Origin: an uncultured delta proteobacterium
GTDB taxonomy: Bacteria > Desulfobacterota > Syntrophia > Syntrophales > CAMTWB01
Direction: 5' to 3'
Length of the DNA: 64,000 bases
Assembly (NCBI GenBank): GCA_947085375.1
Contig: CAMTWB010000026.1
Coordinates: forward strand, 7,689 to 71,688
This document shows, one piece after another, positions 1 through 64,000 of the stretch. Below the pieces are notes generated by a model. It was not told the DNA's origin. It made no database searches and saw only the letters and a program-made list of their open reading frames with translations. Within the stretch, counting starts at the first letter, position 1, and every line of letters starts with the position of its first letter. Both the position numbers and the translations under genes were made by a program.

Positions 1-899
1 AGGACATCCTGATTCTGGCCTCAACGACGCCTCTGACCGCCGCCAATGTCGCCCTGGCCGAAAAGACTCTCGCTGCCAACAAGCCCGTTGCGGATTCCCT
101 CAGGGAACTCAACATCAACCGGATGGATTCGCTCTTGCTTCGGGAAATTATGAACGATGGGGATATAAAGAGCCGCTACGACGGTTTCGGCCAACAGACG
201 CGAGACTTCCCCCTTTTGCATTATCTGGCCGGCAAACTTTTTTTTATGGAAAGATTTGTCCCCTTTGAAACCCTGCTGAACGCGGATACGGCCTATCACC
301 GGGAAAACTATCTCCTGGTAAAAAAATATCAGGATCGCAATCGCGCGCCGCTCGACAAAGCTTCTGTCGATTTCATCCTGCGGGATGACTCCCCCGGCCT
401 GCCGGCCGCGATCATAAAATCCCTGAAACTAAAGGCCTGGCTGAACCACAATTCTTCCCTTGAGCCTGCCCCGCAGGATATTGCCGATTTCCGAGCCGAT
501 CTTATTTCATTGACGATGCGCTACCCCCACCAGAACGACTTCCGGTGGCCGGTGGGGCTTGCCGCCGGGGAATACCGGTTGAATATCTCAATGCTTTTGG
601 CCAACATCGAAAAGACGCGCAACTGGATCAGCGCCTATCCGCTGGACGGATTGTTAAGACTGGTCGATGAAGGCATCCGGCAGGGTATAAACGCCCAGGA
701 GAAAAACTGGTGCCGTCTTAAGCAGGCGCAATTGATGATCAAGGCGAAGGAGCCGCCAGAGAGGATCGAAGCTCTTCTTAATCAGCTCCTGAAAGACGAC
801 CAGGGGAAGATATTGCTGGCCGACGGGGATGAAGCCCTGCTAAAAGTTGTGACGGCCAGCCTGAAGAAACTAAGACCATTGAGCGGATTGCCCCAATAA
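1..899 (+). CDS. hypothetical protein, C-terminal part (frame open to left window edge)
   Basis: Frame 3 has no stop from nt 3 to the TAA at 897-899. The listed ORF 123..899 is only its Met-initiated tail. No motif recognised. Confidence 0.55.
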   Translation, partial: DILILASTTPLTAANVALAEKTLAANKPVADSLRELNINRMDSLLLREIMNDGDIKSRYDGFGQQTRDFPLLHYLAGKLFFMERFVPFETLLNADTAYHRENYLLVKKYQDRNRAPLDKASVDFILRDDSPGLPAAIIKSLKLKAWLNHNSSLEPAPQDIADFRADLISLTMRYPHQNDFRWPVGLAAGEYRLNISMLLANIEKTRNWISAYPLDGLLRLVDEGIRQGINAQEKNWCRLKQAQLMIKAKEPPERIEALLNQLLKDDQGKILLADGDEALLKVVTASLKKLRPLSGLPQ

Positions 900-902
900 A
901 AT

Positions 903-1172
903 ATGGATCACCAGACCCAAAAAACACTCATCCAGATCGCCCATGTAAGCTCGGTCGGCATCGGCATGGCGGTGGCGATTTTCGGCGCCATGTTTGTCGG
1001 AGTTTACCTGGACAAAAAGTTCGAAACCGGGCCGTATCTGACAGTCATTTTACTCATAATGGGGATTATCGCGGGATTCAGGAACTTTTTTCGCCTGGTG
1101 AAAAGATATGGAATCGATTTATCCCCCTTGAAAGCAACCAAAAAAGATGATAAAGCCCCGCCTGGAAAATAG
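903..1172 (+). CDS. AtpZ/AtpI-family small membrane protein preceding F-type ATPase genes
   Basis: 89 aa with two hydrophobic helices (VSSVGIGMAVAIFGAMFVGVYLD, YLTVILLIMGIIAGF). Lies directly upstream of atpI-like/atpB. Confidence 0.65.
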   Translation: MDHQTQKTLIQIAHVSSVGIGMAVAIFGAMFVGVYLDKKFETGPYLTVILLIMGIIAGFRNFFRLVKRYGIDLSPLKATKKDDKAPPGK

Positions 1173-1575
1173 ACTTGAGCTGACCAACTGGCTTTTTTTG
1201 ACCTGTCTGGTTATTTCAAGCCTGCTATTTATGACTTGGCCCTTTACCCTGGGTCTGTTACTGGGAGGCTTGATCAGCTCCTTGAACTTCCTCTTCCTGA
1301 AGAGGGACTTGAAAACTTTTTTCCTTGAGGAAAACGCCCGGGGTAAGATCAGGGTGATTTTTAAGTTTTATGTGCGGTTTACCCTCACGGCTATTGCTCT
1401 TTACTATATCATCAGCCGCCAACTGGCCGATATTTTCGGACTGCTCCTCGGCCTATCGGTGGTGATGATCGGCCTGACCATGGGCGTCTTATTGGAGCGC
1501 CGGGAACTGTTTGGCGACGGTGCCAGGGCCAAACAAGGCAAACTCGGTTCGGCGGGTGAGGGGAACGGGAATTAA
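1147..1575 (+). CDS. atpI: ATP synthase protein I-like membrane protein
   Basis: 142 aa with several hydrophobic segments. Overlaps the previous gene by 26 nt and precedes atpB. Assigned from context and topology only. Confidence 0.5.
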
Positions 1576-1664
1576 CTCCCTGGCTGGTTCAGGCTTGCAG
1601 CCTGAACCAAAAGTCGGCAAAAAGGCATTATTTACCGAAAATACATCACACCGGAGGCGCTGGG

Positions 1665-2318
1665 ATGAATCCCTGGCTTATCTTTCATAATAGCTATTTA
1701 CCCGATCATGTTACCTACACCTGGGTTGTGATGGCGCTTTTGGCCCTGTTTGGCTTCGCCGCCACCAGGAGAATAGATATTTATCCGCAAAGATGGCAGA
1801 ATGTCGCCGAGATCATCGTGGATGGTTTAGGCGCCTTCATAGTGAGTACGATGGGGCCGGAGGGCAGGAGGATATTTCCCTTGATCGCCACGCTTGCGTT
1901 CTTTATTCTCACCTCAAACCTGATCGGTCTTTTTCCCGGTTTCACCTCTCCTACCAAGAGCCTTAACACCACGGTTGCGCTGGCCCTGGTAGTTTTCTTC
2001 ACCACCCACATCATCGGCATTCGGGTTCACGGATTCAAATATATCAAGCAATTTCTGGGACCGGTCTGGTGGCTTACGCCCCTAATGCTGCCGATCGAGA
2101 TCATCAGCCACCTGGCGCGCCCCCTGTCGTTGTCGGTTCGTCTCTTTGGCAACATGAAGGGCGGGGATATCGTTCTGGGGGTGCTGTTTTTCCTGGTGCC
2201 CTTTTTGGTGCCGTTGCCGATTATGGTTCTCAAACTGATCATCGCCCTGATTCAGACTTTGGTCTTTGTGCTTTTGTCCATGATGTATTTTGCCGCTGCG
2301 ATGGAAGAGGCCCACTGA
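1665..2318 (+). CDS. atpB: F0F1 ATP synthase subunit a
   Basis: 217 aa polytopic protein with the subunit-a signature [11 protein letters not shown] (essential Arg present) and [17 protein letters not shown] near the C-terminus. Confidence 0.9.
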
Positions 2319-2333
2319 CGGCTTGAGATAGAA

Positions 2334-3515
2334 ATGGTCCTGCGGTTTTGCTTACGCCCTGAGCCAGAAAGTAAGAGAATTAAATTGACCAGAGAAATTA
2401 AGCTTCTTCAGGGAAACCAGGCCATTGCGGCCGGGGCCATCTATGCCGGGGCCCGTTTCTATGCCGGCTATCCCATCACCCCGTCCTCCGAAATCGCCGA
2501 AGAATGCGCCCGCCTTTTGCCCAAGCTGGGCGGGATTTTCCTGCAGATGGAAGACGAGATCGCCTCCATGGGCGCCATCGTGGGAGCGTCGCTCGCCGGT
2601 GCCAAGGCCTTCACTGCCACCTCCGGCCCAGGGTTTTCCCTCATGCAGGAAAACCTGGGGATGGCCATTATGGGTGAGGTGCCCTGTGTGGTGGTCAACG
2701 TCCAACGCTCCGGCCCCAGCACCGGCCTGGCTACCAAACCGGCCCAGGCGGACATCATGCAGATCCGCTGGGGGCGTCATGGCGACCAGTGCCTGATCGC
2801 ACTTACGCCGTCGACTGTCGCCGAGTGCTTTGCCTTTACCGTCATGGCCTTCAATCTGGCCGAGCGTTACCGGGTGCCGGTAGTACTGGCGCCGGACGAG
2901 GTGGTGGCGCACATGCGGGAAAACGTCATTTTGCCCCTGCCGGGCGAGATTCCGGTTATCGACCGCAAAAAACCGTCCGGGCCGCTTGATGCCTACCTAC
3001 CCTTTACCCCCGACGAAGACGGGATTGCCCCACTTGCGGCCTTCGGCAGCCGCTATGTTTTTCACGTCTCGAGCTCCATGCACGGCCCCGATGGCTACAG
3101 CAACAACAATCCCGCCAACGCCGCCCGCAAGGTGGCCCAGCTGCACACCAAAATCGAGCGGCACAAAAACGATATCGTCAAAACAGTCCTCTTTGACGGC
3201 GAAGACGCCGATATTCTCCTCATTGCCACTGGAATCGTCACCCGGACCTGCCGGGAGGCGGCCCGCCGGCTGCGAAAACGGGGATACAAGGTGGGGGTGC
3301 TCCAGATTATTACCCTCTGGCCTTTTCCGGAAGATGAAATTGCCCGGCTGGGCGGACGGGTGAAAAAAGTTCTGGTGGCCGAAATGAACTACAGCGGTCA
3401 ACTGGCGGGAGAAGTCCGTAAAGTGCTTGGAGCCGACAGCAGGGTGATCCAGGTGAACAAATTCAACGGCGAGATGATTTCGCCCACAGAAATTATTGGG
3501 GCGTTGGACCTCTGA
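2334..3515 (+). CDS. korA: 2-oxoacid:ferredoxin oxidoreductase subunit alpha
   Basis: N-terminal LLQGNQAIAAGAIYAGARFYAGYPITPSSEI is typical of KorA/PorA. An alternative TTG start lies about 50 nt downstream. Confidence 0.9.
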   Translation: MVLRFCLRPEPESKRIKLTREIKLLQGNQAIAAGAIYAGARFYAGYPITPSSEIAEECARLLPKLGGIFLQMEDEIASMGAIVGASLAGAKAFTATSGPGFSLMQENLGMAIMGEVPCVVVNVQRSGPSTGLATKPAQADIMQIRWGRHGDQCLIALTPSTVAECFAFTVMAFNLAERYRVPVVLAPDEVVAHMRENVILPLPGEIPVIDRKKPSGPLDAYLPFTPDEDGIAPLAAFGSRYVFHVSSSMHGPDGYSNNNPANAARKVAQLHTKIERHKNDIVKTVLFDGEDADILLIATGIVTRTCREAARRLRKRGYKVGVLQIITLWPFPEDEIARLGGRVKKVLVAEMNYSGQLAGEVRKVLGADSRVIQVNKFNGEMISPTEIIGALDL

Positions 3516-3550
3516 TCAGGCGGTTCTAAGTTGGAAAAACGTAAGTTAAT

Positions 3551-3683
3551 GGAGGGCTTTGTAAAAAGTTCGCAGGCAAGGCGCGCAAGCCCCCTACCCG
3601 AGGAATGAGGCGTACTTTTTGGTACGTCGCAGTGACGAGGGATGTAGCGCAACGCAGAATCCGGACTTTTTACAAAGCAGTCA
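3551..3683 (-). repeat. K-type TIR-bounded repeat (about 130 bp), inverted copy, between korA and korB
   Basis: Its reverse complement aligns almost base for base with 4549..4675. Ends are GGCTTTGTAAAAAGT ... ACTTTTTACAAAGC. Confidence 0.85.
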
Positions 3684-3723
3684 CCTCTGATCGTAAGTTC
3701 GCCCCCTTGACAAGGAGGATCAA

Positions 3724-4551
3724 TTGTCACATGCAACAGGCACGAGGTACCTCAAGGGAGGAGTGCTGCCGCACATGTGGTGTTCCGGCTGCGGTATCGG
3801 CATCGTCCTTGGCGCCCTGCTTAGGGCCTTTGAAGAACTTGGCTACGAGAAGAACAATACCGTTTTAGTCACCGGCATCGGCTGCACCGGGAAGTCCGAT
3901 GATTATCTGGTAACCAACGCCCTGCACGTAACCCACGGACGGGCGCTTACCTTTGCCACGGGGATCAAGGCCTTCAACCCCTTGTTAAACGTGGTGGTGC
4001 TGATGGGCGATGGCGACGCGGTTACCATTGGCGGCAACCACTTCATCCACTCCGCCCGACGCAACATCGATTTGACGGCAATCGTGGTCAATAATTTCAA
4101 TTATGGCATGACGGGGGGGCAGGTGTCAGGCACCACACCATTTGATCATTTTACGACCACCACCTCCTGGGGCAACCCGGAACGGGGGTTTGATATCTGT
4201 CAGGTGGCCATCGCGGCGGGCGCCAATTATGTTGCCCGTGCCACCACCTATCACGGCTGGGAGATGCAAAATCACTTTCGCGAGGCGCTCGTGAAAAAGG
4301 GATTTTCGGTGGTGGAGGCATTCAGCCCCTGCCCCACCCACTACGGCAAGCACAACGACATGAAAGCCGCCGTCCAAATGTTGCGCTGGCTCAAGGAAAA
4401 GGCTCTGACCATTGATGCCTATAATCAACTTCCGCCTGGCCGCCGCGATGATTACTTCCCCATCGGAAAGCTCAAGGAAGGGGACGCCCCTGATTTCAAC
4501 AGTTGCTATGAGGAAATGCGCCGTAGGGCGCTCCAAGATAACCATGAATGA
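3724..4551 (+). CDS. korB: 2-oxoacid:ferredoxin oxidoreductase subunit beta (TPP-binding)
   Basis: Motifs PHMWCSGCGIG and VVLMGDGDAVTIGGNH. TTG start 5 nt after the AAGGAGG Shine-Dalgarno at 3711-3717. Confidence 0.9.
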   Translation: MSHATGTRYLKGGVLPHMWCSGCGIGIVLGALLRAFEELGYEKNNTVLVTGIGCTGKSDDYLVTNALHVTHGRALTFATGIKAFNPLLNVVVLMGDGDAVTIGGNHFIHSARRNIDLTAIVVNNFNYGMTGGQVSGTTPFDHFTTTTSWGNPERGFDICQVAIAAGANYVARATTYHGWEMQNHFREALVKKGFSVVEAFSPCPTHYGKHNDMKAAVQMLRWLKEKALTIDAYNQLPPGRRDDYFPIGKLKEGDAPDFNSCYEEMRRRALQDNHE

Positions 4552-4675
4552 CGACTTCGTAAAAAGTCCGGATGCGGCGTTGCGTTTCATCCCTCGTCAC
4601 TGCGGCGTACCCAAAAGTACGCCTCATTCCTTGGGATTTACGCGCCTTGCCTGCGAACTCTTTACAAAGCCGTCC
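4549..4675 (+). repeat. K-type TIR-bounded repeat, between korB and korC
   Basis: Starts TGACGACTTCGTAAAAAGT and ends ACTCTTTACAAAGCCGTCC. Inner hairpin GGCGTAC-N6-GTACGCC. The first 3 nt are the korB stop codon. Confidence 0.85.
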
Positions 4676-4712
4676 CCAAACCATCGTTTTCTTAACTTTT
4701 TACGAGTTTGTC

Positions 4713-5267
4713 ATGAATGAGCGCCAAAAGAGTGAAAACAAAGAGCGACATGAGGTCATCCTGGCCGGATCAGGCGGACAGGGCCTGGTCTTAGCGGGGA
4801 TCATCCTGGCTGAGGCCGCGATCCGGGATGGTAAAAACGCCGTCCAGACACAATCCTACGGAATCGCCTCGCGGGGCGGCTTCTCGATGGCGGAGGTGAT
4901 TTGCGACCGCTCCGAGATCATCTATCCCCACGTGGAGGCTCCGGATATGATTCTGGCAATGACCGCAGAAGCCCTGCTGAAATACCGGCATTACCTGGAA
5001 AAAGGCTCCTGGCTGCTCTTTGATTCTACATTGGTTGCTGCCGAGGTCGGTGATAAATGTATCGGCCTGCCCTTGACCAAGATGGCCGATGAATTAGGGC
5101 ATGTCGGCGCGGCCAATATTATCGCCTTAGGCGCCATCGCCGCCGCAACCGCCATGGTAACCCGAGACAGTCTGGAAGCCATTATCACTAGCCGTTTTTC
5201 TCCCCGGGCGAGCGAGGTTAATATCAAAGCTCTGGCCCTGGGGGCGACGAGCTTGACGGCGCGTTAA
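4713..5267 (+). CDS. korC: 2-oxoacid:ferredoxin oxidoreductase subunit gamma
   Basis: EVILAGSGGQGLVLAGIILAEAA is typical of the gamma subunit. I chose the ATG at 4713 because the longer ORF from 4572 reads through the repeat. Confidence 0.85.
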   Translation: MNERQKSENKERHEVILAGSGGQGLVLAGIILAEAAIRDGKNAVQTQSYGIASRGGFSMAEVICDRSEIIYPHVEAPDMILAMTAEALLKYRHYLEKGSWLLFDSTLVAAEVGDKCIGLPLTKMADELGHVGAANIIALGAIAAATAMVTRDSLEAIITSRFSPRASEVNIKALALGATSLTAR

Positions 5268-5286
5268 AAAGTCGCAAAATGATTGC

Positions 5287-5520
5287 TTTCTGAGGCCATG
5301 CTTAAGTCATGGCCGCCTGGTCGTTGTCATTTGCTCGCGCCTACACTATAAAACGGACGAGGCGGAGCTCGTCCCTCCGAGAAGACAATGCCCATAGGTT
5401 TTCCTGGAGCCATGTCCACCGGTTTTTCGGAGGGCCATGCTCCGTCATGGCCGTAAGGCGTTGCCGTTTGCCCGCGCTTACACTATAATGCGGACGCGAC
5501 TTAAGCGCGTCCCTCCGAAA
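5287..5520 (+). repeat. REP/BIME-like P-family repeat, two tandem units
   Basis: Units contain the hairpins GGCCATG-N6-CATGGCC and GGACGAG-N6-CTCGTCC (second unit GGACGCG-N6-CGCGTCC), bracketed by CGGAGGG ... CCCTCCG. Confidence 0.8.
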
Positions 5521-5565
5521 TTGAAAAAGGACGTCCTTTTGCCGCGTCATCAAAAAGGAGTAATC

Positions 5566-7194
5566 ATGTCTCATCACCAGGCCGGGGTCAAAAGCCTTCC
5601 CCCCTGCCGGCAGGCCTGTCCGGCAGGGGTAGATGTCCCCCGTTACATCCGCCAGATCCAGGAAGGCCGTTTCAACGATGCCCGCCTTACCGTCAGGGAG
5701 CGTATTCCTTTTTCCGCGGTCTGCGGTTATGCCTGTCTTCACCCCTGTGAGGCCAGGTGTGCCCGAATCCAGTTCGACGAAACGATTGCCATCCGGATGC
5801 TTAAACTGGCCGCGGAAGAATACGGCAAGATCCAGGCCCGTCCGCCGGAGAAACTTCCCCCCTCGGGCCAAAGGATTGCCATCGTCGGTTCCGGCCCGGG
5901 CGGCCTTACCGCTGCCTATTACCTGGCGAAGATGGGCCATTGCCCCGTCATATTCGAGGCCCGGGAGAAAGCGGGGGGACTCCTGCGTTACGGCATACCC
6001 TCCTACCGCCTCCCCCGGGAGGCCCTTGATCTGGAAATAGACCTCATTCGGGCGCACGGCGTCGAGATTCGCCTCAATACCCCCGTTTTTTCCCCTAAGC
6101 AGCTTTTTGACGATGGTTTCACCGCCGTTCTATTGGCGGTAGGCGCCTGGCAGCCCCTGGGCATGGGCATCCCCGGGGAAGATTCACCCCTGGTGGTGGA
6201 TGGTTTGTCGTTCTTAAGAGCGGTCAATGCCGGCAGCCAGCCCGCAATGGATAGGAAACGAGTCCTGGTGGTGGGCGGAGGAAACACCGCTATCGATGCC
6301 GCAAGATCATCGCGCCGCCTGGGTGCGGAAGCAACCATCCTCTACCGCCGCCGCAGGGAGGATATGCCGGCCAGTGACGAAGAGATCGAGGATGCCCTGG
6401 AGGAAGGTGTTGCGATCATGTCGCACACCCTCCCGGTCGCCGTTTTCGGCCAGGAGGTAACCTGCCAGAAGATGACCGAAGGCCCGCCGGACGCAAGTGG
6501 CCGTCCCACCCCACTGCCCCAGCCGAGAAGCGACTTTATCATAACCGCCGACCTCATCGTTGTTGCCATCGGCCAAAGAGGCATGGCGGCAAAGCTGGCC
6601 GTGGAGGAAACCGGGGGTGGCCGGGTTAAGGTTGATCCGGAGACTTGCGCCACCTCCACCCAGGGCCTTTTTGCCGCCGGCGACGCGGTACTGGGGCCAG
6701 CGAGCATTATCGACGCCATTGCCCAGGGGAGAAAAGCCGCCGCCGCAATCGACAGGTTTCTGGGCGGTGCCGGCAATATCGACCAGGATACACCGGCTAC
6801 CGCAGGAGAAGCACCAGACGCAGTCCCACGGGGGGTTGCCCGGGCTAAAAGGAAAAAGGCGCCGCCACAGGAAAGATTACAAGGCTTTAACCCGGTGGAG
6901 CAGGTGTTTGAGCGGGTGGTCGCAATCGGTGAGGCGGGGCGCTGCCTGTCTTGCGATCTGCGAGACTTTGACGTCAGCGTCAACGATCAACTCTGCAAGG
7001 AATGCGGTTTCTGTCAGGAAGTTTGTTCCTTGAGCGTTTTTGAAACCTCCGATTCCTTCAACGTTCAGGGATACCGGCCGACCCTGGTCAAGAGCGACGC
7101 CCGTTGCATCGGTTGTCTGAGCTGCCTTTACATCTGCCCGGATTTTGCAATCACGATCCGGGATGGGAAAGTGGAGGGCCGAGTAAATAATTGA
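5566..7194 (+). CDS. GltD-family NAD(P)H-dependent oxidoreductase with C-terminal 2x[4Fe-4S] ferredoxin domain
   Basis: N-terminal Cys cluster (CRQACPAG...CGYACLHPCEARC). Dinucleotide folds IAIVGSGPGGLTAAYYL and VLVVGGGNTAIDAA. C-terminal CKECGFCQEVC and CIGCLSCLYICP. ATG at 5566 follows AAAGGAG. Confidence 0.85.
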   Translation: MSHHQAGVKSLPPCRQACPAGVDVPRYIRQIQEGRFNDARLTVRERIPFSAVCGYACLHPCEARCARIQFDETIAIRMLKLAAEEYGKIQARPPEKLPPSGQRIAIVGSGPGGLTAAYYLAKMGHCPVIFEAREKAGGLLRYGIPSYRLPREALDLEIDLIRAHGVEIRLNTPVFSPKQLFDDGFTAVLLAVGAWQPLGMGIPGEDSPLVVDGLSFLRAVNAGSQPAMDRKRVLVVGGGNTAIDAARSSRRLGAEATILYRRRREDMPASDEEIEDALEEGVAIMSHTLPVAVFGQEVTCQKMTEGPPDASGRPTPLPQPRSDFIITADLIVVAIGQRGMAAKLAVEETGGGRVKVDPETCATSTQGLFAAGDAVLGPASIIDAIAQGRKAAAAIDRFLGGAGNIDQDTPATAGEAPDAVPRGVARAKRKKAPPQERLQGFNPVEQVFERVVAIGEAGRCLSCDLRDFDVSVNDQLCKECGFCQEVCSLSVFETSDSFNVQGYRPTLVKSDARCIGCLSCLYICPDFAITIRDGKVEGRVNN

Positions 7195-7364
7195 CGAGGC
7201 GTTAAAAAGTAGAAATACCCCCTCCCCCTGATGGGAGATGGTGCTAGGAGAGGGTGACAATAGTCGATATATCGAATGTTTAAGCCCCCTACCCCCTACC
7301 CCCTACCCCCTCCCCCTGCCCCTCCCGCCGGGGGAGGGGAAATCGGAGTTTTACCGCTTCATCA
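7192..7364 (+). mobile_element. A-type MITE-like element (173 bp)
   Basis: TIRs are TGACGAGGCGTTAAAA ... TTTTACCGCTTCATCA. Internal G/C hairpins include CCCCTCCC-GCCG-GGGAGGGG, with a central palindrome CGATATATCG. No ORF. Near-identical copies elsewhere in the window. Confidence 0.8.
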
Positions 7365-7462
7365 AGGATGTCGTTACGAATAAGGTTACCAGGCGCCTCG
7401 CTATTTTGCTCAAGGCGGGGTTTTGTTTTTCCGGCTATTTTTTAAAAACTAAGGAGGAAACG

Positions 7463-8434
7463 ATGAAAAGGGGTTATTGGGGAACATTTTTTTGCGTGGC
7501 GGCATTTCTCGCGGCTTTATTTCTTGTCGGCAGCGTTTATGCCCAGTCCAGAGTCTTCATCAGTATCGGCACCGGCACTACCGGCGGCTCTTACTATCCC
7601 ATCGGTGGCGCCATGGCCAAAATCTGGAGTGACAAGATTCCCAACATGAGGGCCACCGTCCAGTCCACCGGCGGAACCATCCAGAACATTCAGCTGATGG
7701 CTGACAAACAGACCGAGGCCGGATTTACCGACACCAGGTACGTATTTGCTTTTCGGGGTCGGGGCCTCCAGTTTGAGGGCAAGCCTCAGACCTGGCTCCG
7801 GGGCCTGGTGCCGCTCTATCCAGAGCCGACCAATATCGTGGTTTTGAAGGATTCGGGAATCAGGACCCTGGCCGATCTTAGGGGAAAGCGGGTTTCGATC
7901 GGCGCGGTCGGCAGCGGTACCGAGGCGACTGCCCGGGAGCTATTCGGCATCCTGGGAATTGACGTGGCCAAAGATATCCGGCCGTTTATGCTGGGGACTG
8001 GCGAGACGGCAAGCGCCTTCCAGGATAAGAGAATCGATGCGGCCATTTTAGTGGGGTCCTTGGGCATGTCTTCAGTGGTGGAGATTACCTCCCTGGGCCT
8101 TGTTGACTTCCTTGAAGTTGATGATGCCACTTTCCGGGCCTTAAAGAGGGTCAATGAAACCTGGGTGCAGTTTTCGATCCCGGCCAATTTCTACAAGAAC
8201 CAGCCCCGCCCAATAAGAACCTACGCCAGCTTCAACATCCTGTCGGTTCGAGAAGACCTGCCCGAAGAGCTGGCCTATCAAATGACCAAAACACTTTTTG
8301 AAAACAAGGCCGATTTAGTAGCGGTAAGAGCTACGATGGAAAACATGACTCTTGAAAATGTCCATAAGATTGAAATTCCCGTCCATCCCGGAGCGGCACG
8401 TTACTATCGGGAAATGGGGGTCAGGGTGCACTAA
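7463..8434 (+). CDS. TAXI-family TRAP transporter solute receptor
   Basis: Signal peptide followed by ISIGTGTTGGSYYPIGGAMAKIW, typical of TAXI receptors. ATG 7463 follows AAGGAGG. The longer ORF from 7238 translates the MITE. Confidence 0.85.
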   Translation: MKRGYWGTFFCVAAFLAALFLVGSVYAQSRVFISIGTGTTGGSYYPIGGAMAKIWSDKIPNMRATVQSTGGTIQNIQLMADKQTEAGFTDTRYVFAFRGRGLQFEGKPQTWLRGLVPLYPEPTNIVVLKDSGIRTLADLRGKRVSIGAVGSGTEATARELFGILGIDVAKDIRPFMLGTGETASAFQDKRIDAAILVGSLGMSSVVEITSLGLVDFLEVDDATFRALKRVNETWVQFSIPANFYKNQPRPIRTYASFNILSVREDLPEELAYQMTKTLFENKADLVAVRATMENMTLENVHKIEIPVHPGAARYYREMGVRVH

Positions 8435-8461
8435 AATCGCTTGGGAGCGATGAAAATCGCC

Positions 8462-8491
8462 GGGGCGCGCTGAATCGCGTCCCGGCGCCCC
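8462..8491 (+). other. intercistronic GC hairpin between TRAP receptor and permease genes
   Basis: GGGGCGC (8462-8468) pairs with GCGCCCC (8485-8491). There is no U-tract, so it is more likely a stabiliser or attenuator than a terminator. Confidence 0.35.
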
Positions 8492-8523
8492 TTGCAAATG
8501 CAGATACTGAGGTTCAGGTTATT

Positions 8524-10494
8524 ATGGATAGGGTAGGCGGTCTGGACAATAGGGTAGAACAGCAGAAGGCGCAGGAACTATTAGAAAAATATGATGCCGA
8601 ATCCCGTTTCCGCAAGCTTTCGGGGTGGCGCGGCAACCTGGTTGGTGGCTGGCTGGTTGCCATGTCGCTCTTCCACCTTTATGCGGCCTCAATCGGCGTT
8701 CTTACCACCAATATTCAACGTACCTGGCATCTGCTTTTTGCGTTAACCGCAGTTTTTCTCCTCTTCCCCTTTCGGAGTAAGGCAGCAAAAAAAGACTCCT
8801 TCTCCTGGGTCGACCTGCTTTTGGCCATGCTTGCGGTAACAGTCAACGGCTACCTGATTTTGGCCTTCGATCAGATCGTAATGCGGGGTGCTAAGGTAAC
8901 CCCTCTGGAGATGGTCTTCGGCACCATTGCCATCCTGCTGCTTTTGGAAGCAGGAAGGCGGGTGCTGGGCTGGGGGCTTCCCATCCTGGCCAGTATCTTT
9001 TTGCTTTACTGCTACTTCGGCCGCTATGCCCCCGCCATGTTCCAGCATCGGGGCTACAGCCTGGAGCGAATCATCCAGCATATGTACGTGGTTCCCGAAG
9101 GTATTTACGGTGTTGCTCTGGGCGTATCAGCGACTTTTGTGTTCCTTTTTATTCTCTTCGGGGCTTTCCTCAATATATCGGGCGGCGCCCGTTTCTTTAA
9201 TGATCTGGCCCTGGCGCTTGCGGGGAAATACGCGGGCGGTCCCGCGAAGGTAGCCATTTTTTCCAGCGGCCTGCTGGGAACCATCAACGGCAGCTCCATC
9301 GCCAATACCGCAACCACCGGCGCCTTTACCATCCCCTTGATGAAGAAGGTGGGCTACAAACCTTACTTTGCAGGCGCCGTTGAGGCTAGCGCTTCGACGG
9401 GCGGTCAGATCATGCCGCCGGTCATGGGGGCGGCGGCCTTTATCATGACCGAATTTCTAGGGGTCCCCTACAAGACGATCATCACTGCCGCACTTGTTCC
9501 CGCCGTTTTATACTACTTCGGCATCTTCATGAGCGTTCACCTGACCGCCAAGAAAGAGGGCCTGAAGGGTCTCCCCCCGGAGGTGCTGCCGCAGGTTAAA
9601 GAGGTGATGAAAACCAGGGGGCATCTGCTCATCCCAATCGTCGTGATCATCGGTCTGTTAATTGCTGGATTTACCCCCGTTTTTGCCGCCTTCTGGGGAA
9701 CGATCAGCGTTGTTCTGGTCAGTCAGTTCCGGGCGGATACGCGGATTACCTTTCCCAAACTCATTTTGGCCCTGCGTGATGGCGCCCGGTCGGCACTAGG
9801 CGTGGCTATCGCCTGCGCCATCGTCGGTTTCGTTATCGGCACCTCATCTTTGACCGCACTGGGGCTGACCGTTTCAAACAACTTTGTCGAGATGGCCCAC
9901 GGGCTCCTTTTGCCCACCTTAATTCTGGCCATGATTGCCTGCCTGATTTTGGGGATGGGTCTGCCGACCACGGCCAACTATATCGTCACCTCGACAATTG
10001 TGGCGCCGGCATTGGCCAAACTGGGGGTGCTGCCAATTGCCGCCCACTTTTTCGTCTTTTATTTCGGCATTCTCGCCGATGTGACCCCTCCGGTCTGCCT
10101 GGCCGCCTTCACTGGCGCGGGCATCGCGGGAGCCAATCCGACCCGGACCGGGATTGAGGCGACAAAGCTGTCGCTTGCGGCCTTCATCCTGCCCTACATG
10201 TTCGTGTATTCGCCCCAGTTGCTCTTGCAAGGCGTCCACTTCTTTGACTTTATCCTGCTACTTGCCACCGCGCTCATCGGAATTGTGGCGCTCGCGGGCG
10301 CCACGATGAACTATCTCTTCGTGGATAACAAGTTCTACGAGCGGATTATTCTGCTGGGCGGGGCCTTGTGCATGATTTATCCAGGGGCTATAACCGATTC
10401 GATCGGTTTGGGATCACTCCTCTTGGTTTCCGGGTTGCAACTTAGACGACGGCAGCGGATAAGTGAAGGAGCCTTGCCAAGTGTCAAGACTTGA
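8524..10494 (+). CDS. TRAP transporter fused 4TM/12TM permease
   Basis: 656 aa polytopic membrane protein directly downstream of the TAXI receptor. Size and hydrophobic pattern fit fused TAXI-type permeases. Confidence 0.85.
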   Translation: MDRVGGLDNRVEQQKAQELLEKYDAESRFRKLSGWRGNLVGGWLVAMSLFHLYAASIGVLTTNIQRTWHLLFALTAVFLLFPFRSKAAKKDSFSWVDLLLAMLAVTVNGYLILAFDQIVMRGAKVTPLEMVFGTIAILLLLEAGRRVLGWGLPILASIFLLYCYFGRYAPAMFQHRGYSLERIIQHMYVVPEGIYGVALGVSATFVFLFILFGAFLNISGGARFFNDLALALAGKYAGGPAKVAIFSSGLLGTINGSSIANTATTGAFTIPLMKKVGYKPYFAGAVEASASTGGQIMPPVMGAAAFIMTEFLGVPYKTIITAALVPAVLYYFGIFMSVHLTAKKEGLKGLPPEVLPQVKEVMKTRGHLLIPIVVIIGLLIAGFTPVFAAFWGTISVVLVSQFRADTRITFPKLILALRDGARSALGVAIACAIVGFVIGTSSLTALGLTVSNNFVEMAHGLLLPTLILAMIACLILGMGLPTTANYIVTSTIVAPALAKLGVLPIAAHFFVFYFGILADVTPPVCLAAFTGAGIAGANPTRTGIEATKLSLAAFILPYMFVYSPQLLLQGVHFFDFILLLATALIGIVALAGATMNYLFVDNKFYERIILLGGALCMIYPGAITDSIGLGSLLLVSGLQLRRRQRISEGALPSVKT

Positions 10495-11755
10495 CCTCCT
10501 GCTTCTGTCGTTTATCGCCATCGTTTTTGCTGGTTGTCAAACAATTTACCAAAATCCGGGACGGCCGGGGCCACCGCCCGGGGATAATTCGAGCCTTGCC
10601 ACCCCTTCAGCCCGGATGTCGATTTCGCAAGACACTCAACCCTCCCTTGCCGTGAAAATAGGTCAGATGCTCATGGTCGGCTTTCGCGGGCTTACGGTGG
10701 ACGACGAACATTTTATTATACAGGATATCAAAGAACGTCATCTGGGCGGCCTCATCCTCTTTGATTATGACGCTCCCTCCCGGCAGAGGCAGCGCAACGT
10801 CACCTCTTTGGGGCAACTGCAGGCGCTGACTGCTTCCCTGCAAAAAGCCGCTACTTCTCCGTTGCTGATCGCGGTCGATCAGGAGGGGGGAGTGATCAGC
10901 CGTCTCAAAGAACAAGATGGTTTCCCGCCAACCGTTTCTCACGGGTTTCTGGGTGGGCTTGATGATCCGGACGAGACCTATCGTCGCTCTGCGGCTCTTG
11001 CCGCAACCCTGGCCGAAGCTGGGATCAACTTTAATTTGGCCCCGGTGGTAGATCTTTGCCTCAATCCGGACAATCCGATCATTTCCCGGTTTGAACGCTG
11101 CTTTTCCGCCGACCCGCAAGCGGTTACAGATCATGCGCGGCAATTTATCCGCGCCCATCGTAAGCGAGGGGTGCTGACCGCACTTAAACATTTCCCCGGC
11201 CATGGCAGTTCGGTTGCGGATTCGCATCTTGGTATGGCCGACATCACCAACAGCTGGTCGAAACTGGAACTGGTGCCATATCGGAACTTAATTGGCGAGG
11301 GGATGGCCGATGCGGTGATGACGGCTCACGTTTACCATGCCGGCAGGGATGATCATTGGCCCGCGACCCTTTCCCGGAATATTGTTGGGGGCCTGCTGAG
11401 ACAGGAACTGGGATACGAGGGGCTGATAATTTCGGATGACCTGCAAATGGGCGCGATTGTCAAGCACTTTGGCCTGGAGACTGCGATAGAAATGGCAATT
11501 GCTGCCGGCGTGGATATTCTAATCTTTGCCAATAATTCGCTGTACCAGGAGGATATTGTCAGCCGCGCCGGGGAATTGATCCGCGACCTGGTGCGGATGG
11601 GCCGGATCACCGAGGCGCGCCTTGATGAATCATACCGGCGGATAATGGCGGCTAAAGCAAAAATGGCGACGTCTGGTACACTTACGTTGCCAATGGTACC
11701 AGCGTTAGATCCCCGAGTTAACCAATTAAGGGAGAGGGAAATATTTTCAGAATAG
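10463..11755 (+). CDS. GH3-family beta-N-acetylhexosaminidase-like lipoprotein (NagZ-like)
   Basis: Lipobox IVFAGC. GH3 N-domain motifs LLIAVDQEGG and KHFPGHGSSVADSH. GTG start at 10463 or 10481. Confidence 0.8.
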   Translation: MKEPCQVSRLDLLLLSFIAIVFAGCQTIYQNPGRPGPPPGDNSSLATPSARMSISQDTQPSLAVKIGQMLMVGFRGLTVDDEHFIIQDIKERHLGGLILFDYDAPSRQRQRNVTSLGQLQALTASLQKAATSPLLIAVDQEGGVISRLKEQDGFPPTVSHGFLGGLDDPDETYRRSAALAATLAEAGINFNLAPVVDLCLNPDNPIISRFERCFSADPQAVTDHARQFIRAHRKRGVLTALKHFPGHGSSVADSHLGMADITNSWSKLELVPYRNLIGEGMADAVMTAHVYHAGRDDHWPATLSRNIVGGLLRQELGYEGLIISDDLQMGAIVKHFGLETAIEMAIAAGVDILIFANNSLYQEDIVSRAGELIRDLVRMGRITEARLDESYRRIMAAKAKMATSGTLTLPMVPALDPRVNQLREREIFSE

Positions 11756-11789
11756 ATTGATAGAGTGTAGGGTATTATCGGTATAAATG

Positions 11790-11818
11790 GGCCTCTCGGG
11801 AGAGAGGCCTTTTTGTTT
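11790..11818 (+). terminator. rho-independent terminator after the NagZ-like gene
   Basis: GGCCTCTC-GGGA-GAGAGGCC followed by TTTTTGTTT. Confidence 0.75.
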
Positions 11819-12107
11819 AGTAAGGGCGGTGTTACCTAAGAAGAGATGCCGCCCTTCGATTAAGGTGAACTGGGATGTTCGGCCCGAAGCCTGCTTCACC
11901 ACCTTGGAGAAAGCGGATAACTCATTTGCTACTAAACCGGACATATCTATTTGCTGCTAACAGGAGCTAAGAAAAACGAGAAACAATGTGTCTGCACCGC
12001 CTCGGTGCGACAATGGGTTGCCCACATTTTTGTCGCAAAGCCGCATCTTTATGAACTTGACTTTACCGACGGCGCTGTTATTATGCCTCCCAACCAGAGG
12101 CTATTCA

Positions 12108-14360
12108 ATGTACGATCACATCAGACAATATTTCCGTACCTCACCATTGCAAATAGCTATATTTATAGTTATTTCTCTTTTGATCCTCTTTTTCTTCGAT
12201 ATTGCTTTTCTCAGGTATATGGAATTAAGAACATACGACCTGCGGATGGTCTATCGCGGTGAGAGGACGATTGGCAAGGAAACGGCAGTTGTGGCCATTG
12301 ATGAGAAGAGCTTGACGGAATTGGGTCGTTGGCCTTGGTCCCGTGCGACAATGGCGGAGTTGCTAAATGCCGTGAAGGCCGAGGGAGTCAAGGCCATCGG
12401 CTTTGATATAATTTTTTCTGAGTCTGAAGACAACCCGGGGATCAAGGCACTCAAGGACATATCTGATCAACTCGCAAAACAAAAGCTGCTAAACAATTCA
12501 CTACAGGAGATGATCCGGGAGAAAAAAAGGCAACTGGATACGGATGCCCTTCTTGCCGATGCCATTGGGGCGGCAGGCAATGTTACCTTGGGATATCTGT
12601 TTTATTTTTCTTCGTCCGAGGTGCGACACTTAAGTGAAGAAGAGATATCCCGCAATGCCGAAAACATTGCCTCCGGCCAATATGGGGTGGTCCAGTACCG
12701 GCGAGCGCCCGAACCGGGCAATCTGTTTGAAGCCCGGGCTCCCCTGGCAAATGTGGGAGAACTGTCTTCACGAGCGGAAAATTGCGGTTTTTTCAATGCC
12801 TTTCCGGATAATGACGGGACAATCAGGTGGTCGCCCTTGGTCATCGCCTTCCGGGATAAATATTATTCCTCGCTGGCTGTTTCCCTGCTGATGCAGTATC
12901 TCGACTGGCCGGATCTCCGGCTCAAGCTCGATTCCTTCGGCGTGTCGGGAATTACGATCGGAGATCGGCTGATACCAACCGATCACCAGGGCCGGATGCT
13001 GATAAACTACCTGGGCCAGGATAACGTAGTACCTCACTACTCGGCTGTTGATGTCATCCGGGGCCGAATCCCTCCGGGAGAGCTCAAAGACCGGATGGTA
13101 ATTATCGGCGCCACAGCAATCGGCATCTACGATCTGCGGGTTACGCCCTTCAGTCCGGTTTCAGCAGGGGTTAATATCCATGCCACCGTGGTTGACAACA
13201 TTCTCCGCCGGTCGTTCATTGTTCAGTCTTTCTGGACCTCCCTGATTGATATTTTAGCCATCATTTTGCTGGGTTTGGTCACCGGCTTATTTGTTTCCCG
13301 CCTGCGGGCAGTTCCCGCCTTTGGCTTGACCGCCGGTCTGACCATTTCCTTCATCCTGGTCAATTACTTTATATTCTCAAGGCTTAGTATCTGGCTAAAC
13401 CTTGTCTACCCGCTCTTGTCGATCTTGTTTTCCTATATGGGCATTACGGTATATAAATTCCTGGCGGAAGAAAAAGAAAAGAAGAAGATCCGCTCGGCCT
13501 TTCAATACTATCTCACCTCTTCGGTTATCAACGAGATGCTCAAGGATCCCTCCAAACTTCGCTTGGGGGGCGAGAAGAAGGAACTGACGGTGCTCTTCTC
13601 GGATATCCGGGGCTTTACCTCGGTATCGGAGGTCCTGACGCCAGAAGAATTGGTGCACCTCTTGAATGAGTACTTAACCGCGATGACGGATTTGGTATTC
13701 AAGTACGATGGCCTATTGGACAAGTATATGGGCGACGCCATCATGGCGGTATATGGAGCGCCGTTGGATCAGCCGGACCACCCGGCTCGGGCCTGCAATA
13801 CTGCGCTGGAGATGCTATCAGTTCTTGATGTTTTGCGGGAAAAATGGCGCCAGGAGGGACGGCCGGATCTCGATATCGGTATCGGGATCAGCAGCGGCCC
13901 GATGGTAGTGGGCAATATGGGTTCCCGGATGAGGTTTGACTATACCGTCATGGGAGACATGGTCAACCTGGGCTCCCGACTGGAAGGGCTCAACAAGGTC
14001 TATGGAACCCGGATAATTGTCAGTCAATATAGCCGTGAGCTGGTTCTGAACCAATTTGTTTTAAGAGAACTTGATTTGGTGCGGGTCAAGGGCAAGGCGA
14101 TTCCGGTCAAGATCTACGAGCTTTGTGGGACGCAATCCGATACCGATAAAGATACTCGCAAATTTATCAGTCTATTTGAAGATGCACTGGCCAGGTACCG
14201 AAACTCTATTTGGGATGAGGCGTTACGGCTATTCCAGGAGGCTCTTGTTATACGACCCAATGATGGGCCGACCATGCTTTATTTGGCCCGAGTCGAGCAA
14301 CTTAAGATCCATCCGCCGGCCCCTGATTGGGACGGCGTCTTTACTATGGAGTCCAAATGA
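12108..14360 (+). CDS. CHASE2-domain class III adenylate/guanylate cyclase
   Basis: CHASE2 signature VVAIDEKSLTELGRWPWSR...GFDIIFSE, then TM segments, then the cyclase core LTVLFSDIRGFT...GDAIMAVYGAP...GNMGS. ATG chosen at 12108. Confidence 0.85.
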   Translation: MYDHIRQYFRTSPLQIAIFIVISLLILFFFDIAFLRYMELRTYDLRMVYRGERTIGKETAVVAIDEKSLTELGRWPWSRATMAELLNAVKAEGVKAIGFDIIFSESEDNPGIKALKDISDQLAKQKLLNNSLQEMIREKKRQLDTDALLADAIGAAGNVTLGYLFYFSSSEVRHLSEEEISRNAENIASGQYGVVQYRRAPEPGNLFEARAPLANVGELSSRAENCGFFNAFPDNDGTIRWSPLVIAFRDKYYSSLAVSLLMQYLDWPDLRLKLDSFGVSGITIGDRLIPTDHQGRMLINYLGQDNVVPHYSAVDVIRGRIPPGELKDRMVIIGATAIGIYDLRVTPFSPVSAGVNIHATVVDNILRRSFIVQSFWTSLIDILAIILLGLVTGLFVSRLRAVPAFGLTAGLTISFILVNYFIFSRLSIWLNLVYPLLSILFSYMGITVYKFLAEEKEKKKIRSAFQYYLTSSVINEMLKDPSKLRLGGEKKELTVLFSDIRGFTSVSEVLTPEELVHLLNEYLTAMTDLVFKYDGLLDKYMGDAIMAVYGAPLDQPDHPARACNTALEMLSVLDVLREKWRQEGRPDLDIGIGISSGPMVVGNMGSRMRFDYTVMGDMVNLGSRLEGLNKVYGTRIIVSQYSRELVLNQFVLRELDLVRVKGKAIPVKIYELCGTQSDTDKDTRKFISLFEDALARYRNSIWDEALRLFQEALVIRPNDGPTMLYLARVEQLKIHPPAPDWDGVFTMESK

Positions 14361-14399
14361 AAACAGCAATCATATGGTGCTACAATCCCCGTTTGGTCA

Positions 14400-16352
14400 A
14401 TGGCGATGTCAGAATCTAATTACCGCAGTTGGGTCGAGGTTGATCTCGATTGCTTCACCCAGAACTGGGAAGAGATGAAACGCCTGGCCAAGCCTGGGGT
14501 GAAGATCATGCAGGTTCTCAAGGCGGATGCTTATGGTCATGGTGCAATTGAGATTGCCAATGTTGCCTTGCGCAATGGTGCGGCCTGCCTGGGCGTTGCC
14601 AATGCCGATGAAGCGGTCCAGCTTCGGGTGAGTGGTCTCATTGTTCCGATCCTCATCCTGAGTCCTTCACTGCCGGCGGAAATAGGAGAGATAATAAAGT
14701 ATAATCTGGTGTCCTCCATTTCCGACGAATCATTCGCCCATCAACTCCAAACGCGATGTCAGACGGCGGGGATTCGAATTCCGGTGCACCTGGAAGTCGA
14801 TTCCGGCATCGGCCGGGCCGGCATAAGCTCGGATAAGGCGCTCGACGTCATCCGTAAGATCAACAAGATGCCCAACCTATTTCTGGAGGGTATCTTTACC
14901 CACCTATCGATAAGTGAAACTTCCGATGAATATAATCTGCGGCAGTGGCGGAATTTCAGTCAGCTGTTGAACATTCTTTCCCGGGAAGGCATTAATATTC
15001 CGATCAGGCATATGGCCAACAGCGGGGCCATGATAAATTACCCGGAATTTCAACTGGATATGGTAAGACCGGGACTGATGTCGTACGGCATATTTCCCAC
15101 CGCTGAGTCAGTCGGCCGGATTCGCATTAAGCCGGTAATGACCTTCAAAACCCGTATTCTTTTGATTAAGGAGTTTCCCGCTGGCGCAAGCATCGGCTAT
15201 GGTCGTTCCTATACCACGACTAAAACAACCCGGATAGCCACCATCCCGGTCGGCTACGGCGATGGATATGGTTTTGTCCTTTCCAACCGGGGCGAGGTTC
15301 TGGTGGCGGGCAGGAGGGTGCCGGTGGTGGGCCGGGTCTCGATGGATTTGTGTACCATAGACATAACCGGCCTGCCTGAGTGCGACGTCGGCACCGAAGT
15401 CGTTCTCCTGGGAAGGCAGGGCAAAGAATACATCTCCGCAAATGAGATAGCTGACAAGGTGGGAAGCATCAGTTACGAGGTTCTCTGTGCCTTGGGCAAA
15501 AGGGCGCCGCGGATATTTCTTAAGCAGGGCCTAGTCGGCGCCACAGAGCCACGACTAAGGCGCATCTTCATTCCCGATGAGGAGCGGTCGCTCTCCCGGA
15601 TCGACAATATCATCAGGAGCTGCCTCCATACCCGCGCCAAGAGCGTCGGTTTCGGAGACGCCATCTATTACGAGATGTTAGAGACCCTATTTGGAAAAGA
15701 TGACCGCCAACTGGAATTAAGATCGGATTTTCGCTACGATATAACTGTAGCCCCATCCGATGAAGTTGAACATGGCCGCTCTGGTCAGGATACAGAATAT
15801 CTGAACGTAATAACCCATATCGAATATCGGAAGGTTCTCAAAAACCACTTGTTCATGATTGGATGCGCCAGCAATAATGACCAACTGGCAGCTTTCTTCG
15901 AAGATCCCCGCTGCCAGTATCGCTGGCTTTTAGGCAATGGGGAAGACCTGGAGGCACCGCGGGATTTTCAGGTGACAGCGGTAAGAGTGGACGGACAAGG
16001 GGTTCCCATCGAGGAAGCCACGACATCCGAACGGGGATACGAGGTCTGGGCCGGAGGCGATTGCCTGCGCGAGAAGATTCACCGGCAGGTACGCATCGAG
16101 ATTGAAATAGTAACGAAACAATCCCGGAAGAAAAGAGATTTTTCCGTCCATATCGTCTATCCTACTCAAGGTCTAGAGATAAACTTCAATTACGCTAAGA
16201 CGGGTCTGAAAAATGTCCGGGAGGTAAGTTTCTTCTCTGGCCGACGTCCCTATCCGCAGGTCTGCAGGGAAGAGGGTAGGGCGATCAAGGTCGTTGTTTC
16301 CAAGGATGAATGGGTATTCCCCCACAGCGGGGTCACGTTTATTTGGGATTGA
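14400..16352 (+). CDS. alr: alanine racemase fused to an unknown C-terminal domain of about 275 aa
   Basis: Residues 1 to about 375 are Alr (PLP-Lys motif VLKADAYGHG, GYGDGY, GRVSMDLCTIDIT, YEVLCALGKRAPRIF). Residues about 376-650 match nothing I recognise. Confidence 0.85.
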   Translation: MAMSESNYRSWVEVDLDCFTQNWEEMKRLAKPGVKIMQVLKADAYGHGAIEIANVALRNGAACLGVANADEAVQLRVSGLIVPILILSPSLPAEIGEIIKYNLVSSISDESFAHQLQTRCQTAGIRIPVHLEVDSGIGRAGISSDKALDVIRKINKMPNLFLEGIFTHLSISETSDEYNLRQWRNFSQLLNILSREGINIPIRHMANSGAMINYPEFQLDMVRPGLMSYGIFPTAESVGRIRIKPVMTFKTRILLIKEFPAGASIGYGRSYTTTKTTRIATIPVGYGDGYGFVLSNRGEVLVAGRRVPVVGRVSMDLCTIDITGLPECDVGTEVVLLGRQGKEYISANEIADKVGSISYEVLCALGKRAPRIFLKQGLVGATEPRLRRIFIPDEERSLSRIDNIIRSCLHTRAKSVGFGDAIYYEMLETLFGKDDRQLELRSDFRYDITVAPSDEVEHGRSGQDTEYLNVITHIEYRKVLKNHLFMIGCASNNDQLAAFFEDPRCQYRWLLGNGEDLEAPRDFQVTAVRVDGQGVPIEEATTSERGYEVWAGGDCLREKIHRQVRIEIEIVTKQSRKKRDFSVHIVYPTQGLEINFNYAKTGLKNVREVSFFSGRRPYPQVCREEGRAIKVVVSKDEWVFPHSGVTFIWD

Positions 16353-16359
16353 TTGCCTT

Positions 16360-16457
16360 TGACGACTTCATCAAATATGATGAAGCGGCAAAAAGTCCGA
16401 TCTCCCCTCTCCTGGTGGGAGGGGCAGTGGGAGGGGGTTTTGACTTTTTACACTGAG
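16360..16457 (+). repeat. TIR fragments plus half A-type element
   Basis: TGACGACTTCATCA-AATA-TGATGAAGCGGCAAAAAGT..., then CCCCTCTCC-TGGT-GGGAGGGG, ending GACTTTTTACACTG. Confidence 0.6.
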
Positions 16458-16458
16458 A

Positions 16459-16606
16459 CAATTGCAGAAGTCTCAAAAATTTCCTCTCCCCTTCAAGGGA
16501 GAGGGTTTTAGGTGAGGGGGGAATAATAAGTATAATCTATAGATTTTATCACACCCTCCCCTTAATTTCCTCCCATAAAGGGAGGGGAAACAGACTTTTG
16601 CAATTG
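16459..16606 (+). mobile_element. MITE-like element with distinct TIR (CAATTGCAGAAGTCT / AGACTTTTGCAATTG)
   Basis: 15-bp imperfect TIRs. Internal hairpins CCTCTCCCC-TTCAA-GGGAGAGG and CCTCCC-ATAAA-GGGAGG. No ORF. Confidence 0.65.
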
Positions 16607-16640
16607 GCTCCACTGTCAAAAAATATAAATACAGAGGGAT

Positions 16641-17699
16641 ATGGCAATGAAGCTAAGAGTGGGAATATTTTTCGGCGGCCTTTCCTCCGAGCGCGAAGTG
16701 TCGCTCAACAGCGGCCGTAATGTTTATGATAACCTGGAAAGGGAGAGTTATGAACCATTGCCTTTTTTTGTTGACAGCCAAGGGGGACTGTGGATTCTCC
16801 CTTGGCAACTAGTCAGCCAGAACACCACAGCGGACATAAAAGAACGGCTTGCAGACGAAGCAACAAAGGTTTCTTACGAGGAAATTCCCAAACTTATCGA
16901 CTTTGCCTTTCTTACTCTTCACGGTAAATACGGTGAGGATGGCTGCTTTCAGGGCTTGATGGAATTGCTCGGCATTCCCTATAGCGGTTCCGGCGTCTTG
17001 GGGTCAGCATTGGGGATGGATAAATATCGGCAACAGATGCTGCTCAAAGCCGCTGGCCTGAATATCCCGGCCAGTATTCTGGTATCCCAAGAAGAATGGC
17101 CGGCTCAAGCGGATGCGCTGAAAAAAAGAATAGCGGAAGTTTTATCCTACCCCCTGTTTGTAAAGCCTACCCGGGAGGGTTCCAGTATCGGTGTGAATAT
17201 TGTGAAGGACGAAGGCGCTCTGCCCCAGGCGATAGCAAAGGCTTTGACCTGTGACAAAGCGGTATTGGTGGAGGAATATCTCGATGGTACCGAGTTCTCC
17301 TGTATCATCATCGAGGAAGGCGGCGTTGCCAATCCCCTCGATGTTACGGAGATTCATCCCCAGGGGAAGTTCTATGATTACGATGACAAGTATATGCCCG
17401 GGCGCTGCCGCAAGTTTACCCCGCCGAAAAACATCCCCGCTTACGCGGTGCAAAAGATCAAGACTGAGGCCTTGCGGGCCTTTCACGCCTTGGAATTCCG
17501 ATCCTATGGCCGGATCGACGGCTTCTTTATGAAAGACGGCCGCGTTTTGATAACCGATCCCAATTCATCCTCCGGGATGGCCCCCTCTTCCTTTTTCTTT
17601 GAGCAGGCGGCCGGCGCCGGGTTCTATCCCGGGGCGATTTTATCTAAAATTATCGAGGAGGCCAGGATGATCCACCACTGCAAGAAGGGTCCCCTGTAG
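16641..17699 (+). CDS. ddl: D-alanine--D-alanine ligase
   Basis: FFGGLSSEREVSLNSG N-terminus, ATP-grasp core (FVKPTREGSSIGV) and C-terminal ITDPNSSSGM. Confidence 0.9.
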   Translation: MAMKLRVGIFFGGLSSEREVSLNSGRNVYDNLERESYEPLPFFVDSQGGLWILPWQLVSQNTTADIKERLADEATKVSYEEIPKLIDFAFLTLHGKYGEDGCFQGLMELLGIPYSGSGVLGSALGMDKYRQQMLLKAAGLNIPASILVSQEEWPAQADALKKRIAEVLSYPLFVKPTREGSSIGVNIVKDEGALPQAIAKALTCDKAVLVEEYLDGTEFSCIIIEEGGVANPLDVTEIHPQGKFYDYDDKYMPGRCRKFTPPKNIPAYAVQKIKTEALRAFHALEFRSYGRIDGFFMKDGRVLITDPNSSSGMAPSSFFFEQAAGAGFYPGAILSKIIEEARMIHHCKKGPL

Positions 17700-17756
17700 T
17701 TGCGGGCAGGTTTACGTTCGATGAACAGGACTGGACAACCATCACTCATGCCGATT

Positions 17757-17789
17757 GGTTTTTCGGAGGGCCATGCTCAGTCATAGCCG
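17757..17789 (+). repeat. P-family REP singlet
   Basis: GGTTTTTCGGAGGGCCATGCTCAGTCATAGCCG, which is the first hairpin of the P unit only. Confidence 0.6.
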
Positions 17790-17800
17790 CATTAGACTGA

Positions 17801-18835
17801 CTATTTGCCTAACTGATCCTTTATTTTTCGGCGATCTTGAATTGCCTTGGACACCCTTCCTAAGGCGGCGGTAATTTTATCATCCGGCTTAGTAAGGAGC
17901 CGATCGGATTTCCGGTAGAGATCCAGGGCCTGCTCCAGGTCTCCTGTTATCTCCGAACATATGCCCAGATCGTAGAGCAGGGCGGCAGTAGGCTGGGAGA
18001 GCGCCCGGGCCTCGCCCCAGAGCTCACAGGCGCGGTCAAGACGGTTATTTTTGGCAAACTCCAGCCCCTGCTTGAATAGTCTTTCCGCCTCCCGGGAAGT
18101 CATGCCGTCGGTGGAATCCATCAGTTGCACCGAAACGGTAACATAATGGGGAGCGACATCAGCCCTGAAACTATGCTTTGCCTGCTGTTTGGCCTGCTCA
18201 AGCAGTTCGCTATGGCTGACCAATGGTCTGGGACTGTCCTCACAGGCAGACGATCTGGCTGTACCGGAAATATTGCTTGCATAGACGATGCGTCCCGTTT
18301 CAACCTCCAGCAATTTTGGCGTGGCCGCAAAAGAAGCGACCCGGGATGTACAGGAAACGTTGTATTTTACCCAGCGGACGCATTCTCTATATTCTTTCCC
18401 CTTTTCATTCTTTTTCGTTACTTCTGAGGCACAGCGGGTACGTTCTTCCTGGTAACGGTTGTCGTTACTGCGTGATAAAGTGATGCTGCCTGTATAAATG
18501 CCCCGGGCGCCAACCAGTTTGCCGAGCCGGGCGACATTGCCCGGGTCCATCAGAGCGCTTTGGGAGAAATTCAACTCTTCGATCAGCCGGTCGATTTTTG
18601 TTCGGTCGACCAGGGAAAAATACTGGCGGTCGCCGATATTAATTCCGGCTAATGTGCCTTCTATTTCAGCAGCAAAGTTTTTTCCTCCGGGTCCATCAAA
18701 GGGCAAAACGGCGACTTCCTTCAGTAGGGAAGCCTCGTGTGCCCTGGCCGGTAAAAGAGCGGTGGTTTTAAGGCTTGGGGGGGCGCAGCCTAAAAGTGCA
18801 GACACAATAAGTATGAGGGCAATTATGATTCTCAC
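17801..18835 (-). CDS. CsgG/LpoB-like lipoprotein with C-terminal TPR-like helices
   Basis: GTG at 18835 lies 9 nt after GGAGG. Lipobox LLGC. VAVLPFDG...LVDRTKIDRLIEELNFSQS...LGKLVGARGIYTGSIT resembles CsgG-family lipoproteins. The ATG at 19012 would bury the signal peptide at residue 60. Confidence 0.6.
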   Translation of the reverse strand: MRIIIALILIVSALLGCAPPSLKTTALLPARAHEASLLKEVAVLPFDGPGGKNFAAEIEGTLAGINIGDRQYFSLVDRTKIDRLIEELNFSQSALMDPGNVARLGKLVGARGIYTGSITLSRSNDNRYQEERTRCASEVTKKNEKGKEYRECVRWVKYNVSCTSRVASFAATPKLLEVETGRIVYASNISGTARSSACEDSPRPLVSHSELLEQAKQQAKHSFRADVAPHYVTVSVQLMDSTDGMTSREAERLFKQGLEFAKNNRLDRACELWGEARALSQPTAALLYDLGICSEITGDLEQALDLYRKSDRLLTKPDDKITAALGRVSKAIQDRRKIKDQLGK

Positions 18836-19436
18836 GGCGTTAGACCTCCATTCAAGATCGTCTTGAGAGCAGCAAAAGTGGCCCGCCCCGGGAGGCGGTC
18901 CAGTGCCGTTGTTAACCGCTTGCGTCCGCCGTCCTTGCGGCTTAACCTGTCTGTAACCCGGATTGCCTGACGCTTTACTCAGACAATCACTACAAAAGCC
19001 GTAATATTCCATTCTAGACCTGATTAACCGAAAGCCGGTTTTTTCGGAATCATTCAGTTTAAGGTTGAATAATCAAATTTATATTTCTTGTCAAGCGGTT
19101 GGATGCGATGGCAGAGAACTTACCGCCGGCAGGCTGTTTGCAAAGTCGTCAATTTTTGTCGTTTTATTTATCAGGGGATTATGTTACAGATATAGAAGCA
19201 TAAAGCGTTATTCAAATTAAATTAGCTATATGCATGATATTTACTTGTGTAGCTACTTAGGCTTGATTTATGCCAGCCCAGATGTTTTATAGTTTTGAGC
19301 CTAAACAACAAGTGGCTACCTGAAATGATGATATCGTATAAGATTTAGGGAAAAATATTTGGCAACTGCTTTTGCAGGAAGGCTCGGATGCGGCCCGCGC
19401 ATTGCACTCAACTTTTTATAATGGCAGCATAATGGT

Positions 19437-20231
19437 ATGGATTTAGCCACAATTCTTGGAATCATCAGCGGTTTTTCATTGGTCATCATTGCCATGGGAG
19501 CAGGTGGCGGCATTGGCTGGTTCATCAACGGGCCTTCGGCGATGATAGTCCTGGGAGGAACCTTGGGGGCAATACTTATAAATTATCCCCTGCGCGACTT
19601 GCTGGGTGTGCTCAAGGTCGCAAAAAACGTTTTTTTATCAAAATTGCCGCGAGAAAAAGAGATCGTAGCGGCTATTATATTCATGGCCCGCCATACCAGG
19701 CGCAACGGTATCTTATCTATTGAATCTGCAATGAATGACAAGGGTTTCGATCCCTGGCTGAAAAAAGCTCTCATGTTGGTGGTCGATGGGCTGGATCAAA
19801 AGGACATCAAAAATATATTGCGAACAGAGATCAATTTTATTGAAGAGAGGCACCGCCTGGGTGCGGAAATTTTTACCAGCATGGGCAACTTCGCGCCGGC
19901 AATGGGTATGATGGGCACTCTTATCGGATTGGTTAAAATGCTGATGTATATGAATGATCCAGCGAATATTGGCCCTTCCATGGCCGTGGCTTTAGTAACA
20001 ACTTTCTATGGGGTAATTTTGGCTAACCTAGTATTTCTGCCAATTGCGGGTAAACTAAAAAACATGAGTTCTCAGGAGCTGTTGATCAAACAATTGATCC
20101 TTCAGGGCGTGCTATCGATACAGTCAGGAGACAATCCTCAAATCTTGGAAGAAAAATTAAATTCCTTCATCTCACCCGGCGAAAGACGCAGGCAAACTGC
20201 TTCAGGGGTAGGTAATGATCAAAGACAATAG
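19437..20231 (+). CDS. motA: flagellar stator protein MotA
   Basis: 264 aa, four TM segments, MotA/TolQ/ExbB channel motif GPSMAVALVTTFYGVILANLVFLPIAGKL. Confidence 0.9.
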   Translation: MDLATILGIISGFSLVIIAMGAGGGIGWFINGPSAMIVLGGTLGAILINYPLRDLLGVLKVAKNVFLSKLPREKEIVAAIIFMARHTRRNGILSIESAMNDKGFDPWLKKALMLVVDGLDQKDIKNILRTEINFIEERHRLGAEIFTSMGNFAPAMGMMGTLIGLVKMLMYMNDPANIGPSMAVALVTTFYGVILANLVFLPIAGKLKNMSSQELLIKQLILQGVLSIQSGDNPQILEEKLNSFISPGERRRQTASGVGNDQRQ

Positions 20232-20901
20232 GAGCGACAGTGATTATTGGCAGACTATATACTGCGCTTTAATGCTCATTATCGTCGCTTTTTTTATGTT
20301 TCTGATATCAGTTTCCAAATTGGAGAAAGCCAAGCTTAAAAGCTTTACTGATACATATAGGTCAGATGCCATTGTCACAGCGACAAGGCAGCAACTGGAG
20401 ACAAATGACGGCCAGCTGATAAATGATGCACTTTTTAACCAACTCGGCGGGAGGTTGGATGCAATACTGGAGAATACCGGTTATAAAGGTGCGGTTGGAT
20501 TGGAACGCGTCCCCGGAGGCATTAAGGCAACTATTATTTCTGAGCTTCTGTTCGAATCGGCAACAGCGCACCTAAAAAGAGACTTCCTGGCTGTGCTTGA
20601 TGAAATTTCCAATATTGCCAAGGAATCAGAATTAAGTCTCGCAATAGAAGGGCATACTGATAATCAAGCGATTATATCAGATAAATACCCATCAAACTGG
20701 GAATTATCCACTGCCCGCGCCGTAAGCTTATTAAAGTATTTTTTGGAGTCCGGCGGAATTCCTCCAGAGAGGCTCCGCGCTGCCGGTTTTGGCCAATACC
20801 GGCCTATCGCAGATAATGAGACGCCAGAGGGCCGAAAAAAGAATCGCCGCGCAGAACTTTATCTCTTCCCTGCTTCTGTCAACCACAAGACGAATAATTA
20901 A
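20215..20901 (+). CDS. MotB-like OmpA-domain protein lacking the channel Asp
   Basis: TM segment WQTIYCALMLIIVAFF aligns to MotB WxxxYADxMTxxxxFF but has Ala (GCT 20266-20268) in place of Asp. Intact OmpA-like C-terminus EGHTDN...NRRAELYL. Confidence 0.8.
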   Translation: MIKDNRSDSDYWQTIYCALMLIIVAFFMFLISVSKLEKAKLKSFTDTYRSDAIVTATRQQLETNDGQLINDALFNQLGGRLDAILENTGYKGAVGLERVPGGIKATIISELLFESATAHLKRDFLAVLDEISNIAKESELSLAIEGHTDNQAIISDKYPSNWELSTARAVSLLKYFLESGGIPPERLRAAGFGQYRPIADNETPEGRKKNRRAELYLFPASVNHKTNN

Positions 20902-20907
20902 CCTCTT

Positions 20908-21636
20908 ATGAGCAATAAAAGACTGCCGATACCGTCAAATCAAAAAACATGGTTAATTACATTCAATGATCTGATTACGTTACTTTTGACTTTTTTTGTT
21001 CTGATACTATCTTTGTCTTCTATTAACGCCGAGGGGCTGCGGAGGATGTCCTCTTCGCTGCAAGAGTCAATTCTCGGGCTTCGGGGCGATAAGAAAGTTC
21101 AGGTATTTGAGCCTTTCGTCAGGAATTTGGAAGATGAAGATATTGCAAAAAATAAACAAGCTGACATTATAAAAAGGGAATTAGCGGCCAATGAACTGCA
21201 GCAGAAACTGGCGGAACAATTTGCTGAGTCTGTTAGCGGTGTAAAGGGTATGGAGGTTAAGAAGGAGGGTCAAGGGATCATAATTTCTTTACCCGACTCG
21301 TTGCTTTTTGCATCGGGAAGCGCGGAAGTAAAGAAAAAGAATGGAGTTATTCGCTTACTTGCTGATAATATTCGAACGATCAATGCCCAAATTACTATTG
21401 AGGGTCATACTGACGATGTACCTGTTGTTAGCAATACCTACCCCTCGAACTGGGAATTGTCGATGGCAAGGGCCGTGAATATCTTGAAACTTCTAATAAG
21501 TGAAGGTGGCATCGATCCCGCCCGCTTATCGGCAGCAGGTTATGCGCATACCCGTCCCCTAGCCCCCAATGATTCAGCCCCCGGAAGAAAAGCTAACCGG
21601 CGGGTAAATATTCTACTAACTATCGAAAATATATGA
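20908..21636 (+). CDS. motB: flagellar stator protein MotB
   Basis: WLITFNDLITLLLTFF with the conserved Asp. OmpA-like EGHTDD...NRRVNILL. Confidence 0.85.
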   Translation: MSNKRLPIPSNQKTWLITFNDLITLLLTFFVLILSLSSINAEGLRRMSSSLQESILGLRGDKKVQVFEPFVRNLEDEDIAKNKQADIIKRELAANELQQKLAEQFAESVSGVKGMEVKKEGQGIIISLPDSLLFASGSAEVKKKNGVIRLLADNIRTINAQITIEGHTDDVPVVSNTYPSNWELSMARAVNILKLLISEGGIDPARLSAAGYAHTRPLAPNDSAPGRKANRRVNILLTIENI

Positions 21637-21644
21637 GGTGAGCA

Positions 21645-22133
21645 ATGGCTAATAAGAATAGCGAAGACAAGACGGCAGCAACCCCGGCGGCGGTAAAAAA
21701 ACCTGCTTGGAAATTGGCGCTAATTATCTTTCTGGCCCTGATTGTGCTAGGCGGAATTGGTTTTGCAGCGTATGAATTCGTTTTGAAGAAAGGATTGCCG
21801 GAAAAGCAGGCGAAAAAGGAATCTTCAATTACAAGTGCAATTTGGTCGATGGATCCCTTTGTGGTTAATCTGCTTGATAATCATGGAGGAAGATATCTCA
21901 AGGTTGTGATCCAATTGGAAATTCAGGATGATAAGACCTTGCCTGAGTTCAATGCCAGTAAGCCCAGACTCAGAGATGCTGTCATTGATCTAATTTCGGC
22001 CAAATCTTACAAAGAGTTGATGGAACCAGGCGGCAAGCAGCAACTTCGGGACGAACTTCTCCTTAGACTCAATGCCAACCTAAAAGAAGGGAAGGTTGCA
22101 AAGATATATTTTACTGAGTTTATTATTCAATAG
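21645..22133 (+). CDS. fliL: flagellar basal-body-associated protein FliL
   Basis: Single TM segment, then FVVNLLDNHGGRYLKVVIQLE...KIYFTEFIIQ, the typical FliL signature. Confidence 0.85.
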   Translation: MANKNSEDKTAATPAAVKKPAWKLALIIFLALIVLGGIGFAAYEFVLKKGLPEKQAKKESSITSAIWSMDPFVVNLLDNHGGRYLKVVIQLEIQDDKTLPEFNASKPRLRDAVIDLISAKSYKELMEPGGKQQLRDELLLRLNANLKEGKVAKIYFTEFIIQ

Positions 22134-22157
22134 TATCGTTTGCCAGGAAGAAGCATT

Positions 22158-23150
22158 ATGGCCGGTATATTGTCACAGGAAGAAGTCGATGCCTTGATTC
22201 ATGGGTTGAACGAAGGGAAACTTCCGGCAGATGCTAAGGAGGACTCTTCAGGAGTCAAGCCCTACGATCTTACCACTCACGAGAGGATCATCAGGGGCAA
22301 AATGCCTACCCTGGAGATCATCAACGAGAAATTTGCTCGTTTGTTCCGGACGACAATGCAATCAATGCTCCGCCGGGTTATAAATGTCACCACTCTGGCT
22401 ACATCCGTGATCAAATTTCAAGACTATTTGAAAACCTTGCCGGTGCCTTCCAGCATACAGGTTATCAAGCTCGAGCCGTTGCGAGGGAGCGCTATTTTAG
22501 TCATAGATTCAAAGCTGATATTCACATTTATTGACATAATACTAGGTGGCACAGGGAAGACTCCTTACAAGGTAGAGGGTCGTGAATTCTCCGCTATTGA
22601 AAATAATATCATCAGAAGGATCATCGACAGATCCTTGACAGATTTTGAAAATGCCTGGAGTTATGTCATAAACTTAACCGCGACCTACCAGAAAACTGAA
22701 ATCAATCCCCAGTTTTGCCTGATAACACTCCCAACAGATCCTGTCGTTATTATTACATTTTTAATTGAGATGGAACATTCATCGGGCAAGATGACCATCT
22801 GTATTCCCTACACCAACCTGGAGCCTTTGAGAGAAAAATTGACCAGCCGATTTCAAGGTGAACAGTCGGATAATGACTTGCTGTGGGCAACAAGATTAAA
22901 AGCGGGCCTGATGCTTGCAAGTATAAATGTGGCAGCAGAAGCCGGGAAGGTCACTATTGCCGGACGAGATCTCGTAAGCTTAAAAAAGGGCGACGTTATT
23001 ATCCTAGATAAGCACTGCAATGATTTCTTTGACGTCCTTGTCGAAGGGAGCGTTAAATTCAAGGGTATCCCGGGAATTTACAAAGGCAGTAATGCCATTC
23101 AAATATCTCATATCGTGGGCCAGGGTGAGGTAATCGAACATGGAGATTAG
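22158..23150 (+). CDS. fliM: flagellar motor switch protein FliM
   Basis: N-terminal LSQEEVDALI (CheY-P binding motif region). Size and C-terminal SpoA-like domain. ATG 22158 preferred over TTG 22140. Confidence 0.9.
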   Translation: MAGILSQEEVDALIHGLNEGKLPADAKEDSSGVKPYDLTTHERIIRGKMPTLEIINEKFARLFRTTMQSMLRRVINVTTLATSVIKFQDYLKTLPVPSSIQVIKLEPLRGSAILVIDSKLIFTFIDIILGGTGKTPYKVEGREFSAIENNIIRRIIDRSLTDFENAWSYVINLTATYQKTEINPQFCLITLPTDPVVIITFLIEMEHSSGKMTICIPYTNLEPLREKLTSRFQGEQSDNDLLWATRLKAGLMLASINVAAEAGKVTIAGRDLVSLKKGDVIILDKHCNDFFDVLVEGSVKFKGIPGIYKGSNAIQISHIVGQGEVIEHGD

Positions 23151-23583
23151 AAAAGACCAACAGGAAGAAAATAATCGTTCGCAAGGCAAACCGGTCAATA
23201 ACGAGGAGGTTGCAGATGTTGATTGGGAAGAAGCCTTCCGGGAAGAAGAGCAAAGTACAAAAAAAACAGAGGTTTCCCCGGTTCAATTTTCGGAATTAAA
23301 AAAAAGCGTTACCCCTTCCGGAGCACTTGATTTTGATTTCATTCTTGAAATACCCCTGAACCTCACTGTTGAGCTAGGCAGAAATAAGATGCTTATTCGA
23401 GAGCTTCTCCAGCTTGGCCAGGGTTCCGTAATCGAATTGACAAAGATGGCTGGCGAGCCGATGGATATTTTTGTCAACAATAGACTGATTGCTCGTGGGG
23501 AGGTGGTGGTCGTCAACGAGAAGTTCGGCATCAGGCTGACGGACATCATATCTCCCGAGGAAAGGATCAACTATTTAAAGTAA
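23140..23583 (+). CDS. fliN: flagellar motor switch protein FliN
   Basis: C-terminal SpoA domain LTVELGRNKMLIRELLQLGQGSVIELTKMAGEPMDIFVNNRLIARGEVVVVNEKFGIRLTDI. Confidence 0.9.
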   Translation: MEIRKDQQEENNRSQGKPVNNEEVADVDWEEAFREEEQSTKKTEVSPVQFSELKKSVTPSGALDFDFILEIPLNLTVELGRNKMLIRELLQLGQGSVIELTKMAGEPMDIFVNNRLIARGEVVVVNEKFGIRLTDIISPEERINYLK

Positions 23584-23597
23584 CGCAGTAACTACAT

Positions 23598-23759
23598 TGA
23601 CGAGGCGGTAAAAACTCCCATTTCCCCTCTCCCGGTGGGAGGGGGCAGGGGGAGGGGGTAGGGGGCTTAAACATTCGATATATCGACTATTATCACCCTC
23701 TCCTAGAACCCTCTTACATCAAGGGAGAGGGGGTCTTTCTACTTTTTACCGCATCATCA
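23598..23759 (-). mobile_element. A-type MITE-like element (inverted orientation) between fliN and fliO
   Basis: TGACGAGGCGGTAAAAACT ... ACTTTTTACCGCATCATCA. Its reverse complement aligns with 7192..7364. Confidence 0.8.
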
Positions 23760-23780
23760 GCATTTACCGGAGGACAATAA

Positions 23781-24170
23781 TTGGAACCGGTGTCACTAGC
23801 CTCAGCCTTTTGGAACATGCTGGCGGCCCTGGCCGTTGTATTGTTAATTTTAATTCTCACCATGTTTGTGTTTCAAAAGCTTCTCAAACAAAAAATGCCC
23901 ATCAAAGACGATGGTGCAATTATAAATATAATAAGCGTCCGTTATTTAGGACCAAAAAATTCACTCCTGCTGGTTGATGTTTTGGGGAAGCCAATATTAA
24001 TCAGCATTTCCAATCAGCAGGTGTCATATTTGACCACCCTTGACGACGAAGTATCCATTCAGAAGTTAAAAGCAATCAACAATACACAAAAAAGCCATCC
24101 CCTAGACAGAGGATTACTTTCTCGCTGTCGGGATTTTGTTTTATTTAAGGCTCCGGGAAAGGATAGTTAG
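23781..24170 (+). CDS. fliO: flagellar biosynthesis protein FliO
   Basis: 129 aa with a single N-terminal TM segment, located between fliN and fliP. TTG start 5 nt after GGAGG. Confidence 0.7.
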   Translation: MEPVSLASAFWNMLAALAVVLLILILTMFVFQKLLKQKMPIKDDGAIINIISVRYLGPKNSLLLVDVLGKPILISISNQQVSYLTTLDDEVSIQKLKAINNTQKSHPLDRGLLSRCRDFVLFKAPGKDS

Positions 24171-24952
24171 TGCCAATGGGTCGTCCTAAAACTAAGTCAC
24201 CCAACCTTTATCTGGCTGCCCTGCTGCTGACGGTGCTATTTTGCTTTCCCGTGACGTTAGCATTTGCCCAGCCTGCCGCCCCCCATATCAACCTGACAAT
24301 TTCGGGCGCCGAGGGCGATCCAGAACGGGTCTCGATTACTTTGCAGCTTCTCATCCTCTTGACCGTATTGTCGATTGCGCCCGCGATCCTCCTGATGCTG
24401 ACATCCTTCACCCGCATTATTGTTGTTCTTTCAATATTAAAACACGCGCTCGGCACCCAGCAGCTGCCTCCCGCTCAGGTTATTGTTGGATTGGCCTTGT
24501 TTTTAACTTTCTTTATCATGACCCCCGTATGGCAACAGGTGTACAAGGAGGCCTTCCAACCCTATTATGAGGAAAAAATAACCGGTCAGGAAGCCCTGGA
24601 ACAGGCTACGCTTCCCATTAAAGGATTTATGCTCAAGCATTCCCGGGAAAAAGATATCGCCTTGTTTGTAAAGATGGCCAAGCAGGAACGGCCGGAAAAG
24701 CCGTCCGATCTGTCTCTGACGGTACTGATACCGGCCTTTGTCATCAGTGAATTAAAAACCGCATTTCAAATAGGTTTTATGATTTACCTGCCCTTTTTGG
24801 TAATTGACATGGTTGTTGCAAGCATTCTTTTGTCGATGGGAATGCTGATGCTGCCGCCAATCATGATCAGCCTGCCTTTCAAGTTGCTGCTTTTTGTTTT
24901 GGTTGATGGCTGGCATTTGATAATTTCATCGTTAGTTCAAAGTTTTCAATAA
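24170..24952 (+). CDS. fliP: flagellar export apparatus protein FliP
   Basis: LTSFTRIIVVLSILKHALGTQQLPP and PAFVISELKTAFQIGFMIYLPFLVIDMVVASILLSMGM are FliP signatures. Confidence 0.95.
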   Translation: MPMGRPKTKSPNLYLAALLLTVLFCFPVTLAFAQPAAPHINLTISGAEGDPERVSITLQLLILLTVLSIAPAILLMLTSFTRIIVVLSILKHALGTQQLPPAQVIVGLALFLTFFIMTPVWQQVYKEAFQPYYEEKITGQEALEQATLPIKGFMLKHSREKDIALFVKMAKQERPEKPSDLSLTVLIPAFVISELKTAFQIGFMIYLPFLVIDMVVASILLSMGMLMLPPIMISLPFKLLLFVLVDGWHLIISSLVQSFQ

Positions 24953-24977
24953 TCGACCTCTTGCCAAAGGCAAACAA

Positions 24978-25247
24978 ATGTCTGCAGATTTAGTTGTCGG
25001 TTTAATGGCGCAAACCGTCAAAATTACGTTACTCGTATCGGCGCCGGCATTGCTGGTTGGCTTAATCGTGGGACTTCTGATAAGCTTGGTGCAGGCGGTC
25101 ACTCAAGTTCAAGAGATGACACTGGTTTTCGTGCCGAAGATTATTGCCGTCATGTTCACCCTTATTGTGGCGCTCCCTTGGATGATTAACCTCCTTCTCA
25201 CCTTTACTCACAATCTTTATTCTAATATTCCACTGTATATAAAGTGA
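24978..25247 (+). CDS. fliQ: flagellar export apparatus protein FliQ
   Basis: 89 aa with the motif LISLVQAVTQVQEMTLVFVPKI. Confidence 0.95.
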   Translation: MSADLVVGLMAQTVKITLLVSAPALLVGLIVGLLISLVQAVTQVQEMTLVFVPKIIAVMFTLIVALPWMINLLLTFTHNLYSNIPLYIK

Positions 25248-26023
25248 TCTCAATTCCAGATCCGGCACAACTTGAACTCCTGTTTCTGATCTTTCTTCGA
25301 ATAAGCGCCATGTTTATAATGATCCCCCTTTTTGGTGAACGAACCGTCCCGGTTCGGGTTAAGGCGGGGTTATCCATTATTTTGACTTTAATTATTTTCC
25401 CCCTTATCCCAGCATCTTCATTGCCAGCCATCAGTGAAAATACTCTTGTTTTATTCATGAAAATTGCCGGTGAAGTAATGATCGGATTATTGATCGGCTT
25501 AATCGGCCGTTTCATCTTTGTTGGCATTCAGCTTTGCGGTCAGATCATTGGTTTCCAGATGGGTTTTGCCATCGCCAATATTGTCGACCCAGTCACCAGT
25601 ACCCAGGTTTCGATTATTGCGGAGCTCTATTATCTGATCGCAATCCTCCTTTTTTTGACTTTTGATATGCACCAGGTATTCATTGCGGCGATAGTGGAAA
25701 GTTTTTCAATAATTCCGCCTTATGGCTTTCGAATGAAGGGGGAGATTGCCCAGGCGCTGGTTGTTTATTCGTCGAATTTATTTCTTGTAGCAGTCAAAAT
25801 TGGCGCCCCAGTAATCGCTGCTTTAACGCTCCTGAATGTATCGCTTGCTATAATCGCCCGGACAGTTCCCCAGATTAATATCTTCATCGTTGGATTTCCG
25901 CTGCAAATTATGACCGGACTTCTTTTTATTGGCCTGGGATCTGCTATGTTTACCGTGGGCATTGATAAATTATTCAACCAGATGGCTGGGCAAATCATGA
26001 CCATGCTGCGGCTTGTGCCTTAA
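25244..26023 (+). CDS. fliR: flagellar export apparatus protein FliR
   Basis: 259 aa polytopic protein located between fliQ and flhB. Motif GFPLQIMTGLLFIG. Confidence 0.9.
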   Translation: MISIPDPAQLELLFLIFLRISAMFIMIPLFGERTVPVRVKAGLSIILTLIIFPLIPASSLPAISENTLVLFMKIAGEVMIGLLIGLIGRFIFVGIQLCGQIIGFQMGFAIANIVDPVTSTQVSIIAELYYLIAILLFLTFDMHQVFIAAIVESFSIIPPYGFRMKGEIAQALVVYSSNLFLVAVKIGAPVIAALTLLNVSLAIIARTVPQINIFIVGFPLQIMTGLLFIGLGSAMFTVGIDKLFNQMAGQIMTMLRLVP

Positions 26024-26132
26024 GAAGCAACTGCTCAGGTGGATAGACTGAAGGCGGAAGGCTTAACACTAGAGCAGTTATTCCGTTAGCATATTTATTG
26101 ACGCTTCGTCATATATTTGAAAGGTCCCGCCA

Positions 26133-27227
26133 ATGGCGGAAAATGAGACTTCCCAGGAGAGAACCGAACAAGCCACCCCCAAGCGCCGGGAAGAGGCCAG
26201 GGAAAAGGGACAGGTTGCCAAAAGCAGAGAGATTCCATCAGTTGCAGTCTTGATCGTTTGCCTTGCCTTCTTTTACTTCAATTCATCCGGCATGCTAGAC
26301 CAGTTTCGGCGCCTATTAAAAATCAGTTTCCAGCAGGCTGCTTACGTTCAAGTCGAAATTGGCAACATCCAAAGCATCATATTGTGGTATTCCTATCAGG
26401 CTTTTTTTATTCTATTACCTTTATTTGTAACAGTTATCGCGGTTGCGCTTCTGTCCAATATTATTCAAGTGGGGTTTTTAATCGCCCCTGAGTCAGTAAT
26501 GCCAAAATTTTCAAAAATCGATCCGTTAAAGGGATTCGGTCGCCTTTTCTCGCTTAAATCCTTTATTGAGCTGCTAAAAACGATATTCAAAATGCTATTG
26601 GTTGGCCTGGTTGCCTATGTCGTGGTTAGAAATGATCTATCACATCTTACCTTACTGATGGACATGGCAGTCATGCAAATCATTCATTTCATTGGGATGC
26701 AATCATTCAAAATCCTTACGGCCTCTTGCGCGCTCTTAATTATACTTGCCATTTTTGATTATCTTTACCAGCGTTATGAGCATGAGAAATCGATTAAAAT
26801 GACCCGGGAAGAGCTAAAACGGGAAATGAAAAATACGGAGGGGGATCCCCTGATCAAGGCCCGGATCAGAAGGATTCAGCGGGAAATGGCCAAAAAGAGG
26901 ATGATGGCGGCCGTGCCCAAGGCTGACGTTATAATAACCAACCCGATTCACCTTGCCGTGGCAATATCGTACGACCATAAAAAGATGAAAAGTCCTGTAG
27001 TTGTGGCCAAGGGGGCAGGACTGATTGCCGAGAAGATAAAAGAAATAGCGAAAAAAAATGATATACCTCTGGTCGAAAATAAAACGGTGGCACAGGTATT
27101 GTTTAAATCAGTAAAGATTGGCAGCGCGATTCCGGAAGATATGTATCGAGCCGTGGCAGAAATACTGGCTTACGTCTACAAACTCAAGGATAAATTGACC
27201 TGGGAAACACAGAGTGAAATAAGGTGA
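26133..27227 (+). CDS. flhB: flagellar export switch protein FlhB
   Basis: N-terminal SQERTEQATPKRREEAREKGQVAKSRE. Autocleavage-site region ITNPIHLAVAISYD (NPTH variant NPIH). Confidence 0.95.
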   Translation: MAENETSQERTEQATPKRREEAREKGQVAKSREIPSVAVLIVCLAFFYFNSSGMLDQFRRLLKISFQQAAYVQVEIGNIQSIILWYSYQAFFILLPLFVTVIAVALLSNIIQVGFLIAPESVMPKFSKIDPLKGFGRLFSLKSFIELLKTIFKMLLVGLVAYVVVRNDLSHLTLLMDMAVMQIIHFIGMQSFKILTASCALLIILAIFDYLYQRYEHEKSIKMTREELKREMKNTEGDPLIKARIRRIQREMAKKRMMAAVPKADVIITNPIHLAVAISYDHKKMKSPVVVAKGAGLIAEKIKEIAKKNDIPLVENKTVAQVLFKSVKIGSAIPEDMYRAVAEILAYVYKLKDKLTWETQSEIR

Positions 27228-27228
27228 T

Positions 27229-29289
27229 ATGTTAACGACAGCGGACCTTTCAGCCACCAGGACATCCAGCGCAATAATCGGCCTGGGTATCATCGGCATC
27301 CTGATAGTGATGATCATACCCATTCACCCTTTGGTACTCGATATCCTGCTTTCGTTTAATATCACGTTGGGCATTATCATCATTCTAATGTCGCTTTTTG
27401 TTCTCAAGCCGCTTGATCTCTCAACCTTTCCCTCCATTCTCCTTATGGCTACACTTTTTCGCCTGGCCCTTAATGTGGCCTCCACCCGTTTGATACTGCT
27501 GCATGGAAATGAAGGCACGGCAGCCGCGGGACAGGTAATCAACGCCTTCGGGACCTTTGTGGTTGGGGGAAATTATGTTGTGGGGTTCATTATCTTTACT
27601 GTTTTGGTCCTCATAAATTTCGTGGTTATTACCAAGGGGGCAACCAGGGTGGCAGAGGTGGCGGCCAGGTTTACCCTCGATGCCATGCCCGGCAAGCAGA
27701 TGAGCATCGATGCTGATTTAAACTCCGGTATGATAACCGAAGCCGACGCTCGCATGAGGCGCTCAGAGATTGAAAGAGAAGCCAATTTTTATGGCGCTAT
27801 GGATGGGGCGAGCAAATTCGTTCGCGGTGACGCCATTGCCGGGGTAGTCATAACCTTGGTGAACATAATCGGGGGGCTCATCGTCGGGGTTTTGCAGCAG
27901 GGGATGGAGCTTGCTGACGCCGCCAGAAATTACACTCTCTTGACAGTGGGCGATGGTCTCGTAACCCAGGTGCCGGCCCTGATTATATCAACTGCGGCCG
28001 GGATATTGGTAACCCGAACCACCGCCTCGGCCCAATTGGGCAGCGAAGTAAAAAATCAATTATTCATGCAGCCGAGAGCTGTCGCCACAGCCGCTTTTCT
28101 GCTTGTGGTTTTTGCCCTCATTCCCGGCATGCCTAAGTTTTCTTTTCTTCTGGTAGCAGCGTTGGTGGGATTTTTGGCCTACCGTCTTTTTAGCGCCGCA
28201 AAAGCCACTGAAAAATGGGAAGAAGCGGCCAGGGCGCCCTTGCCGCAGGAGGAGCCCCCTGTTCGAGTAGCCCCCGTTGATCTTCTTGGGTTTGAAGTAG
28301 GGTATGGCTTGATCAACCTAGTCGATGCCGCTCAGGGAGGTGAGCTGCTGTTACGCATCAAGGCGCTGCGCAAGCAGCTCGCCTCCGAGATGGGATTTAT
28401 CCTGCCTGCCATTCACATAAGAGATAACCTGAAATTAAAAGCCAACGAATACACTATAAGCATAAAAGGGGTAGATGTGGCCAAGGGCGAGGTGATGCCT
28501 GATCATTTCCTGGCTATTACCGCAGGCGATCAAGACCTGAAAATCAAAGGAATCGAAACCAGGGAGCCCGCCTTCAACCTGCCTGCGGTTTGGATTACGG
28601 CCCAGGAAAAGGATATCGCCCAGTCGATGGGGGTCATTGTAGTCAATCCGGCGACAGTCATAACCACCCACATTACGGAGGTTTTAAAAAACAACGCTGA
28701 TGAAATTCTCAGCCGCCAAGATGTCCAAACTCTCTTGGATGGCCTTTCCCAATCCCATCCGAAACTTGTCGACGAGCTGATACCTAAAATAATACCACTG
28801 GGCACTCTCCACAAAGTTCTCCAAAGACTCCTGCGGGAAAGAATCTCCATCAGGGATCTGGCCGGCATAATCGAATGCCTGTCAGACTATGCAGTTATCA
28901 CTAAAAATGTCGATATTCTTACCGGGTATGTAAGGCAAAGTCTGTCGCGAACAATTACTAAACAGCATCTGGACCAGGAGGGCAATATAAACGTTATATT
29001 GCTTTCACCGCAAATAGAGGACAGCATATCCGCCAAGATTCAGCACACGGAGTACGAATCTTTTGTCTCAGCGGATCCTCAGATCATCAATTCTCTTATC
29101 TCGCGTCTCCAGCAGTTTATCGTGAATTTTACTTCTATCCAGCAGCAGCCTATAGTATTATGCTCGCCAAATGTACGTATTTTTGTTCGTAAAATCCTGG
29201 AGAAGTTTTTCCCCAATATCGTCGTCCTTTCCCACAACGAGATTTCCCGAGAGGCAAACATTAAATCCCTAGGCATGGTGGAGTTATAA
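27229..29289 (+). CDS. flhA: flagellar export gate protein FlhA
   Basis: 686 aa. FHIPEP motifs VITKGATRVAEVAARFTLDAMPGKQMSIDADL and GAMDGASKFVRGDAIAG. Confidence 0.95.
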   Translation: MLTTADLSATRTSSAIIGLGIIGILIVMIIPIHPLVLDILLSFNITLGIIIILMSLFVLKPLDLSTFPSILLMATLFRLALNVASTRLILLHGNEGTAAAGQVINAFGTFVVGGNYVVGFIIFTVLVLINFVVITKGATRVAEVAARFTLDAMPGKQMSIDADLNSGMITEADARMRRSEIEREANFYGAMDGASKFVRGDAIAGVVITLVNIIGGLIVGVLQQGMELADAARNYTLLTVGDGLVTQVPALIISTAAGILVTRTTASAQLGSEVKNQLFMQPRAVATAAFLLVVFALIPGMPKFSFLLVAALVGFLAYRLFSAAKATEKWEEAARAPLPQEEPPVRVAPVDLLGFEVGYGLINLVDAAQGGELLLRIKALRKQLASEMGFILPAIHIRDNLKLKANEYTISIKGVDVAKGEVMPDHFLAITAGDQDLKIKGIETREPAFNLPAVWITAQEKDIAQSMGVIVVNPATVITTHITEVLKNNADEILSRQDVQTLLDGLSQSHPKLVDELIPKIIPLGTLHKVLQRLLRERISIRDLAGIIECLSDYAVITKNVDILTGYVRQSLSRTITKQHLDQEGNINVILLSPQIEDSISAKIQHTEYESFVSADPQIINSLISRLQQFIVNFTSIQQQPIVLCSPNVRIFVRKILEKFFPNIVVLSHNEISREANIKSLGMVEL

Positions 29290-29291
29290 AG

Positions 29292-30449
29292 ATGCAGATC
29301 AAACGGTACGAATTGGCTACATTAAAAGAGGCCCATACCGTGATCAAAAGGGATCTGGGAGCCGATGCCATCATCCTTTCCACCAAAGATATAATGCGGC
29401 GAGGACAAAAACTCCTGGAAGTTGTTGCCGCGCGTGATTTTACGGACGGCACCGTTTCAGCTTCAAGGTTAACTAACATTACGGCTGATTCATTGAGCTG
29501 CCCGACGCAGGAAAAATCCGAACTTCTTTTTCAGGAAATAGCCAATATCAAGTCGCAACTTTATGCGTTGTTTGAATTGGCCGCCGGCAATCATTATCTT
29601 GCCGGATCATGGGGGGGTGAATACGGGATTGCCGATGTTCTCAATGCCAGAGAGGATCAGGAAAAGAAGTCCCTCTGGATGGGTATCTATAGTAACTTAT
29701 TGCAATCGGGCATTTCTCACCGTCAGGCAGCCCAAATTTGTGCTATTTTCTCTAAGACCAAGACAGAATCGAAAAGCAGAGACTTAAGAGACCTCAAGCC
29801 GCAACTGGAAGAAATTGTCGAGGATGACCTGAAAAAATTCTGTGGAATTACAATTAACAAAAGAATAAAGGTATTCATCGGCCCCACCGGAGCCGGTAAA
29901 ACTACGACCTTGGCAAAGTTGGCCGCCCATTACGCTTGGGATAAAAAATTAAAGGTCGGCCTCATTACAACCGATATGTATAGAATTGCTGCAGCCGAAC
30001 AATTACGCATTTATGCCAATATTCTCGATCTCCCCCTGGAGATCGCCCGTAAACAAAATGATTTGGCGGGCTCCTTGAACCGCTTTACCAACAGGGATGT
30101 CATTTTAGTCGATACTCCGGGGAGAAACTGCCGGGACGAAAGCTGTATTTCATCCTTAAAGGCCTTGCTGTCGCCTTTGGGAGAGGCGGAAGTAAATTTG
30201 GTTTTGAGTGCAACCTGCAGCAATGAAAACCTCTTGGACACAGCGGCAAGGTATGACATAATGTCTTACAATAATGTAATTTTTACTAAACTAGATGAAT
30301 GCTCTCGTTTTGGTTTTCTATATGACTTTCTGCAGAAAACCAGAAAAGCTGTTTCATACCTGACCAATGGACAAAATGTGCCCCAGGATATCATGGTCGC
30401 CACCGCATCAAGGCTAACAAGACTGATCTTAGATGCGAGGCTTAATTAG
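29292..30449 (+). CDS. flhF: flagellar SRP-like GTPase FlhF
   Basis: P-loop GPTGAGKTTTLAKLA, plus DTPGR and TKLDE motifs. Confidence 0.9.
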   Translation: MQIKRYELATLKEAHTVIKRDLGADAIILSTKDIMRRGQKLLEVVAARDFTDGTVSASRLTNITADSLSCPTQEKSELLFQEIANIKSQLYALFELAAGNHYLAGSWGGEYGIADVLNAREDQEKKSLWMGIYSNLLQSGISHRQAAQICAIFSKTKTESKSRDLRDLKPQLEEIVEDDLKKFCGITINKRIKVFIGPTGAGKTTTLAKLAAHYAWDKKLKVGLITTDMYRIAAAEQLRIYANILDLPLEIARKQNDLAGSLNRFTNRDVILVDTPGRNCRDESCISSLKALLSPLGEAEVNLVLSATCSNENLLDTAARYDIMSYNNVIFTKLDECSRFGFLYDFLQKTRKAVSYLTNGQNVPQDIMVATASRLTRLILDARLN

Positions 30450-30463
30450 TCAAAAAGCAGATA

Positions 30464-30630
30464 TGATGACACTGTAAAAAGTCAAAAGACCCCCGCTCCC
30501 TTGATGGGAGAGGGTTCTAGGAGAGGGTGATAATAGTTGATATATCGAATGTTTGATCCCCCTCCCCCTCCCCCTGCCCCTGCCCCCTCCCACTGGGGGA
30601 GGGGGAATCGGAGTTTTTACCGCGTCATCA
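30464..30630 (+). mobile_element. A-type MITE-like element between flhF and flhG
   Basis: TGATGACACTGTAAAAAGT ... GTTTTTACCGCGTCATCA. The interior aligns with 7192..7364. Confidence 0.8.
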
Positions 30631-30635
30631 AATAT

Positions 30636-30734
30636 TGACGACTTCGTAAAAAGCTCGGATTCAGCGCCTTGACTTCGAAACTTTTACCAAGCCGTCACCA
30701 AACTAAGTCGTGCAGACTTTTTACGAGGTCGTCA
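30636..30734 (+). mobile_element. short K-related TIR element abutting the flhG start
   Basis: TGACGACTTCGTAAAAAGCTCGG ... CAGACTTTTTACGAGGTCGTCA. It ends 3 nt before the flhG ATG. Confidence 0.7.
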
Positions 30735-30737
30735 GAC

Positions 30738-31583
30738 ATGGATCAAGCCAAAGCACTTCGCAAACTCAAGAGTGATGCCTATGGCGCTCAGGCAGGAACT
30801 GCACCTCGCAGGGTAAGGGTTGTTGCAATTACCAGCGGCAAGGGCGGGGTAGGAAAGACCGGCATTGCGGCCAACCTGGCCTATATTTTAAGCAGCAGAA
30901 ATAAAAAAACCCTGATCCTCGATGCCGATACCGGCTTGGCCAACATCGATGTCGTCTTGGGCCTCTGTCCAAAATACAACTTATCTCATGTCCTAAGTGG
31001 CGAAATACCGATCAGCGAAGCCATTATTAAAACCCCCGGCGGTTTCTACATCCTTCCGGCCAGCTCTGGAATTCAGGAAATGGCAGAGCTCACGCGAGGG
31101 CAAAAGCTTTCCCTGATCGATGAGATCAGTTCCTGGCAGCAGGAACTGGATTTCATGCTAATAGACACTGCCGCGGGCATTTCTTCCAATGTCATGTATT
31201 TCAATATGGCAGCGAGTGAAACAATTGTCGTCGTTACCCCTGAACCAACATCGCTGACCGATGCCTATGCTGTAATTAAGGTTCTTTTTCAAAAACATGC
31301 CAAAAAAAGGTTTCTCTTGATCGTGAATATGACGAAGGGCAAAGCCGAGGCATGGGAGGTTTACAGGAGACTAAACCAGGCCACAGATCACTTTCTCAGC
31401 ATTACCATACAGTACCTGGGTCATGTAGTAGATGACGATTTCTTTAAAAAAGCAATCAGGCAGCAAAAAATTATCGCCGAGATATACCCCAAGGCGCCGG
31501 CTTCGCAATGTTTACGGGAAATAGCAGACAAGCTTGAGGAGTCTACAGCTGACTACCAGTCGGGATCGCTCAATTTTTTCTGA
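30738..31583 (+). CDS. flhG: MinD/ParA-type flagellar number regulator FlhG (FleN/YlxH)
   Basis: Deviant Walker A ITSGKGGVGKTGIA. Located between flhF and fliA. ATG 30738 chosen because the longer ORF translates the repeat. Confidence 0.9.
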   Translation: MDQAKALRKLKSDAYGAQAGTAPRRVRVVAITSGKGGVGKTGIAANLAYILSSRNKKTLILDADTGLANIDVVLGLCPKYNLSHVLSGEIPISEAIIKTPGGFYILPASSGIQEMAELTRGQKLSLIDEISSWQQELDFMLIDTAAGISSNVMYFNMAASETIVVVTPEPTSLTDAYAVIKVLFQKHAKKRFLLIVNMTKGKAEAWEVYRRLNQATDHFLSITIQYLGHVVDDDFFKKAIRQQKIIAEIYPKAPASQCLREIADKLEESTADYQSGSLNFF

Positions 31584-31620
31584 CGACTTTTTACGAGTTT
31601 GACCATTTTGATGTAGGACC

Positions 31621-32328
31621 GTGGATAAAAAAACGCGTGATGAACTGATCATCAACTATGCTCCGCTGGTAAAAAATATCGTAGGCCGGATAGCCGCGAA
31701 GGTTCCGATCGATCCGGCCGATAAGGAAGACCTGCTAAATATAGGCATTCTTGGCCTCATCTCAGCGCTCGACAATTATGACCAGGCCAGGAGTGTCCGT
31801 TTTGAAACCTACGCCGGCTATCGGATCAGAGGGGCGGTTTTAGATGAACTACGCGCTCGAGATTGTATCCCCCGCCAGGCCAGGACCAGAGGCAGCCAGT
31901 TGGAAGATGCCGCGGCCAGCTTGCAAAAAACATTGCGACGACCTCCTGACGAGGCCGAAATTGCAAAGTACCTGGGATTTTCGCTAGATGAGTACCATCG
32001 CTGTCTGGATGACGCAAAATCGGTCTCGGTTATGCATTATGAAGATATATCTCCTGATTTTCTCGAAGCATACAACGCAATGGATGTTGTTTCCGGCATC
32101 GATCGTGACAATCCTTTTGTGTTGTTTTCCAGCAAGGAGATGCGGGGGCTAATTAAAGCTGCAATCGATGCCTTGCCGGACAAGGAGCGGATGGTGCTTT
32201 CGCTTTACTACTTTGATGAACTTACGATGAAAGAGATCGGACGAGTGATGGAACTGACGGAATCACGGGTCTGCCAGCTCCATTCTCAGGCGATTATCAG
32301 GATACGCGGCAGTTTGAAAGACACTTAA
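31621..32328 (+). CDS. fliA: flagellar sigma factor FliA (sigma-28)
   Basis: Region 2 (FETYAGYRIRGAVLDELR) and region 4 (LSLYYFDELTMKEIGRVMELTESRVCQLHSQAI). GTG start. Confidence 0.9.
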   Translation: MDKKTRDELIINYAPLVKNIVGRIAAKVPIDPADKEDLLNIGILGLISALDNYDQARSVRFETYAGYRIRGAVLDELRARDCIPRQARTRGSQLEDAAASLQKTLRRPPDEAEIAKYLGFSLDEYHRCLDDAKSVSVMHYEDISPDFLEAYNAMDVVSGIDRDNPFVLFSSKEMRGLIKAAIDALPDKERMVLSLYYFDELTMKEIGRVMELTESRVCQLHSQAIIRIRGSLKDT

Positions 32329-32394
32329 TGGGCAGCCGGTCATCCGAGGTTGTCCTGTTATTTTTGAATTACAATAATTATAGCGTTGGTTATA

Positions 32395-32976
32395 ATGTCA
32401 CCTGAATCCCGAAAAGAAGAAGAGATAAAAGATGTGGCCGCAACAGGTTCTGAAGGCGGTGACGCTCGTGTTAAGATTACGATCAACTTTAAGTTGTTAA
32501 CATATGTTCTTGCCTCTTTGTTGGTCGTAGTTGTATCATCTGTAGCAGTGACCCTGTACCTCTTTAGAGAAACTCCTCTATCCGGGGGAATCAAGGCCGC
32601 TCTGCCGATTCCAAATCCAAATACGATCGCGGACGAAAAACATTCCTCGGAGGCCGCTTTTTTGCATCTTGCCCCCCAATCTCTGCAGCTGAATGGTTTT
32701 TTAATCGAGATCACTGATCAGCAGGGTGCCCCTAAAATACTTGCCTGTGATTTTACACTGGTATTCAAACCCGATTACGAGGCGCCAATCATTGCCGACG
32801 AACGACTGATCCGAAAATTGTTCTATCAGGAGTTACTGAAAAAAAAACCGGCTGAGCTGACAGGCAAGGTAAATATTAATATTCTAAAAAACGATCTTAA
32901 ATTAAAACTCCATGATTTTTTTGATAACAAAGACGTGGTAGATGCAGTACTCATAACCAACTTTCTCATAATCTAA
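32395..32976 (+). CDS. FliL-like second paralogue
   Basis: Single TM segment. The core FLIEITDQQGAPKILACDFTLVF and the C-terminal VVDAVLITNFLII parallel FliL (21645..22133). Confidence 0.55.
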   Translation: MSPESRKEEEIKDVAATGSEGGDARVKITINFKLLTYVLASLLVVVVSSVAVTLYLFRETPLSGGIKAALPIPNPNTIADEKHSSEAAFLHLAPQSLQLNGFLIEITDQQGAPKILACDFTLVFKPDYEAPIIADERLIRKLFYQELLKKKPAELTGKVNINILKNDLKLKLHDFFDNKDVVDAVLITNFLII

Positions 32977-33001
32977 AACGGCGGTACAGGACAGGTGTAT
33001 A

Positions 33002-33787
33002 ATGGATTATTTAAATAATATCAGATATATAAATGACGATTTTGCCAGGATATTTCTAAAGCAGCTAATGCCTGGCGTGATTCACAACTTTGCCAATCCC
33101 TTAAACAGCATTATGGGAAGAACAAAAATGATGGAGCGACGCGTTGGCGATTTGGCCAATTTTTTACAGGAACATCATCCCCAGGTTGCAGCTGATATCG
33201 ATGCGGCAATAAAAAAATTAGACGCCGACACGGCATCTCTTTCCGATAACGCCAATTATTTCCGCTCCATTTTTAAGGTTCTTACTGACAAGTTATACTG
33301 CCTGACAGATAATGGAAACGCCAATGTGAACCTGTCACACTTAATGAAGCTAGAGTCAGAGTTTGGCAATTTCCTGCTGGATTTTAAACATAATGTTAAA
33401 AAGACGCTGATTCTCGACGATGACATCCCCCCTGTCCCGGGCAACCAAAGTCATCTCTCGATTTGCCTGACAATGATGATAATACATGCCTTAAACATGA
33501 TGGATGGATTCCAGGAAAAGGAATTGATCATGATGACTTCCCGTGACGATTTCCGGGCATATTTAACCATCAGATACAAGGGCAATGTGCCGGATGCAAA
33601 TAGCACCGAAGACAGGAAAACTTGTAAAATCAACTCAACATTAGAGACCTTTCCCAAACAGCATGAACAGAAGCTCTTGCTTGCTCTGTCCCTGCTGGAA
33701 GAATATGGCGCGGCTCATGAGGTCACCGAAAATGGCGGATGGTCAGAAATCAAAATTTCCCTACCCTGTAGTGGGGAAATGCGGTGA
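33002..33787 (+). CDS. histidine-kinase-like protein with H-box but degenerate ATP-binding motifs
   Basis: The H-box-like GVIHNFANPLNSIMGRTKMM is present. The N-box position reads LTMMIIHALNMM with no Asn. No DxGxG or GxGLG motifs. No TM segment. Confidence 0.55.
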   Translation: MDYLNNIRYINDDFARIFLKQLMPGVIHNFANPLNSIMGRTKMMERRVGDLANFLQEHHPQVAADIDAAIKKLDADTASLSDNANYFRSIFKVLTDKLYCLTDNGNANVNLSHLMKLESEFGNFLLDFKHNVKKTLILDDDIPPVPGNQSHLSICLTMMIIHALNMMDGFQEKELIMMTSRDDFRAYLTIRYKGNVPDANSTEDRKTCKINSTLETFPKQHEQKLLLALSLLEEYGAAHEVTENGGWSEIKISLPCSGEMR

Positions 33788-33804
33788 ATATTCACCAGCG
33801 GCTT

Positions 33805-33865
33805 TGATGAAGCGCTAAAAACTCCGATTACCACTTAGGTGGGAAGGGGGCAGGGGGAGGGGGAT
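33805..33865 (-). repeat. truncated half of an A-type element
   Basis: TGATGAAGCGCTAAAAACTCCGATTACC...GGGGGCAGGGGGAGGGGG, then homology stops. Confidence 0.6.
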
Positions 33866-33910
33866 ACAAAGATGTAATAGCTGGCAATATTGAATAATAA
33901 CAACTAAAAC

Positions 33911-33937
33911 TTAAGTTATTGCGCTATGTGACGATTT
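33911..33937 (+). promoter_or_regulatory. weak sigma-28-like promoter candidate
   Basis: TTAAGTTA-N11-GACGATTT compared with the consensus TAAAGTTT-N11-GCCGATAA. Spacing is correct and the -10 matches 5 of 8. Confidence 0.3.
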
Positions 33938-33975
33938 ATATATCAGTAAATAAATTTCCGAGGGTAAAGATTCAT

Positions 33976-34287
33976 ATGGTCCGGCCTGTGGATGTGCAAC
34001 AAATCGTTCTTCAGACGAATCCGATCGAGAAGATACAGCAAACGCAGCAGCGTCATCCCGACATGCAGCAGCGGTATTTAGAGACTCAGTTAAAGGTACA
34101 GAAAAACCAGGAGAAAGATCGGCTCCATCAAACGGAAAAAGCAGATCGGATACGGATAACGCAAGACGAAGAACGAAAGGGCAACAGGCAGGACCAGGGT
34201 AGAAGCCCAACCGAAAAAAAAACGCCTCCGGGGGAGATCGCCGATAAATCCGAACATCAGGGACATCATGTAGATACCACGGCATGA
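33976..34287 (+). CDS. small highly charged Q/K/E-rich hypothetical protein
   Basis: 103 aa, same strand as its neighbours. GAGGG lies about 12 nt upstream of the ATG. The overlapping minus-strand ORF looks non-protein-like. Confidence 0.45.
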   Translation: MVRPVDVQQIVLQTNPIEKIQQTQQRHPDMQQRYLETQLKVQKNQEKDRLHQTEKADRIRITQDEERKGNRQDQGRSPTEKKTPPGEIADKSEHQGHHVDTTA

Positions 34288-34308
34288 GCACTTTCAGGAC
34301 GTCGTAAA

Positions 34309-34779
34309 TTGAGTGCGTTACTTTTTTTTATTATCCTGACAGACATTGCAATTATAATTGCCATTGCCATTCTGGTGGTCAAGCTCAAGAATCTCTTCGG
34401 AGCTAAAGCACACCAGTTCCAGACTCACGCGGATGAATTGCGAACCCTGATTGTCGAGTCGGGAAACGCAAGCACTTCTTTTTTCAACAAAATGAACGAA
34501 ACGGCAAACAGGCTCGTGGAAATTCTTCGCTCATTGGATGAGAAGGAGACACGCCTGCAGGCGCTTTTGAGCAGTATTAACAACCAACTCGGGGATGAGC
34601 CGGGTCTGCCCGGCGGCAGCACCCATTACGATGCCCTGATCCGCCTGGTCAAGGAAGGTCTTCCCGAAGAGGAAATTCGTCAGACCAGCGGCTTTTCCGA
34701 TGCCGAAATCACTCTGATCCTGGATTTGCATCGCCAAAAAACGCAGGCCAACCGCAATAAGATGCCAATTGAGCAATGA
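34309..34779 (+). CDS. membrane-anchored protein resembling DUF2802 flagellar-operon proteins
   Basis: N-terminal TM segment, a coiled-coil-like middle, and a C-terminal HTH-like YDALIRLVKEGLPEEEIRQTSGFSDAEITLILDL. TTG start. Stop overlaps the next gene (ATGA). Confidence 0.45.
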   Translation: MSALLFFIILTDIAIIIAIAILVVKLKNLFGAKAHQFQTHADELRTLIVESGNASTSFFNKMNETANRLVEILRSLDEKETRLQALLSSINNQLGDEPGLPGGSTHYDALIRLVKEGLPEEEIRQTSGFSDAEITLILDLHRQKTQANRNKMPIEQ

Positions 34780-35918
34780 TTATTACCTCCCCTCCTACCG
34801 CCCAAGCAGGCTGGAATCAGGCAATAACCATATCGCCTAAGGCCGATGGGCAGGCGCCTGTTTTTTCTCCCGGTATGATTTTGACGGTCGATATTGCACG
34901 GAGAGTGGGGGCCAATGAATTTCTCGTAAAGATCAATCAAGTGACGTATCTGGCCAAGACCGCAGGGCCGCTCTCTCCGGGTGACAGGCTCAATGTGATG
35001 GTGGAATCCCTCCAGCCCACGCTGACCATCCGGGTACTGCAAGGCCAGGAGGCTACGGGGCAAAAGTTGCAACAGTGTCTTATTCCCTGGCGCGCTGACC
35101 CTCGCCGCCTGCTTGATATCTTTACTCAGGCGCAGGCGCTTTCCAGGGTGGAGATTCCAGGAGAACTCGCGCTACTGCTCAAAGACGCTGGCCTGGGTAA
35201 TCTGCTGAAGTTTATCAACAGCCTCATCTATTCCACTCAGACGAAGGGTAATCTCCTATTCCTCAAGGAATTTATTAAAAATCTTGGTTTGACCTGGGAG
35301 GGAATTCTCAGCCGAGAATTCTCCATGGGGCGCTTTAAAACCAGCCTCGACAGACCGCTTAAGTCCTCCCTGCTGGCCCTTTCCCGGGAGGTGGGGATAT
35401 TACTTGGCAAGCCTGATCTTTCTTCCGCAACGCAGTTACTCTTAAAGAACATCGAACAGTTTCTCAATTCCTCCCTGAAAACCATTGAAACGCTGCAGGC
35501 GGTTAATATTTTTTCCTGGGAGGAACAAAACAAATATATCCTCCAATTTCCATTTTTGCTGGGCAGCGAGGTTCGATTAAACGATTTATTCGTTTCCCGG
35601 GAACCATCAGGCAAAGAAGGCGAGTCAGCCGATCGGTGGCAGTTATTTCTCTATCTGGATTTCGATCTTTTGGGTGAGCTTGGCGTAAGGATTGAGTCAA
35701 CAGAAGGGAATTTAGATTGTATTTTTCTGTCTTCTCGCAAAGAAGTAGTTGACTATATTGCTTCATCCTTGCCCAACCTGACTGACCAATTGGTTTCCCT
35801 GGGTTACCGTCCCACAAGCATGGCCAGCCGCTGGGAAGCAAATCTCAAAGCGACCAGGCAAGAGATATTTAACTCCTATAAAATAAATCATCTTGAATTG
35901 GTGGACACCTTTGCCTAG
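34776..35918 (+). CDS. FliK-like (hook-length control C-terminal domain-like) protein
   Basis: N-terminal GMILTVDIARRVGANEFLVKINQVTYLAKTAGPLSPGDRLNVMV. C-terminal LFLYLDFDLLGELGVRIESTEGNLDCIFLSSRKEVVDYIASSLPNLTDQLVSLGY resembles the Flg_hook domain pattern. Confidence 0.5.
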   Translation: MIITSPPTAQAGWNQAITISPKADGQAPVFSPGMILTVDIARRVGANEFLVKINQVTYLAKTAGPLSPGDRLNVMVESLQPTLTIRVLQGQEATGQKLQQCLIPWRADPRRLLDIFTQAQALSRVEIPGELALLLKDAGLGNLLKFINSLIYSTQTKGNLLFLKEFIKNLGLTWEGILSREFSMGRFKTSLDRPLKSSLLALSREVGILLGKPDLSSATQLLLKNIEQFLNSSLKTIETLQAVNIFSWEEQNKYILQFPFLLGSEVRLNDLFVSREPSGKEGESADRWQLFLYLDFDLLGELGVRIESTEGNLDCIFLSSRKEVVDYIASSLPNLTDQLVSLGYRPTSMASRWEANLKATRQEIFNSYKINHLELVDTFA

Positions 35919-35924
35919 GGAAAA

Positions 35925-36127
35925 GGGGTTTTTCGGAGGGCCATGCTCCGTCATGGCCGCAAGGGCGTTGCCTTGGGAACAGGCGAAAATGTGGACGCGG
36001 CTTAAGCGGCGAACTGGCGATCAAACGGCAATGACAGTGAATATTGCCTCCGCAGCCGGACGAGACGGAGCTCGTCCCTCCGAAAAACCAGTGCCCAGAG
36101 GGGGTTTTTCGGAGGGCCATGCTCCGT
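35925..36127 (+). repeat. P-family REP/BIME-like repeat (one interrupted unit plus a singlet)
   Basis: GGTTTTTCGGAGGGCCATGCTCCGTCATGGCCG ... CCGGACGAGACGGAGCTCGTCCCTCCGAAAA, followed by a second GGTTTTTCGGAGGGCCATGCTCCGT. Confidence 0.75.
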
Positions 36128-36146
36128 ATTTACGAGGCCATCAACA

Positions 36147-36434
36147 ATGCCCGATCAAGAAAAAAAAATCCGGCTTGCTGCCGCGATTAAATACGACCCG
36201 GAAAAACAACGGGCGCCGATCATCACCGCCAAGGGGCTGGGAGTGGTTGCCGAGAAAATAATCGAACTGGCCCAGGCTCATGACATTCCGATAAAGAACG
36301 ACCCGGCCTTGATCCAGGCCCTGTCAAAATTGAACATCGACGAGGAGATTCCCGTGGGACTCTATCTGGCAGTAGCCGAAATTCTTGCCTTTGTTTATCA
36401 GTTAAACGAACAGAAAAGAACTTTCCCCAGGTAG
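36147..36434 (+). CDS. stand-alone FlhB C-terminal-domain homologue (FhlB-domain protein)
   Basis: AAAIKYDPEKQRAPIITAKGLGVVAEKIIELAQAHDIPIKNDPALIQAL...IPVGLYLAVAEILAFVY parallels FlhB residues after the NPTH site (compare 26133..27227). Confidence 0.85.
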   Translation: MPDQEKKIRLAAAIKYDPEKQRAPIITAKGLGVVAEKIIELAQAHDIPIKNDPALIQALSKLNIDEEIPVGLYLAVAEILAFVYQLNEQKRTFPR

Positions 36435-36629
36435 CCTAGGGGAAATCTTTTCCTCCGGTTCAAGCAATATTTACCCACTTCTGTTTTTTCAATCGCCTGC
36501 GGGACTAGCCCCAGGACGGCGAAAACGTCAGCCCGTCGCCCCGTAACCTAAGCTAAGATTAGATATTAAGGTGATGCGCCGCTAGGGAAGCGCAGTCCGC
36601 CGGAATATGAAAATTTGGCCCATCGTCTC

Positions 36630-36645
36630 TGGCATAGGCATTGCA
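36630..36645 (+). promoter_or_regulatory. sigma-54-type promoter candidate upstream of flgF
   Basis: TGGCAT-AGGCA-TTGCA matches TGGCAC-N5-TTGCW with exact GG-N10-GC spacing, about 30 nt upstream of the flgF start. Confidence 0.55.
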
Positions 36646-36676
36646 GTGCAGGGTTTCAAAGGAAATGGAGACCGTT

Positions 36677-37396
36677 ATGGAGATCAATAATTTATATAAC
36701 CTGGTGGCGGCAAGCGACAGAAATTTGATCGCCTTGGACATTAACGCCAACAACATCGCCAATGCCAGCACACCCGGATACAAAGCGGATCGCGCTTTTT
36801 TTGTTCCGCAGCCGCAAGGCGCACGAAAAGGCTCTGCTACGACCAGCGCTTTTGACAGCATCAGGATAGTTGATTTCACTGCCGGAAGCCTCCAGCGAAC
36901 CGGGAATTTGCTTGATTTGGCAATTGAGGGCAGGGGTTTTTTTAGCATCCAAGGCACGGATGGCGAGTATTATACCAAAAAAGGCAATTTCACCCTGGAT
37001 AAAGACCGTCGTCTGGTAACTATGGGCGGGCTTGCGGTAATGGGTGAAAATGGCAGTATTAAGCTTCCACCGGGGCGCGTTGAGATAGGCCAGGAGGGAG
37101 AGATTACTGTAGCTGGCGCCGTGATTGCGCGATTGAAAATCAGCGCCTTTGCCGATGAATCAAAATTAATTAAAATCGGAGACAGCAATTTTCGAGCGAC
37201 GGAAGCTAATTTGGCCCTCAAGGCCGAGAATGTAAAAGTGCATTCCGGGTACCTGGAGATGGCCAATGTGGCAGTGATGAAGGAAATGGTGGAGATGATT
37301 GCATTGCACAGAAGGATGGAACTTTTCCAGAAAGCGGCCCAAACCATCGCCGATCTGGATAAAAATGCAACCAATCGCATCGGCAGATTGGCATAG
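36677..37396 (+). CDS. flgF: flagellar proximal rod protein FlgF
   Basis: ALDINANNIANASTPGYKAD N-terminus, C-terminal YLEMANVAVMKEMVEMIALHRRMELFQKA. ATG 36677 lies 6 nt after GGAG; ATG 36665 is an alternative. Confidence 0.85.
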   Translation: MEINNLYNLVAASDRNLIALDINANNIANASTPGYKADRAFFVPQPQGARKGSATTSAFDSIRIVDFTAGSLQRTGNLLDLAIEGRGFFSIQGTDGEYYTKKGNFTLDKDRRLVTMGGLAVMGENGSIKLPPGRVEIGQEGEITVAGAVIARLKISAFADESKLIKIGDSNFRATEANLALKAENVKVHSGYLEMANVAVMKEMVEMIALHRRMELFQKAAQTIADLDKNATNRIGRLA

Positions 37397-37405
37397 GAGG
37401 ATGAA

Positions 37406-38188
37406 ATGATTAGAGCCCTTTGGACCGCGGCAACCGGAATGGAAGCGCAGCAGGTGGATCAGGATGTAGTGGCCAACAATCTGGCCAATGTAAATACTAT
37501 CGGTTTTAAAAGGTCCCGTGCCGATTTTCAGGACCTGATGTATCAGGTGGAACGGAAAGCCGGATCTGAGACCACCGGAGGGGCACAGTTGCCAGTTGGC
37601 GTCGAGATCGGCATGGGGACGAGGCTCGTTGCCACCCAGAAGCTTTTCACCCAGGGAGATTATCAGCAGACGGGCAATCAGTTCGATATGGCCATCGAAG
37701 GTGATGGTTTCTTCCAGATTGACGACCGGGGACGCACCCTCTACACCCGGGCTGGCAACTTCAAGGTTAATCGCGACGGGGTTCTGACCAATTCGGAAGG
37801 CCTGCGCCTGCAGCCGGAGGTAAGCATTCCTCAGGGGACGGTAGTTTTCACCGTGGATAGCGGTGGCACCTGGACTGCATCGGATCGGACCGGCAATCCG
37901 CTTGCTACTGGGCGGCTGGAGTTGGCGACATTCGTCAATCCTTCCGGGTTGGCCAGCCTGGGGAGGAATCTCTATGATGTAACGTCGGCATCAGGCGATC
38001 CAATTACCGGCCCTCCCGGTGAAGGCGCGATGGGTACCATAACGCAGCATTTTCTCGAGATGTCCAACGTAAACGTAATCGAGGAGATGGTCCGCATGAT
38101 TGTTGGCCAGCGGGCCTATGAAATAAATTCTAAAGCGATCCAGACCGCCGATGGAATGCTGCAGATCATTGCCAATTTGAAGAGATGA
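37406..38188 (+). CDS. flgG: flagellar distal rod protein FlgG
   Basis: MIRALWTAATGMEAQQ...ANNLANVNTIGFKRSRADFQDL and the C-terminal LEMSNVNVIEEMVRMIVGQRAYEINSKAIQTAD. Confidence 0.95.
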   Translation: MIRALWTAATGMEAQQVDQDVVANNLANVNTIGFKRSRADFQDLMYQVERKAGSETTGGAQLPVGVEIGMGTRLVATQKLFTQGDYQQTGNQFDMAIEGDGFFQIDDRGRTLYTRAGNFKVNRDGVLTNSEGLRLQPEVSIPQGTVVFTVDSGGTWTASDRTGNPLATGRLELATFVNPSGLASLGRNLYDVTSASGDPITGPPGEGAMGTITQHFLEMSNVNVIEEMVRMIVGQRAYEINSKAIQTADGMLQIIANLKR

Positions 38189-38216
38189 ACGATTAGCCAA
38201 GTAAAGAGGTTTTAAT

Positions 38217-38942
38217 ATGAAATGCCTGATTATAGCTTTCCTTGGTTTCTTGCTAGTCACTGGGGCGTCTTCTTCTGGCGCCATGACCGGGACGGTCGTA
38301 AAGGCCGAGATGATACAGTCCGCCATCGCCGATTATGTTCATCGCCTGGCCCCGCTAGAGCCTGCAGCCATTAGGATTGAATATACCGCCCGGATGAACG
38401 ACATCACATTACCGCTGCCGCTAAAAAACCTAAACGATCTTGAGTTTCAAGTATCCAGCACCGCTGATACTTTTATCGGCAACATGACCTTTTTGGTAAA
38501 GATCAGTCATCTGGGCAGGTTGATTCGTGAAGAACGGGTCACGGCCCGGCTGGAACAATTGCAGGAAGTGGTAGTCACCAATCGCGCCTTGCCGAAGGAT
38601 GCAGTAATCACTGAGGCGGACGTAAAAATTGTTCAAAAGTGGGTACGCCGGCAACCCACCGGCCAGTTGGACAATGTCCAGGAGGCTATCGGCAAAAGAG
38701 TGATTGCCAGCATCAGGGCCAACACGGAGTTAAGATCAAGCCTTCTTGCGGAGCAGGTAATAGTAAAAAAAGGGCGAAACGTCAGAATTGTTCTCCATGC
38801 CGGCCCAATGCTAATCTCGGCGGTCGGGCTATCCGAGCAGGATGGGACTATGGGGGAAATAATAAAGGTCAAAAACATCTCCTCCAGTCGCATTATATTT
38901 GCCCGAGTTATCAATGACTCACTAGTACAGGTGGATTTTTGA
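38217..38942 (+). CDS. flgA: flagellar P-ring chaperone FlgA
   Basis: Signal peptide. C-terminal SAF/FlgA pattern VKKGRNVRIVLHAGPMLISAVGLSEQDGTMGEIIKVKN. Confidence 0.85.
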   Translation: MKCLIIAFLGFLLVTGASSSGAMTGTVVKAEMIQSAIADYVHRLAPLEPAAIRIEYTARMNDITLPLPLKNLNDLEFQVSSTADTFIGNMTFLVKISHLGRLIREERVTARLEQLQEVVVTNRALPKDAVITEADVKIVQKWVRRQPTGQLDNVQEAIGKRVIASIRANTELRSSLLAEQVIVKKGRNVRIVLHAGPMLISAVGLSEQDGTMGEIIKVKNISSSRIIFARVINDSLVQVDF

Positions 38943-38951
38943 GGTGGCATT

Positions 38952-39653
38952 ATGAAAAATAGAGCGCAGATATTACTTATATTATTGGGGTTCTTTCTTT
39001 TCACCGCCGGCTGCACCAGTAAATCGGAGATGATGGAGATGATGAAGAGCGAATTTAAACCTTACCCCGTCACCAAGCGGACCCCGCCGCCACCCGGTAC
39101 GATCTGGTCCGGGGAGAATGGCAAAAACATGCTTTTTGCCGACAAGAAGGCCCGTCAGGTCAACGATATTGTAACCATCATTATCAGCGAGTCATCCAAG
39201 GCCGGCAATACAGCAACCACCAATACCGGCCGCACCGGATCGGCAACTGCCGGCATCAGTTCATTGCTGGGGCTGGACAAGTCTCTGATCGATTCCAATA
39301 AAAACCTCAGCCCCAAGATTGAAATCGGCGGCTCCGCCACCAATACCTTGAAGGGCACCGGAAACACCAGCCGAGAGGGAAAGCTTGAGGCCCGGCTTAC
39401 CGCTCGGGTGGTTCAGGTGCTCGATAACGACAATCTGGTAATTGAGGGCCGCAGGCAGCTTTCGGTCAACGCCGAAGATCAGTACATTATTGTAACGGGC
39501 TTAATCCGAACCGAAGACATTACCGCCGAGAACACTATCGCCTCCCAACATATCGCCGATGCGCGGATAATATATACTGGTGAAGGGGTGATAAACGATA
39601 AGATGAGACCAGGCTGGCTGACTCGCGCCCTCGACTGGGTCTGGCCCTTTTAA
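38952..39653 (+). CDS. flgH: flagellar L-ring lipoprotein FlgH
   Basis: Lipobox FTAGC. LFADKKARQVNDIVTIIISE and NLVIEGRRQLSVNAEDQYIIVTGLIR are FlgH signatures. Confidence 0.9.
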   Translation: MKNRAQILLILLGFFLFTAGCTSKSEMMEMMKSEFKPYPVTKRTPPPPGTIWSGENGKNMLFADKKARQVNDIVTIIISESSKAGNTATTNTGRTGSATAGISSLLGLDKSLIDSNKNLSPKIEIGGSATNTLKGTGNTSREGKLEARLTARVVQVLDNDNLVIEGRRQLSVNAEDQYIIVTGLIRTEDITAENTIASQHIADARIIYTGEGVINDKMRPGWLTRALDWVWPF

Positions 39654-39668
39654 AAGGAGGGAGTTGCT

Positions 39669-40835
39669 ATGACGAATCGGGTATCATTATTTTCCGCTAT
39701 CATTGCAGTTGCGCTGGCTCTTACCGCAGCCCTAGCCGAAGGCGCCCGGATCAAGGATATTGCCAGTATCGGCGGGGTAAGAGAAAACCAGCTTATAGGG
39801 TATGGTTTGGTGGTGGGTCTTGCGGGAACCGGTGATGACATCAAAAATGGCTTTACCCGAGAATCACTGGCCAATATGCTTTCCCGGCAGGGCCTGGCCA
39901 TGAAGGATAAAGTCATCAAATCGGAAAATATTGCCGCAGTGATGATTACCGCATCACTGCCGCCTTTTGCTAAGATCGGCAGTAAAATTGATGTGCTCGT
40001 TTCGTCTATTGGCAATGCCAAGAGTCTGCTGGGTGGGACCTTGCTGATGTCGCCCCTGCGCGGAGCGGATGGCGAGGTTTATGCCGTCGCCCAAGGGGCG
40101 GTAACCATCGGTGGGTTCAGCGCCGCAGGAGGGGGGGGAGGAGGGGTTACAAAAAATCATACCAGTGTAGGCCGAATCGTCAACGGCGCCTCCATCGAAC
40201 GGGAATTGATCCATGATTTTGAGCAAACCAGAACCTTAACGATCAATCTTTTTCAGCCGGATTTCACCACCGCCAATCGTCTCGGACAGGTTTTAGCGGA
40301 ACGAATCAAAGATATTGAAACTAAAACCATTGATTCCTCTACAATCGTAGTTAAAATGGGTGATTTCTTTTCCGGCAACGCGATCCGACTTGTTTCGTTG
40401 ATTGAAAATATCGATGTTCCCGTTGATAATGCCGCAGTTGTTGTATTAAATGAAAAAACCGGCACGGTGGTAATGGGGGAAAATGTCCGTATCTCAACCG
40501 TTGCTATTGCTCACGGTAACTTGAGCATCCAGATCAAGGAAGAAGCCCGGGTGTCCCAGCCCCTTCCGTTTGCCCCTAGACCCACTGGTGAGCCACCGGT
40601 TGCCGGACCGGGCGGGGTGATTGTCGCCCCCGGCGGCCAGACCGTAGTGACCAAGGATACGGCCGTCACGGTGGACGAGGGTAAACAGCAGTTGTTGCTG
40701 GTTCCCCAGGGGGTAAGCATACAGGAAGTGGTGAAGGCATTGAATGCCATTGGCGTCAGTCCCAGGGATCTTATCACCATACTCCAGACCATTAAGGCGG
40801 CGGGCGCCATGCAGGCGGATTTGAGGATTATTTGA
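39669..40835 (+). CDS. flgI: flagellar P-ring protein FlgI
   Basis: RIKDIASIGGVRENQLIGYGLVVGLAGTGD and the C-terminal LNAIGVSPRDLITILQTIKAAGAMQADL. Confidence 0.95.
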   Translation: MTNRVSLFSAIIAVALALTAALAEGARIKDIASIGGVRENQLIGYGLVVGLAGTGDDIKNGFTRESLANMLSRQGLAMKDKVIKSENIAAVMITASLPPFAKIGSKIDVLVSSIGNAKSLLGGTLLMSPLRGADGEVYAVAQGAVTIGGFSAAGGGGGGVTKNHTSVGRIVNGASIERELIHDFEQTRTLTINLFQPDFTTANRLGQVLAERIKDIETKTIDSSTIVVKMGDFFSGNAIRLVSLIENIDVPVDNAAVVVLNEKTGTVVMGENVRISTVAIAHGNLSIQIKEEARVSQPLPFAPRPTGEPPVAGPGGVIVAPGGQTVVTKDTAVTVDEGKQQLLLVPQGVSIQEVVKALNAIGVSPRDLITILQTIKAAGAMQADLRII

Positions 40836-40848
40836 CATTGAGGGAAAA

Positions 40849-41205
40849 ATGATGAACACAATAAACCGGCTAGACTTGCAACTTCCCCAGATCGCTGATT
40901 ACGGCAAAGCAGCCGGCAGTACGGGAGGGCAGGGCCGCAACGAGGAACTCTTAGCGGCCTGCCAGGAATTCGAAGCGATTTTTGTCTTTCAGTTGTTCAA
41001 GGCGATGAGGAAAACAGCTCCGGAAATAGGTGCGATTAAGATACCAGGCCGCAGCACTTTTGACATGATGATGGATCAGAAGCTATCTCAGGACCTCGCA
41101 AAAAAGGGCGGCGGAATTGGACTGGGCCGGCTGTTGTACGAAAAACTTTCCCAGGAGAGTAAAAACAGCACCAAGATTAAAGATAATTACGAAATTGCCG
41201 ATTAG
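40849..41205 (+). CDS. flgJ: rod-binding protein (FlgJ N-terminal domain only)
   Basis: 118 aa with CQEFEAIFVFQLFKAMRKT, typical of the FlgJ rod-binding domain. No glucosaminidase or peptidase domain. Confidence 0.8.
   Translation: MMNTINRLDLQLPQIADYGKAAGSTGGQGRNEELLAACQEFEAIFVFQLFKAMRKTAPEIGAIKIPGRSTFDMMMDQKLSQDLAKKGGGIGLGRLLYEKLSQESKNSTKIKDNYEIAD
41178..41204 (+). promoter_or_regulatory. sigma-28 promoter candidate for flgM (inside the 3' end of the flgJ-like gene)
   Basis: TAAAGATA-N11-GCCGATTA compared with TAAAGTTT-N11-GCCGATAA, 31 nt upstream of the flgM ATG. Confidence 0.6.
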
Positions 41206-41234
41206 TGTGATAAGAATCCCCGTGAGGTGAAAAA

Positions 41235-41540
41235 ATGAAAATTTCCCAATACACCGACAAGATGGCCCAGACAGTTCAACAATACCAGAAGGTTGAGCAG
41301 GCGCCGGTTGATGCGGCCAAAAGGGTCAATGGGGCGCCAACTCCCCAAGAGCAGGTCGAACTTTCCACTAAGGCAAAGGAAATCCAGCAAATTAAAGGCA
41401 TCCTGACTGGTCTGCCTGAAATTCGTGAAGACAAGGTCCAAGACCTCAAAGCACAGATTTCCGCCGGAACCTATCGGCCGGATGTTGGGAAAATTGCCGA
41501 CAGGATGGTGGGGGAATCGCTGCTCGATATCTTTGCCTGA
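41235..41540 (+). CDS. flgM: anti-sigma-28 factor FlgM
   Basis: 101 aa. C-terminal REDKVQDLKAQISAGTYRPDVGKIADRMV is the FlgM signature. Confidence 0.85.
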   Translation: MKISQYTDKMAQTVQQYQKVEQAPVDAAKRVNGAPTPQEQVELSTKAKEIQQIKGILTGLPEIREDKVQDLKAQISAGTYRPDVGKIADRMVGESLLDIFA

Positions 41541-41639
41541 TTCCGGGTTCAATTCCCCCTTTTATAGCTGCTAAGCACAGTTACTCCGACAAATATTCTT
41601 TATGCTGCGGCACCAGATGGACCTGTCGATTGCTATAGT

Positions 41640-41820
41640 TTAAGCAAATCTCCCCTAACCCCTCATTCCCAAAGAGGGGGACAATTTGGATGGTTAATTT
41701 TCAGGAAGAGGACAATTGTAAGGCTGGTTTTACCCCCCCTTTACCAAAGGGGGGCAGGGGGATTGGTTTTACCCCCCCTTTACCAACGGGGGGCAGGGGG
41801 GATTTGGTGAATTGTCGCAG
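41640..41820 (+). repeat. G-box hairpin repeat cluster (R-related modules)
   Basis: AAATCTCCCCTAACCCCTC...GAGGGGG, then two tandem CCCCCCCTTTACCAA(A/C)GGGGGGCAGGGGG modules. Confidence 0.7.
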
Positions 41821-41844
41821 TGGCCGTACTTACGGGGAATCTAA

Positions 41845-42378
41845 ATGCAAACGGAAAATCTCGGTAATCCAGTCCTAGAACAACTTTGTGATTCCCTCTT
41901 GACCATGCTGGAGAGGGAAATTCCTCTGCATCAGGAGCTCCACGCGGCGCTTAAATTCGAACGTGAGACGCTCATCCGCCCATCCATCGAATCATTAAAT
42001 GAAACAAACAGCCGCAAGGAGACCTGCCTTTTGAAATTGCGGATTATCGAAGAGGCCAGGATGGGAATCATTCGCAAGATAGCGGCCCGGCTGGGACTTC
42101 CGGAACGGGAGGTCAATATTTCTCGGCTGGGCCCATTACTTGACGAAAGAAGGAAGTTGGCCTTAAGCACAGTACAAGATCGGCTGCAAAACCTCCTGGA
42201 AGATATTTCGTCATTGAACCGGACCAATAAGAGTGCAATTGAGGCCTCAATCAACCACGTCCAGGGCGCACTGTCTTTGCTGGGTAATCTTCTTTCCAAC
42301 GGCGCTGCTGGCTACTCGCCCAACGGTTTGTTTGGCGGGCCGCAAATGTCGGGACAGGTTATTGAGACAAGGGGTTAG
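41845..42378 (+). CDS. flgN: flagellar chaperone FlgN family protein
   Basis: 177 aa helical protein located between flgM and flgK. N-terminal LLTMLEREIPLHQELHAALKFERETL fits the FlgN pattern. Confidence 0.7.
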   Translation: MQTENLGNPVLEQLCDSLLTMLEREIPLHQELHAALKFERETLIRPSIESLNETNSRKETCLLKLRIIEEARMGIIRKIAARLGLPEREVNISRLGPLLDERRKLALSTVQDRLQNLLEDISSLNRTNKSAIEASINHVQGALSLLGNLLSNGAAGYSPNGLFGGPQMSGQVIETRG

Positions 42379-42387
42379 GAGACAGTT

Positions 42388-43743
42388 ATGATTAACCTCC
42401 TTAACATCTCCAAAAATGCGTTGGCGGCTCATCAGTTTTCGCTGGGGGTCACCAGTTCCAACATTGCCAATGTCAACACGCCAGGCTACAGCCGGCAACG
42501 GCCGGAGTTAAGAACGCTGGGGACCACTGATGTAAAGGCCGGTAACATTACCTTGAGCGTTAACGTAACCGAAGTCCGCAGAATATACGATAATCACCTG
42601 GAAAGGCAGGTCATTGGTCAGATCCAGACGGCCGCTTATTCTTCGGAACAAAAATCGCTCTTGGCGCGTCTGGAATCAATCTTTGAGGAAAGCCAGGGGG
42701 GAAAGCTTGCAGATAATCTTAATCGCTTCTGGCAGGCTTGGGATGGCCTGGCGCTTAATCCCGACGGGTGGGTGGAAAGAAGGGCGCTTCTTTCCGAGAC
42801 GGAATCATTGGCACATACCTTTCGAGATTATGATGCTTCATTGCGCGGCTTGACAGCCGATATTCAAGAGAGACTGTCGGATTCGATTAGGAAGGTCAAT
42901 GATCTGTTACCCAAAATAGCCGATTTAAACAGAAGAATCATTGAGGTAGCCAAGGATGATGGCAGCTTAAACAGTCTCAGAGATCAAAGGACTGAGTTGA
43001 TCAAAGAGCTTGCCAGTAAGATGGAAATCGACCATTTCGAAAATGAATGGGGTGCAGCCAACATCTTTCTTGCCAACGGCCAGAACCTGGTCAATAATCA
43101 TGTCAGCGAGTTACTTGTGCTCAATAGTGACAGAACCATAATGATCAGCGGCTATCCCGGCATAATCATCAACGATACGGTCTCCAAAGCTGAAAATGGA
43201 CAGATTTCCGCACAGCTGAGAATTGCAGGCCGGCAAATACCAGAGTACCTGGCAAAACTTGATCAATTGGCGAGGGCGATCACGGAAGCAGTAAACAGCC
43301 AGCACCGACTGGGGTATGATCAAGGCGGAAATGCCGGGGGCAATTTCTTTGTTCCCACGACAACTGCCCGGGGGATGGCTGTCAACATAACTGAGCCCCG
43401 TCGCATAGCCGCCTCGCTCACCGTAGGCAACGATGGCCAAAATGCCCGCAGCATCGCCTTAATTAATGATAAACATGTAATTGATGGCACTGCCACCATC
43501 AATCAATTCTTTGCCAGCCTGGTCGGCCAGGTGGGGCTTGATCTGGCCCGGGCCCAAGGGATGGATGAGCACCGGCAATTGGTTCTCAACAACCTGATGC
43601 AACGCCGGGAAGAATTTTCCGGGGTATCAATCGATGAAGAGATGATGAACCTGATCAAGTTTCAACTGGGATACAACGCGGCGGGCCGTCTGGTGAAAAC
43701 CGCTGATGAACTGCTCGAAACCTTGATCCGGCTGGGTTCTTAG
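42388..43743 (+). CDS. flgK: flagellar hook-associated protein 1 FlgK
   Basis: LGVTSSNIANVNTPGYSRQR N-terminus and C-terminal SGVSIDEEMMNLIKFQLGYNAAGRLV. Confidence 0.9.
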   Translation: MINLLNISKNALAAHQFSLGVTSSNIANVNTPGYSRQRPELRTLGTTDVKAGNITLSVNVTEVRRIYDNHLERQVIGQIQTAAYSSEQKSLLARLESIFEESQGGKLADNLNRFWQAWDGLALNPDGWVERRALLSETESLAHTFRDYDASLRGLTADIQERLSDSIRKVNDLLPKIADLNRRIIEVAKDDGSLNSLRDQRTELIKELASKMEIDHFENEWGAANIFLANGQNLVNNHVSELLVLNSDRTIMISGYPGIIINDTVSKAENGQISAQLRIAGRQIPEYLAKLDQLARAITEAVNSQHRLGYDQGGNAGGNFFVPTTTARGMAVNITEPRRIAASLTVGNDGQNARSIALINDKHVIDGTATINQFFASLVGQVGLDLARAQGMDEHRQLVLNNLMQRREEFSGVSIDEEMMNLIKFQLGYNAAGRLVKTADELLETLIRLGS

Positions 43744-43755
43744 GGAGGAGCTGCC

Positions 43756-44946
43756 ATGCGCGTCACGGAAAATATGCGTTTCCTAAACACGACCTACAAT
43801 CTTGGGAATATCAAGAAGAAACACGAGGCTGTCATCGAGAAGCTCTCAAGTCAGAAAAATATCAATCGTCTTTCCGACAATCCCATTGGCATGACCAGGC
43901 TTCTCGATTTGCGAAAGACCAAGACTTCGCTCGATCAGATCAAAGGCAACATCAATCATGCAAAGGGTTTCCTCAGTATTTCGGAAACAAAGTTGACCGC
44001 GGTCTCCGATTTGCTGATCAGGGCCCAGGAACTGGCCATCGGACAGGCCACCGGCATCGCTACCCAGGAGAGCAGAGCAATTGCCGCCAAAGAGCTGCAG
44101 GAGATAATTTCTGAACTCCTCACCCAGGCCAACGCAACCTTTAATGATAAATATATCTTTGCCGGGTCAAAAAATTCGGCGCCACCATTTTCGCTTGCCG
44201 ATCCCCTGCCTTCCATCTCGGCGGTCACTGCCGGGTCCATGAACCATTTCAACGGTACCGTCAGCGCTCAGGGATCGTTTAGCGGGACTGCTAATAAAAC
44301 ATTTGTCCTGCAGGTCACCGCAGGCGGTGCATTGGCAGATGCAGAATATAAAATTTCCGCCGATGGCGGCCTTACCTGGGGGGGAACCCAGACGGGGCTG
44401 GCCGGCCCGGTAAACCTGGGTGAGGGGATAGAACTAATTTTTACCGCCGGCAATGTCAACGCGGCCCCAAACGATACCTTCATCCTGCAGGCCAAGGCGG
44501 GTGGCTACTATCACGGCAACAAGGCCGACCTTTCGGTTAACCTGGGAAGGGATATTACTTTGAGCTATAATATTTCCGGCGTGGAAGCTCTGGGCGGCCA
44601 GATGCCAGGCGGGGTAGATATTTTCCAGGTTCTTATAGCTTTCAGAGATTCGCTGATAAATAACGACACCAGTGCGATTCAGGCCGCCATAACTGGACTG
44701 AACTCCGGTCAAAATCACATATTGCAGGCCATAGCAACGGTTGGGGCCAAAATGAACCGCCTGGATTTGGCGACCGATCAGGTCGAGGCTTTGGGCTTGG
44801 AAATAGCCAAACTGACGTCCGAAATTGAGGATGCCAATCTGGAAGATTTGATATCCAGATTTACCACGAGCGAATCCGCGCTCAAGGCCTCCTACCAGGT
44901 TGCCGCCCGGGTGGGGAATATCTCTCTGCTCGATTTTTTAAGGTAG
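43756..44946 (+). CDS. flgL: flagellar hook-associated protein 3 FlgL
   Basis: Flagellin-like N-terminus (MRVTENM...) and C-terminus ([38 protein letters not shown]), downstream of flgK. Confidence 0.85.
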
Positions 44947-45028
44947 GATTCCTTTATATTTTGTATTCGCGCCCGGACGCAACGAAGCGCGTTATTCCGA
45001 AAGCAATCCCAAATTCCGTGAGTTTGCT

Positions 45029-45277
45029 ATGCTGATCCTGACTAGAAAACTAGGCGAATCAATTACGATAGGCAGCGAAGTCAAGGTCACAATACTGGGG
45101 ATAAAAGGCAATAACATCAGGCTGGGAATAGTCGCTCCGCCGGAGTTGGCAGTGCACCGGGAAGAAATATACCGGCTCATTCAGGAGCAAAACATCGCCT
45201 CCGCGCGCAATGTACGCAATGTAGCGGCGAAAGTTCACTCCCTGGGTAAGCTCTGGCAAAACATGAAAGAAGGCTAA
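45029..45277 (+). CDS. csrA: carbon storage regulator CsrA (flagellar type)
   Basis: [48 protein letters not shown]. Confidence 0.95.
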
Positions 45278-45288
45278 AGGAGGCTCGC

Positions 45289-45720
45289 TTGCTCGAATTC
45301 GATCAATTGTCCATTGAAGAAAATAACCCGATAACCATCAGGGGTGGCATTCTGGGTTTTGAAGAATTGAGTCGCTACACCATCGTTGCCGACGAACCTG
45401 ATGCCCCCCTCTACTGGCTCCAGTCGCTCGACGATCCGGAGTTGGCCTTTATAGTTGTAGATCCATTTTTAATTAAAGCGGATTATGACCCCCGGTTCAA
45501 CCCGGCGGATCTGGCCGCCCTGGAAATAGACGACATCAGAGAAGATGCGATATTGCTCGCCATTATTACCTTGAAGGAAGACTATCTCCAAAGTACCGCC
45601 AACCTGATGGCCCCCGTTGTAATCAATAAAAAGACGCTGATCGCCAAACAGATAATCCTGGATGACCGCTCGCAGCCCATTCGCTACAATATAATATCAA
45701 CCGCCGCCAGCGGCGTTTGA
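45289..45720 (+). CDS. fliW: flagellar assembly factor FliW
   Basis: ITIRGGILGFEELSRYTIV...PLYWLQSLDDPELAFIVVDPF is the FliW signature. TTG start. Confidence 0.9.
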   Translation: MLEFDQLSIEENNPITIRGGILGFEELSRYTIVADEPDAPLYWLQSLDDPELAFIVVDPFLIKADYDPRFNPADLAALEIDDIREDAILLAIITLKEDYLQSTANLMAPVVINKKTLIAKQIILDDRSQPIRYNIISTAASGV

Positions 45721-45745
45721 TTGGGATGGCCTGGGGGGTATTCGG

Positions 45746-45846
45746 TTTTCTCGGAGGGACGAGCTTAAGTCTCGTCCGGGTTATTGCGCAGGGCGGGGCA
45801 ACCGGCAACGCCCTTGCGGCCATGACGAAGCATGGCCCTCCGAAAG
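45746..45846 (-). repeat. P-family REP/BIME-like unit (inverted) in the convergent fliW / fliS spacer
   Basis: CTCGGAGGGACGAGCTTAAGTCTCGTCCG...GCGGCCATGACGAAGCATGGCCCTCCGAAAG. Confidence 0.8.
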
Positions 45847-45918
45847 ACCCGCTTCTTCAAAGTGCCCAGGTTGGTTCATCGCGAGGAAACTATCCCCGGC
45901 CCGCCCATGGCAGGCCCT

Positions 45919-46299
45919 CTAAAGGTTCTTTCCTTCAAATCCGCCCCGCAGGTTTTCCAGCAGGCTGATTATCTCTTTTAACTTATCGCTGTCATTTCTT
46001 AAATTGGCTGCCAACAGTTCTTGCATCATGTAGTGGTACAACTGCCGCAGATTGGCGGAAACCTGCCCGCCGGCCTCCATATCCAGAGAATTGTCCAGCT
46101 CTTGAATTATTGCCAGGGCCCGGTCGATGTATTTGAGTTTAGTTCTAATATCCTTAGCAATAATTGCCCGGCTCGCCCTATGAAGGAAATCAATGGCGCC
46201 GTTGTACAGCATCACAACCAAATCGAGAGAATTAACTGCGGTCGTCACACTCGTTTGGGTATAAGAATTAAGCGCGTAGGCTTGGCTTACCATTGTCAT
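45919..46299 (-). CDS. fliS: flagellin chaperone FliS
   Basis: 126 aa. LVVMLYNGAIDFL...KLKYIDRALAIIQELDNSLD is the FliS pattern. Confidence 0.9.
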   Translation of the reverse strand: MTMVSQAYALNSYTQTSVTTAVNSLDLVVMLYNGAIDFLHRASRAIIAKDIRTKLKYIDRALAIIQELDNSLDMEAGGQVSANLRQLYHYMMQELLAANLRNDSDKLKEIISLLENLRGGFEGKNL

Positions 46300-47702
46300 T
46301 TACCTCCGAAAGATTTGGAAAGCATCTCCATCTGTTGAGTTAAGTAATCGCTTGTGCTTTGCATCCGGTTTAACTGCGCGTCTAAGGCGATATATTTCTT
46401 CTTGAGGGCCACTTCGGTCAGTTCCAGTTTTCGCTCCAGATTGAGCCCAGCGCGCTGGGCATTTCGCATGGCTTCCTGATAGCCGCTTTGCCGGGACGGG
46501 AGGATGGTCTTTTCATAAGCGGTCAGGACTGATACCATTGCTGTCGCCATCGCATTTAATGTGCCGGTTAGATTAGATTCGCCAGTTTCAATGGCCTCGT
46601 CTAGTTTTTTGGTATCCAGGGTCAAGACGCCGGTCTTGTCATGGGCCAAGCCAAAATAGGCCAGAGACTTGTTGTTGTAGGTTCCGCTGACCGAAGAGCG
46701 CAGAGCTGTCTGGAGCGCTCCCAAAGTCGCATCACTCTTGAGCGCGGCCTCGCCCCGCAGGGACTTAATGCCCGCGCTGGCCTGATTGTAGGCGGTAACA
46801 AAGGCGTTGACCTTGGTTTTATAGGCGCCGGTGTCCTTGGAGATGGTCAACTTGATATTGGTTTGGTAGCTGTCAGCCTTCAGAAGATTCAGGGTTAGCC
46901 CGGAAATAAGATCGCTTATCGTATTGGAAGACCGAATGACTTCGAGGCCGTCCACTTTCAATTTGGCGTCCAGGGCCGCCTGGGACTGGGTCATCCGGAC
47001 TATCCCGCCGGTGATGCCGCCGTCAGGGTTGTAGGTGGCATTGAAGGCCAGGCGGGAGAGACCGGTTGTGTCAACATCGTCGCCTGTTTCGCTGAAGTTG
47101 ACCCCGTCTTCGGCAACCTTGATCACGACCCTGTTTCCCGCACCGGTTGCATTTGCCGATAGAATCAACCTCTGAGATGTCCCGTCGTTGATTATCGTGG
47201 CCTTGAGACCCGCATTGGCGCTGTTGATCGCATCTTTTATGCCGGTGAGGGTATTATTTGCGCTGTTGACGGCAATCTCCACCGCCGGTGCACTTCCGGT
47301 CTGAATCTGTAATTTTTGGTTTGGCTGAAGGGACAAATCGGCGACTCCACTTGTGGTTGAGGCAAAGGCGGTGGAATAGATGCTCTGCGCGGTGGCTAGG
47401 TTGTGGACTCTGATATTGTACGACCCGGCTGACTCCGGGGTTGCGGTGCCAACGGTAAAAAAGGAGGAGTCGGAGAGGGTGGCCTTCATAGCGGTGAGAC
47501 TTGCGTCTCTAAGACCGGTTACAGCGCTTTTGAACGTGGATAGGTTGTTCAGCAACAGGGCGTAGGAGCTGATTTTCGCCTGGTAGGAGGTCTCCTTTTC
47601 CTTGATCTTAAGGAGCGGTTTTCTCTCCACCTTCATCAGCTGCTCGACGATCGCATTTGTATCGAAACTGCCGCCCGTTGATCCCAATGGATTGACAGCC
47701 AT
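46296..47702 (-). CDS. fliD: flagellar filament cap FliD
   Basis: N-terminal IVEQLMKVERKPLLKIKEKETSYQAKISSYALL and C-terminal ALKKKYIALDAQLNRMQSTSDYL. Confidence 0.9.
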   Translation of the reverse strand: MAVNPLGSTGGSFDTNAIVEQLMKVERKPLLKIKEKETSYQAKISSYALLLNNLSTFKSAVTGLRDASLTAMKATLSDSSFFTVGTATPESAGSYNIRVHNLATAQSIYSTAFASTTSGVADLSLQPNQKLQIQTGSAPAVEIAVNSANNTLTGIKDAINSANAGLKATIINDGTSQRLILSANATGAGNRVVIKVAEDGVNFSETGDDVDTTGLSRLAFNATYNPDGGITGGIVRMTQSQAALDAKLKVDGLEVIRSSNTISDLISGLTLNLLKADSYQTNIKLTISKDTGAYKTKVNAFVTAYNQASAGIKSLRGEAALKSDATLGALQTALRSSVSGTYNNKSLAYFGLAHDKTGVLTLDTKKLDEAIETGESNLTGTLNAMATAMVSVLTAYEKTILPSRQSGYQEAMRNAQRAGLNLERKLELTEVALKKKYIALDAQLNRMQSTSDYLTQQMEMLSKSFGGK

Positions 47703-47716
47703 CCTACACCTCGTTC

Positions 47717-48061
47717 CTAAGCCTTGCTAAGAAATAGACTTTCTACTGTCTTTTGAAATTTGTTCAGCATATTGAGATATTCTTCCGGGGGGAACTGGCG
47801 TACGATCTGACCCTTTTCATCCAGAAACCTGATGACCACGTTCTTTCCTTCCTGGGCAAATACGGCCTTCAAGTCAAAGAACTCCGGCGTGGAGATTTCA
47901 GGGGGCTTAATCTCCGGGGTACGTTCCTTTGTTTCCTGTTCTTTCGGAACAATCTTGGCCGGCGCCGCAGCGGGGCTGTTAACGGCAATTTTTTCCGTCT
48001 GGCCCCGCTGAACCGATATTTCGATGTTCTGCATTATGGCGCCAATATTCATCTTCGTCAC
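47717..48061 (-). CDS. flaG: FlaG family protein
   Basis: 114 aa. C-terminal VVIRFLDEKGQIVRQFPPEEYLNMLNKF is the FlaG pattern. Located between fliC and fliD. Confidence 0.8.
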   Translation of the reverse strand: MTKMNIGAIMQNIEISVQRGQTEKIAVNSPAAAPAKIVPKEQETKERTPEIKPPEISTPEFFDLKAVFAQEGKNVVIRFLDEKGQIVRQFPPEEYLNMLNKFQKTVESLFLSKA

Positions 48062-48097
48062 CCAAAACGTCCTTTAGCATAAACTCTTTACATGCAG

Positions 48098-48165
48098 GGT
48101 GCGTTACGGCGGTTTCTTGCCGTAACGCACCGTCCATTTGGTGCGTTACGTTTAGCTAACGCACC
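48098..48165 (-). terminator. tandem hairpins downstream of fliC
   Basis: GGTGCGTTACGGC-N8-GCCGTAACGCACC (48098-48131) and GGTGCGTTA-N8-TAACGCACC (48140-48165). The following tract is only weakly U-rich. Confidence 0.5.
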
Positions 48166-48185
48166 CTAGTTTACCGCTCTACCTG

Positions 48186-49610
48186 TTACCTGCCGCCCAG
48201 GAGCGCCATCACGTTCTGGGGCAGGTTGTTGGCCTGCGACAGGACCGAGATGCCCGCCTGCTGCATGATCATCGCCTTGGTCAGGTTGGCCGTTTCCGCC
48301 GCAAAGTCGGCATCCATGATCCGGGAACGGGCGGCCGTGACATTCTCGACCACGTTTTCCAGGTTTCTCACGGTGGATTCAAGGCGGTTGAGAACTGCGC
48401 CGATGTCGCTTCTGGAGGTGGATACAGTCCCGATGGCTCTGTCAACAGCAGCGATCGCCAGGTTGGCGCCGGTATCGGTGGAGATGTCCACTGCGCCGAC
48501 ACCCAGCGTTGCAGCTCCAGCAGAGAAGCCGGCTTTGGCTGGCGCCGTTCCGCCAATAGTATAGCTGCTATTGGATACCAGACTGATGCGTGAACGGTGC
48601 GCGCTAGCACCAGTGGCATCTGCCAGCCCAGTTACGGCAGTTTCGGCCGTACTTAAACCAGCTATGTCAATATTAACACCACCAGCGCCGGTTAATACTA
48701 TCTGGTTGCCGGCGATTGTTGCCGCCACCCCGGCACCGGCCGCATTAACAGCGTCCTTCAGCGCCGCTAGTTGCGCGTTGGCGGTCTGACCCGCCGACAA
48801 AGCATAAGAGACAACCTTACTGTTAATTGTAAATGAAACTCCGATATCTGCGGCAACAACATTAGTTAACGCAGTCCCCACCACCCCGGTATCAAGCGCG
48901 GTGGCGCCAATCCCACTAGCCGCGGACAAAAGATTTATTGCCTGCGCCTTGGACCAAGCGCTATCGGTAGTCTGCCCAAGCGTTGTATCGCCTGCAAGAG
49001 AGGCGCCCACAGTGAACAGGTTGCCGCCTGTCGTAAATGTGACATCACCGGAAACGAAAGGAGCACTCGTTACGGTAGTGCCGCTGGTCGTGTAGGCGCC
49101 CAAGATGCTGGCAGATCTTACACTTCCAAGGGATATGTTAATGGTTTCATTGGCTTGTGCGCCTACCTGTAGCCCCTTCGTTCCGAAGGTGCCATCCAGC
49201 AGATTGACCGTACTGAACCTGGTTTGGTCAGCGATGCGGTTAATCTCAGCCACAAGTTGCTGCGCCTCAGCGTTCATTGCATTACGCTCGGCTGACGTGT
49301 ACATCCCGTGCGCCGACTGTACCGCAAGCTCCCTGATCCGCTGTAAAGAGGTACCCACCTCCTCCAGCGCCCCTTCCGCCGTCTGGGCGACGGAAATGCC
49401 GTCGTTGGCGTTTCTGACCGCCTGTGAAAGTCCTCTGGCCTGCGACAGCATCCTGGTGGCGATGGCAAGTCCTGCTGCATCGTCTTTGGCCGAGTTGATT
49501 CGGAGTGTGGAGGACAGCCGCTGCATGGCGGTCTGCAGGGGGGCCTGTGACTTGTTCAAGTTTCTCTGGGCGTTAATTGATGCGATGTTGGTATTGATTG
49601 CTAGTGCCAT
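48186..49610 (-). CDS. fliC: flagellin
   Basis: MALAINTNIASINAQRNLNKSQ...LSSTLRINSAKDDAAGLAIA N-terminus and C-terminal DADFAAETANLTKAMIMQQAGISVLSQANNLPQNVMALLG. ATG 49610 follows GGAGGA. The ORF extension to 49853 is read-through. Confidence 0.95.
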   Translation of the reverse strand: MALAINTNIASINAQRNLNKSQAPLQTAMQRLSSTLRINSAKDDAAGLAIATRMLSQARGLSQAVRNANDGISVAQTAEGALEEVGTSLQRIRELAVQSAHGMYTSAERNAMNAEAQQLVAEINRIADQTRFSTVNLLDGTFGTKGLQVGAQANETINISLGSVRSASILGAYTTSGTTVTSAPFVSGDVTFTTGGNLFTVGASLAGDTTLGQTTDSAWSKAQAINLLSAASGIGATALDTGVVGTALTNVVAADIGVSFTINSKVVSYALSAGQTANAQLAALKDAVNAAGAGVAATIAGNQIVLTGAGGVNIDIAGLSTAETAVTGLADATGASAHRSRISLVSNSSYTIGGTAPAKAGFSAGAATLGVGAVDISTDTGANLAIAAVDRAIGTVSTSRSDIGAVLNRLESTVRNLENVVENVTAARSRIMDADFAAETANLTKAMIMQQAGISVLSQANNLPQNVMALLGGR

Positions 49611-49752
49611 TTTATTTTCCTCCGTGAAGTTTGTTTGGTTGTCGTGGCGACAACTCGTTGCGGGCTTCCTGCCCTTTCTTGTTTTTGGCGTCGTACCCCT
49701 TTTACGCTTTTCACCTCCCTTCCCGGTTCGCGCCTGTTGCCCTTTGGCTAGT
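49611..49752 (-). promoter_or_regulatory. fliC 5' leader with two candidate CsrA sites
   Basis: On the minus strand, the hairpin GGGC-AGGAA-GCCC (49661-49673) presents GGA in its loop. CACGGAGGA (49618-49626) overlaps the Shine-Dalgarno. Confidence 0.5.
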
Positions 49753-49779
49753 TTATCGGATTTATTGCCGGGAACTTTA
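49753..49779 (-). promoter_or_regulatory. sigma-28 promoter of fliC
   Basis: The minus strand reads TAAAGTTC-N11-TCCGATAA compared with TAAAGTTT-N11-GCCGATAA. Confidence 0.7.
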
Positions 49780-49834
49780 GTTAAAAATGAGGGCCTGGTA
49801 AAAAAGTCCATAAACCGCGGTTGGTTTTGCCCCT

Positions 49835-50197
49835 CGGTTTTTCGGAGGGCCATGCTCCGTCATGGCCGCAAGGGCGTTGCCGGTTACCCGCGCTTGTGCC
49901 ATAAAACGGACGAGACGAAGCTCGTCCCTCCGAAAAGACAATGCCCATTTGATTGTTTGGTTGCTATATGCACCGGTTTTTCGGAGGGCCATGCTTCGTC
50001 ATGGCCGTGAGGGCGTTGCCGGTTACCCGCGCTTGTGCCATAAAACGGACGAGACGAAGCTCGTCCCTCCGAAAAGACAATGCCCATAGGATTGAATGGT
50101 TTTTAGGAGGGCCATGCTCCGTCATGGCCGTAAGGGCGTTGCCGGTTGCCTCCGCATACGCCATAAAGCGGACGAGACGGAGCTCGTCCCTCCGAGA
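49835..50197 (+). repeat. three tandem P-family REP/BIME-like units
   Basis: Units start at 49835, 49975 and 50098 (GGTTTTTCGGAGGGCCATGCTCCGTCATGGCCG...ACGGACGAGACGAAGCTCGTCCCTCCGAAAAG). Confidence 0.9.
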
Positions 50198-50242
50198 GAA
50201 GAATACCCAACTTCCGGGGTACAAAATAAATGCAACCAAAAT

Positions 50243-50269
50243 TTAAGTTTAAACTGTATCTGCCGATAA
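50243..50269 (+). promoter_or_regulatory. sigma-28 promoter upstream of the 71-aa ORF
   Basis: TTAAGTTT-N11-GCCGATAA, with an 8/8 match in the -10 element and exact spacing. Confidence 0.75.
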
Positions 50270-50297
50270 AAGAATCACATACGGGAGGGTGTTCACC

Positions 50298-50513
50298 ATG
50301 ACCATAACCTCATATCAGATTGACGGGCTGCTCAAGGCCTACAGCCGCCAGAACAAGTCGGTGTCGGCGCTGGCAAAAGAAGCCGATTCCGCACGAAATA
50401 TTCCAACCACCGACATCGTCGAACTATCGATCCCCCTGGCAAATAAGGCCGAAGCCTTCGAGAAGGTTTCCTACAGTCTGGTGGATGTTCTACTTAAGAA
50501 CAAAACCAAGTAG
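50298..50513 (+). CDS. small hypothetical protein (71 aa) under a sigma-28 promoter
   Basis: The ATG lies 8 nt after GGGAGGG. The sigma-28 promoter ends 29 nt upstream of the ATG. No motif recognised. Confidence 0.6.
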   Translation: MTITSYQIDGLLKAYSRQNKSVSALAKEADSARNIPTTDIVELSIPLANKAEAFEKVSYSLVDVLLKNKTK

Positions 50514-50616
50514 ACTTGCCAATTCTTCTGTGGTAAGTTACGCGTCAAAATGAAAAACGGAATTTTGACCGATGCCTGACAAGTCATGGAAACGGTAACC
50601 CAAAAAGGCTAAGCAC

Positions 50617-52104
50617 GTGGATAAATACCGGATATTAGTTGTAGATGATTATCAACCGACGCGTAATCTGATTACGGAAGCGCTGGGACAATGCGCCAAA
50701 TACGAAACAGCGGAAGCTGAAAATGGGTCAATCGCCCTTGAGCTCTTTAAAAAATATTCCTTCGATTTGGTCATCTCGGACGTCATGATGCCCCAGGTGA
50801 GCGGCATGGATCTACTGCCCGCGCTGATAGCAATCTCACCTGTAACCCCGGTCATCATGATGACCGCCCATACGGCGCCGGAAATGACCGTCACGGCGTT
50901 AAAAAACGGTGCCGTTGATTTTCTGCAAAAACCTTTCGATATCGACGAACTCCTCTTTAAGGTTGACATCTATCTGCGGAATAGACCCCGCTGCACTCCT
51001 GATGCCGTCCAGGACCAGCCACAGCACTTGCCGTTCATTGCCGGCATGAAGGATGATCTGGCGATACAGCAGTACATTTACGACTCAATTGAGCAGGCCA
51101 GCGGCGCCAATGAGGAAATATTAGAAAAAATCGTTGATCTGGCGCTGAAGGTGGTAAGCGGGGACACCGCCTATCTGCTGCTTTATGATCAGAAACAGGA
51201 TGAAATCCAGCTACAGGCTATGAGATCAAAAAATGGACAGCCCACGCCATCAAGCCAATTGCGTCTTTGGACTTTCATGTTTCAAGAGGTTATGGACAAA
51301 CCCACAGGCCTGATCCTGCACCACGAAGATCATCCCGAAGTTTCACGTTCGTTAATCTGCTCCCCCTTGATGATCCGCGGCCGGGTATTTGGCCTTCTGG
51401 TGGTCACGAAAAGTCCTGCTGCCCAGATATTTTCCCGCAAAGAGCTTCATTATCTGCAGACCATAACGATAAGGGCCGCTCTCAATCTGGAAAACACAAT
51501 GCTCTACGAGAGCATCTACGGCAATGTGATCGATACCTTCCAATCGCTCATAGCCTCAATTGAGGCCAGAGACCATTATACCCAGACCCATTCACTGCGG
51601 GTAGCCAAAAATGCGCTGTCTATCGGCCGGATATTAAATTTACCCCTGGGCAGCCTGGAATCGCTTAAAATTGCCTCTTTGCTCCACGATATTGGAAAGA
51701 TTTCCATCCCCGACTCGATATTGCTTAAAGCCGGCAGGCTCTCCACAGAGGAATATCAAGTCATGAAAAATCACAGTAGCGTCGGGGAGAGCATCATCCG
51801 GCCCATCGCTCTTTTGGACCGGGAACAGAAGATCGTCCGTCATCATCACGAAAGATGGGATGGCGCAGGCTATCCCGACGGCCTGGCCGGTGAAGAAATA
51901 CCGATCATGGCCCGCATATTGACAGTGGCCGACAGCTACGACGCCATCGTCACGAACCGTCCCTACCGGCAGGCAATGGCAATGGATTGGGCCTTGGAAG
52001 AGATTCAACGGGGCCGGGGAAGCCAGTTCGATCCGGCTGTTGTGGACGCCTTTTTAAGCCCGGAAAGTCAGGCTGTGGTGAGAGCCGGCTCTCTGATGTG
52101 CTGA
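50617..52104 (+). CDS. response regulator with GAF-like and HD-GYP domains (putative c-di-GMP phosphodiesterase)
   Basis: Receiver domain ILVVDD...DLVISDVMMP...QKP. HD-GYP motifs LLHDIGK and HHHERWDGAGYPDGL. GTG start. Confidence 0.9.
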   Translation: MDKYRILVVDDYQPTRNLITEALGQCAKYETAEAENGSIALELFKKYSFDLVISDVMMPQVSGMDLLPALIAISPVTPVIMMTAHTAPEMTVTALKNGAVDFLQKPFDIDELLFKVDIYLRNRPRCTPDAVQDQPQHLPFIAGMKDDLAIQQYIYDSIEQASGANEEILEKIVDLALKVVSGDTAYLLLYDQKQDEIQLQAMRSKNGQPTPSSQLRLWTFMFQEVMDKPTGLILHHEDHPEVSRSLICSPLMIRGRVFGLLVVTKSPAAQIFSRKELHYLQTITIRAALNLENTMLYESIYGNVIDTFQSLIASIEARDHYTQTHSLRVAKNALSIGRILNLPLGSLESLKIASLLHDIGKISIPDSILLKAGRLSTEEYQVMKNHSSVGESIIRPIALLDREQKIVRHHHERWDGAGYPDGLAGEEIPIMARILTVADSYDAIVTNRPYRQAMAMDWALEEIQRGRGSQFDPAVVDAFLSPESQAVVRAGSLMC

Positions 52105-52129
52105 TTTGGCAAGTCAAAGGGTCGCCTGG

Positions 52130-52300
52130 GGTCTGCGACAAAAATGTGGGTATTCTGTTCTTGCAGAGACTTATCCCCCCTTTCGAAAAGGGGGGCAGGG
52201 GGGATTTATAATAAAAGTAAGAGGTAATTTTTTATCCGTCAAATCTCCCCCAACCCCTCTTTTCTAAAGAGGGGAGAAAAACCGCTCTACCTATAAATTT
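52130..52300 (+). repeat. R-type repeat (about 171 bp), copy 1
   Basis: Its reverse complement aligns along its length with 58684..58855. Contains CCCCCCTTTCGAAAAGGGGGG and CCCCTCTTTTCTAAAGAGGGG hairpins. Overlaps the trmFO stop codon. Confidence 0.85.
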
Positions 52301-53613
52301 GCCGCACACGCGGTCGCCTGCCAGGATTTCAAAGCAGCAAGCGCCCGTTTTGCCATCAGACTTCCCTTTAGTTTTCGCTCGACCCGGCCAACGTCCAGGG
52401 GAGGCAGAAGCCCCAGGTTGATATTCATGGGCTGAAAGTTTTTCCCCTGATAGCTAGTAACGTACTGCAACAAAGACCCGACGGCTGTCTCTTCCGGCGG
52501 CGGCGACAGATTTTTGCCCAAGAGGGCGACCGCGGCAAATATCCCGGCGATAAGCCCCATTGCAGTGGATTCCATATAACCCTCGACGCCGGTTATCTGG
52601 CCCGCAAAGAAAATGTTCTGATTTCGTTTCAGCCGCAAAAAACGGTCTAGCAGGCGGGGCGAGGCGATGAAGGTATTGCGGTGAATGCTGCCGAAACGCG
52701 CCAGGCGGGCCCCTTCCAGGCCTGGAATCAACCTTATTATCCTCTCCTGTTCCCCCTGCAGCATCCTGGTTTGAAAACCGACGATATTAAATAATCGGCC
52801 TTCGTTATCCTCGCGCCGCAACTGCACCACCGCATAGGGTCTTTTGCCGGTGCGGGGATCATCCAGTCCGACCGGTTTCATCGGCCCGAAGGCCAGGGTT
52901 TGGAAACCTCTCTGGGCCAAGATCTCGACAGGCAGGCAGGACTCAAAGCACTTCAGATCCTCAAAAGCATGGGGCGGCACCTGTTTGGCCTGGATCAGGG
53001 CCTGCCAGAAATTTTCATACTCAGCCCTGCTCAATGGGCAGTTGACGTAATCAGCGGATGCGGGATCATAGCGGGAGGCGAGAAATACCTTTTGGTAGTC
53101 GATGGAATCTCCTTCAATGATAGGGGAAATGGCATCGTAGAAATAGACATGCTCCTGGCCGGTAAGAAAAGCGATGCTTTGGGCCATTGCAGGCGATGTC
53201 AGCGGCCCGGTGGCGATGATGGTGGTCCCCCCCGCCGGGATTTGTGTTTCTTCGCTGCGAATTATTTCCAGCCCCTTTTCCCGGGAAAGCTTTTCTTCAA
53301 TGTAACCGGAAAAGAGGTTTCTATCCACCGCCAACGCCCGGCCGGCGGGAACGGCACAGCGATCCGCCGCCTCAACTATCAGAGAGCCTAGTTCCCGGAG
53401 TTCCTGTTTTAAAATACCGGAAGCATGATCCGGGGCGTTTGAACCGAGCGAATTGGAGCAGACCAATTCGGCCAAATGCGGCGATTTGTGGGCCGGTGAA
53501 AAAAGGGCCGGTTTCATCTCCCGGATGGTGACCGTAAATCCCCTTTTGAGGAGCTGCCAGGCGGCTTCGCAGCCGGCCAGACCGCCGCCGATTATCGCAA
53601 CATGGTTATTCAT
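52291..53613 (-). CDS. trmFO: methylenetetrahydrofolate--tRNA-(uracil54-C5)-methyltransferase TrmFO
   Basis: MNNHVAIIGGGLAGCEAAWQL FAD fold, CSNSLGS, FFAGQITGVEGYMESTAMG. ATG at 53613. Confidence 0.9.
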   Translation of the reverse strand: MNNHVAIIGGGLAGCEAAWQLLKRGFTVTIREMKPALFSPAHKSPHLAELVCSNSLGSNAPDHASGILKQELRELGSLIVEAADRCAVPAGRALAVDRNLFSGYIEEKLSREKGLEIIRSEETQIPAGGTTIIATGPLTSPAMAQSIAFLTGQEHVYFYDAISPIIEGDSIDYQKVFLASRYDPASADYVNCPLSRAEYENFWQALIQAKQVPPHAFEDLKCFESCLPVEILAQRGFQTLAFGPMKPVGLDDPRTGKRPYAVVQLRREDNEGRLFNIVGFQTRMLQGEQERIIRLIPGLEGARLARFGSIHRNTFIASPRLLDRFLRLKRNQNIFFAGQITGVEGYMESTAMGLIAGIFAAVALLGKNLSPPPEETAVGSLLQYVTSYQGKNFQPMNINLGLLPPLDVGRVERKLKGSLMAKRALAALKSWQATACAANL

Positions 53614-53618
53614 GACAG

Positions 53619-55853
53619 TTACTTTGCCCGCCAGCCGCAATCGCTATTGTGGCAGACCAGTTTAACCGTTCCATCCCGGCTCTTTTTTTCCAGCAGAAAC
53701 GGCGCCTGACATTGGGGGCAAGCCTCGGCAACAGGCCGGTCCCAGATGGCGAATTTGCAGTCGGGATAGCGGGAGCAACTGTAAAAAGTCTTTCCCGTCT
53801 TACTTCTTTTTTGCGTCAGATAACCCCCGCATCCCTCCTCCGGGCAGTCCACGCCGGTGCTGATCGGACGAATACTCTTACATAACGGGTACGTGGAACA
53901 ACCGAGGAAATCGCCAAACCTTCCCTTTTTCACCGCCATCAACTGGCCGCAGATCGTACAAGGGATGTCCGTTAACTGCGGGGCTGGAGGCGGGCCATCG
54001 TTTGCCGGGGAGATATTTTTTTTATTTTTACACTGGGGATAATTAGCGCAGGCGGCAAACTTTCCCCAGCGGCTCATTTTTAACAACATCGGGCTTTGGC
54101 AGAGTTCACACACCTCACCGGTAGGAAGCGCCTCTTTCTTAATATTTCGCATAGTTTCTTTGGCCTTCAATAGATCCCGGGAAAAGCCGGTATAGAATTC
54201 CGTCAGCGTTTCCAAGCGATTTAACTTCCCTTCCGCGATCAGATCCAGCTTTTTTTCCATCTCGGCAGTAAAGGTCACATCCATAATCTGAGAGAAGTTA
54301 TCCTTAAGCTGTTGATTTACCAGTACGCCCAGTTCGGTAGGCATAAACCGCAACTGTTGAAGAATGACATACTGGCGATCCTGGATGGTGGAAAGGATGG
54401 CGGCGTAAGTGCTGGGCCGGCCGATGCCCTTCTCTTCGAGTTCCTTCACCAGCGTCGCTTCGGTGAAACGCGGGGGAGGCTGGGTGAATCGCTGCTCAGA
54501 CTTAAGCGCGATGAGGTTTAAAATTTCTCCTGGGGCAAGTTGCGGCAGGAGGGCGGCCAGACCGTTTTCATCGCCGTTTTCTTCTTTCCCCTCGGTATAA
54601 ACTGCCGTGAAGCCGGGAAATTTCATGACCTGACCCTGGGCGCGGAATTGACAATTGACAACATCAATGTCGATTGTAGTCTGATCGAAGATGGCGGGGT
54701 TCATCTGGCAGGCGATAAAGCGGTTCCAGATGAGCTGATAGAGCTTGAACTGGTCGGGCGTCAAGTGTCCTTTCAGGTCTGTCGGTTTGTATTGCCCGCT
54801 GGTGGGCCTTATGGCCTCGTGGGCATCCTGTGCGGCCTCCTGATTCCGGAAAAAACGGGGCTTTGCCGGCAGGTATTCGCTGCCGAAAGTCTCCCGGATC
54901 AGATCGCGGGCCGAATTAAGAGCATCATCGGCAATGCGGACCGAATCGGTTCGCATGTAGGTGATCAAGCCAACCGAACCTTCCGCCCCCAGCTCAACCC
55001 CTTCATATAATTTCTGGGCAATTTTCATGGTTTTACTTGGCGCAAACCGAAACCAACGGGAAGCCTCCTGCTGGAGTTTACTCGTGGTGAAGGGCGGGGG
55101 AGGGGACTTTTTGACTTCTTTTTGCTCCAGTTTCCGGACGATAAATGTTCCCTTTTCGATCCTGGCCCGAAGCTCTTCCGACTGAGCGCCGCTGGTAACC
55201 TTTGATTTCCGGCCGTCAATTTTTATCAGCTTGGCCTCGAAGGAAGGTGGTGCCGAAGCTTCCAGGGTGGCGGTCATGTTCCAGTATTCTTCCGCCACGA
55301 AAGCGGCAATCTCTTCTTCCCGGTCGCAGATGATTCTCACCGCAACCGACTGGACCCGGCCGGCACTCAAACCCCGCCTGACCTTTTCCCACAACAGCGG
55401 GCTGATCTGGTATCCCACCAGCCGATCCAGTATCCGTCTGGTCTGCTGGGCCTCGTATTTGTTGAAATCCAGCTTCTGAGGATTGGCGATGGCCTGAAGA
55501 ATCGTAGCACGGGACAAGTCGTTGAACAGCACCCGGTAAATATTTTTGCCTTTCCCCTGGAGGTCTTCCGCTATATGCCAGGCGATGGCCTCGCCCTCCC
55601 GGTCGGGGTCGGGCGCAAGATAGATGTTGGAGACATTTTGGGCCGCTTTCTTCAGACCGGCCATCACCTTTTTCTTGGCTTCGATAACTTCATAGGAAGG
55701 GGTAAAGCCGGCTTCCACGTCAATCCCCAACTTGCTTTTCGGTAGGTCCTTAACGTGGCCTACGGAGGCCATGATGCTGTATTCGGAACCGAGATGTTTT
55801 CCAATAGTTTTTATCTTAGCAGGAGATTCAACTATTACAAGTCCTTGCGACAT
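53619..55853 (-). CDS. topA: DNA topoisomerase I
   Basis: Toprim domain LVIVESPAKIKTIGKHLG. Active-site region ITYMRTDS. C-terminal CxxC zinc-ribbon repeats. Confidence 0.95.
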   Translation of the reverse strand: MSQGLVIVESPAKIKTIGKHLGSEYSIMASVGHVKDLPKSKLGIDVEAGFTPSYEVIEAKKKVMAGLKKAAQNVSNIYLAPDPDREGEAIAWHIAEDLQGKGKNIYRVLFNDLSRATILQAIANPQKLDFNKYEAQQTRRILDRLVGYQISPLLWEKVRRGLSAGRVQSVAVRIICDREEEIAAFVAEEYWNMTATLEASAPPSFEAKLIKIDGRKSKVTSGAQSEELRARIEKGTFIVRKLEQKEVKKSPPPPFTTSKLQQEASRWFRFAPSKTMKIAQKLYEGVELGAEGSVGLITYMRTDSVRIADDALNSARDLIRETFGSEYLPAKPRFFRNQEAAQDAHEAIRPTSGQYKPTDLKGHLTPDQFKLYQLIWNRFIACQMNPAIFDQTTIDIDVVNCQFRAQGQVMKFPGFTAVYTEGKEENGDENGLAALLPQLAPGEILNLIALKSEQRFTQPPPRFTEATLVKELEEKGIGRPSTYAAILSTIQDRQYVILQQLRFMPTELGVLVNQQLKDNFSQIMDVTFTAEMEKKLDLIAEGKLNRLETLTEFYTGFSRDLLKAKETMRNIKKEALPTGEVCELCQSPMLLKMSRWGKFAACANYPQCKNKKNISPANDGPPPAPQLTDIPCTICGQLMAVKKGRFGDFLGCSTYPLCKSIRPISTGVDCPEEGCGGYLTQKRSKTGKTFYSCSRYPDCKFAIWDRPVAEACPQCQAPFLLEKKSRDGTVKLVCHNSDCGWRAK

Positions 55854-55857
55854 ATAT

Positions 55858-57003
55858 TCAATCCTTTACCTTATAGTTATTTCCCGGCAGTTTCAGAATC
55901 AGCCCTTGGAGTTCCAGGGATAAAAGGCCCGGCTGAAGGGAAGAGAGGGCAATTCCGCTGGCTGCTGCCAGTTCGTCAATATGGAGGGGCTTGAGGGACA
56001 AAAGTTTCAGTATTGCCGACTGCGCAGGATCCATTGTTGAAAACTCAGGGAGGGGAGTGGGTTTGTCGGGATTAGTTAATTCAGAATTCTTTTTTGCGGC
56101 GAAAATGACAGGGGGCGTCTGATTGGAAATCTGCGGCAATATCTCGGCGATAATATCACGGGCAGATTCCACCAGCCTGGCTCCATCGCGGATTAACTTA
56201 TGAGTTCCCCGGGATCCGGAGGCGTCAATTGCCCCGGGCACGGCAAAGACCTCCCGTCCCTGTTCAAGGGCGAATCGAGCAGTGATGAGGGAGCCGCTTT
56301 TGTCGCCCGCCTCAACGACTACGACTCCATAGGACATGCCGCTGATGATCCGATTTCTGGCGGGGAAATTAAGCCGGTGCGGTGGTGTGCCCAACGGGTA
56401 TTCGGAGATAATTGCCCCCTGTTCGGGAATCAATTCATAGAGGCGGGAATTTTCCGGGGGATAGACAATGTCTATGCCGCAACCCAGAACCGCAATGGTG
56501 CGACCACGGGCCGACAAGGCCCCGCGGTGTGCAGCGGAGTCTATCCCCCGGGCCAAGCCGCTAACGACGGTTATTCCGCTTAAGGCCAACTCCCGGCTGA
56601 GCTTTTCTGTGGTGAACCGGCCATAGGGGCTAGCCAGCCGCGAGCCCACCAGGGCAATGGCTATCTCGCCTGCTGTAAGAGTTCCTTTCACGTAGAGAAA
56701 GGGAGGGAAGTCGTAAATTTGCAGCAGATTTTGCGGATATAGCGGGTCCTGGCAGGTCACCAGACATGAACGGAATTTTTCGAGCTGCTTAAGCTCGTTT
56801 TCGGCCTTGTCCCACTGGTCAAAGGCCAGAATCTGCCGTGCCGTGACTTCGCCTATTGCCGGAATGGCTGTTAAGCGGTGCAATGATGATTTGAATACCT
56901 GCCGGGGACTGCCCAGCGCGTCCAGCAGGTTGCGGAAAACGGTGTTTCCCACCCCGGGGACGGCTTTCAGGGCGATCCAGCAAGCAAGATCATGATGTTC
57001 CAT
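55858..57003 (-). CDS. dprA: DNA-processing protein DprA
   Basis: IALVGSRLASPYG...VVSGLARGIDSAAHRGAL...TIAVLGCGIDIVYPPEN is the DprA Rossmann-like core. Confidence 0.9.
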   Translation of the reverse strand: MEHHDLACWIALKAVPGVGNTVFRNLLDALGSPRQVFKSSLHRLTAIPAIGEVTARQILAFDQWDKAENELKQLEKFRSCLVTCQDPLYPQNLLQIYDFPPFLYVKGTLTAGEIAIALVGSRLASPYGRFTTEKLSRELALSGITVVSGLARGIDSAAHRGALSARGRTIAVLGCGIDIVYPPENSRLYELIPEQGAIISEYPLGTPPHRLNFPARNRIISGMSYGVVVVEAGDKSGSLITARFALEQGREVFAVPGAIDASGSRGTHKLIRDGARLVESARDIIAEILPQISNQTPPVIFAAKKNSELTNPDKPTPLPEFSTMDPAQSAILKLLSLKPLHIDELAAASGIALSSLQPGLLSLELQGLILKLPGNNYKVKD

Positions 57004-57114
57004 GATTATTTTCCTTAAGGAATGATGACTTTTGACGAGGTCCTCAACAAAGGTTTTTGAGATGGATGCACTTATATCGAAGCGCCAAGGGGTGTCAAGA
57101 TATTTTGCCGGGTC

Positions 57115-57262
57115 AAAGTAAAGATTCAGTTATGGGTGGGCAGGTTCAAACGTTATGACCTCGTCCCCTCAGCACCCCGGAAGGGGGCAGGGAGAGGGGG
57201 GTCTTTCTGGCTTTCAGTGCTCCTACAATTAACTTCCCCCCTCAAGACTGAATCTTTACTTT
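57115..57262. repeat. 148-bp segment bounded by a perfect 16-bp inverted repeat
   Basis: AAAGTAAAGATTCAGT (57115-57130) and ACTGAATCTTTACTTT (57247-57262). The interior carries G-box sequence (GGGGGCAGGGAGAGGGGGG). Confidence 0.7.
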
Positions 57263-57332
57263 CCCACCGGGAATCCTGTTGCAATCTATTTTCCTTTGGG
57301 ATACATTTTTGCACTGAAAAAAAGGAGAAGAT

Positions 57333-58616
57333 ATGAATAAAATGGCCATCCACGCCGCCGTCATGGTTTTTTTATCTTACTTTTATCTACCAGCGGCTGC
57401 GATTTCAAGCGATACGAACCAACCTTTTGGCAAGGGCAATGGAAGAACGCCGGTTGGCCCAGTTCTGTCGGTCAATCCCACCACAATTGATCTGGGTGCA
57501 GTTGCCATCGGCGAAAAGATTACCGGACAGATAAAGATACGCAATACCGGAACGGAAGTCCTGCGCTGGACGGCGGCGATCCCCGCTAAGCCCCAGATTA
57601 ATCCTGTGAATGCTGCAAAGGACGGCAGATTTATCTCCTTTCAAAACCGGAACGTGGCGGCAACAGGAGTTTATCTGCCTCCTGCCCACATCCGGGAACA
57701 GCTGGATGTTACCGGTAGGTGGTCTGAGGAAGATGGCTACCCGCTTGGCCTACCCCCCTCGGCTACCCTCAGGTTTCGCTTTTCCGGACCCGCCGTTACG
57801 TTAGTAAACATGCGGAAGTCAGAAGAGGGAGCTCTGGCGGTTTTGATTGATGACCAGCCCATTATCTTCCCCCGCGATCATGAGGAGGGAAGCGGGTACC
57901 TCGATCCGCATATGATTCAAGGCTTGTCTGACACCCAGCATACCCTTACCGTTATCAGCAGGGATGCCCAATTTATCATGGAAGGCGTAAAGACGTTCGG
58001 CCGGGAATCGAGCAGGTTCCCGGCAGGAGCAGTCAGGGTATTTCCCCGCAGCGGTATAACCACCCGCGAGACAGACTATCTGACAATCAGCATAGACACT
58101 CGCAACCTCAACCCTGGCCTGTATTTGGAATATCTGGAGCTTTCCTCCAACTCCGGCCAGGAAACGGTATTGATGTACTGCGACGTTTTTTCAACGGGAG
58201 GAACCAAACTCCTTGATGTTTATCGCTATGTTAAAGATAGGGAGTACCTGTTTACGACAAATCTCCAGGCGGACGGCAAAAAGATATTTGTCAACGGCTA
58301 CGCGAACCAGGGAATCGCCTTTCAGCTTTTCCCGCCTGGCGCTCCCGGCACTACAGAATTTTTCCGCTGGTATAATCCGCATAAGGCGGACTATTTCTAT
58401 TCCTATCAGCGTCAGGGAGGAAGCAAATTACTTTCCGGCTACATCTTTGAGGGCGCCATCGGCAATATTGCCACCTCCCGGATTGCCGGCGCACGCCCCC
58501 TGCACCGCTGGCTCAACAAAAAGACGGGACGTTACTTTTTTACCGTGGATCCTAAAGGCGAAGATATTAATAAACACGGCTACAGTTACGACGGAATTGC
58601 CGGATTCGTCAGGTAA
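57333..58616 (+). CDS. secreted protein with Ig-like N-domain and three C-terminal aromatic repeats
   Basis: Signal peptide MNKMAIHAAVMVFLSYFYLPAAA. LSVNPTTIDLGAVAIGEKITGQIKIRNTGTEVLRW resembles choice-of-anchor-D/ASH-type Ig domains. Three Y/F-rich repeats (YRYVKDREYLFT, FFRWYNPHKADYFYS, LHRWLNKKTGRYFFT). Confidence 0.7.
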   Translation: MNKMAIHAAVMVFLSYFYLPAAAISSDTNQPFGKGNGRTPVGPVLSVNPTTIDLGAVAIGEKITGQIKIRNTGTEVLRWTAAIPAKPQINPVNAAKDGRFISFQNRNVAATGVYLPPAHIREQLDVTGRWSEEDGYPLGLPPSATLRFRFSGPAVTLVNMRKSEEGALAVLIDDQPIIFPRDHEEGSGYLDPHMIQGLSDTQHTLTVISRDAQFIMEGVKTFGRESSRFPAGAVRVFPRSGITTRETDYLTISIDTRNLNPGLYLEYLELSSNSGQETVLMYCDVFSTGGTKLLDVYRYVKDREYLFTTNLQADGKKIFVNGYANQGIAFQLFPPGAPGTTEFFRWYNPHKADYFYSYQRQGGSKLLSGYIFEGAIGNIATSRIAGARPLHRWLNKKTGRYFFTVDPKGEDINKHGYSYDGIAGFVR

Positions 58617-58683
58617 GGTGAAGCGGTATAAAGCGCCTTCAGGCAAGGCGTGCAAATGAAGTGCTGGCTTCCGTAGGTGTGCG

Positions 58684-58855
58684 ACAAATTTATGGGTAGA
58701 GCGGGTTTTCTCCCCTCTTTAACAAAGAGGGGTCAGGGGAAATTTGACGGACAATAAATAACTTTCTGATTTTATTGCAAATCACCACTGCCACCCTTTT
58801 CGAAAGGGGGGTGAGTCTCTGCGTAAATACGATACCCACATTTTTGTCGCAGACC
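58684..58855 (-). repeat. R-type repeat, copy 2 (inverted relative to copy 1)
   Basis: AAATTTATGGGTAGAGCGGGTTTTCTCCCCTC...ACCCACATTTTTGTCGCAGACC aligns with the reverse complement of 52130..52300. Confidence 0.85.
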
Positions 58856-58928
58856 TGGCTTCCGTTTTCGGCTTGACAAAAAATGGGAGAGAATATAGAA
58901 GCACATTTCCTGATTAAGATTTACTTGG

Positions 58929-59005
<77 letters not shown>

Positions 59006-59009
59006 TAAT

Positions 59010-59087
59010 GGTGGGTGTAGCTCAGCTGGTTAGAGTGCCGGGTTGTGGCCCCGGAGGTCGAGGGTTCGAATCCCTTCACTCACCCCA
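59010..59087 (+). tRNA. tRNA-His (anticodon GTG)
   Basis: Extra 5' G(-1), acceptor GTGGGTG/CACTCAC, anticodon arm CCGGG-TTGTGGC-CCCGG, T-loop GGTTCGAATCC, encoded CCA. Confidence 0.9.
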
Positions 59088-59104
59088 TTATTTCATCTTA
59101 CCAA

Positions 59105-59181
59105 GCGCCCGTAGCTCAGCTGGATAGAGTGGCAGACTTCGAATCTGCAAGTCGTAGGTTCGAATCCTACCGGGCGCGCCA
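59105..59181 (+). tRNA. tRNA-Arg (anticodon TCG)
   Basis: Acceptor GCGCCCG/CGGGCGC, anticodon arm GCAGA-CTTCGAA-TCTGC, T-loop GGTTCGAATCC, encoded CCA. Confidence 0.9.
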
Positions 59182-59478
59182 TATTCCCCTTGAAAAATCA
59201 AGTGGTTACCTTTTTGGTTTCGTCCGTCGCCAACAGGAATTCTGGAGCGACGAGAAGCTTGCGCTCGTCCCGCGAGAGGCGCGCCTGACCTTCGCGCGGC
59301 TCTGGACCTGCTCCGACGACTACGGCATCACCAAGTGGCCCCGGCCTGGCTCAAGGCGGGAGCCCGTAGGGTGCGTTAGCGCGGCGTAAAGCCTTGCCTC
59401 GCACCAAAACAAAAATCAAAAGCCTTGTCTTATAATCCGCATTCCGATATTCTGAATTCAGATTAATTAAGGAGGTGC

Positions 59479-59770
59479 ATGATGGACAGCGCAAAAGCGG
59501 CGGTAGCGGAGATCAAATCCCGCGGTCAGCTTACGATTCCCAAAAAGATACGTGAAATGACCCGTCTGGAGGAAGGTTAGCTTCTTTCCATTATCCCGAT
59601 AGGAGATGCGTTGATTGTCACCCCGAGGCGCCTGGAAATGGACGACGCGCGACGGGAGGTCGGGAAGCTGCTCAAGGGCCGCTAATATGACCGTCGAGGA
59701 GCTCTTGGAATCCTTTAAGGAGGAAAGAGGAGGGCTATATCAGGATACCTATGGAAAAATATCCGATTAA
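59479..59770 (+). pseudogene. decayed AbrB/MazE/SpoVT-type antitoxin gene
   Basis: GGAGG then ATG. RGQLTIPKKIREMTRLEEG, then an in-frame TAG (59578-59580), then LLSIIPIGDALIVTPRRLE. The remaining C-terminal part (MTVEELLESFKEERGGLYQDTYG) is in another frame. No toxin gene follows. Confidence 0.6.
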
Positions 59771-59851
59771 GGTCTCCTCCCGCTGGTTCAATCTGCAAGA
59801 TTGAACCAGCGGGAGGCAAAAAATATCTGTCCCCTTTTCCTCCCCTGGCAT

Positions 59852-61741
59852 TTACATCCACCGGTCTGAGCGGGCCTTGGCTTCGTATTCTTCGCGCAGG
59901 GCAATCTGGGTGGCTTCAGCGATGTCCTCGACCCTTTTAACCCAGTCCTCGAATTTAATATCTACCCCGAAAATACCAGCGATTTCGTCCTTGTCGTCAG
60001 TGATAGGGGCCGAAGCGGTGATACAAAGGGCGCCGGTCATTTTGGAAATGTAGAAATTGGTAACGTGCATCTTCCCCGTCTGCATGGGTTTGATGAACCA
60101 CTCACGGTCCGACTGATCAGTGCCCACCCCATAGTTTTCATACTTAGCCCGATCGGTGATGTTGGTGATGTTCTTCGTGGTCTTCTTCCCGTTGGTATTA
60201 ACCACATAGGCAAACTGGATGGATGGATTTTCCTCGATCATCTTCTGCATTACCGGTTCCTGCAGTTCGGGCTTCATAGTTTTCATTACCGGATGCTCGA
60301 TCACCTGGCTCACAACGGATATGGCGGCCTCGGCGGCCCTCATCTTGATCTTGTCCAGTTCGGACATGAAGAGTTCCGGGATATACTTGCGCACCAGCCT
60401 GTCCATTTCTTCATGGGAAATACTGGTTACCCGTCCGCTTTCGTATTGTTCAGTCACCCATTTATGGATTTTTGAGACACCCGGATGCCGTTTATCCACC
60501 TCAACTTCACTCCTAAGACCCAAGCGCTGGTTTATCCAGTATACAATGCCGGACTTGCCGGATTTGTCGGTAATCGTGGCAATTATCGGCCGCTTCAATA
60601 TCAGTCTGGTATCGAAGATATTGTATATTTCCTCGTTTTTGATGAGACCGTCGATGTGTACGCCGGCCATAGTGACGTTGAAATCGGCGCCGACAAAGGG
60701 AGTAGCGGGTGGAATCTTCACCCCCACTTCCTTTTCAAAGTATTCGGCGATATCCGTAATTACACAGGTATCTATTCCATTTGTTTTACCAAGCAGACTG
60801 ATATATTCGATGATCAGGGCTTCTATCGGCGGATTGCCGGTTCGCTCTCCCATTCCCAGCAAGGTGGAGTTGGCGGCGGAGCAGCCATAAAGCCAGGCGG
60901 TGACGGCGTTCACCAGGGCCTTGTAAAAATCGTTATGGCCATGCCATTCCAAGAGCTGCCCGGGTACGCCGGCATCATCGATAAATGCCCGCACCAGCTT
61001 ATCCACACTCCGGGGCAGGGCGGCACCGGGATAGTTGACACCGTAGCCCAGTGTATCGCAAAGGCGGATCTTGATGTCGATGCCGCTCTCTTCCCGAAGC
61101 TTCATTAATTCGATGGCAAAGGGGATGCAAAAGCCGTAGATATCGGCTCTGGTAAGATCCTCGAGATGACAGCGGGGCGTTATCCCTGCCTCCAGGATTG
61201 AGCGGACAATCTTCAGGTAATCCGCGAGTGCCTCAGCTCGGTTCTTCCCCATCTTAAGATAGATATGATAGTCCGATGCGGACGTTAGGATGCCGGTTTC
61301 CCTGAGGCCCGCATTCTTAACCAGTTGGACGTCATCGCTGTTTGCCCTGATCCAGCCGGTTATTTCCGGGAATTTAAGGCCCAGTTCCCGGCATTTATCA
61401 ACCGCCTCCCGATCCTTGTTACTGTACAAGAAAAATTCGGTCTGACGGATTACACCGTTTGGACCGCCTAAGGCGCCCATTAATTTATAAAGAGCCACAA
61501 TCTGGTTAACTGTATAGGGAGGCCGGGCCTGCTGGCCGTCGCGGAAGGTGGTGTCGGTAATAAAGATTTCTTCCGGCGGCCTGATGGAAAGAAGCTTATG
61601 ATCGAAATCGATCCGGCTGACATCGCTGTAGGGAAACACGTCCTTCTGGAGATTTGGCTCGACTACGTTTATTAGGCCGTACTTCCAGTGGGGGCTGTGT
61701 TCGTGATCAAGTACTCTTAAGTCTTTGTTCCAGCGGGGCAT
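59852..61741 (-). CDS. HMGL-family synthase (isopropylmalate/homocitrate/Re-citrate synthase-like) fused to a C-terminal Cache/PAS-like domain
   Basis: ITDTTFRDGQQ catalytic motif, TIM-barrel core through HGHNDF. The C-terminal ~170 aa (FAYVVNTNGKK...DREWFIKPMQTGKMHVTNFYISKMTGALCITASAPITDDKDEIAGIFGVDIKF) has a Cache-like pattern. Confidence 0.8.
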   Translation of the reverse strand: MPRWNKDLRVLDHEHSPHWKYGLINVVEPNLQKDVFPYSDVSRIDFDHKLLSIRPPEEIFITDTTFRDGQQARPPYTVNQIVALYKLMGALGGPNGVIRQTEFFLYSNKDREAVDKCRELGLKFPEITGWIRANSDDVQLVKNAGLRETGILTSASDYHIYLKMGKNRAEALADYLKIVRSILEAGITPRCHLEDLTRADIYGFCIPFAIELMKLREESGIDIKIRLCDTLGYGVNYPGAALPRSVDKLVRAFIDDAGVPGQLLEWHGHNDFYKALVNAVTAWLYGCSAANSTLLGMGERTGNPPIEALIIEYISLLGKTNGIDTCVITDIAEYFEKEVGVKIPPATPFVGADFNVTMAGVHIDGLIKNEEIYNIFDTRLILKRPIIATITDKSGKSGIVYWINQRLGLRSEVEVDKRHPGVSKIHKWVTEQYESGRVTSISHEEMDRLVRKYIPELFMSELDKIKMRAAEAAISVVSQVIEHPVMKTMKPELQEPVMQKMIEENPSIQFAYVVNTNGKKTTKNITNITDRAKYENYGVGTDQSDREWFIKPMQTGKMHVTNFYISKMTGALCITASAPITDDKDEIAGIFGVDIKFEDWVKRVEDIAEATQIALREEYEAKARSDRWM

Positions 61742-61883
61742 TTATATGTCCTCCTTTATAGAAAGCCTCAAGGTTTTAGACTTCGTGAAAAGCCGGCCAG
61801 GGATGCGTGTCCCCATACCGCCTTGGTTGCTAACCTAAATTAAACTTCAAGTTTTTTCAACTATATTATGCCAGCAGTATCTT

Positions 61884-63686
61884 CTACAAAGCGGCTTTCT
61901 TTGGGTTATGAGGCGTCTGGGAGACAATCTTGATGGATAGCTCCATCAACTGCTCTAAAGATACCTTGGAAGGTGCGCCACTAAGGAGACAGCCGGCTTT
62001 CTGCGTTTTGGGAAACGCGATGACGTCCCGGATGGATTCGGCGCCGGCCATGAGCATTACCATCCGATCCAAACCGAAAGCTATCCCGCCGTGGGGAGGG
62101 GCGCCATACTGAAGGGCTTCCAGGAAAAACCCGAATTTTGAATCCAGATCTGCTTCGGTAAGTCCCAGGGCTGTGAATATCTGTGCCTGAACTTCCCGGC
62201 TGTGGATACGGATACTTCCCCCACCGATTTCCGAACCGTTGAGCACCAGGTCATAGGCGCGCGCCCTTACCCGGGTCGGATCGGTCAAAAGGTAGGGCAG
62301 GTCCTCCAAATACGGCGAGGTAAAAGGATGATGGGTGGAAACATACCTCTTGTCAGTCTCGCTGTACTCCATCAAGGGAAACTCGGTTACCCAGGTGAAG
62401 GAGAACTTGGCGTTATCGATCAGGTTAAGTTTCTTGGCCAGGTGCAGCCGCAGGTTTCCCAGAGCGGCGTTGACCACGCCGACTGAATCGGCCAAAATAA
62501 AGATCAACGATCCCTCGCGGGCGGACAGCCTTTCGTTGATGGTAGCGATCTCAGTGTGTTTGAGGTGTTTGGCAACCGGTGATGCCCAGCCCTCGGAATT
62601 AACACGCGCCCAGGTTAGCCCCCTTGCCCCATGGGTCGCAACGAAGTCCTTCAAATCATCCAGCTCCTTGCGGGAAAAGGCGCTGCCTTCTTCGATCATG
62701 ATGGCCTTGATGATGCCTCCCCGGGCAATGACCTCGCGAAAAAGCTGAAAATCACATTGCTCCAGGATATCTGTTAAGTCATGGAGGTAGAGGGCAAAGC
62801 GGGTGTCCGGATTGTCTTTGCCGTAACGGCTCATGGCTTCCTGATAGGTCAGGCGGGGGAAGGGCAGGGAAAGATTGCGGGCCATACAGGTTCGGAAGAG
62901 CTCCCCAAAAAGGCGCTCGATCACCGCAATGATGTCTTCTTCGTCGCAGAAGGACATTTCCACGTCAATCTGGGTGAATTCCGGCTGCCGGTCCGCCCGA
63001 AGGTCTTCGTCACGAAAGCATTTGACTATCTGGTAATAGCGGTCAAAACCGGAAACCATCAGAAGTTGCTTGAACAATTGCGGCGACTGGGGCAGGGCGT
63101 AGAAGAGCCCCTGATTGATACGGCTGGGAACCAAGTAATCACGGGCTCCTTCCGGGGTACTCTTGGTTAGAAAAGGCGTTTCCACCTCCAGAAACCCTTC
63201 CTGTTGGAAATAATTACGCACTGTTGCCGCAACCAGACTCCTCAAAATTATATTTTTTTGCAGCTCGGATCGCCTGAGATCAAGATAACGGTATTGCAAA
63301 CGGATATTTTCGGATGTTTCGTTTGAGCCATCCAGCGGAAAGGGAGGAGTCTTGGCTTCATTGAGAACCTGGAAAGATTTAACCAGGATCTCTATTTCAC
63401 CAGTGGTCATATCCGGGTTTGCCATTCCGGATGGTCGCATGCGAACCCGTCCCTCCAGGGCCAGTACAAATTCACTTCGAATAGACTTCGCCGCATCATC
63501 CATTTCATCCGGGGTAATTACCGCCTGCACCAGGCCAGTACGATCACGAAGATCGACAAAAATGACACCTCCGTGGTCTCGGCGGCGATGCACCCAGCCC
63601 ATCAGTACCACATCGCGACCAAGATCGGCTGGTCTTAAGTTTCCGCAATAGTCGGTGCGTTTTAAGTCCTTTATAAATTCACTCAC
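61884..63686 (-). CDS. aspS: aspartate--tRNA ligase
   Basis: [22 protein letters not shown], class II motifs [18 protein letters not shown] and [13 protein letters not shown]. 600 aa. Confidence 0.95.
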
Positions 63687-63766
63687 AAGTCATACCTCTT
63701 TTTGGAATAATCTATTTCGGAAGATCATGCTTCGTCATAGCCATAAAATACCTCGCCTTTTGGCAA

Positions 63767-63908
63767 TGAGGAGGCGGTAAAAACTCCTATTCCCCCTCCC
63801 CCGGTGGGGGGGCAGGGGGAGGGTGGATGTAAGCATTCGATATGTCAACTATTATCACCATCTCCCCTCAAAGGAGAGGAGCCCTTTTGACTATTTACAG
63901 TGCCATCA
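63767..63908 (-). mobile_element. A-type MITE-like element upstream of aspS
   Basis: TGAGGAGGCGGTAAAAACTCC ... GACTATTTACAGTGCCATCA. The interior aligns with 23598..23759. Confidence 0.75.
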
Positions 63909-64000
63909 ATTAAATCAATCAGGGAATTTTCGATTCCATCAAGTGACAGTGGCCACTGAAGGGATCTGCGCATATCCCGCAGTTGCGCACGCCCCGATGC

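Follow-up and report, generated by a model that had tools for sequence, protein, structure and literature searches.

Short inverted-repeat elements with a common terminus at gene junctions of a Smithellaceae genome, and a candidate IS1182-like partner

Short repeats recur between the genes of a 64-kb stretch of a Smithellaceae genome (the window). They raise the question of whether elements with unrelated interiors form a single mobile superfamily and, if so, which enzyme moves them. An earlier note on this DNA had claimed a terminal inverted repeat (TIR) shared by multiple elements, and the counts bear this out. Within the 64-kb window the terminus TGAYGA-N4-GTAAAAAGT(C) bounds some 12 elements or pieces of elements; there, TGACGANNNNGTAAAAAGT has 14 matches against 0.05 expected and TGAYGARGCGKTAAAA, at up to two mismatches, has 11 against 0.42 expected from shuffles; no shuffle equalled either count. 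The TIR common to the families spans about 20 bp, TGAYGRNNTCGTAAAAAGTC, including the blocks TGAYG and GTAAAAAGTC, and the N4 differs by family as claimed, reading CTTY in K elements and NGCG or CACT in A elements. Because the motif is A-rich and short, the likeness could be put down to chance or low complexity among unrelated repeats. That explanation is already refuted by the terminus counts and by duplications found with the same 19-mer, which occurs on at least 120 metagenome contigs; the ends are, moreover, inverted and paired, 100–300 nt apart.

Four full copies represent the A type. The copy at 7192–7364 (+ strand) lies between genes for a GltD-like oxidoreductase and a TAXI TRAP binding protein, has 0 mismatches at both termini, and terminates the upstream ORF 5437–7194 with its TGA. 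The copy at 23598–23759 (− strand) runs opposite to the flagellar genes on either side, which are on the + strand. That at 30464–30630 (+ strand) lies between flhF and flhG, adjoins the next element across the spacer AATAT, and folds with a z-score of −5.2 into a structure whose closing stem consists of the paired termini. The last, at 63767–63908 (− strand), occupies the junction of hisS and aspS, with a partial R unit (63711–63756) beside it, and about 30 codons of the HisS reading frame now lie inside it. Logan assemblies of the source organism break within 7192–7364, and Logan contigs break within 63767–63908. These four copies, named as such in the earlier note, align end to end at 75–87% and carry the G/C-tract hairpins and central palindrome ascribed to them; the palindrome, TCGATATATCGA, is intact in two copies and altered by one or two changes in the others. 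The supposed half copy at 33805–33865 (− strand) is a truncated A copy consisting of the right half, with which L005 (1090–1152) aligns at 83%. Alignment also resolved the “fragments” placed at 16360–16457, a region of the + strand now extended to 16360–16459. The first 14 nt (16360–16373, TGACGACTTCATCA), left over from abutted ends, are a fragment as described; beyond a 4-nt spacer, the remainder is instead a short complete A-derived MITE of 82 nt (16378–16459), with a degenerate right end and 76% identity to L005 over 16378–16438.

The K type is found between genes of the 2-oxoacid:ferredoxin oxidoreductase (POR) operon and again near flhG. A K-core MITE at 3550–3683 (− strand), between POR alpha and beta, is 89% complementary to 4549–4635; both its ends are degenerate, TGGAGGGCTTTGTAAAAAGT and TGACTGCTTTGTAAAAAGT, and it shows no clean target-site duplication, although directly repeated stretches of some 16 nt, CCTCTGATC..GTAAGTT, flank it. 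The K-long MITE at 4549–4713 (+ strand, folding z-score −4.5), between POR beta and gamma, consists of the K core, a spacer of about 20 nt and a second, functional right end. Its end had been placed at 4675, which is wrong: the outer end at 4713 yields a target-site duplication and the inner end does not. The POR beta stop codon is the TGA of this element, and the POR gamma ATG is rebuilt from the element's last A and the TG of the duplication. The same architecture with an internal deletion, clustering with the K family, is present at 30636–30734 (+ strand), where the element ends 4 nt upstream of the flhG ATG.

Further members were missing from the original list. A third interior type, X, lies at 5254–5552 (+ strand) between POR gamma and the GltD-like gene; its termini are TGACGGCGCGTTAAAAAGT and TGATGACGCGGCAAAAGGA, its interior holds two units of the unrelated R repeat, and the POR gamma ORF stops at a TAA within its left terminus. 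A solo or collapsed end at 31580–31604 (+ strand), in which TGACGA is fused to CTTTTTACGAGTTTGACC, separates flhG from fliA and provides the flhG stop codon with its TGA. A solo terminus, TGAGGACCTCGTCAAAAGT, is found at 57028–57046 (− strand), upstream of the minus-strand gene 55858–57003.

Several interior families (A, K, and X with its R repeats) are thus set on the same ends. All full copies have 19–20-nt ends on both sides; sizes range from 82 to 299 bp in the window and from 107 to 317 bp in metagenomes, below the limit of about 500 bp usual for MITEs, and the ORFs that overlap the elements are only extensions of flanking genes. Identity among the window copies is 75–89%, their duplications have mostly decayed, and the copies are old. 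These properties, together with 12 dispersed copies or fragments, support the view that the repeats are real MITEs between genes of this Smithellaceae genome.

Insertion polymorphism, proposed earlier as a check, was found at five junctions, each occupied by an insertion in the window but empty in relatives with 78–86% nucleotide identity in the flanking genes: four in the POR operon, and hisS/aspS. Where the window has insertions, the genes of the relatives overlap or abut. The POR operon is collinear with that of relative L135 (GCA_037441775.1), and blastn matches between the two are interrupted at 3503/3698, 4549/4740, 5252/5555 and 7194/7424, around four elements. At the alpha/beta junction the gap in L135 is just 43 bp. 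At the beta/gamma junction L135 presents the empty site CATGAATAGG, where the window reads CCATGAA[TGACGAC...TTTGTCA]TGAATGAG; the net gain of 169 nt equals the 165-nt element plus a 4-nt duplication. Between gamma and the GltD-like gene, L135 has 2 bp and the window about 300 bp. The hisS and aspS genes overlap (...AATTGATAAAGGAATGACTTGTGACTGA...) in relatives L006 and L008, whereas in the window 63767–63908 splits them and about 215 nt extra are present. In the more distant relative L130 the flhF–flhG gap is 109 bp, compared with about 290 bp in the window, and flhG and fliA overlap; since FlhA relatives are 70% identical, intergenic alignment here gives gap sizes rather than exact empty sites. 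A search of 60 kb from the relatives gave no genuine terminus match, the single match lying in coding sequence, whereas the window has 18 at up to two mismatches.

The earlier note had seen no obvious target-site duplication and advised aligning the flanks. This alignment defined a 4-bp duplication and contradicts the claim: TGAA flanks 4549–4713 at 4545–4548 and 4714–4717 and occurs once at the empty site of the relative. Within the window the duplication is exact in one of about nine complete copies. Inspection of the others by eye for 3–5-bp duplications found agreement at three of four positions for 23598–23759 (ACAT/GCAT) and for 30464–30630, and no match for the rest, most copies having lost the duplication through divergence. 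Among the metagenome matches listed there are 72 candidate end pairs, of which 45 are flanked by perfect repeats of 4 bp or longer; shuffling the pairing of ends predicts about 2.3. A is found at −5 in 41 of the 49 metagenome elements among those matches, and T at +5 in 46 of 49. The insertion target is A-NNNN-T; a 4-bp duplication (elements with T...A ends) and a 6-bp ANNNNT duplication (G...C ends) fit the data equally.

The superfamily extends well beyond the window, contrary to the confinement that would have spoken against mobility. The exact 19-mer TGACGAMYTCGTAAAAAGT occurs on at least 120 public metagenome contigs, and for 70 of 121 matches listed an inverted partner terminus lies within 77–358 nt. 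By their interiors, the matches listed group as 26 K elements, 17 of a 135-bp family, 8 A elements and singletons, and the right-end consensus of the listed metagenome elements, ends that lay outside the selection imposed by the search pattern, is TGAYGRNYTCGTAAAAAGTC. One metagenome family carries GTCATTCCNG...CNGGAATGAC hairpins that may resemble neisserial dRS3-type repeats. An A-core pattern scanned against a genome collection (in which the source genome is not included) gave one match, an A copy in a MAG labelled as an actinobacterium; the metagenome scan for the A core gave no matches, so the A type appears lineage-restricted. Searches of viral contigs with a 15-base terminus returned only single, noise-like matches among those listed, the K element had no match in plasmids, and a search of the literature library with the terminus string returned only unrelated papers. 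The superfamily is large and apparently undescribed.

Several of these features would also suit structured intergenic repeats of the REP/BIME or ERIC-like kind, maintained by the host as mRNA stabilisers, terminators or protein-binding sites and dispersed not by a DDE transposase but through recombination or a REP-associated tyrosine transposase. The elements fold well beyond shuffled sequence (z = −5.2 and −4.5), lie inside operons and mix modules in mosaic fashion, and K copies keep a long hairpin across metagenomes, with compensatory changes at 7 of 31 pairs. TIRs with exact 4-bp duplications are, however, a DDE-type signature; the elements stand in both orientations to transcription (7192 forward, 23598 reverse), and relatives have syntenic sites without elements at no apparent cost. 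Rfam at gathering thresholds returned only tRNAs, and over 3400–7500 no family matched at E ≤ 1. An insertion sequence with the same ends also exists, and we regard host maintenance as very improbable. A broader proposal, itself quite unlikely, is that the 20-bp terminus constitutes a widespread “carrier” system among anaerobic bacteria of sediments and digesters, in which a single transposase clade would scatter unrelated structured modules, preferentially at operon junctions, and some would be co-opted as cis-acting RNA elements. The modules may include the G/C-tract hairpins, GTCATTCC...GGAATGAC hairpins, the K hairpin and the R units. TGA...TCA ends at an A-NNNN-T target may preserve stop and start codons, and the K interior, conserved in many metagenomes with compensatory changes, may tune expression in operons.

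For the MITE interpretation, the principal question is the identity of the transposase. The earlier note placed its gene outside the window, and among those window ORFs that were examined no transposase turned up. The full-length element with matching ends that the note had called for was found on an unrelated metagenome contig (L202). It is 1959 bp long, with left end TGACGAACTCGTAAAAAGTC, right end GACTTTTTACGAGGCTGTCA and 19–20-nt inverted repeats, and its left end is identical to the 19-mer on the MITEs. A single ORF (positions 4–1938) encodes a predicted DDE transposase of about 619 aa matching Pfam DUF772, DDE_Tnp_1 and DDE_Tnp_1_6, each above its cutoff. The GC content of the element is 62%, against about 51% for the window. 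Two related copies (L197 and L240), 86% and 79% identical, share its start base and occupy different sites. Two longer candidates, L153 (2083 bp) and L249 (2504 bp), were rejected, each consisting of two separate MITEs that flank ordinary genes.

IS1182-family elements, as catalogued by ISfinder, have a single ORF, a length of about 1.3–2 kb and inverted repeats, a layout that the L202 element fits. The best NCBIfam match of its transposase is NF033551 (IS1182; residues 64–556, 2.5e-38), and at 132 bits, below the NCBI cutoff of 270, the family assignment is loose. Relatives found by tblastn are annotated as IS1182 family transposases, and identity to annotated members is 23–27%. The closest annotated relative, at 36% identity, is encoded on a Microvirga plasmid by an element that is itself unannotated. 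That element has inverted repeats with the inner part GACGGGGCGGTAAAAAGTCGAT; its 36-nt inverted repeat and 9-bp flanking repeat compare with 20 nt and 4 bp here, and, a second Microvirga copy having been sought and not located, its outer boundary and 9-bp repeat rest on one copy. By sequence, the L202 transposase would represent either a distant IS1182 branch or a neighbouring unclassified (ISNCY-type) group. A search with this protein against viral contigs returned nothing.

We consider it likely that the elements are MITEs, short non-coding descendants of a DNA transposon with only its TIR of about 20 bp retained, and that their mover is an IS1182-like transposase from an insertion sequence with the same ends. 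In the model we propose, a DDE transposase supplied in trans, most likely that of the 1959-bp insertion sequence, would bind both ends, excise or copy the element and insert it at an A-NNNN-T target by a 4-bp staggered cut, whose repair would produce the 4-bp duplication. The repeat of about 16 nt flanking 3550–3683 is not explained by a 4-bp stagger. We infer that an enzyme of the L202 type, or its orthologue in the source genome, moves the window copies and that the cut chemistry is as described. Since the partner is known from an unrelated contig, the idea that several MITE families are mobilised by one transposase draws on their shared termini.

Another transposase family (for example IS3, IS5 or IS481-type) might move the MITEs, the L202 insertion sequence merely sharing their terminus. 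TG...CA ends with short duplications are found with several IS3, IS5 and IS481-type enzymes and are not unique to one family, so that neither the ends nor the 4-bp duplication is diagnostic. The one complete autonomous copy recovered is flanked by CGAG and CGTC, has no clean duplication, and comes from a metagenome contig rather than the source genome. Against this stand the exact match of its left end to the MITE 19-mer, the start base common to the three related copies, and the 36%-identical Microvirga transposase, again flanked by the GGTAAAAAGTC motif. Among the loci listed, no transposase gene of a different type was seen to begin beside the terminus. We therefore consider a mover from another family unlikely and retain the IS1182-like enzyme as the probable one.

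These elements sit at gene junctions of operons; with TGA at their start and TCA at their end, they often provide the stop codon of the gene before them while sparing the start codon of the gene after. Insertions in overlapping-gene junctions with both frames intact constitute a natural experiment on the tolerance of operons for mobile DNA. Transposon sequence makes up part of the ends of several genes (HisS, POR beta and gamma, the GltD-like protein, FlhG), a point relevant to MAG annotation, and the elements account for swollen intergenic regions and for short-read assembly breaks every few kilobases in this lineage. The conserved 20-bp end, the A-NNNN-T target and the candidate transposase are suited to IS/MITE databases and to flagging kin in Desulfobacterota-type genomes.

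Among known systems, E. coli BIMEs and the Correia and NIME elements of Neisseria are likewise modular small hairpin units, intergenic in operons. REPs and BIMEs have no terminal inverted repeats or duplications, depend on RAYT tyrosine transposases and are marked by a short imperfect palindrome after a conserved tetranucleotide, and Correia elements duplicate TA; the elements described here have 20-nt TIRs and 4-bp duplications. The L202 element resembles the IS1182 family in its single long ORF with DUF772, DDE_Tnp_1 and DDE_Tnp_1_6 domains; the IS1182 model is its best NCBIfam match, at the sub-cutoff score and low identity given above. Chunjie of Geobacter uraniireducens Rf4 (Chen et al. 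2008), as two reviews describe it, is a MITE of 178–235 bp with 21-bp inverted repeats and 9-bp direct repeats, and is A+T-rich (PMC3184786, PMC10969869). It resembles the present elements in its host, a former deltaproteobacterium, in inserting within operons without destroying them, in its very stable hairpins and in sometimes overlapping gene ends. The 4-bp duplication and G/C-rich interiors here contrast with its 9-bp repeats and A+T-richness, and on that account the two are not the same family. The MITEs of the IS1182-family element ISMac2 in Methanosarcina acetivorans, of 160–169 bp with TIRs of 25–26 nt and 4-bp direct repeats (Kamoun et al. 2013, PMC3852290), differ by description in their archaeal host and longer TIRs from elements of environmental bacteria that have 20-nt ends, insert at A-NNNN-T and comprise many interior families. 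They are nevertheless alike in being short, non-coding and multi-copy, with TIRs, a 4-bp direct repeat and a presumed IS1182-family partner.

The repeats described in the earlier note are real. The common motif TGACGA-N4-GTAAAAAGT occurs 14 times in the window against 0.05 expected, and the A-type terminus TGAYGARGCGKTAAAA matches 11 times (up to two mismatches) against 0.42 expected; none of the dinucleotide-preserving shuffles equalled either count. The four full A copies (7192-7364 and 30464-30630, forward; 23598-23759 and 63767-63908, inverted) align end to end with 75-87% mutual identity and contain the G/C-tract hairpins and central TCGATATATCGA palindrome that had been reported. The N4 of the terminus differs by family: CTTY in K, NGCG or CACT in A. 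A terminus scan at up to three mismatches, combined with direct reading of the sequence, brought in a third interior type (X, 5254-5552), two solo ends (31580-31604, 57028-57046) and, at 16378-16459, an A-derived element that is short but complete. The fragments noted at 16360-16457 include this last element, and the K copy recognized at 4549 ends at 4713 rather than 4675.

Insertion polymorphism was evident on comparison with two MAGs, GCA_964457235.1 and GCA_037441775.1, whose flanking genes are 78-86% identical to those of the window. The two MAGs each have overlapping hisS and aspS genes (...AATTGATAAAGGAATGACTTGTGACTGA...), while the window junction holds the A copy 63767-63908 and a partial unit of another repeat (R), with the HisS frame extending ~30 codons into the A element. 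The 2-oxoacid:ferredoxin oxidoreductase (POR) operon of GCA_037441775.1 is collinear with that of the window, where four junctions are filled: alpha to beta (a 43-bp gap in the relative) by K3550-3683, beta to gamma (overlapping genes) by K4549-4713, gamma to the GltD-like gene (a 2-bp gap) by X5254-5552, and GltD-like to TAXI gene (a ~160-bp gap) by A7192-7364. Breaks in the blastn alignment flank these four elements (3503/3698, 4549/4740, 5252/5555 and 7194/7424). Across 60 kb of the relatives there was no genuine terminus match, the sole hit lying within coding sequence, versus 18 matches in the window at up to two mismatches.

The beta/gamma junction is the decisive case for target-site duplication, which had gone unseen in the earlier reading. 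The empty site in GCA_037441775.1 reads CATGAATAGG and the window CCATGAA[TGACGAC...TTTGTCA]TGAATGAG; comparison of the two shows TGAA, a 4-bp duplication, on either side of K4549-4713, and the window is 169 nt longer overall, exactly the 165-nt element plus 4 nt. The first three bases of the element (TGA) provide the beta stop codon, and the gamma ATG is rebuilt from its last A and the TG of the duplication, so that both genes survive. The remaining window copies have mismatched flanks (best agreement 3/4), which fits their age, given 75-89% inter-copy identity.

Nor are the elements confined to the window. The 23-base A-core pattern was found once, in another MAG, when one genome per GTDB species was searched, and the exact terminus TGACGAMYTCGTAAAAAGT has at least 120 matches in metagenomes. 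Among the matches listed, an inverted partner terminus lies 77-358 nt away for 70 of 121, and exact direct repeats of 4 bp or more flank 45 of 72 candidate end pairs (4 bp long in 35, 5 bp long in 10), against a chance expectation of ~2.3 obtained by shuffling right flanks among elements. Where inner and outer right ends are both present (the K-long layout, as in the window), the duplication is seen from the outer end only. The 49 elements with a duplication share the right-end consensus TGAYGRNYTCGTAAAAAGTC, an end unselected by the search pattern, and a target, A-NNNN-T, whose outer A (position −5) is present in 41 and whose outer T (+5) in 46; formally, a 6-bp ANNNNT duplication around an element with G...C ends would look the same as this 4-bp pattern. 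Two pairs of abutting window elements, TCATCA-AATAT-TGACGA across a 5-nt spacer (30630-30636) and TCATCA-AATA-TGATGA across a 4-nt spacer (16373-16378), fit A-NNNN-T for both neighbours, suggesting that a pre-existing copy may make adjacent insertion more likely.

By their interiors, elements among the matches listed and in the window clustered into K (26 members, all three K copies of the window among them), a 135-bp family with 17 members made of GTCATTCC...GGAATGAC hairpins, A (eight members: four window copies, that of the other MAG and three from metagenomes) and several singletons. Small palindromic modules, GGGGACACGTTCCG...CGGAACATGTCCCC in the central loop and CCCTGTTAAAT...ATTTAACAGGG, are nested at fixed positions in metagenome K elements (loci L148, L174, L200; L177, L255), which points to further tiny mobile hairpins that would target K.

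A candidate autonomous element with matching ends was seen at a single locus among the matches listed, metagenome contig L202, where the partner end lies at 1959 bp. Its ends, left TGACGAACTCGTAAAAAGTC and right GACTTTTTACGAGGCTGTCA, enclose a single ORF whose product scores above cutoff for Pfam DUF772, DDE_Tnp_1 and DDE_Tnp_1_6; the best NCBIfam model is IS1182 family transposase (E = 2.5e-38; 132 bits, under the curated cutoff of 270). Related copies at L197 (86%) and L240 (79%) occupy other sites and begin with the same T; the L202 element itself has no clean duplication (flanks CGAG / CGTC). Among annotated proteins, IS1182 family transposases come closest to its product (23-27% identity), and the closest relative overall (36%) belongs to an unannotated ~1.8-kb insertion sequence on Microvirga sp. 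VF16 plasmid pMVF16-1 (414896-416715), a record nearly without annotation. That element has 36-nt inverted repeats, the inner part containing GACGGGGCGGTAAAAAGTCGAT, and a 9-bp flanking repeat, ATGGAGTGG; despite the longer repeat and 9-bp flank, it links the transposase clade to the end motif a second time, independently. The IS1182-like DDE enzyme of L202, found outside this genome, is put forward as a candidate cognate transposase.

The termini also form the closing stem of predicted folds far more stable than those of shuffled sequence (z = −5.2 for A30464, −4.5 for K4549), and the long hairpin is kept in ten K copies of different sources, with compensatory changes in 7 of 31 pairs, features that speak for a purely regulatory-RNA or REP/RAYT reading. 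The compensatory signal is modest, and the same is expected of a palindromic MITE. Since copies lie in both orientations relative to transcription, syntenic sites of relatives are empty and no Rfam family matches even at E <= 1 (over 3400-7500), a purely regulatory or REP/RAYT origin is unlikely; secondary effects on operon mRNAs may occur. Empty sites, the 4-bp duplication, metagenome spread and an element with the same ends support the MITE interpretation first proposed.

The window covers chromosomal sequence of housekeeping character (POR operon, TAXI-TRAP transporter, alr, flagellar cluster, topA, aspS), and relatives of its AspS carry the names Smithellaceae or Syntrophales. Logan contigs of the region are short, with ends within the repeats. 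The flagellar block (~20000-36000) has a GC content of 0.44-0.48 versus 0.51-0.57 elsewhere in the window, and the database relatives of its FlhA reach no more than 70% identity, versus 85% for those of AspS; it may be a flagellar island that has diverged or been acquired. At 59186-59848, ~660 nt separate a three-tRNA cluster from the neighbouring gene, versus ~33 nt in relatives (L006, L008); the interval contains a broken AbrB/MazE-like antitoxin ORF and probably represents what is left of an element that had integrated beside the tRNAs.

Other repeats share the window. Family R (~125-140 nt) is bounded by a separate pair of inverted ends, GGTTTTTCGGAGGG / CCCTCCGAAAAACC, which enclose the hairpins GGCCATG..CATGGCC and GGACGAG..CTCGTCC, with copies at 49835-50224 (three tandem units), 35927-36101, 45769-45849, 17757-17802, 63711-63756 and within 5282-5520. 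In contrast to A and K, it also occurs in the relative of 78-85% identity (L135, ~6170-6215); the partial copy at hisS/aspS has a ~12-nt flanking direct repeat, AAAAGGCGAGGTAT / AAAAAGAGGTAT. A third family (~175 nt), bounded by TGCGACAAA-N-TGGGTA / TACCCACATTTTTGTCGCA and containing G/C-tract hairpins, forms an inverted pair at 52130-52309 and 58677-58855 (84% identity), with a solo version, a 32-nt palindrome, at 12006-12037. G/C-tract hairpins of the kind found in A, CCCCCCCTTT..AAAGGGGGG and CCTCTCCCC..GGGAGAGG, also stand free (41725-41800, 52166-52202, 58703-58739, 16480-16600 and 57165-57205) and so may be units in their own right, carried by A elements.

The terminus string matched no paper in the searchable literature, and a 2024 review of prokaryotic MITEs leaves IS1182 unmentioned. 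The superfamily is new and widespread, of use for annotation and mobile-DNA catalogues, yet of a kind already known and unsurprising in mechanism. The closest precedent, by its IS1182-family link and 4-bp direct repeats, is the set of ISMac2 MITEs tabulated for Methanosarcina acetivorans (PMC3852290). Chunjie of Geobacter uraniireducens is likewise located in operons, but its 21-bp inverted and 9-bp direct repeats (PMC3184786) differ in length and mark it as a separate family.

Follow-up and report, generated by a model that had tools for sequence, protein, structure and literature searches.

A conserved family of MotB paralogues without the ion-binding aspartate, encoded between motA and motB

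Sequence comparison shows that the absence of the ion-binding aspartate from a MotB paralogue, here called MotB' (or B'), is a conserved trait of a protein family and is not a one-off. The founding member of the family is encoded in the window analyzed here, a stretch of 64,000 nucleotides from an uncultured delta proteobacterium, where its gene lies between motA and a canonical motB. The motA–motB'–motB triplet is the opening of a large flagellar cluster, the relevant features of which are as follows.

19437..20231, + strand: motA, the stator A subunit, PomA-like (Pfam MotA_ExbB, 4.5e-29)
20215..20901, + strand: motB' (228 aa), the Asp-less MotB paralogue (sequence, Pfam, and BLASTP against the distal MotB)
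20248..20316, + strand: transmembrane (TM) helix of B', residues 12-34, WQTIYCALMLIIVAFFMFLISVS (profile of TM segments)
20266..20268, + strand: GCT codon of Ala18, at the position of the ion-binding Asp (alignments; three independent assemblies)
20317..20361, + strand: plug-like segment of B' extending the helix, KLEKAKLKSFTDTYR (TM profile, AF2 and a sub-threshold Pfam MotB_plug match)
20425..20871, + strand: periplasmic OmpA-like peptidoglycan-binding domain of B', residues ~71-219 (Pfam OmpA, 2.7e-17)
20908..21636, + strand: motB (242 aa), the canonical B subunit, with TM, plug and OmpA-like domains
21645..22133, + strand: fliL, encoding a stator-associated protein, the next gene of the operon (Pfam FliL, 7e-26)
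22140..23583, + strand: fliM and fliN, switch complex, continuing the same operon (open reading frames, Pfam assignments)

After fliN the cluster runs up to ~32.3 kb with fliO, fliP, fliR, flhB, flhA, flhF, flhG and fliA, assigned by Pfam. The earlier note had described motA followed by two MotB paralogues, the first overlapping motA by 17 nt and carrying alanine (GCT, 20266-20268) in place of the aspartate, and all of these elements are present in the sequence. The 17-nt overlap lies between the start of motB' and the stop of motA, while motB starts 6 nt past the motB' stop in the identical reading frame. Scans of the window found no terminator between the stator genes and no excess of promoter-like sites among them, and a search for promoters and terminators in the surroundings of the operon yielded no signal above chance. 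A sigma-54-like motif 5' of motA was rejected because its spacing is wrong.

The motA product aligns over its full length with PomA of V. alginolyticus (8bri; E 2.5e-62), and its top NCBIfam model is likewise PomA, at 274 bits, which is under the cut-off of that model. Residue mapping shows that Arg88 and Glu96, which make the rotor contact, are retained, as are Pro154 and Pro202; Thr161, Thr188 and Thr189 correspond to T158, T185 and T186 of PomA, and Asn151 stands at the place of PomA Asp148. The named relatives of this MotA are only MAGs of "Deltaproteobacteria" and Syntrophales.

The distal MotB reads ...TWLITFNDLITLLLTFF..., with Asp21 (GAT, 20968-20970) contained in the TM helix WLITFNDLITLLLTFF. 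It scores 53.5 bits with MotB_plug and 1.2e-15 with Pfam OmpA, and aligns end to end with MotB of C. sporogenes (6ysf; E 4e-41). Public gene calls place its start at Met47 (196 aa), so losing the TM helix and the Asp; the conservation of the TM motif shows the 242-aa protein to be the real form. Annotation pipelines label both genes "OmpA family protein" or "MotB". With generic labels on both genes and the true motB truncated, the arrangement is hidden in public annotation.

In the proximal protein the corresponding segment reads ...DYWQTIYCALMLIIVAFF..., with Ala18 at the critical site. Its position-for-position alignment with the distal protein is borne out by BLASTP (32% identity, E 1e-32), which sets Ala18 opposite Asp21, and phmmer matches Ala18 to the TM Asp in the YAD motif of MotB from B. 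subtilis (6ysl). This position is that of Asp32 in E. coli MotB and Asp23 in V. cholerae PomB. The TM aspartate of MotB, PomB and MotS is essential for ion binding. Resequencing might have returned GAT here, but GCT is found in three independent Logan assemblies made from different runs, with 1-4 SNPs over 2200 nt. Since these agree, and since relatives are also without the Asp, the GCT codon is not a sequencing error.

The rest of the protein is built like a B subunit. In the helix, the residues that serve packing in MotB (W, Y, L, FF and S.S) are retained, and the canonical polar stripe T-x-x-D-x-x-T is gone, its Thr, Asp and Thr being replaced by Ile15, Ala18 and Leu21. An AF2 model (pLDDT 81.6) predicts a single helix over residues 9-49. 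Pfam MotB_plug (PF13677) matches residues 9-46 at 20.9 bits, under the 24-bit gathering cut-off, and precomputed Pfam matches show that some Asp-less family members pass this model. The OmpA-like domain is complete, as had been claimed, and contains both EGHTDN and NRRAELYL. The best Foldseek matches of the periplasmic domain are those of MotS, MotB and PomB, with TM-scores of 0.83-0.87 on the target.

Alignment against the MotB, PomB, MotS and MotY families, proposed as a check in the earlier note, returns a MotB-like protein from which the Asp is missing. MotB' has the OmpA-like domain and the coupled position 3' of motA that go with the MotB/PomB/MotS group, and has Ala18 where that group has an invariant TM Asp. 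Among the curated NCBIfam MotB, MotD and MotS models MotD scores best, reaching 142 bits where its cut-off is 283; no NCBIfam equivalog model reaches its cut-off on B', which is covered by none of the curated families. Nor is B' a MotY, for the FlgprotMotYVib model reaches 44 bits against a cut-off of 400, over the OmpA part only, and MotY chains in the PDB match residues 156-217 only.

How general is the loss? The Asp is missing in 74 of the 120 best homologues, where it is replaced by Ser (43), Gly (23), Ala (7) or Cys (1). When an N-terminal profile was searched against 1.84 billion cluster representatives, ~95 Asp-less proteins ranked above the first canonical MotBs, and we estimate that the family, when clustered at 50% identity, comprises ~80-100 clusters in which Ser, Gly, Ala or Asn occupies the position of the Asp. 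Its named sources are Desulfobacterales, Syntrophales and "Deltaproteobacteria" MAGs. The motifs EGHTDN, SNWELS..R and NRR are invariant across the family. Other routes were less productive: a contig scan based on full-length alignment picked up generic OmpA motifs, and its 80 loci were mostly ordinary MotB or lipoproteins, with only four (L004, L005, L012 and L063) informative, while a homologue search with an N-terminal-only alignment yielded just 10 short fragments. A literature search of limited coverage, which included a 2025 paper on MotAB evolution, did not turn up any account of a MotB paralogue lacking the Asp.

A profile of 172 B' TM segments was compared with the TM segments of 43 partner MotBs and of 136 further MotBs. 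Across the B' helices the Asp site is Ser in 67%, Gly in 26% and Ala in 5%. The flanking threonines of the polar stripe are lost in the family as well, Thr(-3) becoming Ile or Val and Thr(+3) becoming Leu in 85%. By contrast W0, Y4, L10-11, F14-15, S20, S22, K28 and F32 are kept, the last of these lying, with Lys at +28 (90% K/R), in the plug as counted from the Trp (Phe at +32 in 66%). Within the same 32 operons the pairwise identity of the TM segment is 0.77 for B', 0.76 for the partner B and 0.38 for FliL; conservation of the plug region is lower in B' (0.21) than in the partner (0.33). Retention of the Asp in orthologues would have spoken against the earlier note, and orthologues are generally without it. 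That they lack Asp, Thr(-3) and Thr(+3) together supports the view, taken from sequence, that the protein is probably not a conventional B subunit.

The genetic context is equally constant. The suggested survey of relatives found motA preceding B' in 41 of 41 loci with upstream room, the gap from motA to motB' being mostly +2 or -8 nt. An Asp-bearing MotB lies directly downstream in all 44 B' loci with downstream room; the gap from motB' to motB is -4 nt in 16 of 39 loci and at most 26 nt. The order motA–motB'–motB–fliL–fliM is conserved at related loci. The partner MotBs of the main clade carry the motif F-N-D in 45 of 45 cases, compared with 0 of 46 MotBs from single-B operons. In more divergent two-B operons the partners read F-S-D and F-N-D is absent, so that F-N-D is not required for pairing. 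A MotA signature specific to B' operons was also sought, but all five candidate positions were rejected; they are common to Vibrio PomA and to an operon in which both MotBs keep the Asp (L127), and therefore reflect lineage and not B'.

Three intermediate operons offer a plausible evolutionary path to an Asp-less B': L127 itself, L128 in which the Asp is replaced by Asn, and L130 in which an F-T-S copy is accompanied by an F-S-D partner. The both-Asp operon shows that the proximal gene originally encoded a functional B subunit. In a neighbor-joining tree with weak bootstrap support both B' and the F-N-D partners are nearly monophyletic; the B' and partner MotBs are not sister groups in this tree, again with weak bootstrap support, and the tree is not decisive as to origin.

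What might MotB' do? We see an even chance that it pairs with MotB inside the MotA pentamer, which would give a stator with one ion-binding carboxylate. MotB' is without the ion-conducting face of the helix, since the Asp is missing together with the Thr residues a turn to either side, and it retains what a B subunit needs in a stator, namely the packing residues, the plug-like segment and the peptidoglycan-binding domain. MotB', MotA and the normal MotB would be made from one transcript by way of tightly coupled or overlapping frames, and the central dimer within the MotA pentamer would comprise one of each B chain (MotA5:MotB'1:MotB1). In such a unit MotB' would be a permanently neutral partner, plugging the channel before assembly and anchoring the unit to the cell wall. 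We infer the mixed dimer itself, and the turning of such a unit, from the sequences.

The earlier note had offered three roles: a non-conducting partner in a heteromeric stator, a plug or regulator, or a dedicated cell-wall anchor. A partner inside the MotA ring is favored, because the conservation of the TM segment is MotB-like (twice that of FliL), the partner is always present and the genes are tightly coupled; a mere wall anchor is disfavored. Two findings go beyond what the earlier note anticipated: the large conserved family with its co-varying F-N-D partner, and the intermediate operons. By analogy with Asp mutants, a separate dead stator would be harmful, yet B' would be made constitutively with A and B, and this would count for the heterodimer. 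The same analogy also cuts the other way, in that the dominant negativity of Asp mutants may partly reflect dead mixed dimers; if so, a stator with one Asp would not turn unless specially adapted. Several comparisons also tell against the heterodimer: a MotA that bears no mark peculiar to B' operons, the absence of F-N-D from the divergent operons, the weaker conservation of the B' plug, and the non-sister position of B' and partner groups in the weakly supported tree.

More tentatively, MotA5:MotB':MotB with its single carboxylate might itself drive flagella, as a 'single-cylinder' stator of half stoichiometry that gives up torque in exchange for a lower ion cost, although on the sequences we consider this more doubtful than probable. 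According to the current 5:2 rotary model, each B chain takes up one ion and releases it for every 72 degrees that MotA turns, so that a unit with a single Asp would consume ~5 ions per MotA revolution and not 10. If true, the lower ion cost could matter to energy-limited sulfate reducers and syntrophs, and the operon would show, as an experiment made by nature, that a 5:2 motor can do without its second Asp. To our knowledge all current models of 5:2 motors (MotAB, PomAB, ExbBD, TolQR) assume two equivalent, alternating Asp residues. If B' does pair with MotB, the need for both carboxylates could be examined on natural proteins instead of crippled mutants, and there would be an example of a homodimeric core that became a heterodimer with one degenerate subunit. 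If B' instead forms separate units or a scaffold, it would be a new stator accessory that arose from a part of the stator.

The MotB packing residues and MotB-level conservation of the helix would suit any position in a MotA ring. B' might form its own MotA5:B'2 units, which would bind rotor and wall without conduction and act as brakes, idler wheels or place-holders beside MotA5:B2. Retention of the plug and the peptidoglycan-binding motifs fits such units, and there is a precedent in Aquifex, where one motA accompanies two motB and each B was tested singly with MotA as a separate stator (PMC4525482). We nevertheless think this unlikely. Asp-less B subunits poison conventional motors, as PomB D23N does (PMC4398553), a brake made in fixed ratio from overlapping reading frames gives no regulation, and the F-N-D signature of the partner, found only alongside B', would be left unexplained.

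Placing MotB' outside the MotA ring, as a scaffold tethered to the inner membrane that binds peptidoglycan and encloses or steadies the stator, for example through contact with the periplasmic domain of MotB or with FliL, seems to us improbable as well, and we have similarly low expectation that its function resembles that of MotY and the T-ring or of the stator scaffolds of Campylobacterota. No soluble part of B' is better conserved than the OmpA-like domain, in which all peptidoglycan-binding motifs are present, and MotB_plug is sub-threshold in the window protein, both in keeping with a scaffold. The cluster also contains flhF and flhG, a pair characteristic of polar motors. Such motors often bear extra periplasmic stator scaffolds (PMC7990780), and this too would suit a scaffold. 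However, the helix of a passive anchor would be expected to drift like that of FliL (0.38), yet B' stands at 0.77, and its conserved positions are those conserved in all MotBs. The similarity to MotY is confined to the OmpA domain, and the both-Asp operon points to a proximal copy that was originally a working B subunit.

It is far less likely that MotB' is a conventional B subunit that conducts by other chemistry, for example with a Cys/Ser/Tyr cluster (Y-C-S) and the MotA threonines forming an unconventional site. Beside the site Tyr (91%) and Cys (59%) are indeed conserved, Ser is the commonest replacement of the Asp, and the threonines of the MotA Na+ site are retained. Yet the site may be Ala, as in the window, or Gly or Asn, with no common liganding group, and an Asp-bearing MotB is always encoded adjacent. 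We know of no stator tested in which a carboxyl group at the B-subunit site is not essential. It is so in PomB of V. cholerae, where the +3 Ser/Thr, the position that is Leu in 85% of B' helices, belongs to the ion path (PMC4398553). The sequence thus argues against ion conduction by B' itself. Finally, a decaying duplicate or a sequencing or assembly error, conceivable in that GCT is one nucleotide from GAT, is ruled out by the three assemblies, the intact reading frame, the size of the family and the conservation of its motifs and helix.

MotB' may be set beside several known systems. The canonical MotB, PomB and MotS proteins (6ysf, 6ysl, 8bri) share its architecture of short cytoplasmic tail, single TM helix, plug, linker and OmpA-like domain, its periplasmic fold and its location directly 3' of motA; they have an invariant Asp and a polar stripe that B' lacks, and the window protein falls under the Pfam MotB_plug threshold. 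MotY, a component of the T-ring in the polar motors of Vibrio, Shewanella and Pseudomonas, is also an OmpA-like peptidoglycan-binding protein that helps stators without conducting. Unlike B', it is secreted into the periplasm and has an N-terminal domain of its own, and it is not known to have a TM helix of the MotB type. Its match to B' is limited to the OmpA motif, and the B' gene sits within the stator operon.

In Aquifex aeolicus, too, a single operon contains one motA and, after it, two motB genes (motA/motB1/motB2; Takekawa et al. 2015, PMC4525482), and the window has the same complement of one motA and two motB. Most of the difference between the Aquifex B proteins lies in their periplasmic regions, and their TM channel segments are nearly identical (PMC4525482). 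In the window operon, a functional channel segment is not found in both B subunits: the proximal copy is without the Asp and the flanking Thr residues, and the pair is 32% identical overall. The both-Asp operon is a closer counterpart of Aquifex than is that of the window. In Myxococcus xanthus AglR, AglQ and AglS again comprise one MotA/TolQ-like and two different MotB/TolR-like proteins, and whether AglQ and AglS form a heterodimer is an open question (PMC9389320). Unlike MotB', both AglQ and AglS keep the mid-membrane Asp, and they are TolR-like and not flagellar.

The closest parallel at the site itself is provided by laboratory mutants, E. coli MotB D32N/A and V. cholerae PomB D23N, which have a neutral site like that of MotB' and still assemble into motors. 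The Asp mutants of E. coli MotB are non-functional and dominant-negative. PomB D23N is also non-functional, and poisons wild-type motors of V. cholerae (PMC4398553). MotB' differs from all of these in being the product of a naturally selected and conserved gene, with a constant wild-type partner and further changes in its helix.

MotB' of the window is a conserved, degenerate third stator gene. It lies between motA and a second motB-like gene in three open reading frames, found with the positions and the motA overlap that the earlier note had described.

19437..20231, + strand, motA, PomA-like stator A subunit
20215..20901, + strand, motB', proximal motB-like gene, 17-nt overlap with motA
20908..21636, + strand, motB, distal gene, in frame with motB' and beginning 6 nt beyond its stop

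The helix segments are DYWQTIYCALMLIIVAFF in MotB' and TWLITFNDLITLLLTFF in MotB. The two proteins align over their whole length (BLASTP, 32% identity, E 1e-32) with Ala18 of MotB' (GCT, 20266-20268) facing Asp21 of MotB (GAT, 20968-20970), and phmmer sets the same alanine against the helix aspartate of B. subtilis MotB. The alanine reported earlier at the position of E. coli MotB Asp32 is thus borne out, and it is real, since GCT, not GAT, stands here in three of three assemblies built independently from other runs, each with 1-4 differences from the window over 2200 nt. An OmpA domain is present in both proteins. With the Pfam MotB_plug model MotB reaches 53.5 bits and MotB' 20.9 bits, under the 24-bit cut-off, and none of the curated NCBIfam models accepts MotB'. 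Public gene calls begin the distal motB at Met47 (alternative start 21046, 196 aa), right behind a GGAGG. That start removes the transmembrane helix together with the aspartate, so that automated annotation hides the true stator subunit here; the real gene product is clearly the 242-aa protein, in which the conserved MotB helix is present.

How general is the loss? The aspartate is missing in 74 of the best 120 database homologues (Ser 43, Gly 23, Ala 7, Cys 1). Among 1.84 billion cluster representatives ranked by a profile of the first 56 residues, about 95 Asp-less proteins outranked the first canonical MotBs. Orthologues are therefore generally Asp-less, whereas the earlier note had allowed that they might retain the residue. 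The family comprises roughly 80-100 clusters at 50% identity, counting fragments, and its named sources are exclusively metagenome-assembled genomes (Desulfobacterales, Desulfobacteraceae, Syntrophaceae/Syntrophales and 'Deltaproteobacteria'). The window protein diverges from the rest, sharing no more than 44% identity with any of them.

We compared 172 distinct B' helices with those of 43 partner MotBs and 136 other MotBs, the aspartate being the defining residue of both canonical sets. At the Asp site B' has S (67%), G (26%) or A (5%) in place of D; three residues before it I/V replaces T/S, and three residues after it L (85%) replaces the T, S or N found in 98-100% of canonical MotBs. A role of the +3 Ser/Thr in the ion path is experimentally supported by S26, next to D23, in V. 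cholerae PomB (PMC4398553). Since all three positions are replaced, the entire polar face T-x-x-D-x-x-T is erased and not just one residue. The helix keeps the residues common to all MotBs (Trp0, Tyr/Phe4, Leu10-11, Phe14-15, Ser20 and Ser22), and the plug residues Lys28 and Phe32 are retained. No variation is seen across the family in the peptidoglycan-binding motifs EGHTD, SNWELS..R and NRR, in agreement with the intact OmpA-like domain noted before. In the predicted structure of MotB' (pLDDT 81.6), residues 9-49 form a single long helix, and the OmpA-like domain can be overlaid on its periplasmic counterparts in MotS, PomB and MotB. In architecture, fold and the place of its gene the protein thus resembles a stator B subunit, but the defining aspartate is missing. 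The survey supports the earlier view that it cannot be a conventional B subunit and makes that view more precise.

Our set of 50 B' loci (44 distinct) was drawn from representative genomes, from contigs on which database hits are encoded, and from a scan of metagenomes. An Asp-bearing MotB directly follows B' in 44/44 loci with at least 250 nt downstream, and motA directly precedes it in 41/41 with room upstream, in the conserved order (fliK flgD flgE) motA motB' motB fliL fliM fliN fliO fliP. Between motA and motB' the spacing is usually +2 or -8 nt; between motB' and motB it is -4 nt (ATGA) in 16/39 loci and 26 nt at most. Given this obligate adjacency and tight spacing, MotA, MotB' and MotB are produced together, and probably at linked rates. 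The partner carries a mark of its own: main-clade partner MotBs read F-N-D at the aspartate in 45/45 cases (window 20965..20970; loci L004-L126), against 0/46 MotBs of single-B operons in the same scans, where YAD, YGD, YSD, FSD, FAD or FGD is found. Five candidate positions for a MotA signature specific to B' operons were rejected, all being common to Vibrio PomA and an operon with both aspartates.

The stator genes open a flagellar cluster that continues with fliL (21645..22133), fliM, fliN, fliO, fliP, fliR, flhB, flhA, flhF, flhG and fliA, and farther along with a fliK-like gene (weak match), flgF, flgG, flgA, flgH, flgI, flgK and flgL. Of these genes, flhF and flhG point to a polar flagellum. 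A further FliL-like ORF, a weak match (32386..32976, 196 aa, Pfam FliL 28.7 bits), directly follows fliA and is reminiscent of MotF, the FliL paralogue of Sinorhizobium; a 261-aa ORF within the cluster (33002..33787) has no Pfam match. Upstream, and divergent from motA, lies the gene of a 403-aa protein that weakly resembles CsgG (17801..19012, - strand), where related loci have flgE, so the operon start differs in this organism. About 60 nt upstream of motA, TGGCAACTGCTTTTGCA (19360..19376) resembles a sigma-54 promoter, with GG-to-GC spacing one base over, and was not counted as a match. No terminator-like site was found between motA, motB' and motB, and promoter-like sites are no more frequent there than expected. 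MotA can be aligned from end to end with PomA of V. alginolyticus (E 2.5e-62) and retains the rotor-contact residues Arg88 and Glu96. The coupling ion is ambiguous: the threonines matching T158, T185 and T186 of the PomA Na+ site are kept, whereas Asn stands where PomA has Asp148, and position Asp+3 of the partner MotB is Thr (20977..20979), a residue that one paper links with H+ motors, and Ser with Na+ motors.

Some operons apparently preserve earlier states. In locus L127 (1008..2625) motA is followed by a proximal MotB with Y-C-D, a distal one with F-S-D, and fliL; the proximal copy clusters with B' yet retains the aspartate and both threonines. The two-MotB operon L128 (1327..2835) has Asn at the Asp site of its proximal copy and Leu at +3, and in L130 an F-T-S proximal copy stands beside an F-S-D partner. 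The series looks like a duplication, a stage with two working copies, a proximal copy deprived of its ion site and, last, F-N-D in the partner. A neighbour-joining tree, weakly supported, fits a single main origin of B' and likewise of the F-N-D partners. Two further loci stand apart. L129 (264..1891; flbD-motA-motB-fliL) has an Asp-less sole MotB (F-S-S, WMFVFSSL) unrelated to the B' family, with no second MotB on its 2.8-kb contig; this may be an independent loss, or another stator may lie elsewhere in the genome. L063 (2827..5753), from a Candidatus Troglogloeales genome, has motA, a MotB-like protein whose helix lacks both Trp and Asp, MISIAISLKLLVYFIYLSS, then a 480-aa Asp-bearing MotB, and may be a separate case of such pairing in another phylum.

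The most economical reading, to which we give an even chance, is that B' pairs with MotB as a heterodimer at the core of the MotA pentamer, one chain in each of the two central places. This would explain why the helix is constrained like that of a MotB, the retained plug and wall anchor, the normal MotB that is always present and co-varies, the coupled expression and the stepwise history. According to the rotary model now in use, every 72-degree step of MotA involves one ion being bound and released by each B chain; a unit with one aspartate would accordingly use about half the ions per turn. The main argument against the heterodimer is that dominant-negative Asp mutants could owe their effect to dead mixed dimers. 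Separate, non-conducting B'2 units seem unlikely, since an Asp-less B in units of its own would be in competition with the functional stators, an effect seen with PomB D23N in V. cholerae (PMC4398553), and a problem that the heterodimer avoids. A wall scaffold tethered to the membrane outside the MotA ring is likewise doubtful. Across the same 32 operons the mean pairwise identity is 0.77 for the B' helix and 0.76 for the partner helix, against 0.38 for the FliL membrane anchor (0.62 for its periplasmic domain). Constraint this tight would not be expected of a passive anchor, and on these comparisons the B' helix must make specific contacts within the membrane. Unconventional conduction by B' is very improbable, and decay or error, the latter contradicted by the three assemblies, deserves practically no weight.

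The B' operons offer a natural test of whether the 5:2 motor requires both carboxylates. We found no description of an Asp-less MotB paralogue of this kind in the incompletely covered literature searched, which included a recent survey of MotAB evolution. The operon layout is that of motA/motB1/motB2 in Aquifex aeolicus, where the two B helices are 97% identical and both drive rotation as chimeras (PMC4525482). MotY has only the OmpA-like domain in common with B'. The gliding motor of Myxococcus, like the system here, combines one A-type with two B-type proteins, but there both B-types carry the aspartate (PMC9389320).

Follow-up and report, generated by a model that had tools for sequence, protein, structure and literature searches.

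Published REP elements carry either the tag GTAG or one of its variants (GYAG, GYRG, GTRG, GTMG, and GTGG), in which case they are associated with a RAYT, or the tag CGTC, for which there is no transposase (PMC3733652). The canonical tag of RAYT-associated REPs is GT[AG]G (PMC3733652, PMC6006769), and Quentin et al. (2018) used this motif to find REPs around RAYT genes. In the REP/BIME elements and TnpA-REP of E. coli, each short palindrome has a 4-nt tag at its 5' foot, and two stem types (Y and Z) form inverted pairs; the linkers alternate between internal and external, the elements occur in tandem clusters at intergenic sites, and REPs flank a single Y1/HUH gene. The REPIN-RAYT system of Pseudomonas fluorescens (Bertels and Rainey 2011, PMC3116915) has a mobile inverted-REP doublet with a short spacer, singletons that look like decayed doublets, and one REP-flanked RAYT gene. 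These features recur in a repeat family of the 64-kb window (the whole stretch of DNA that was analyzed), with stem types A and B in place of Y and Z and with the Y1/HUH gene found in loci of other genomes. The units in the window are very probably REP doublets of the REPIN/BIME type that belong to a GGAG family and were most likely spread by the REP/RAYT mechanism. They represent an ordinary class of bacterial selfish repeat, and the less ordinary features are the non-canonical GGAG tag and the wide taxonomic spread. The tag here is (Y)GGAG and not GT[AG]G, a sequence difference within the same architecture, and we found no description of a GGAG tag in the REP literature that we searched.

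The window contains seven full units of about 100 bp and three or four single or degenerate modules, and all six loci are intergenic. A window scan for GGAG followed by any perfect hairpin identified 13 intact modules, and 4 further degenerate ones lie in the 64 kb. Searching with module A (CGGAGGGCCATG-N6-CATGGCC) and allowing up to 3 mismatches gave 10 matches, compared to 0.03 expected from shuffles; these represent 7 sites, the other 3 matches being palindrome echoes on the opposite strand. Module B (GGACGAG-N6-CTCGTCCCTCCG) gave 6 matches (5 sites and 1 echo) compared to 0.01 expected from shuffles. A previous sequence-only reading of this DNA had listed a set of copies, and the module searches and direct reading of the sequence recovered all of them, at or within a few bases of where they had been placed.

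Each unit is built of two inverted hairpin modules that read YGGAG, GG-N5, the loop CTCCGT, N5'-CC, and G(C/T)A, giving a stem of 7 bp (GG-N5 pairing with N5'-CC) and a loop of 6 nt. The order in a full unit is TTTTCGGAG, hairpin A, a spacer of about 40 nt, hairpin B, and CTCCGAAAA. In the triple array described below, hairpin A has the arms GGCCATG and CATGGCC around a CTCCGT or CTTCGT loop, and hairpin B has the arms GGACGAG and CTCGTCC around ACGAAG or ACGGAG. On the opposite strand, B reads TTTTCGGAG-GGACGAG-CTCCGT-CTCGTCC, showing that A and B are inverted copies of one module whose differences are confined to the five inner stem pairs. The tags of paired modules point outward, and GGAG lies directly at the hairpin foot in all 10 of the window modules that were scored. 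The spacer is 40 nt in the doublets, apart from one of the seven in which it is about 100 nt. The anatomy, the intergenic sites, the outward tags, and the clustering all agree with the earlier description of the unit as two inverted REP-like modules.

The most prominent copies form a triple array at 49838-50198, in which the units are arranged head to tail with start-to-start distances of 139 and 123 nt. The first doublet (49838..49936, plus strand) has module A at 49844-49867+ and module B at 49908-49931-; its hairpins (A, 49848-49867; B, 49908-49927) are separated by a 40-nt spacer, the linker GACAATGCCCATTTGATTG follows the unit, the covariance model scores it at 146 bits, and its fold has a z of about -3.4 to -3.7. 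The second doublet (49977..50075, plus strand; 147 bits) has module A at 49983-50006+ with a CTTCGT loop and module B at 50047-50070-, and is followed by the linker GACAATGCCCATAGGATTG. The third (50100..50198, plus strand) has module A at 50106-50129+, module B at 50170-50193-, the tag AGGAG, and a diverged spacer. This third unit was not among the matches of the covariance model (R1); it is plain in the sequence and in both module searches. TRF, at its thresholds, did not report the three-unit array. Units 1 and 2 are 95% identical and several modules in the window are identical to each other, which suggests recent amplification. A linker beginning GACAATGCCCAT recurs after units, at 5385, 49937, and 50076.

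The remaining copies are dispersed through the window. Two plus-strand doublets lie close together near its start. The first, at 5286..5383 (112 bits), sits between a POR-family gene and a same-strand oxidoreductase gene and pairs a degenerate A module (5290-5314, tag CTGAG, loop CTTAAGT) with a B module at 5355-5378-. The second, at 5423..5521 (115 bits), has module A at 5429-5452+ and, at 5492-5516-, a B module with the stem variant GGACGCG-ACTTAAG-CGCGTCC. Just after fliK, a plus-strand doublet at 35929..36087 (108 bits) has modules A at 35935-35958+ and B at 36058-36081- with about 65 nt inserted in its spacer, and a truncated extra A module follows it at 36105-36127 (scan match, 36111-36127). 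The only doublet listed in the opposite orientation (45748..45846, minus strand; A at 45818-45841-, B at 45753-45777+; 118 bits) lies inside the 199-nt gap between the convergent genes fliW and fliS. A single A-type REP with one stem mismatch (CATAGCC) occupies 17757..17789 on the plus strand (module, 17765-17788), between the convergent ddl and CsgG/TPR genes. Finally, a decayed A-type remnant (TTTCGGAAGATCATGCTTCGTCATAGCC; 63712..63745, about 63718-63745, plus strand) lies upstream of aspS and is a weak match, 61% to the reference.

We scanned metagenomes with the pattern CGGAGGG-N5-CTCCGT-N5-CCGYA, which leaves the five inner stem bases free, and obtained at least 120 sites. Among the 120 matches listed, 68 had perfectly complementary stems at all five positions, for which chance predicts 1 in 1,024 per site, and 21 more were paired at four of the five; about 30 poorly paired sites fit a rough estimate of chance matches. 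The perfect stems among these listed matches are of 18 distinct types. All five free pairs vary on both sides in a compensatory manner (63 distinct 28-mers). Double-change cells numbered 107, compared to 41 ± 5.5 in shuffles, and the covariation score was 0.511, compared to 0.158 in shuffles; neither value was reached by any of 500 shuffles, and the signal vanished when the partner column was slid by 1 to 3 positions. The sequence-only reading had argued for a selected hairpin from one pairing-preserving double change, GGACGAG to GGACGCG. That change is real (5492-5516), and the covariation extends far beyond it; with 68 of the 120 listed stems perfect and 18 stem types represented, the hairpin is under selection. 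One-mismatch stems had 19 G.T and 7 A.C mismatches on the tag strand, which suggests that the tag-bearing strand is the one that folds.

Tag conservation was scored on the partner hairpins with family loops, which lay outside every search pattern. GGAG stands at the 5' foot of 124 of these 134 hairpins, position -5 is C or T, and none of the 134 partner modules has a GTAG tag. Module A occurs in metagenome-assembled genomes (MAGs) labeled Smithellaceae, Desulfuromonadales, Chloroflexi, Fermentibacteria, and others, some of which labels may reflect mis-binning, and its partner there is GGACGCG-ACGGAG-CGCGTCC. The window's variant at 5492-5516 is therefore the form that is common elsewhere. Many genomes and metagenomes contain further copies of the family, in which modules occur singly, as inverted pairs, or as direct arrays of 28 to 48 nt. 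A search for phage carriage gave 0 matches in 2.9 million viral contigs.

Using an E. coli RAYT sequence (confirmed over residues 48 to 135 by the 4ER8 alignment) as a tblastn query, we found matches in 6 of the 120 listed metagenome loci (L087, L149, L063, L037, L053, and L103). In all six, an open reading frame (ORF) of about 155 to 165 aa, typically near 157 aa, lies directly between inverted modules; in L087, for example, a module at 1673+ and one at 2269- enclose a gene at 1740-2228. The two proteins scanned against NCBIfam matched NF047646 ("REP-associated tyrosine transposase," REP_Tyr_transpos) with 90.4 and 84.7 bits against a cutoff of 80, and all three scanned against Pfam matched Y1_Tnp. 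The best solved structure was E. coli TnpArep bound to REP (4ER8; E = 5.5e-8). The HUH histidines, the catalytic Tyr115, W94, and R104 are invariant in the family RAYTs, which are about 157 aa long and share the motifs DHIH, W[QE], and YVRxNP. Protein searches returned hundreds of homologues at 50 to 60% identity, some of them named REP-associated tyrosine transposase or RayT by NCBI or JGI, and the hosts of the named homologues are Verrucomicrobiota, Armatimonadota, Planctomycetes, Kiritimatiellia, and deltaproteobacterial MAGs.

For a reciprocal test, we chose six homologues from the protein searches only, on the basis of long contigs or informative names. Five of the six were flanked by GGAG hairpins in which the loop is CTCCGT or CTTCGT and the stem is specific to the genome: GGCCACG and GGACGCG in L154, GGCAGCG in L155 (Fimbriimonadaceae), GGCGACG in L156 (Cerasicoccus), GGCCACG in L161 (a deltaproteobacterial MAG), and GGCAATG and GGAAACG in L162 (Coraliomargarita). 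The sixth, L157, had no recognizable flanking module. In L162, doublet arrays with a period of about 120 nt lie on both sides of the gene and resemble the triple array of the window. An A-type module (GGCCACG) and a B-type module (GGACGCG) enclose the gene in L154 and L037, at the place where the window doublets have their 40-nt spacer, and both loci share the window's module pairing of GGCCAYG with GGACGCG. Since the modules flank a single HUH/Y1 RAYT gene in these other genomes, the REP/RAYT mechanism is likely here as well. By tblastn, we found no RAYT in the 64-kb window, none in the MAG loci that carry the window's exact module A (L001-L027), and none in the Logan contigs L028-L033. The RAYT link drawn by the sequence-only reading thus held for the family, in the six pattern-selected loci and five of the six protein-selected genomes, and did not extend to a gene within the 64 kb.

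The lack of a RAYT gene in the window is also what one would see if these were relic REPs, a RAYT-derived family that has lost its transposase here and persists as immobile leftovers, either neutral or co-opted. Degenerate or truncated copies at 5290, 17765, 36111, and 63718 fit this reading, as does the precedent of CGTC-tagged REPs that have no dedicated transposase (PMC3733652). The GTTTTAT that follows the B modules on the minus strand, flagged as terminator-like, could point to co-option; the A modules and the plus strand have no such T run. The relic reading must contend with the 95% identity of units 1 and 2 and with the identical modules noted above. In addition, 64 kb is less than 2% of a typical genome, so that a missing single-copy gene in this interval says little. 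We consider the relic reading the less likely one, though a real possibility for this genome, and we are equally hesitant about the roles that co-opted relics might have taken, as 3' mRNA stabilizers or terminators (at fliW/fliS and in the POR operon) or as a buffer for the sigma-28 promoters. Apart from that reading, the units could possibly act in mRNA 3' stabilization or transcript ending at fliW/fliS and in differential expression within the POR operon.

The preferred account, REP doublets spread by a RAYT, also has to be set against an origin as a classical MITE, in which a DDE-type insertion sequence with terminal inverted repeats TTTTCGGAGGG...CCCTCCGAAAA has lost its interior and is moved by an IS transposase. 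The size and shape of the unit suit such an element: it is about 100 bp long, has an 11-bp terminal inverted repeat, and can fold as a long hairpin. Geobacter uraniireducens has a known MITE, Chunjie (PMC3184786). Reading the flanks of all seven units revealed no target-site duplication at any of them, and the only gene that such ends were found to enclose encodes a Y1/HUH RAYT, not a DDE transposase, which together make a DDE-type MITE unlikely. Moreover, single modules exist alone, and the "terminal inverted repeat" is just the REP tag and the foot of the stem. We therefore regard a MITE origin as highly improbable. Chunjie itself is a different element, being 178 to 235 bp long and A+T rich with 21-bp terminal inverted repeats and 9-bp direct repeats. 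The motif was absent from the catalogues of Geobacter "multicopy nucleotide sequences" in the supplements of PMC2996986 and PMC2700814. Judged by protein homology, the host is Syntrophales-like and not a Geobacter.

The triple array lies between the flagellin gene fliC, whose identity we confirmed, and a 71-aa ORF (50298-50513). The sequence-only reading had placed it between two sigma-28 promoters, and this placement stands: a sigma-28-type promoter-like site of fliC (TAAAG-N15-TCCGATA; TAAAGTTCCCGGCAATAAATCCGATA) is at 49754-49779 on the minus strand, and a sigma-28-like site (TAAG-N14-GCCGATAA), read by eye, precedes the 71-aa ORF at about 50243-50268 on the plus strand. Both sites are context and not part of the element. 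The array is upstream of both and hence outside both predicted transcripts. From this position, it might possibly insulate the divergent promoters of fliC and the 71-aa ORF topologically or act as a buffer between them.

The protein encoded beside the array, a response-regulator/GAF/HD-GYP protein, has its closest named homologues in Syntrophales/Smithellaceae MAGs (about 50% identity), and its best match, at 57% identity, is on JGI contig L158. The gene order on that contig is as in the window: fliW comes first, the opposite strand then carries fliS-fliD-(flaG)-fliC, and a 72-aa ORF and the regulator follow. The contig also has an equivalent sigma-28-like site, TAAAG-N15-GCCGAAAG. The spacing between the genes differs. 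The fliW-fliS gap is 20 nt in L158 and 199 nt in the window, the distance from fliC to the ORF is about 260 nt compared to about 690 nt, and the divergent promoter-like sites are about 25 nt apart compared to about 460 nt. A covariance model built from the window units had no match at either flagellar site in L158, and at both sites the extra DNA of the window matches REP units. Because L158 is a distant relative (57% protein identity), insertion in the window looks the same in this comparison as loss in the L158 lineage. The modules also coincide with assembly breaks. Among the Logan short-read contigs from this organism, one stops precisely at the B hairpin belonging to the fliW-side doublet (45748..45846). 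The start of another, independent one (L160) falls near the B module of array unit 3, as placed by offset arithmetic from the ORF position. Such breaks are expected for a high-copy repeat in short-read assembly. The REP units thus explain both the unusually long intergenic gaps of the flagellar cluster and the short-read assembly breaks there.

The genes csrA and fliW lie in the same cluster as the array, and this context raises the question of whether the transcribed unit might be a structured RNA, folding as a four-way junction or a long hairpin and acting, for example, as a CsrA decoy near a flagellin gene under CsrA/FliW control. One loop per strand reads ACGGAG, the stem covaries next to a conserved loop and flank, and the tag strand has more G.T than A.C mismatches, all of which would suit an RNA. 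Each 7-bp stem with its 6-nt loop folds as predicted, both as DNA and as RNA, and the RNA folds of the units are more stable than those of shuffles (z = -3.4 to -5.4). Nevertheless, an Rfam 15 scan of the window found only three tRNAs at the gathering score, and in the array region it returned no family and nothing meaningful even at E values up to 10. The central spacer shows no conserved pairing between genomes: its sequence is not conserved and the pairings predicted within it vary from copy to copy, and we rejected a third conserved hairpin on these grounds. The distribution of the family also argues against an RNA, since copies stand beside unrelated genes in either orientation, alone, paired, or in 28- to 48-nt direct arrays, and modules flank a transposase gene. 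At the flagellar locus itself, the array is outside both predicted transcripts, and the syntenic relative with the same csrA-fliW-fliC layout has no units. A structured RNA is thus very unlikely, and we caution against taking the array for a regulatory RNA or part of a promoter. We also considered a pseudoknot between the tag (CGGAG) and the loop (CTCCG). The two are complementary, but the pairing leaves no connecting loops and the complementarity is lost in the loop variants CTTCGT, CTCTGT, GTCCCT, and CTTAAGT; we judge it to be incidental or an alternative pairing. By eye, we recognized no IHF-type site in the spacer.

Returning to the REP/RAYT reading, we infer that the units were mobilized in the source genome by a cognate RAYT that is present now or was formerly. 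Such an enzyme would bind the hairpin on single-stranded DNA and read the tag at the hairpin foot. It would then cut and rejoin the strand, so that doublets that contain no gene could be duplicated or relocated in trans and build up in intergenic DNA. Tandem arrays, such as the triple array, would arise when a unit is duplicated locally together with its linker. The steps of this model are carried over from E. coli TnpArep and IS608 and are proposed here by analogy.

The comparison with described systems shows where this family departs from them. The E. coli tag is GTAG and the tag here is GGAG; the E. coli stem is longer and bulged, whereas here seven perfect base pairs close a conserved loop of 6 nt. 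The E. coli REP hosts are enterobacteria, and those of this family are environmental anaerobes, Verrucomicrobiota, or Armatimonadota. [quoted passage not shown] The same changes, E100D and H101R/T, are also found in subclasses that use GTAG (PMC6006769). We looked for an explanation of GGAG versus GTAG in the RAYT residues and found none, W94 and R104 being conserved. With most of the tag-contacting residues conserved, the family lends itself naturally to testing how a RAYT recognizes its tag. The arms of the window doublets have different stems (a heterodimer), unlike those of the P. fluorescens REPINs, and the doublet accordingly folds either into a pair of hairpins or into one long, imperfect hairpin. 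The ends of IS200/IS605 elements such as IS608 are similar in that a Y1/HUH enzyme reads hairpins that lie subterminally in single-stranded DNA and have a short guide at the foot. IS608, however, carries its own transposase, presents both hairpins with one polarity on a single strand, and targets the position 3' of a fixed tetranucleotide, whereas the hairpins here are inverted and most copies have no gene. The CGTC-tagged REPs (Di Nocera et al. 2013, PMC3733652) are also intergenic, tag-outward dimers of small palindromes. They differ in having 8- to 9-bp stems that start with A/T pairs, loops of 4 to 5 nt, and no transposase, whereas the GGAG family has a RAYT.

REPIN populations have been described as lineage specific and vertically inherited, whereas the tag and loop here are common to several phyla. 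A tag and loop that are near-invariant across several phyla, combined with genome-specific stems, are unusual for REPs, which are normally lineage specific. We tentatively propose that the GGAG-tagged REPs with a CTCCGT loop, together with their RAYTs of about 157 aa, could constitute an uncatalogued REPtron lineage. Within it, and with similar reserve, the tag and loop might have stayed stable in Desulfobacterota/Syntrophales, Verrucomicrobiota, Armatimonadota, Chloroflexota, and others, with the stem re-tuned in each genome. If this proposal is correct, it would imply repeated horizontal spread or an unusually strict tag-and-loop requirement of the enzyme, in contrast to the current picture of GTAG REPIN-RAYT systems as lineage bound and vertically inherited. 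Our results tie a non-canonical GGAG REP family to a RAYT clade in several phyla of environmental bacteria and bear on the horizontal spread of REP-RAYT systems. In practice, YGGAG-GG-N5-CTCCGT-N5'-CC provides a simple masking marker for metagenome assembly and for non-coding RNA screens.

The nearest published relatives of the family are the REPs of the Desulfomonile tiedjei RAYT AFM23538.1 (subclass 2.7; Quentin et al. 2018, Table S1). These REPs also have a G+C-rich 7-bp stem, loops of CTCCGT and GTCCCT, and a deltaproteobacterial host, as in the example GTAG-CGCCGGC-CTCCGT-GCCGGCG. The D. tiedjei tag is GTAG or GTGG, whereas GGAG is the tag in 124 of 134 unselected partner modules of the family described here. 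With a stem length and loops that match those of D. tiedjei, the window's repeats belong to an already described type of system and differ from it by a single base in the tag.

The open reading frame (ORF) of 71 aa beside the triple array (50298-50513, forward strand) gave zero matches in a Pfam scan. At the equivalent position, directly upstream of the regulator gene, we found a small ORF of 68 to 72 aa in the distant syntenic relative L158, in a second relative (L159), and on a Logan contig of the window's organism (L160), and in L158 the counterpart is likewise preceded by a sigma-28-like site. The 71-aa ORF may encode an uncharacterised small flagellar-regulon protein.

On the other side of the array, the fliC 5' leader (49611-49750, reverse strand) contains a GGGCTTCCTGCCC motif that, along with other portions of the leader, is also found in L158. 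The leader includes the hairpin GGGC-AGGAA-GCCC (complement of 49662-49674), and its ribosome-binding site carries ACGGAGGAA. Both the hairpin and ACGGAGGAA resemble CsrA-binding sites. The cluster that contains fliC also includes csrA (45029-45277) and fliW (45289-45720).

The GGAG modules of the window vary in loop and spacer. In three of them a 7-nt loop, CTTAAGT or ACTTAAG, replaces CTCCGT (5301-5307, 5499-5505, and 45764-45770), and the CTTAAG core of this loop is palindromic. This loop type lies outside the reach of the metagenome scan pattern, in which the CTCCGT loop was fixed. The doublet downstream of fliK has a spacer (35972-36057) that is about 65 nt longer and contains a module-like GGACGCGGCTTAAGCGGCG; the extra sequence may represent an insertion, either nested or decayed.

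Two further repeat types were seen in the window. One is an intergenic family with no relation to the GGAG modules, made of G/C-tract palindromes (CCCCTCTCC..GGGAGGGG, GGGGGCAGGGGGAGGGG) surrounding a ATTCGATATATCGA core and present in both orientations (7191-7352, 16360-16520, 23587-23745, 30474-30617, 33794-33864, and 63756-63880). The other consists of a hairpin, ACCCCCCC-TTTACCAAA-GGGGGG, followed by CAGGGGG (41645-41800, 52166-52274, and 58703-58739), and it forms a tandem of 2 x 39 nt immediately upstream of flgN (41725-41800). Three consecutive tRNA genes occupy 58929-59178.

Pure head-to-tail arrays of the GGAG REP module occur in other genomes and repeat every 28, about 30, or 48 nt (metagenome loci L120, 148-340, and L095, 739-825; Cerasicoccus RAYT locus L156, 10560-10830). 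In L156 the array, which adjoins the RAYT gene, is predicted as an ORF of 112 aa. Modules with the CTCCGT loop (GGACGCG) regularly have GTCCCT-loop modules (GGCTGCG) as their partners in one metagenome population, whose loci (L034, L043, L050, L052, L060, and L070) are all on Ga0265320 contigs. The loops CTCCGT and GTCCCT of the Ga0265320 contigs are the same pair as in the published D. tiedjei REPs.
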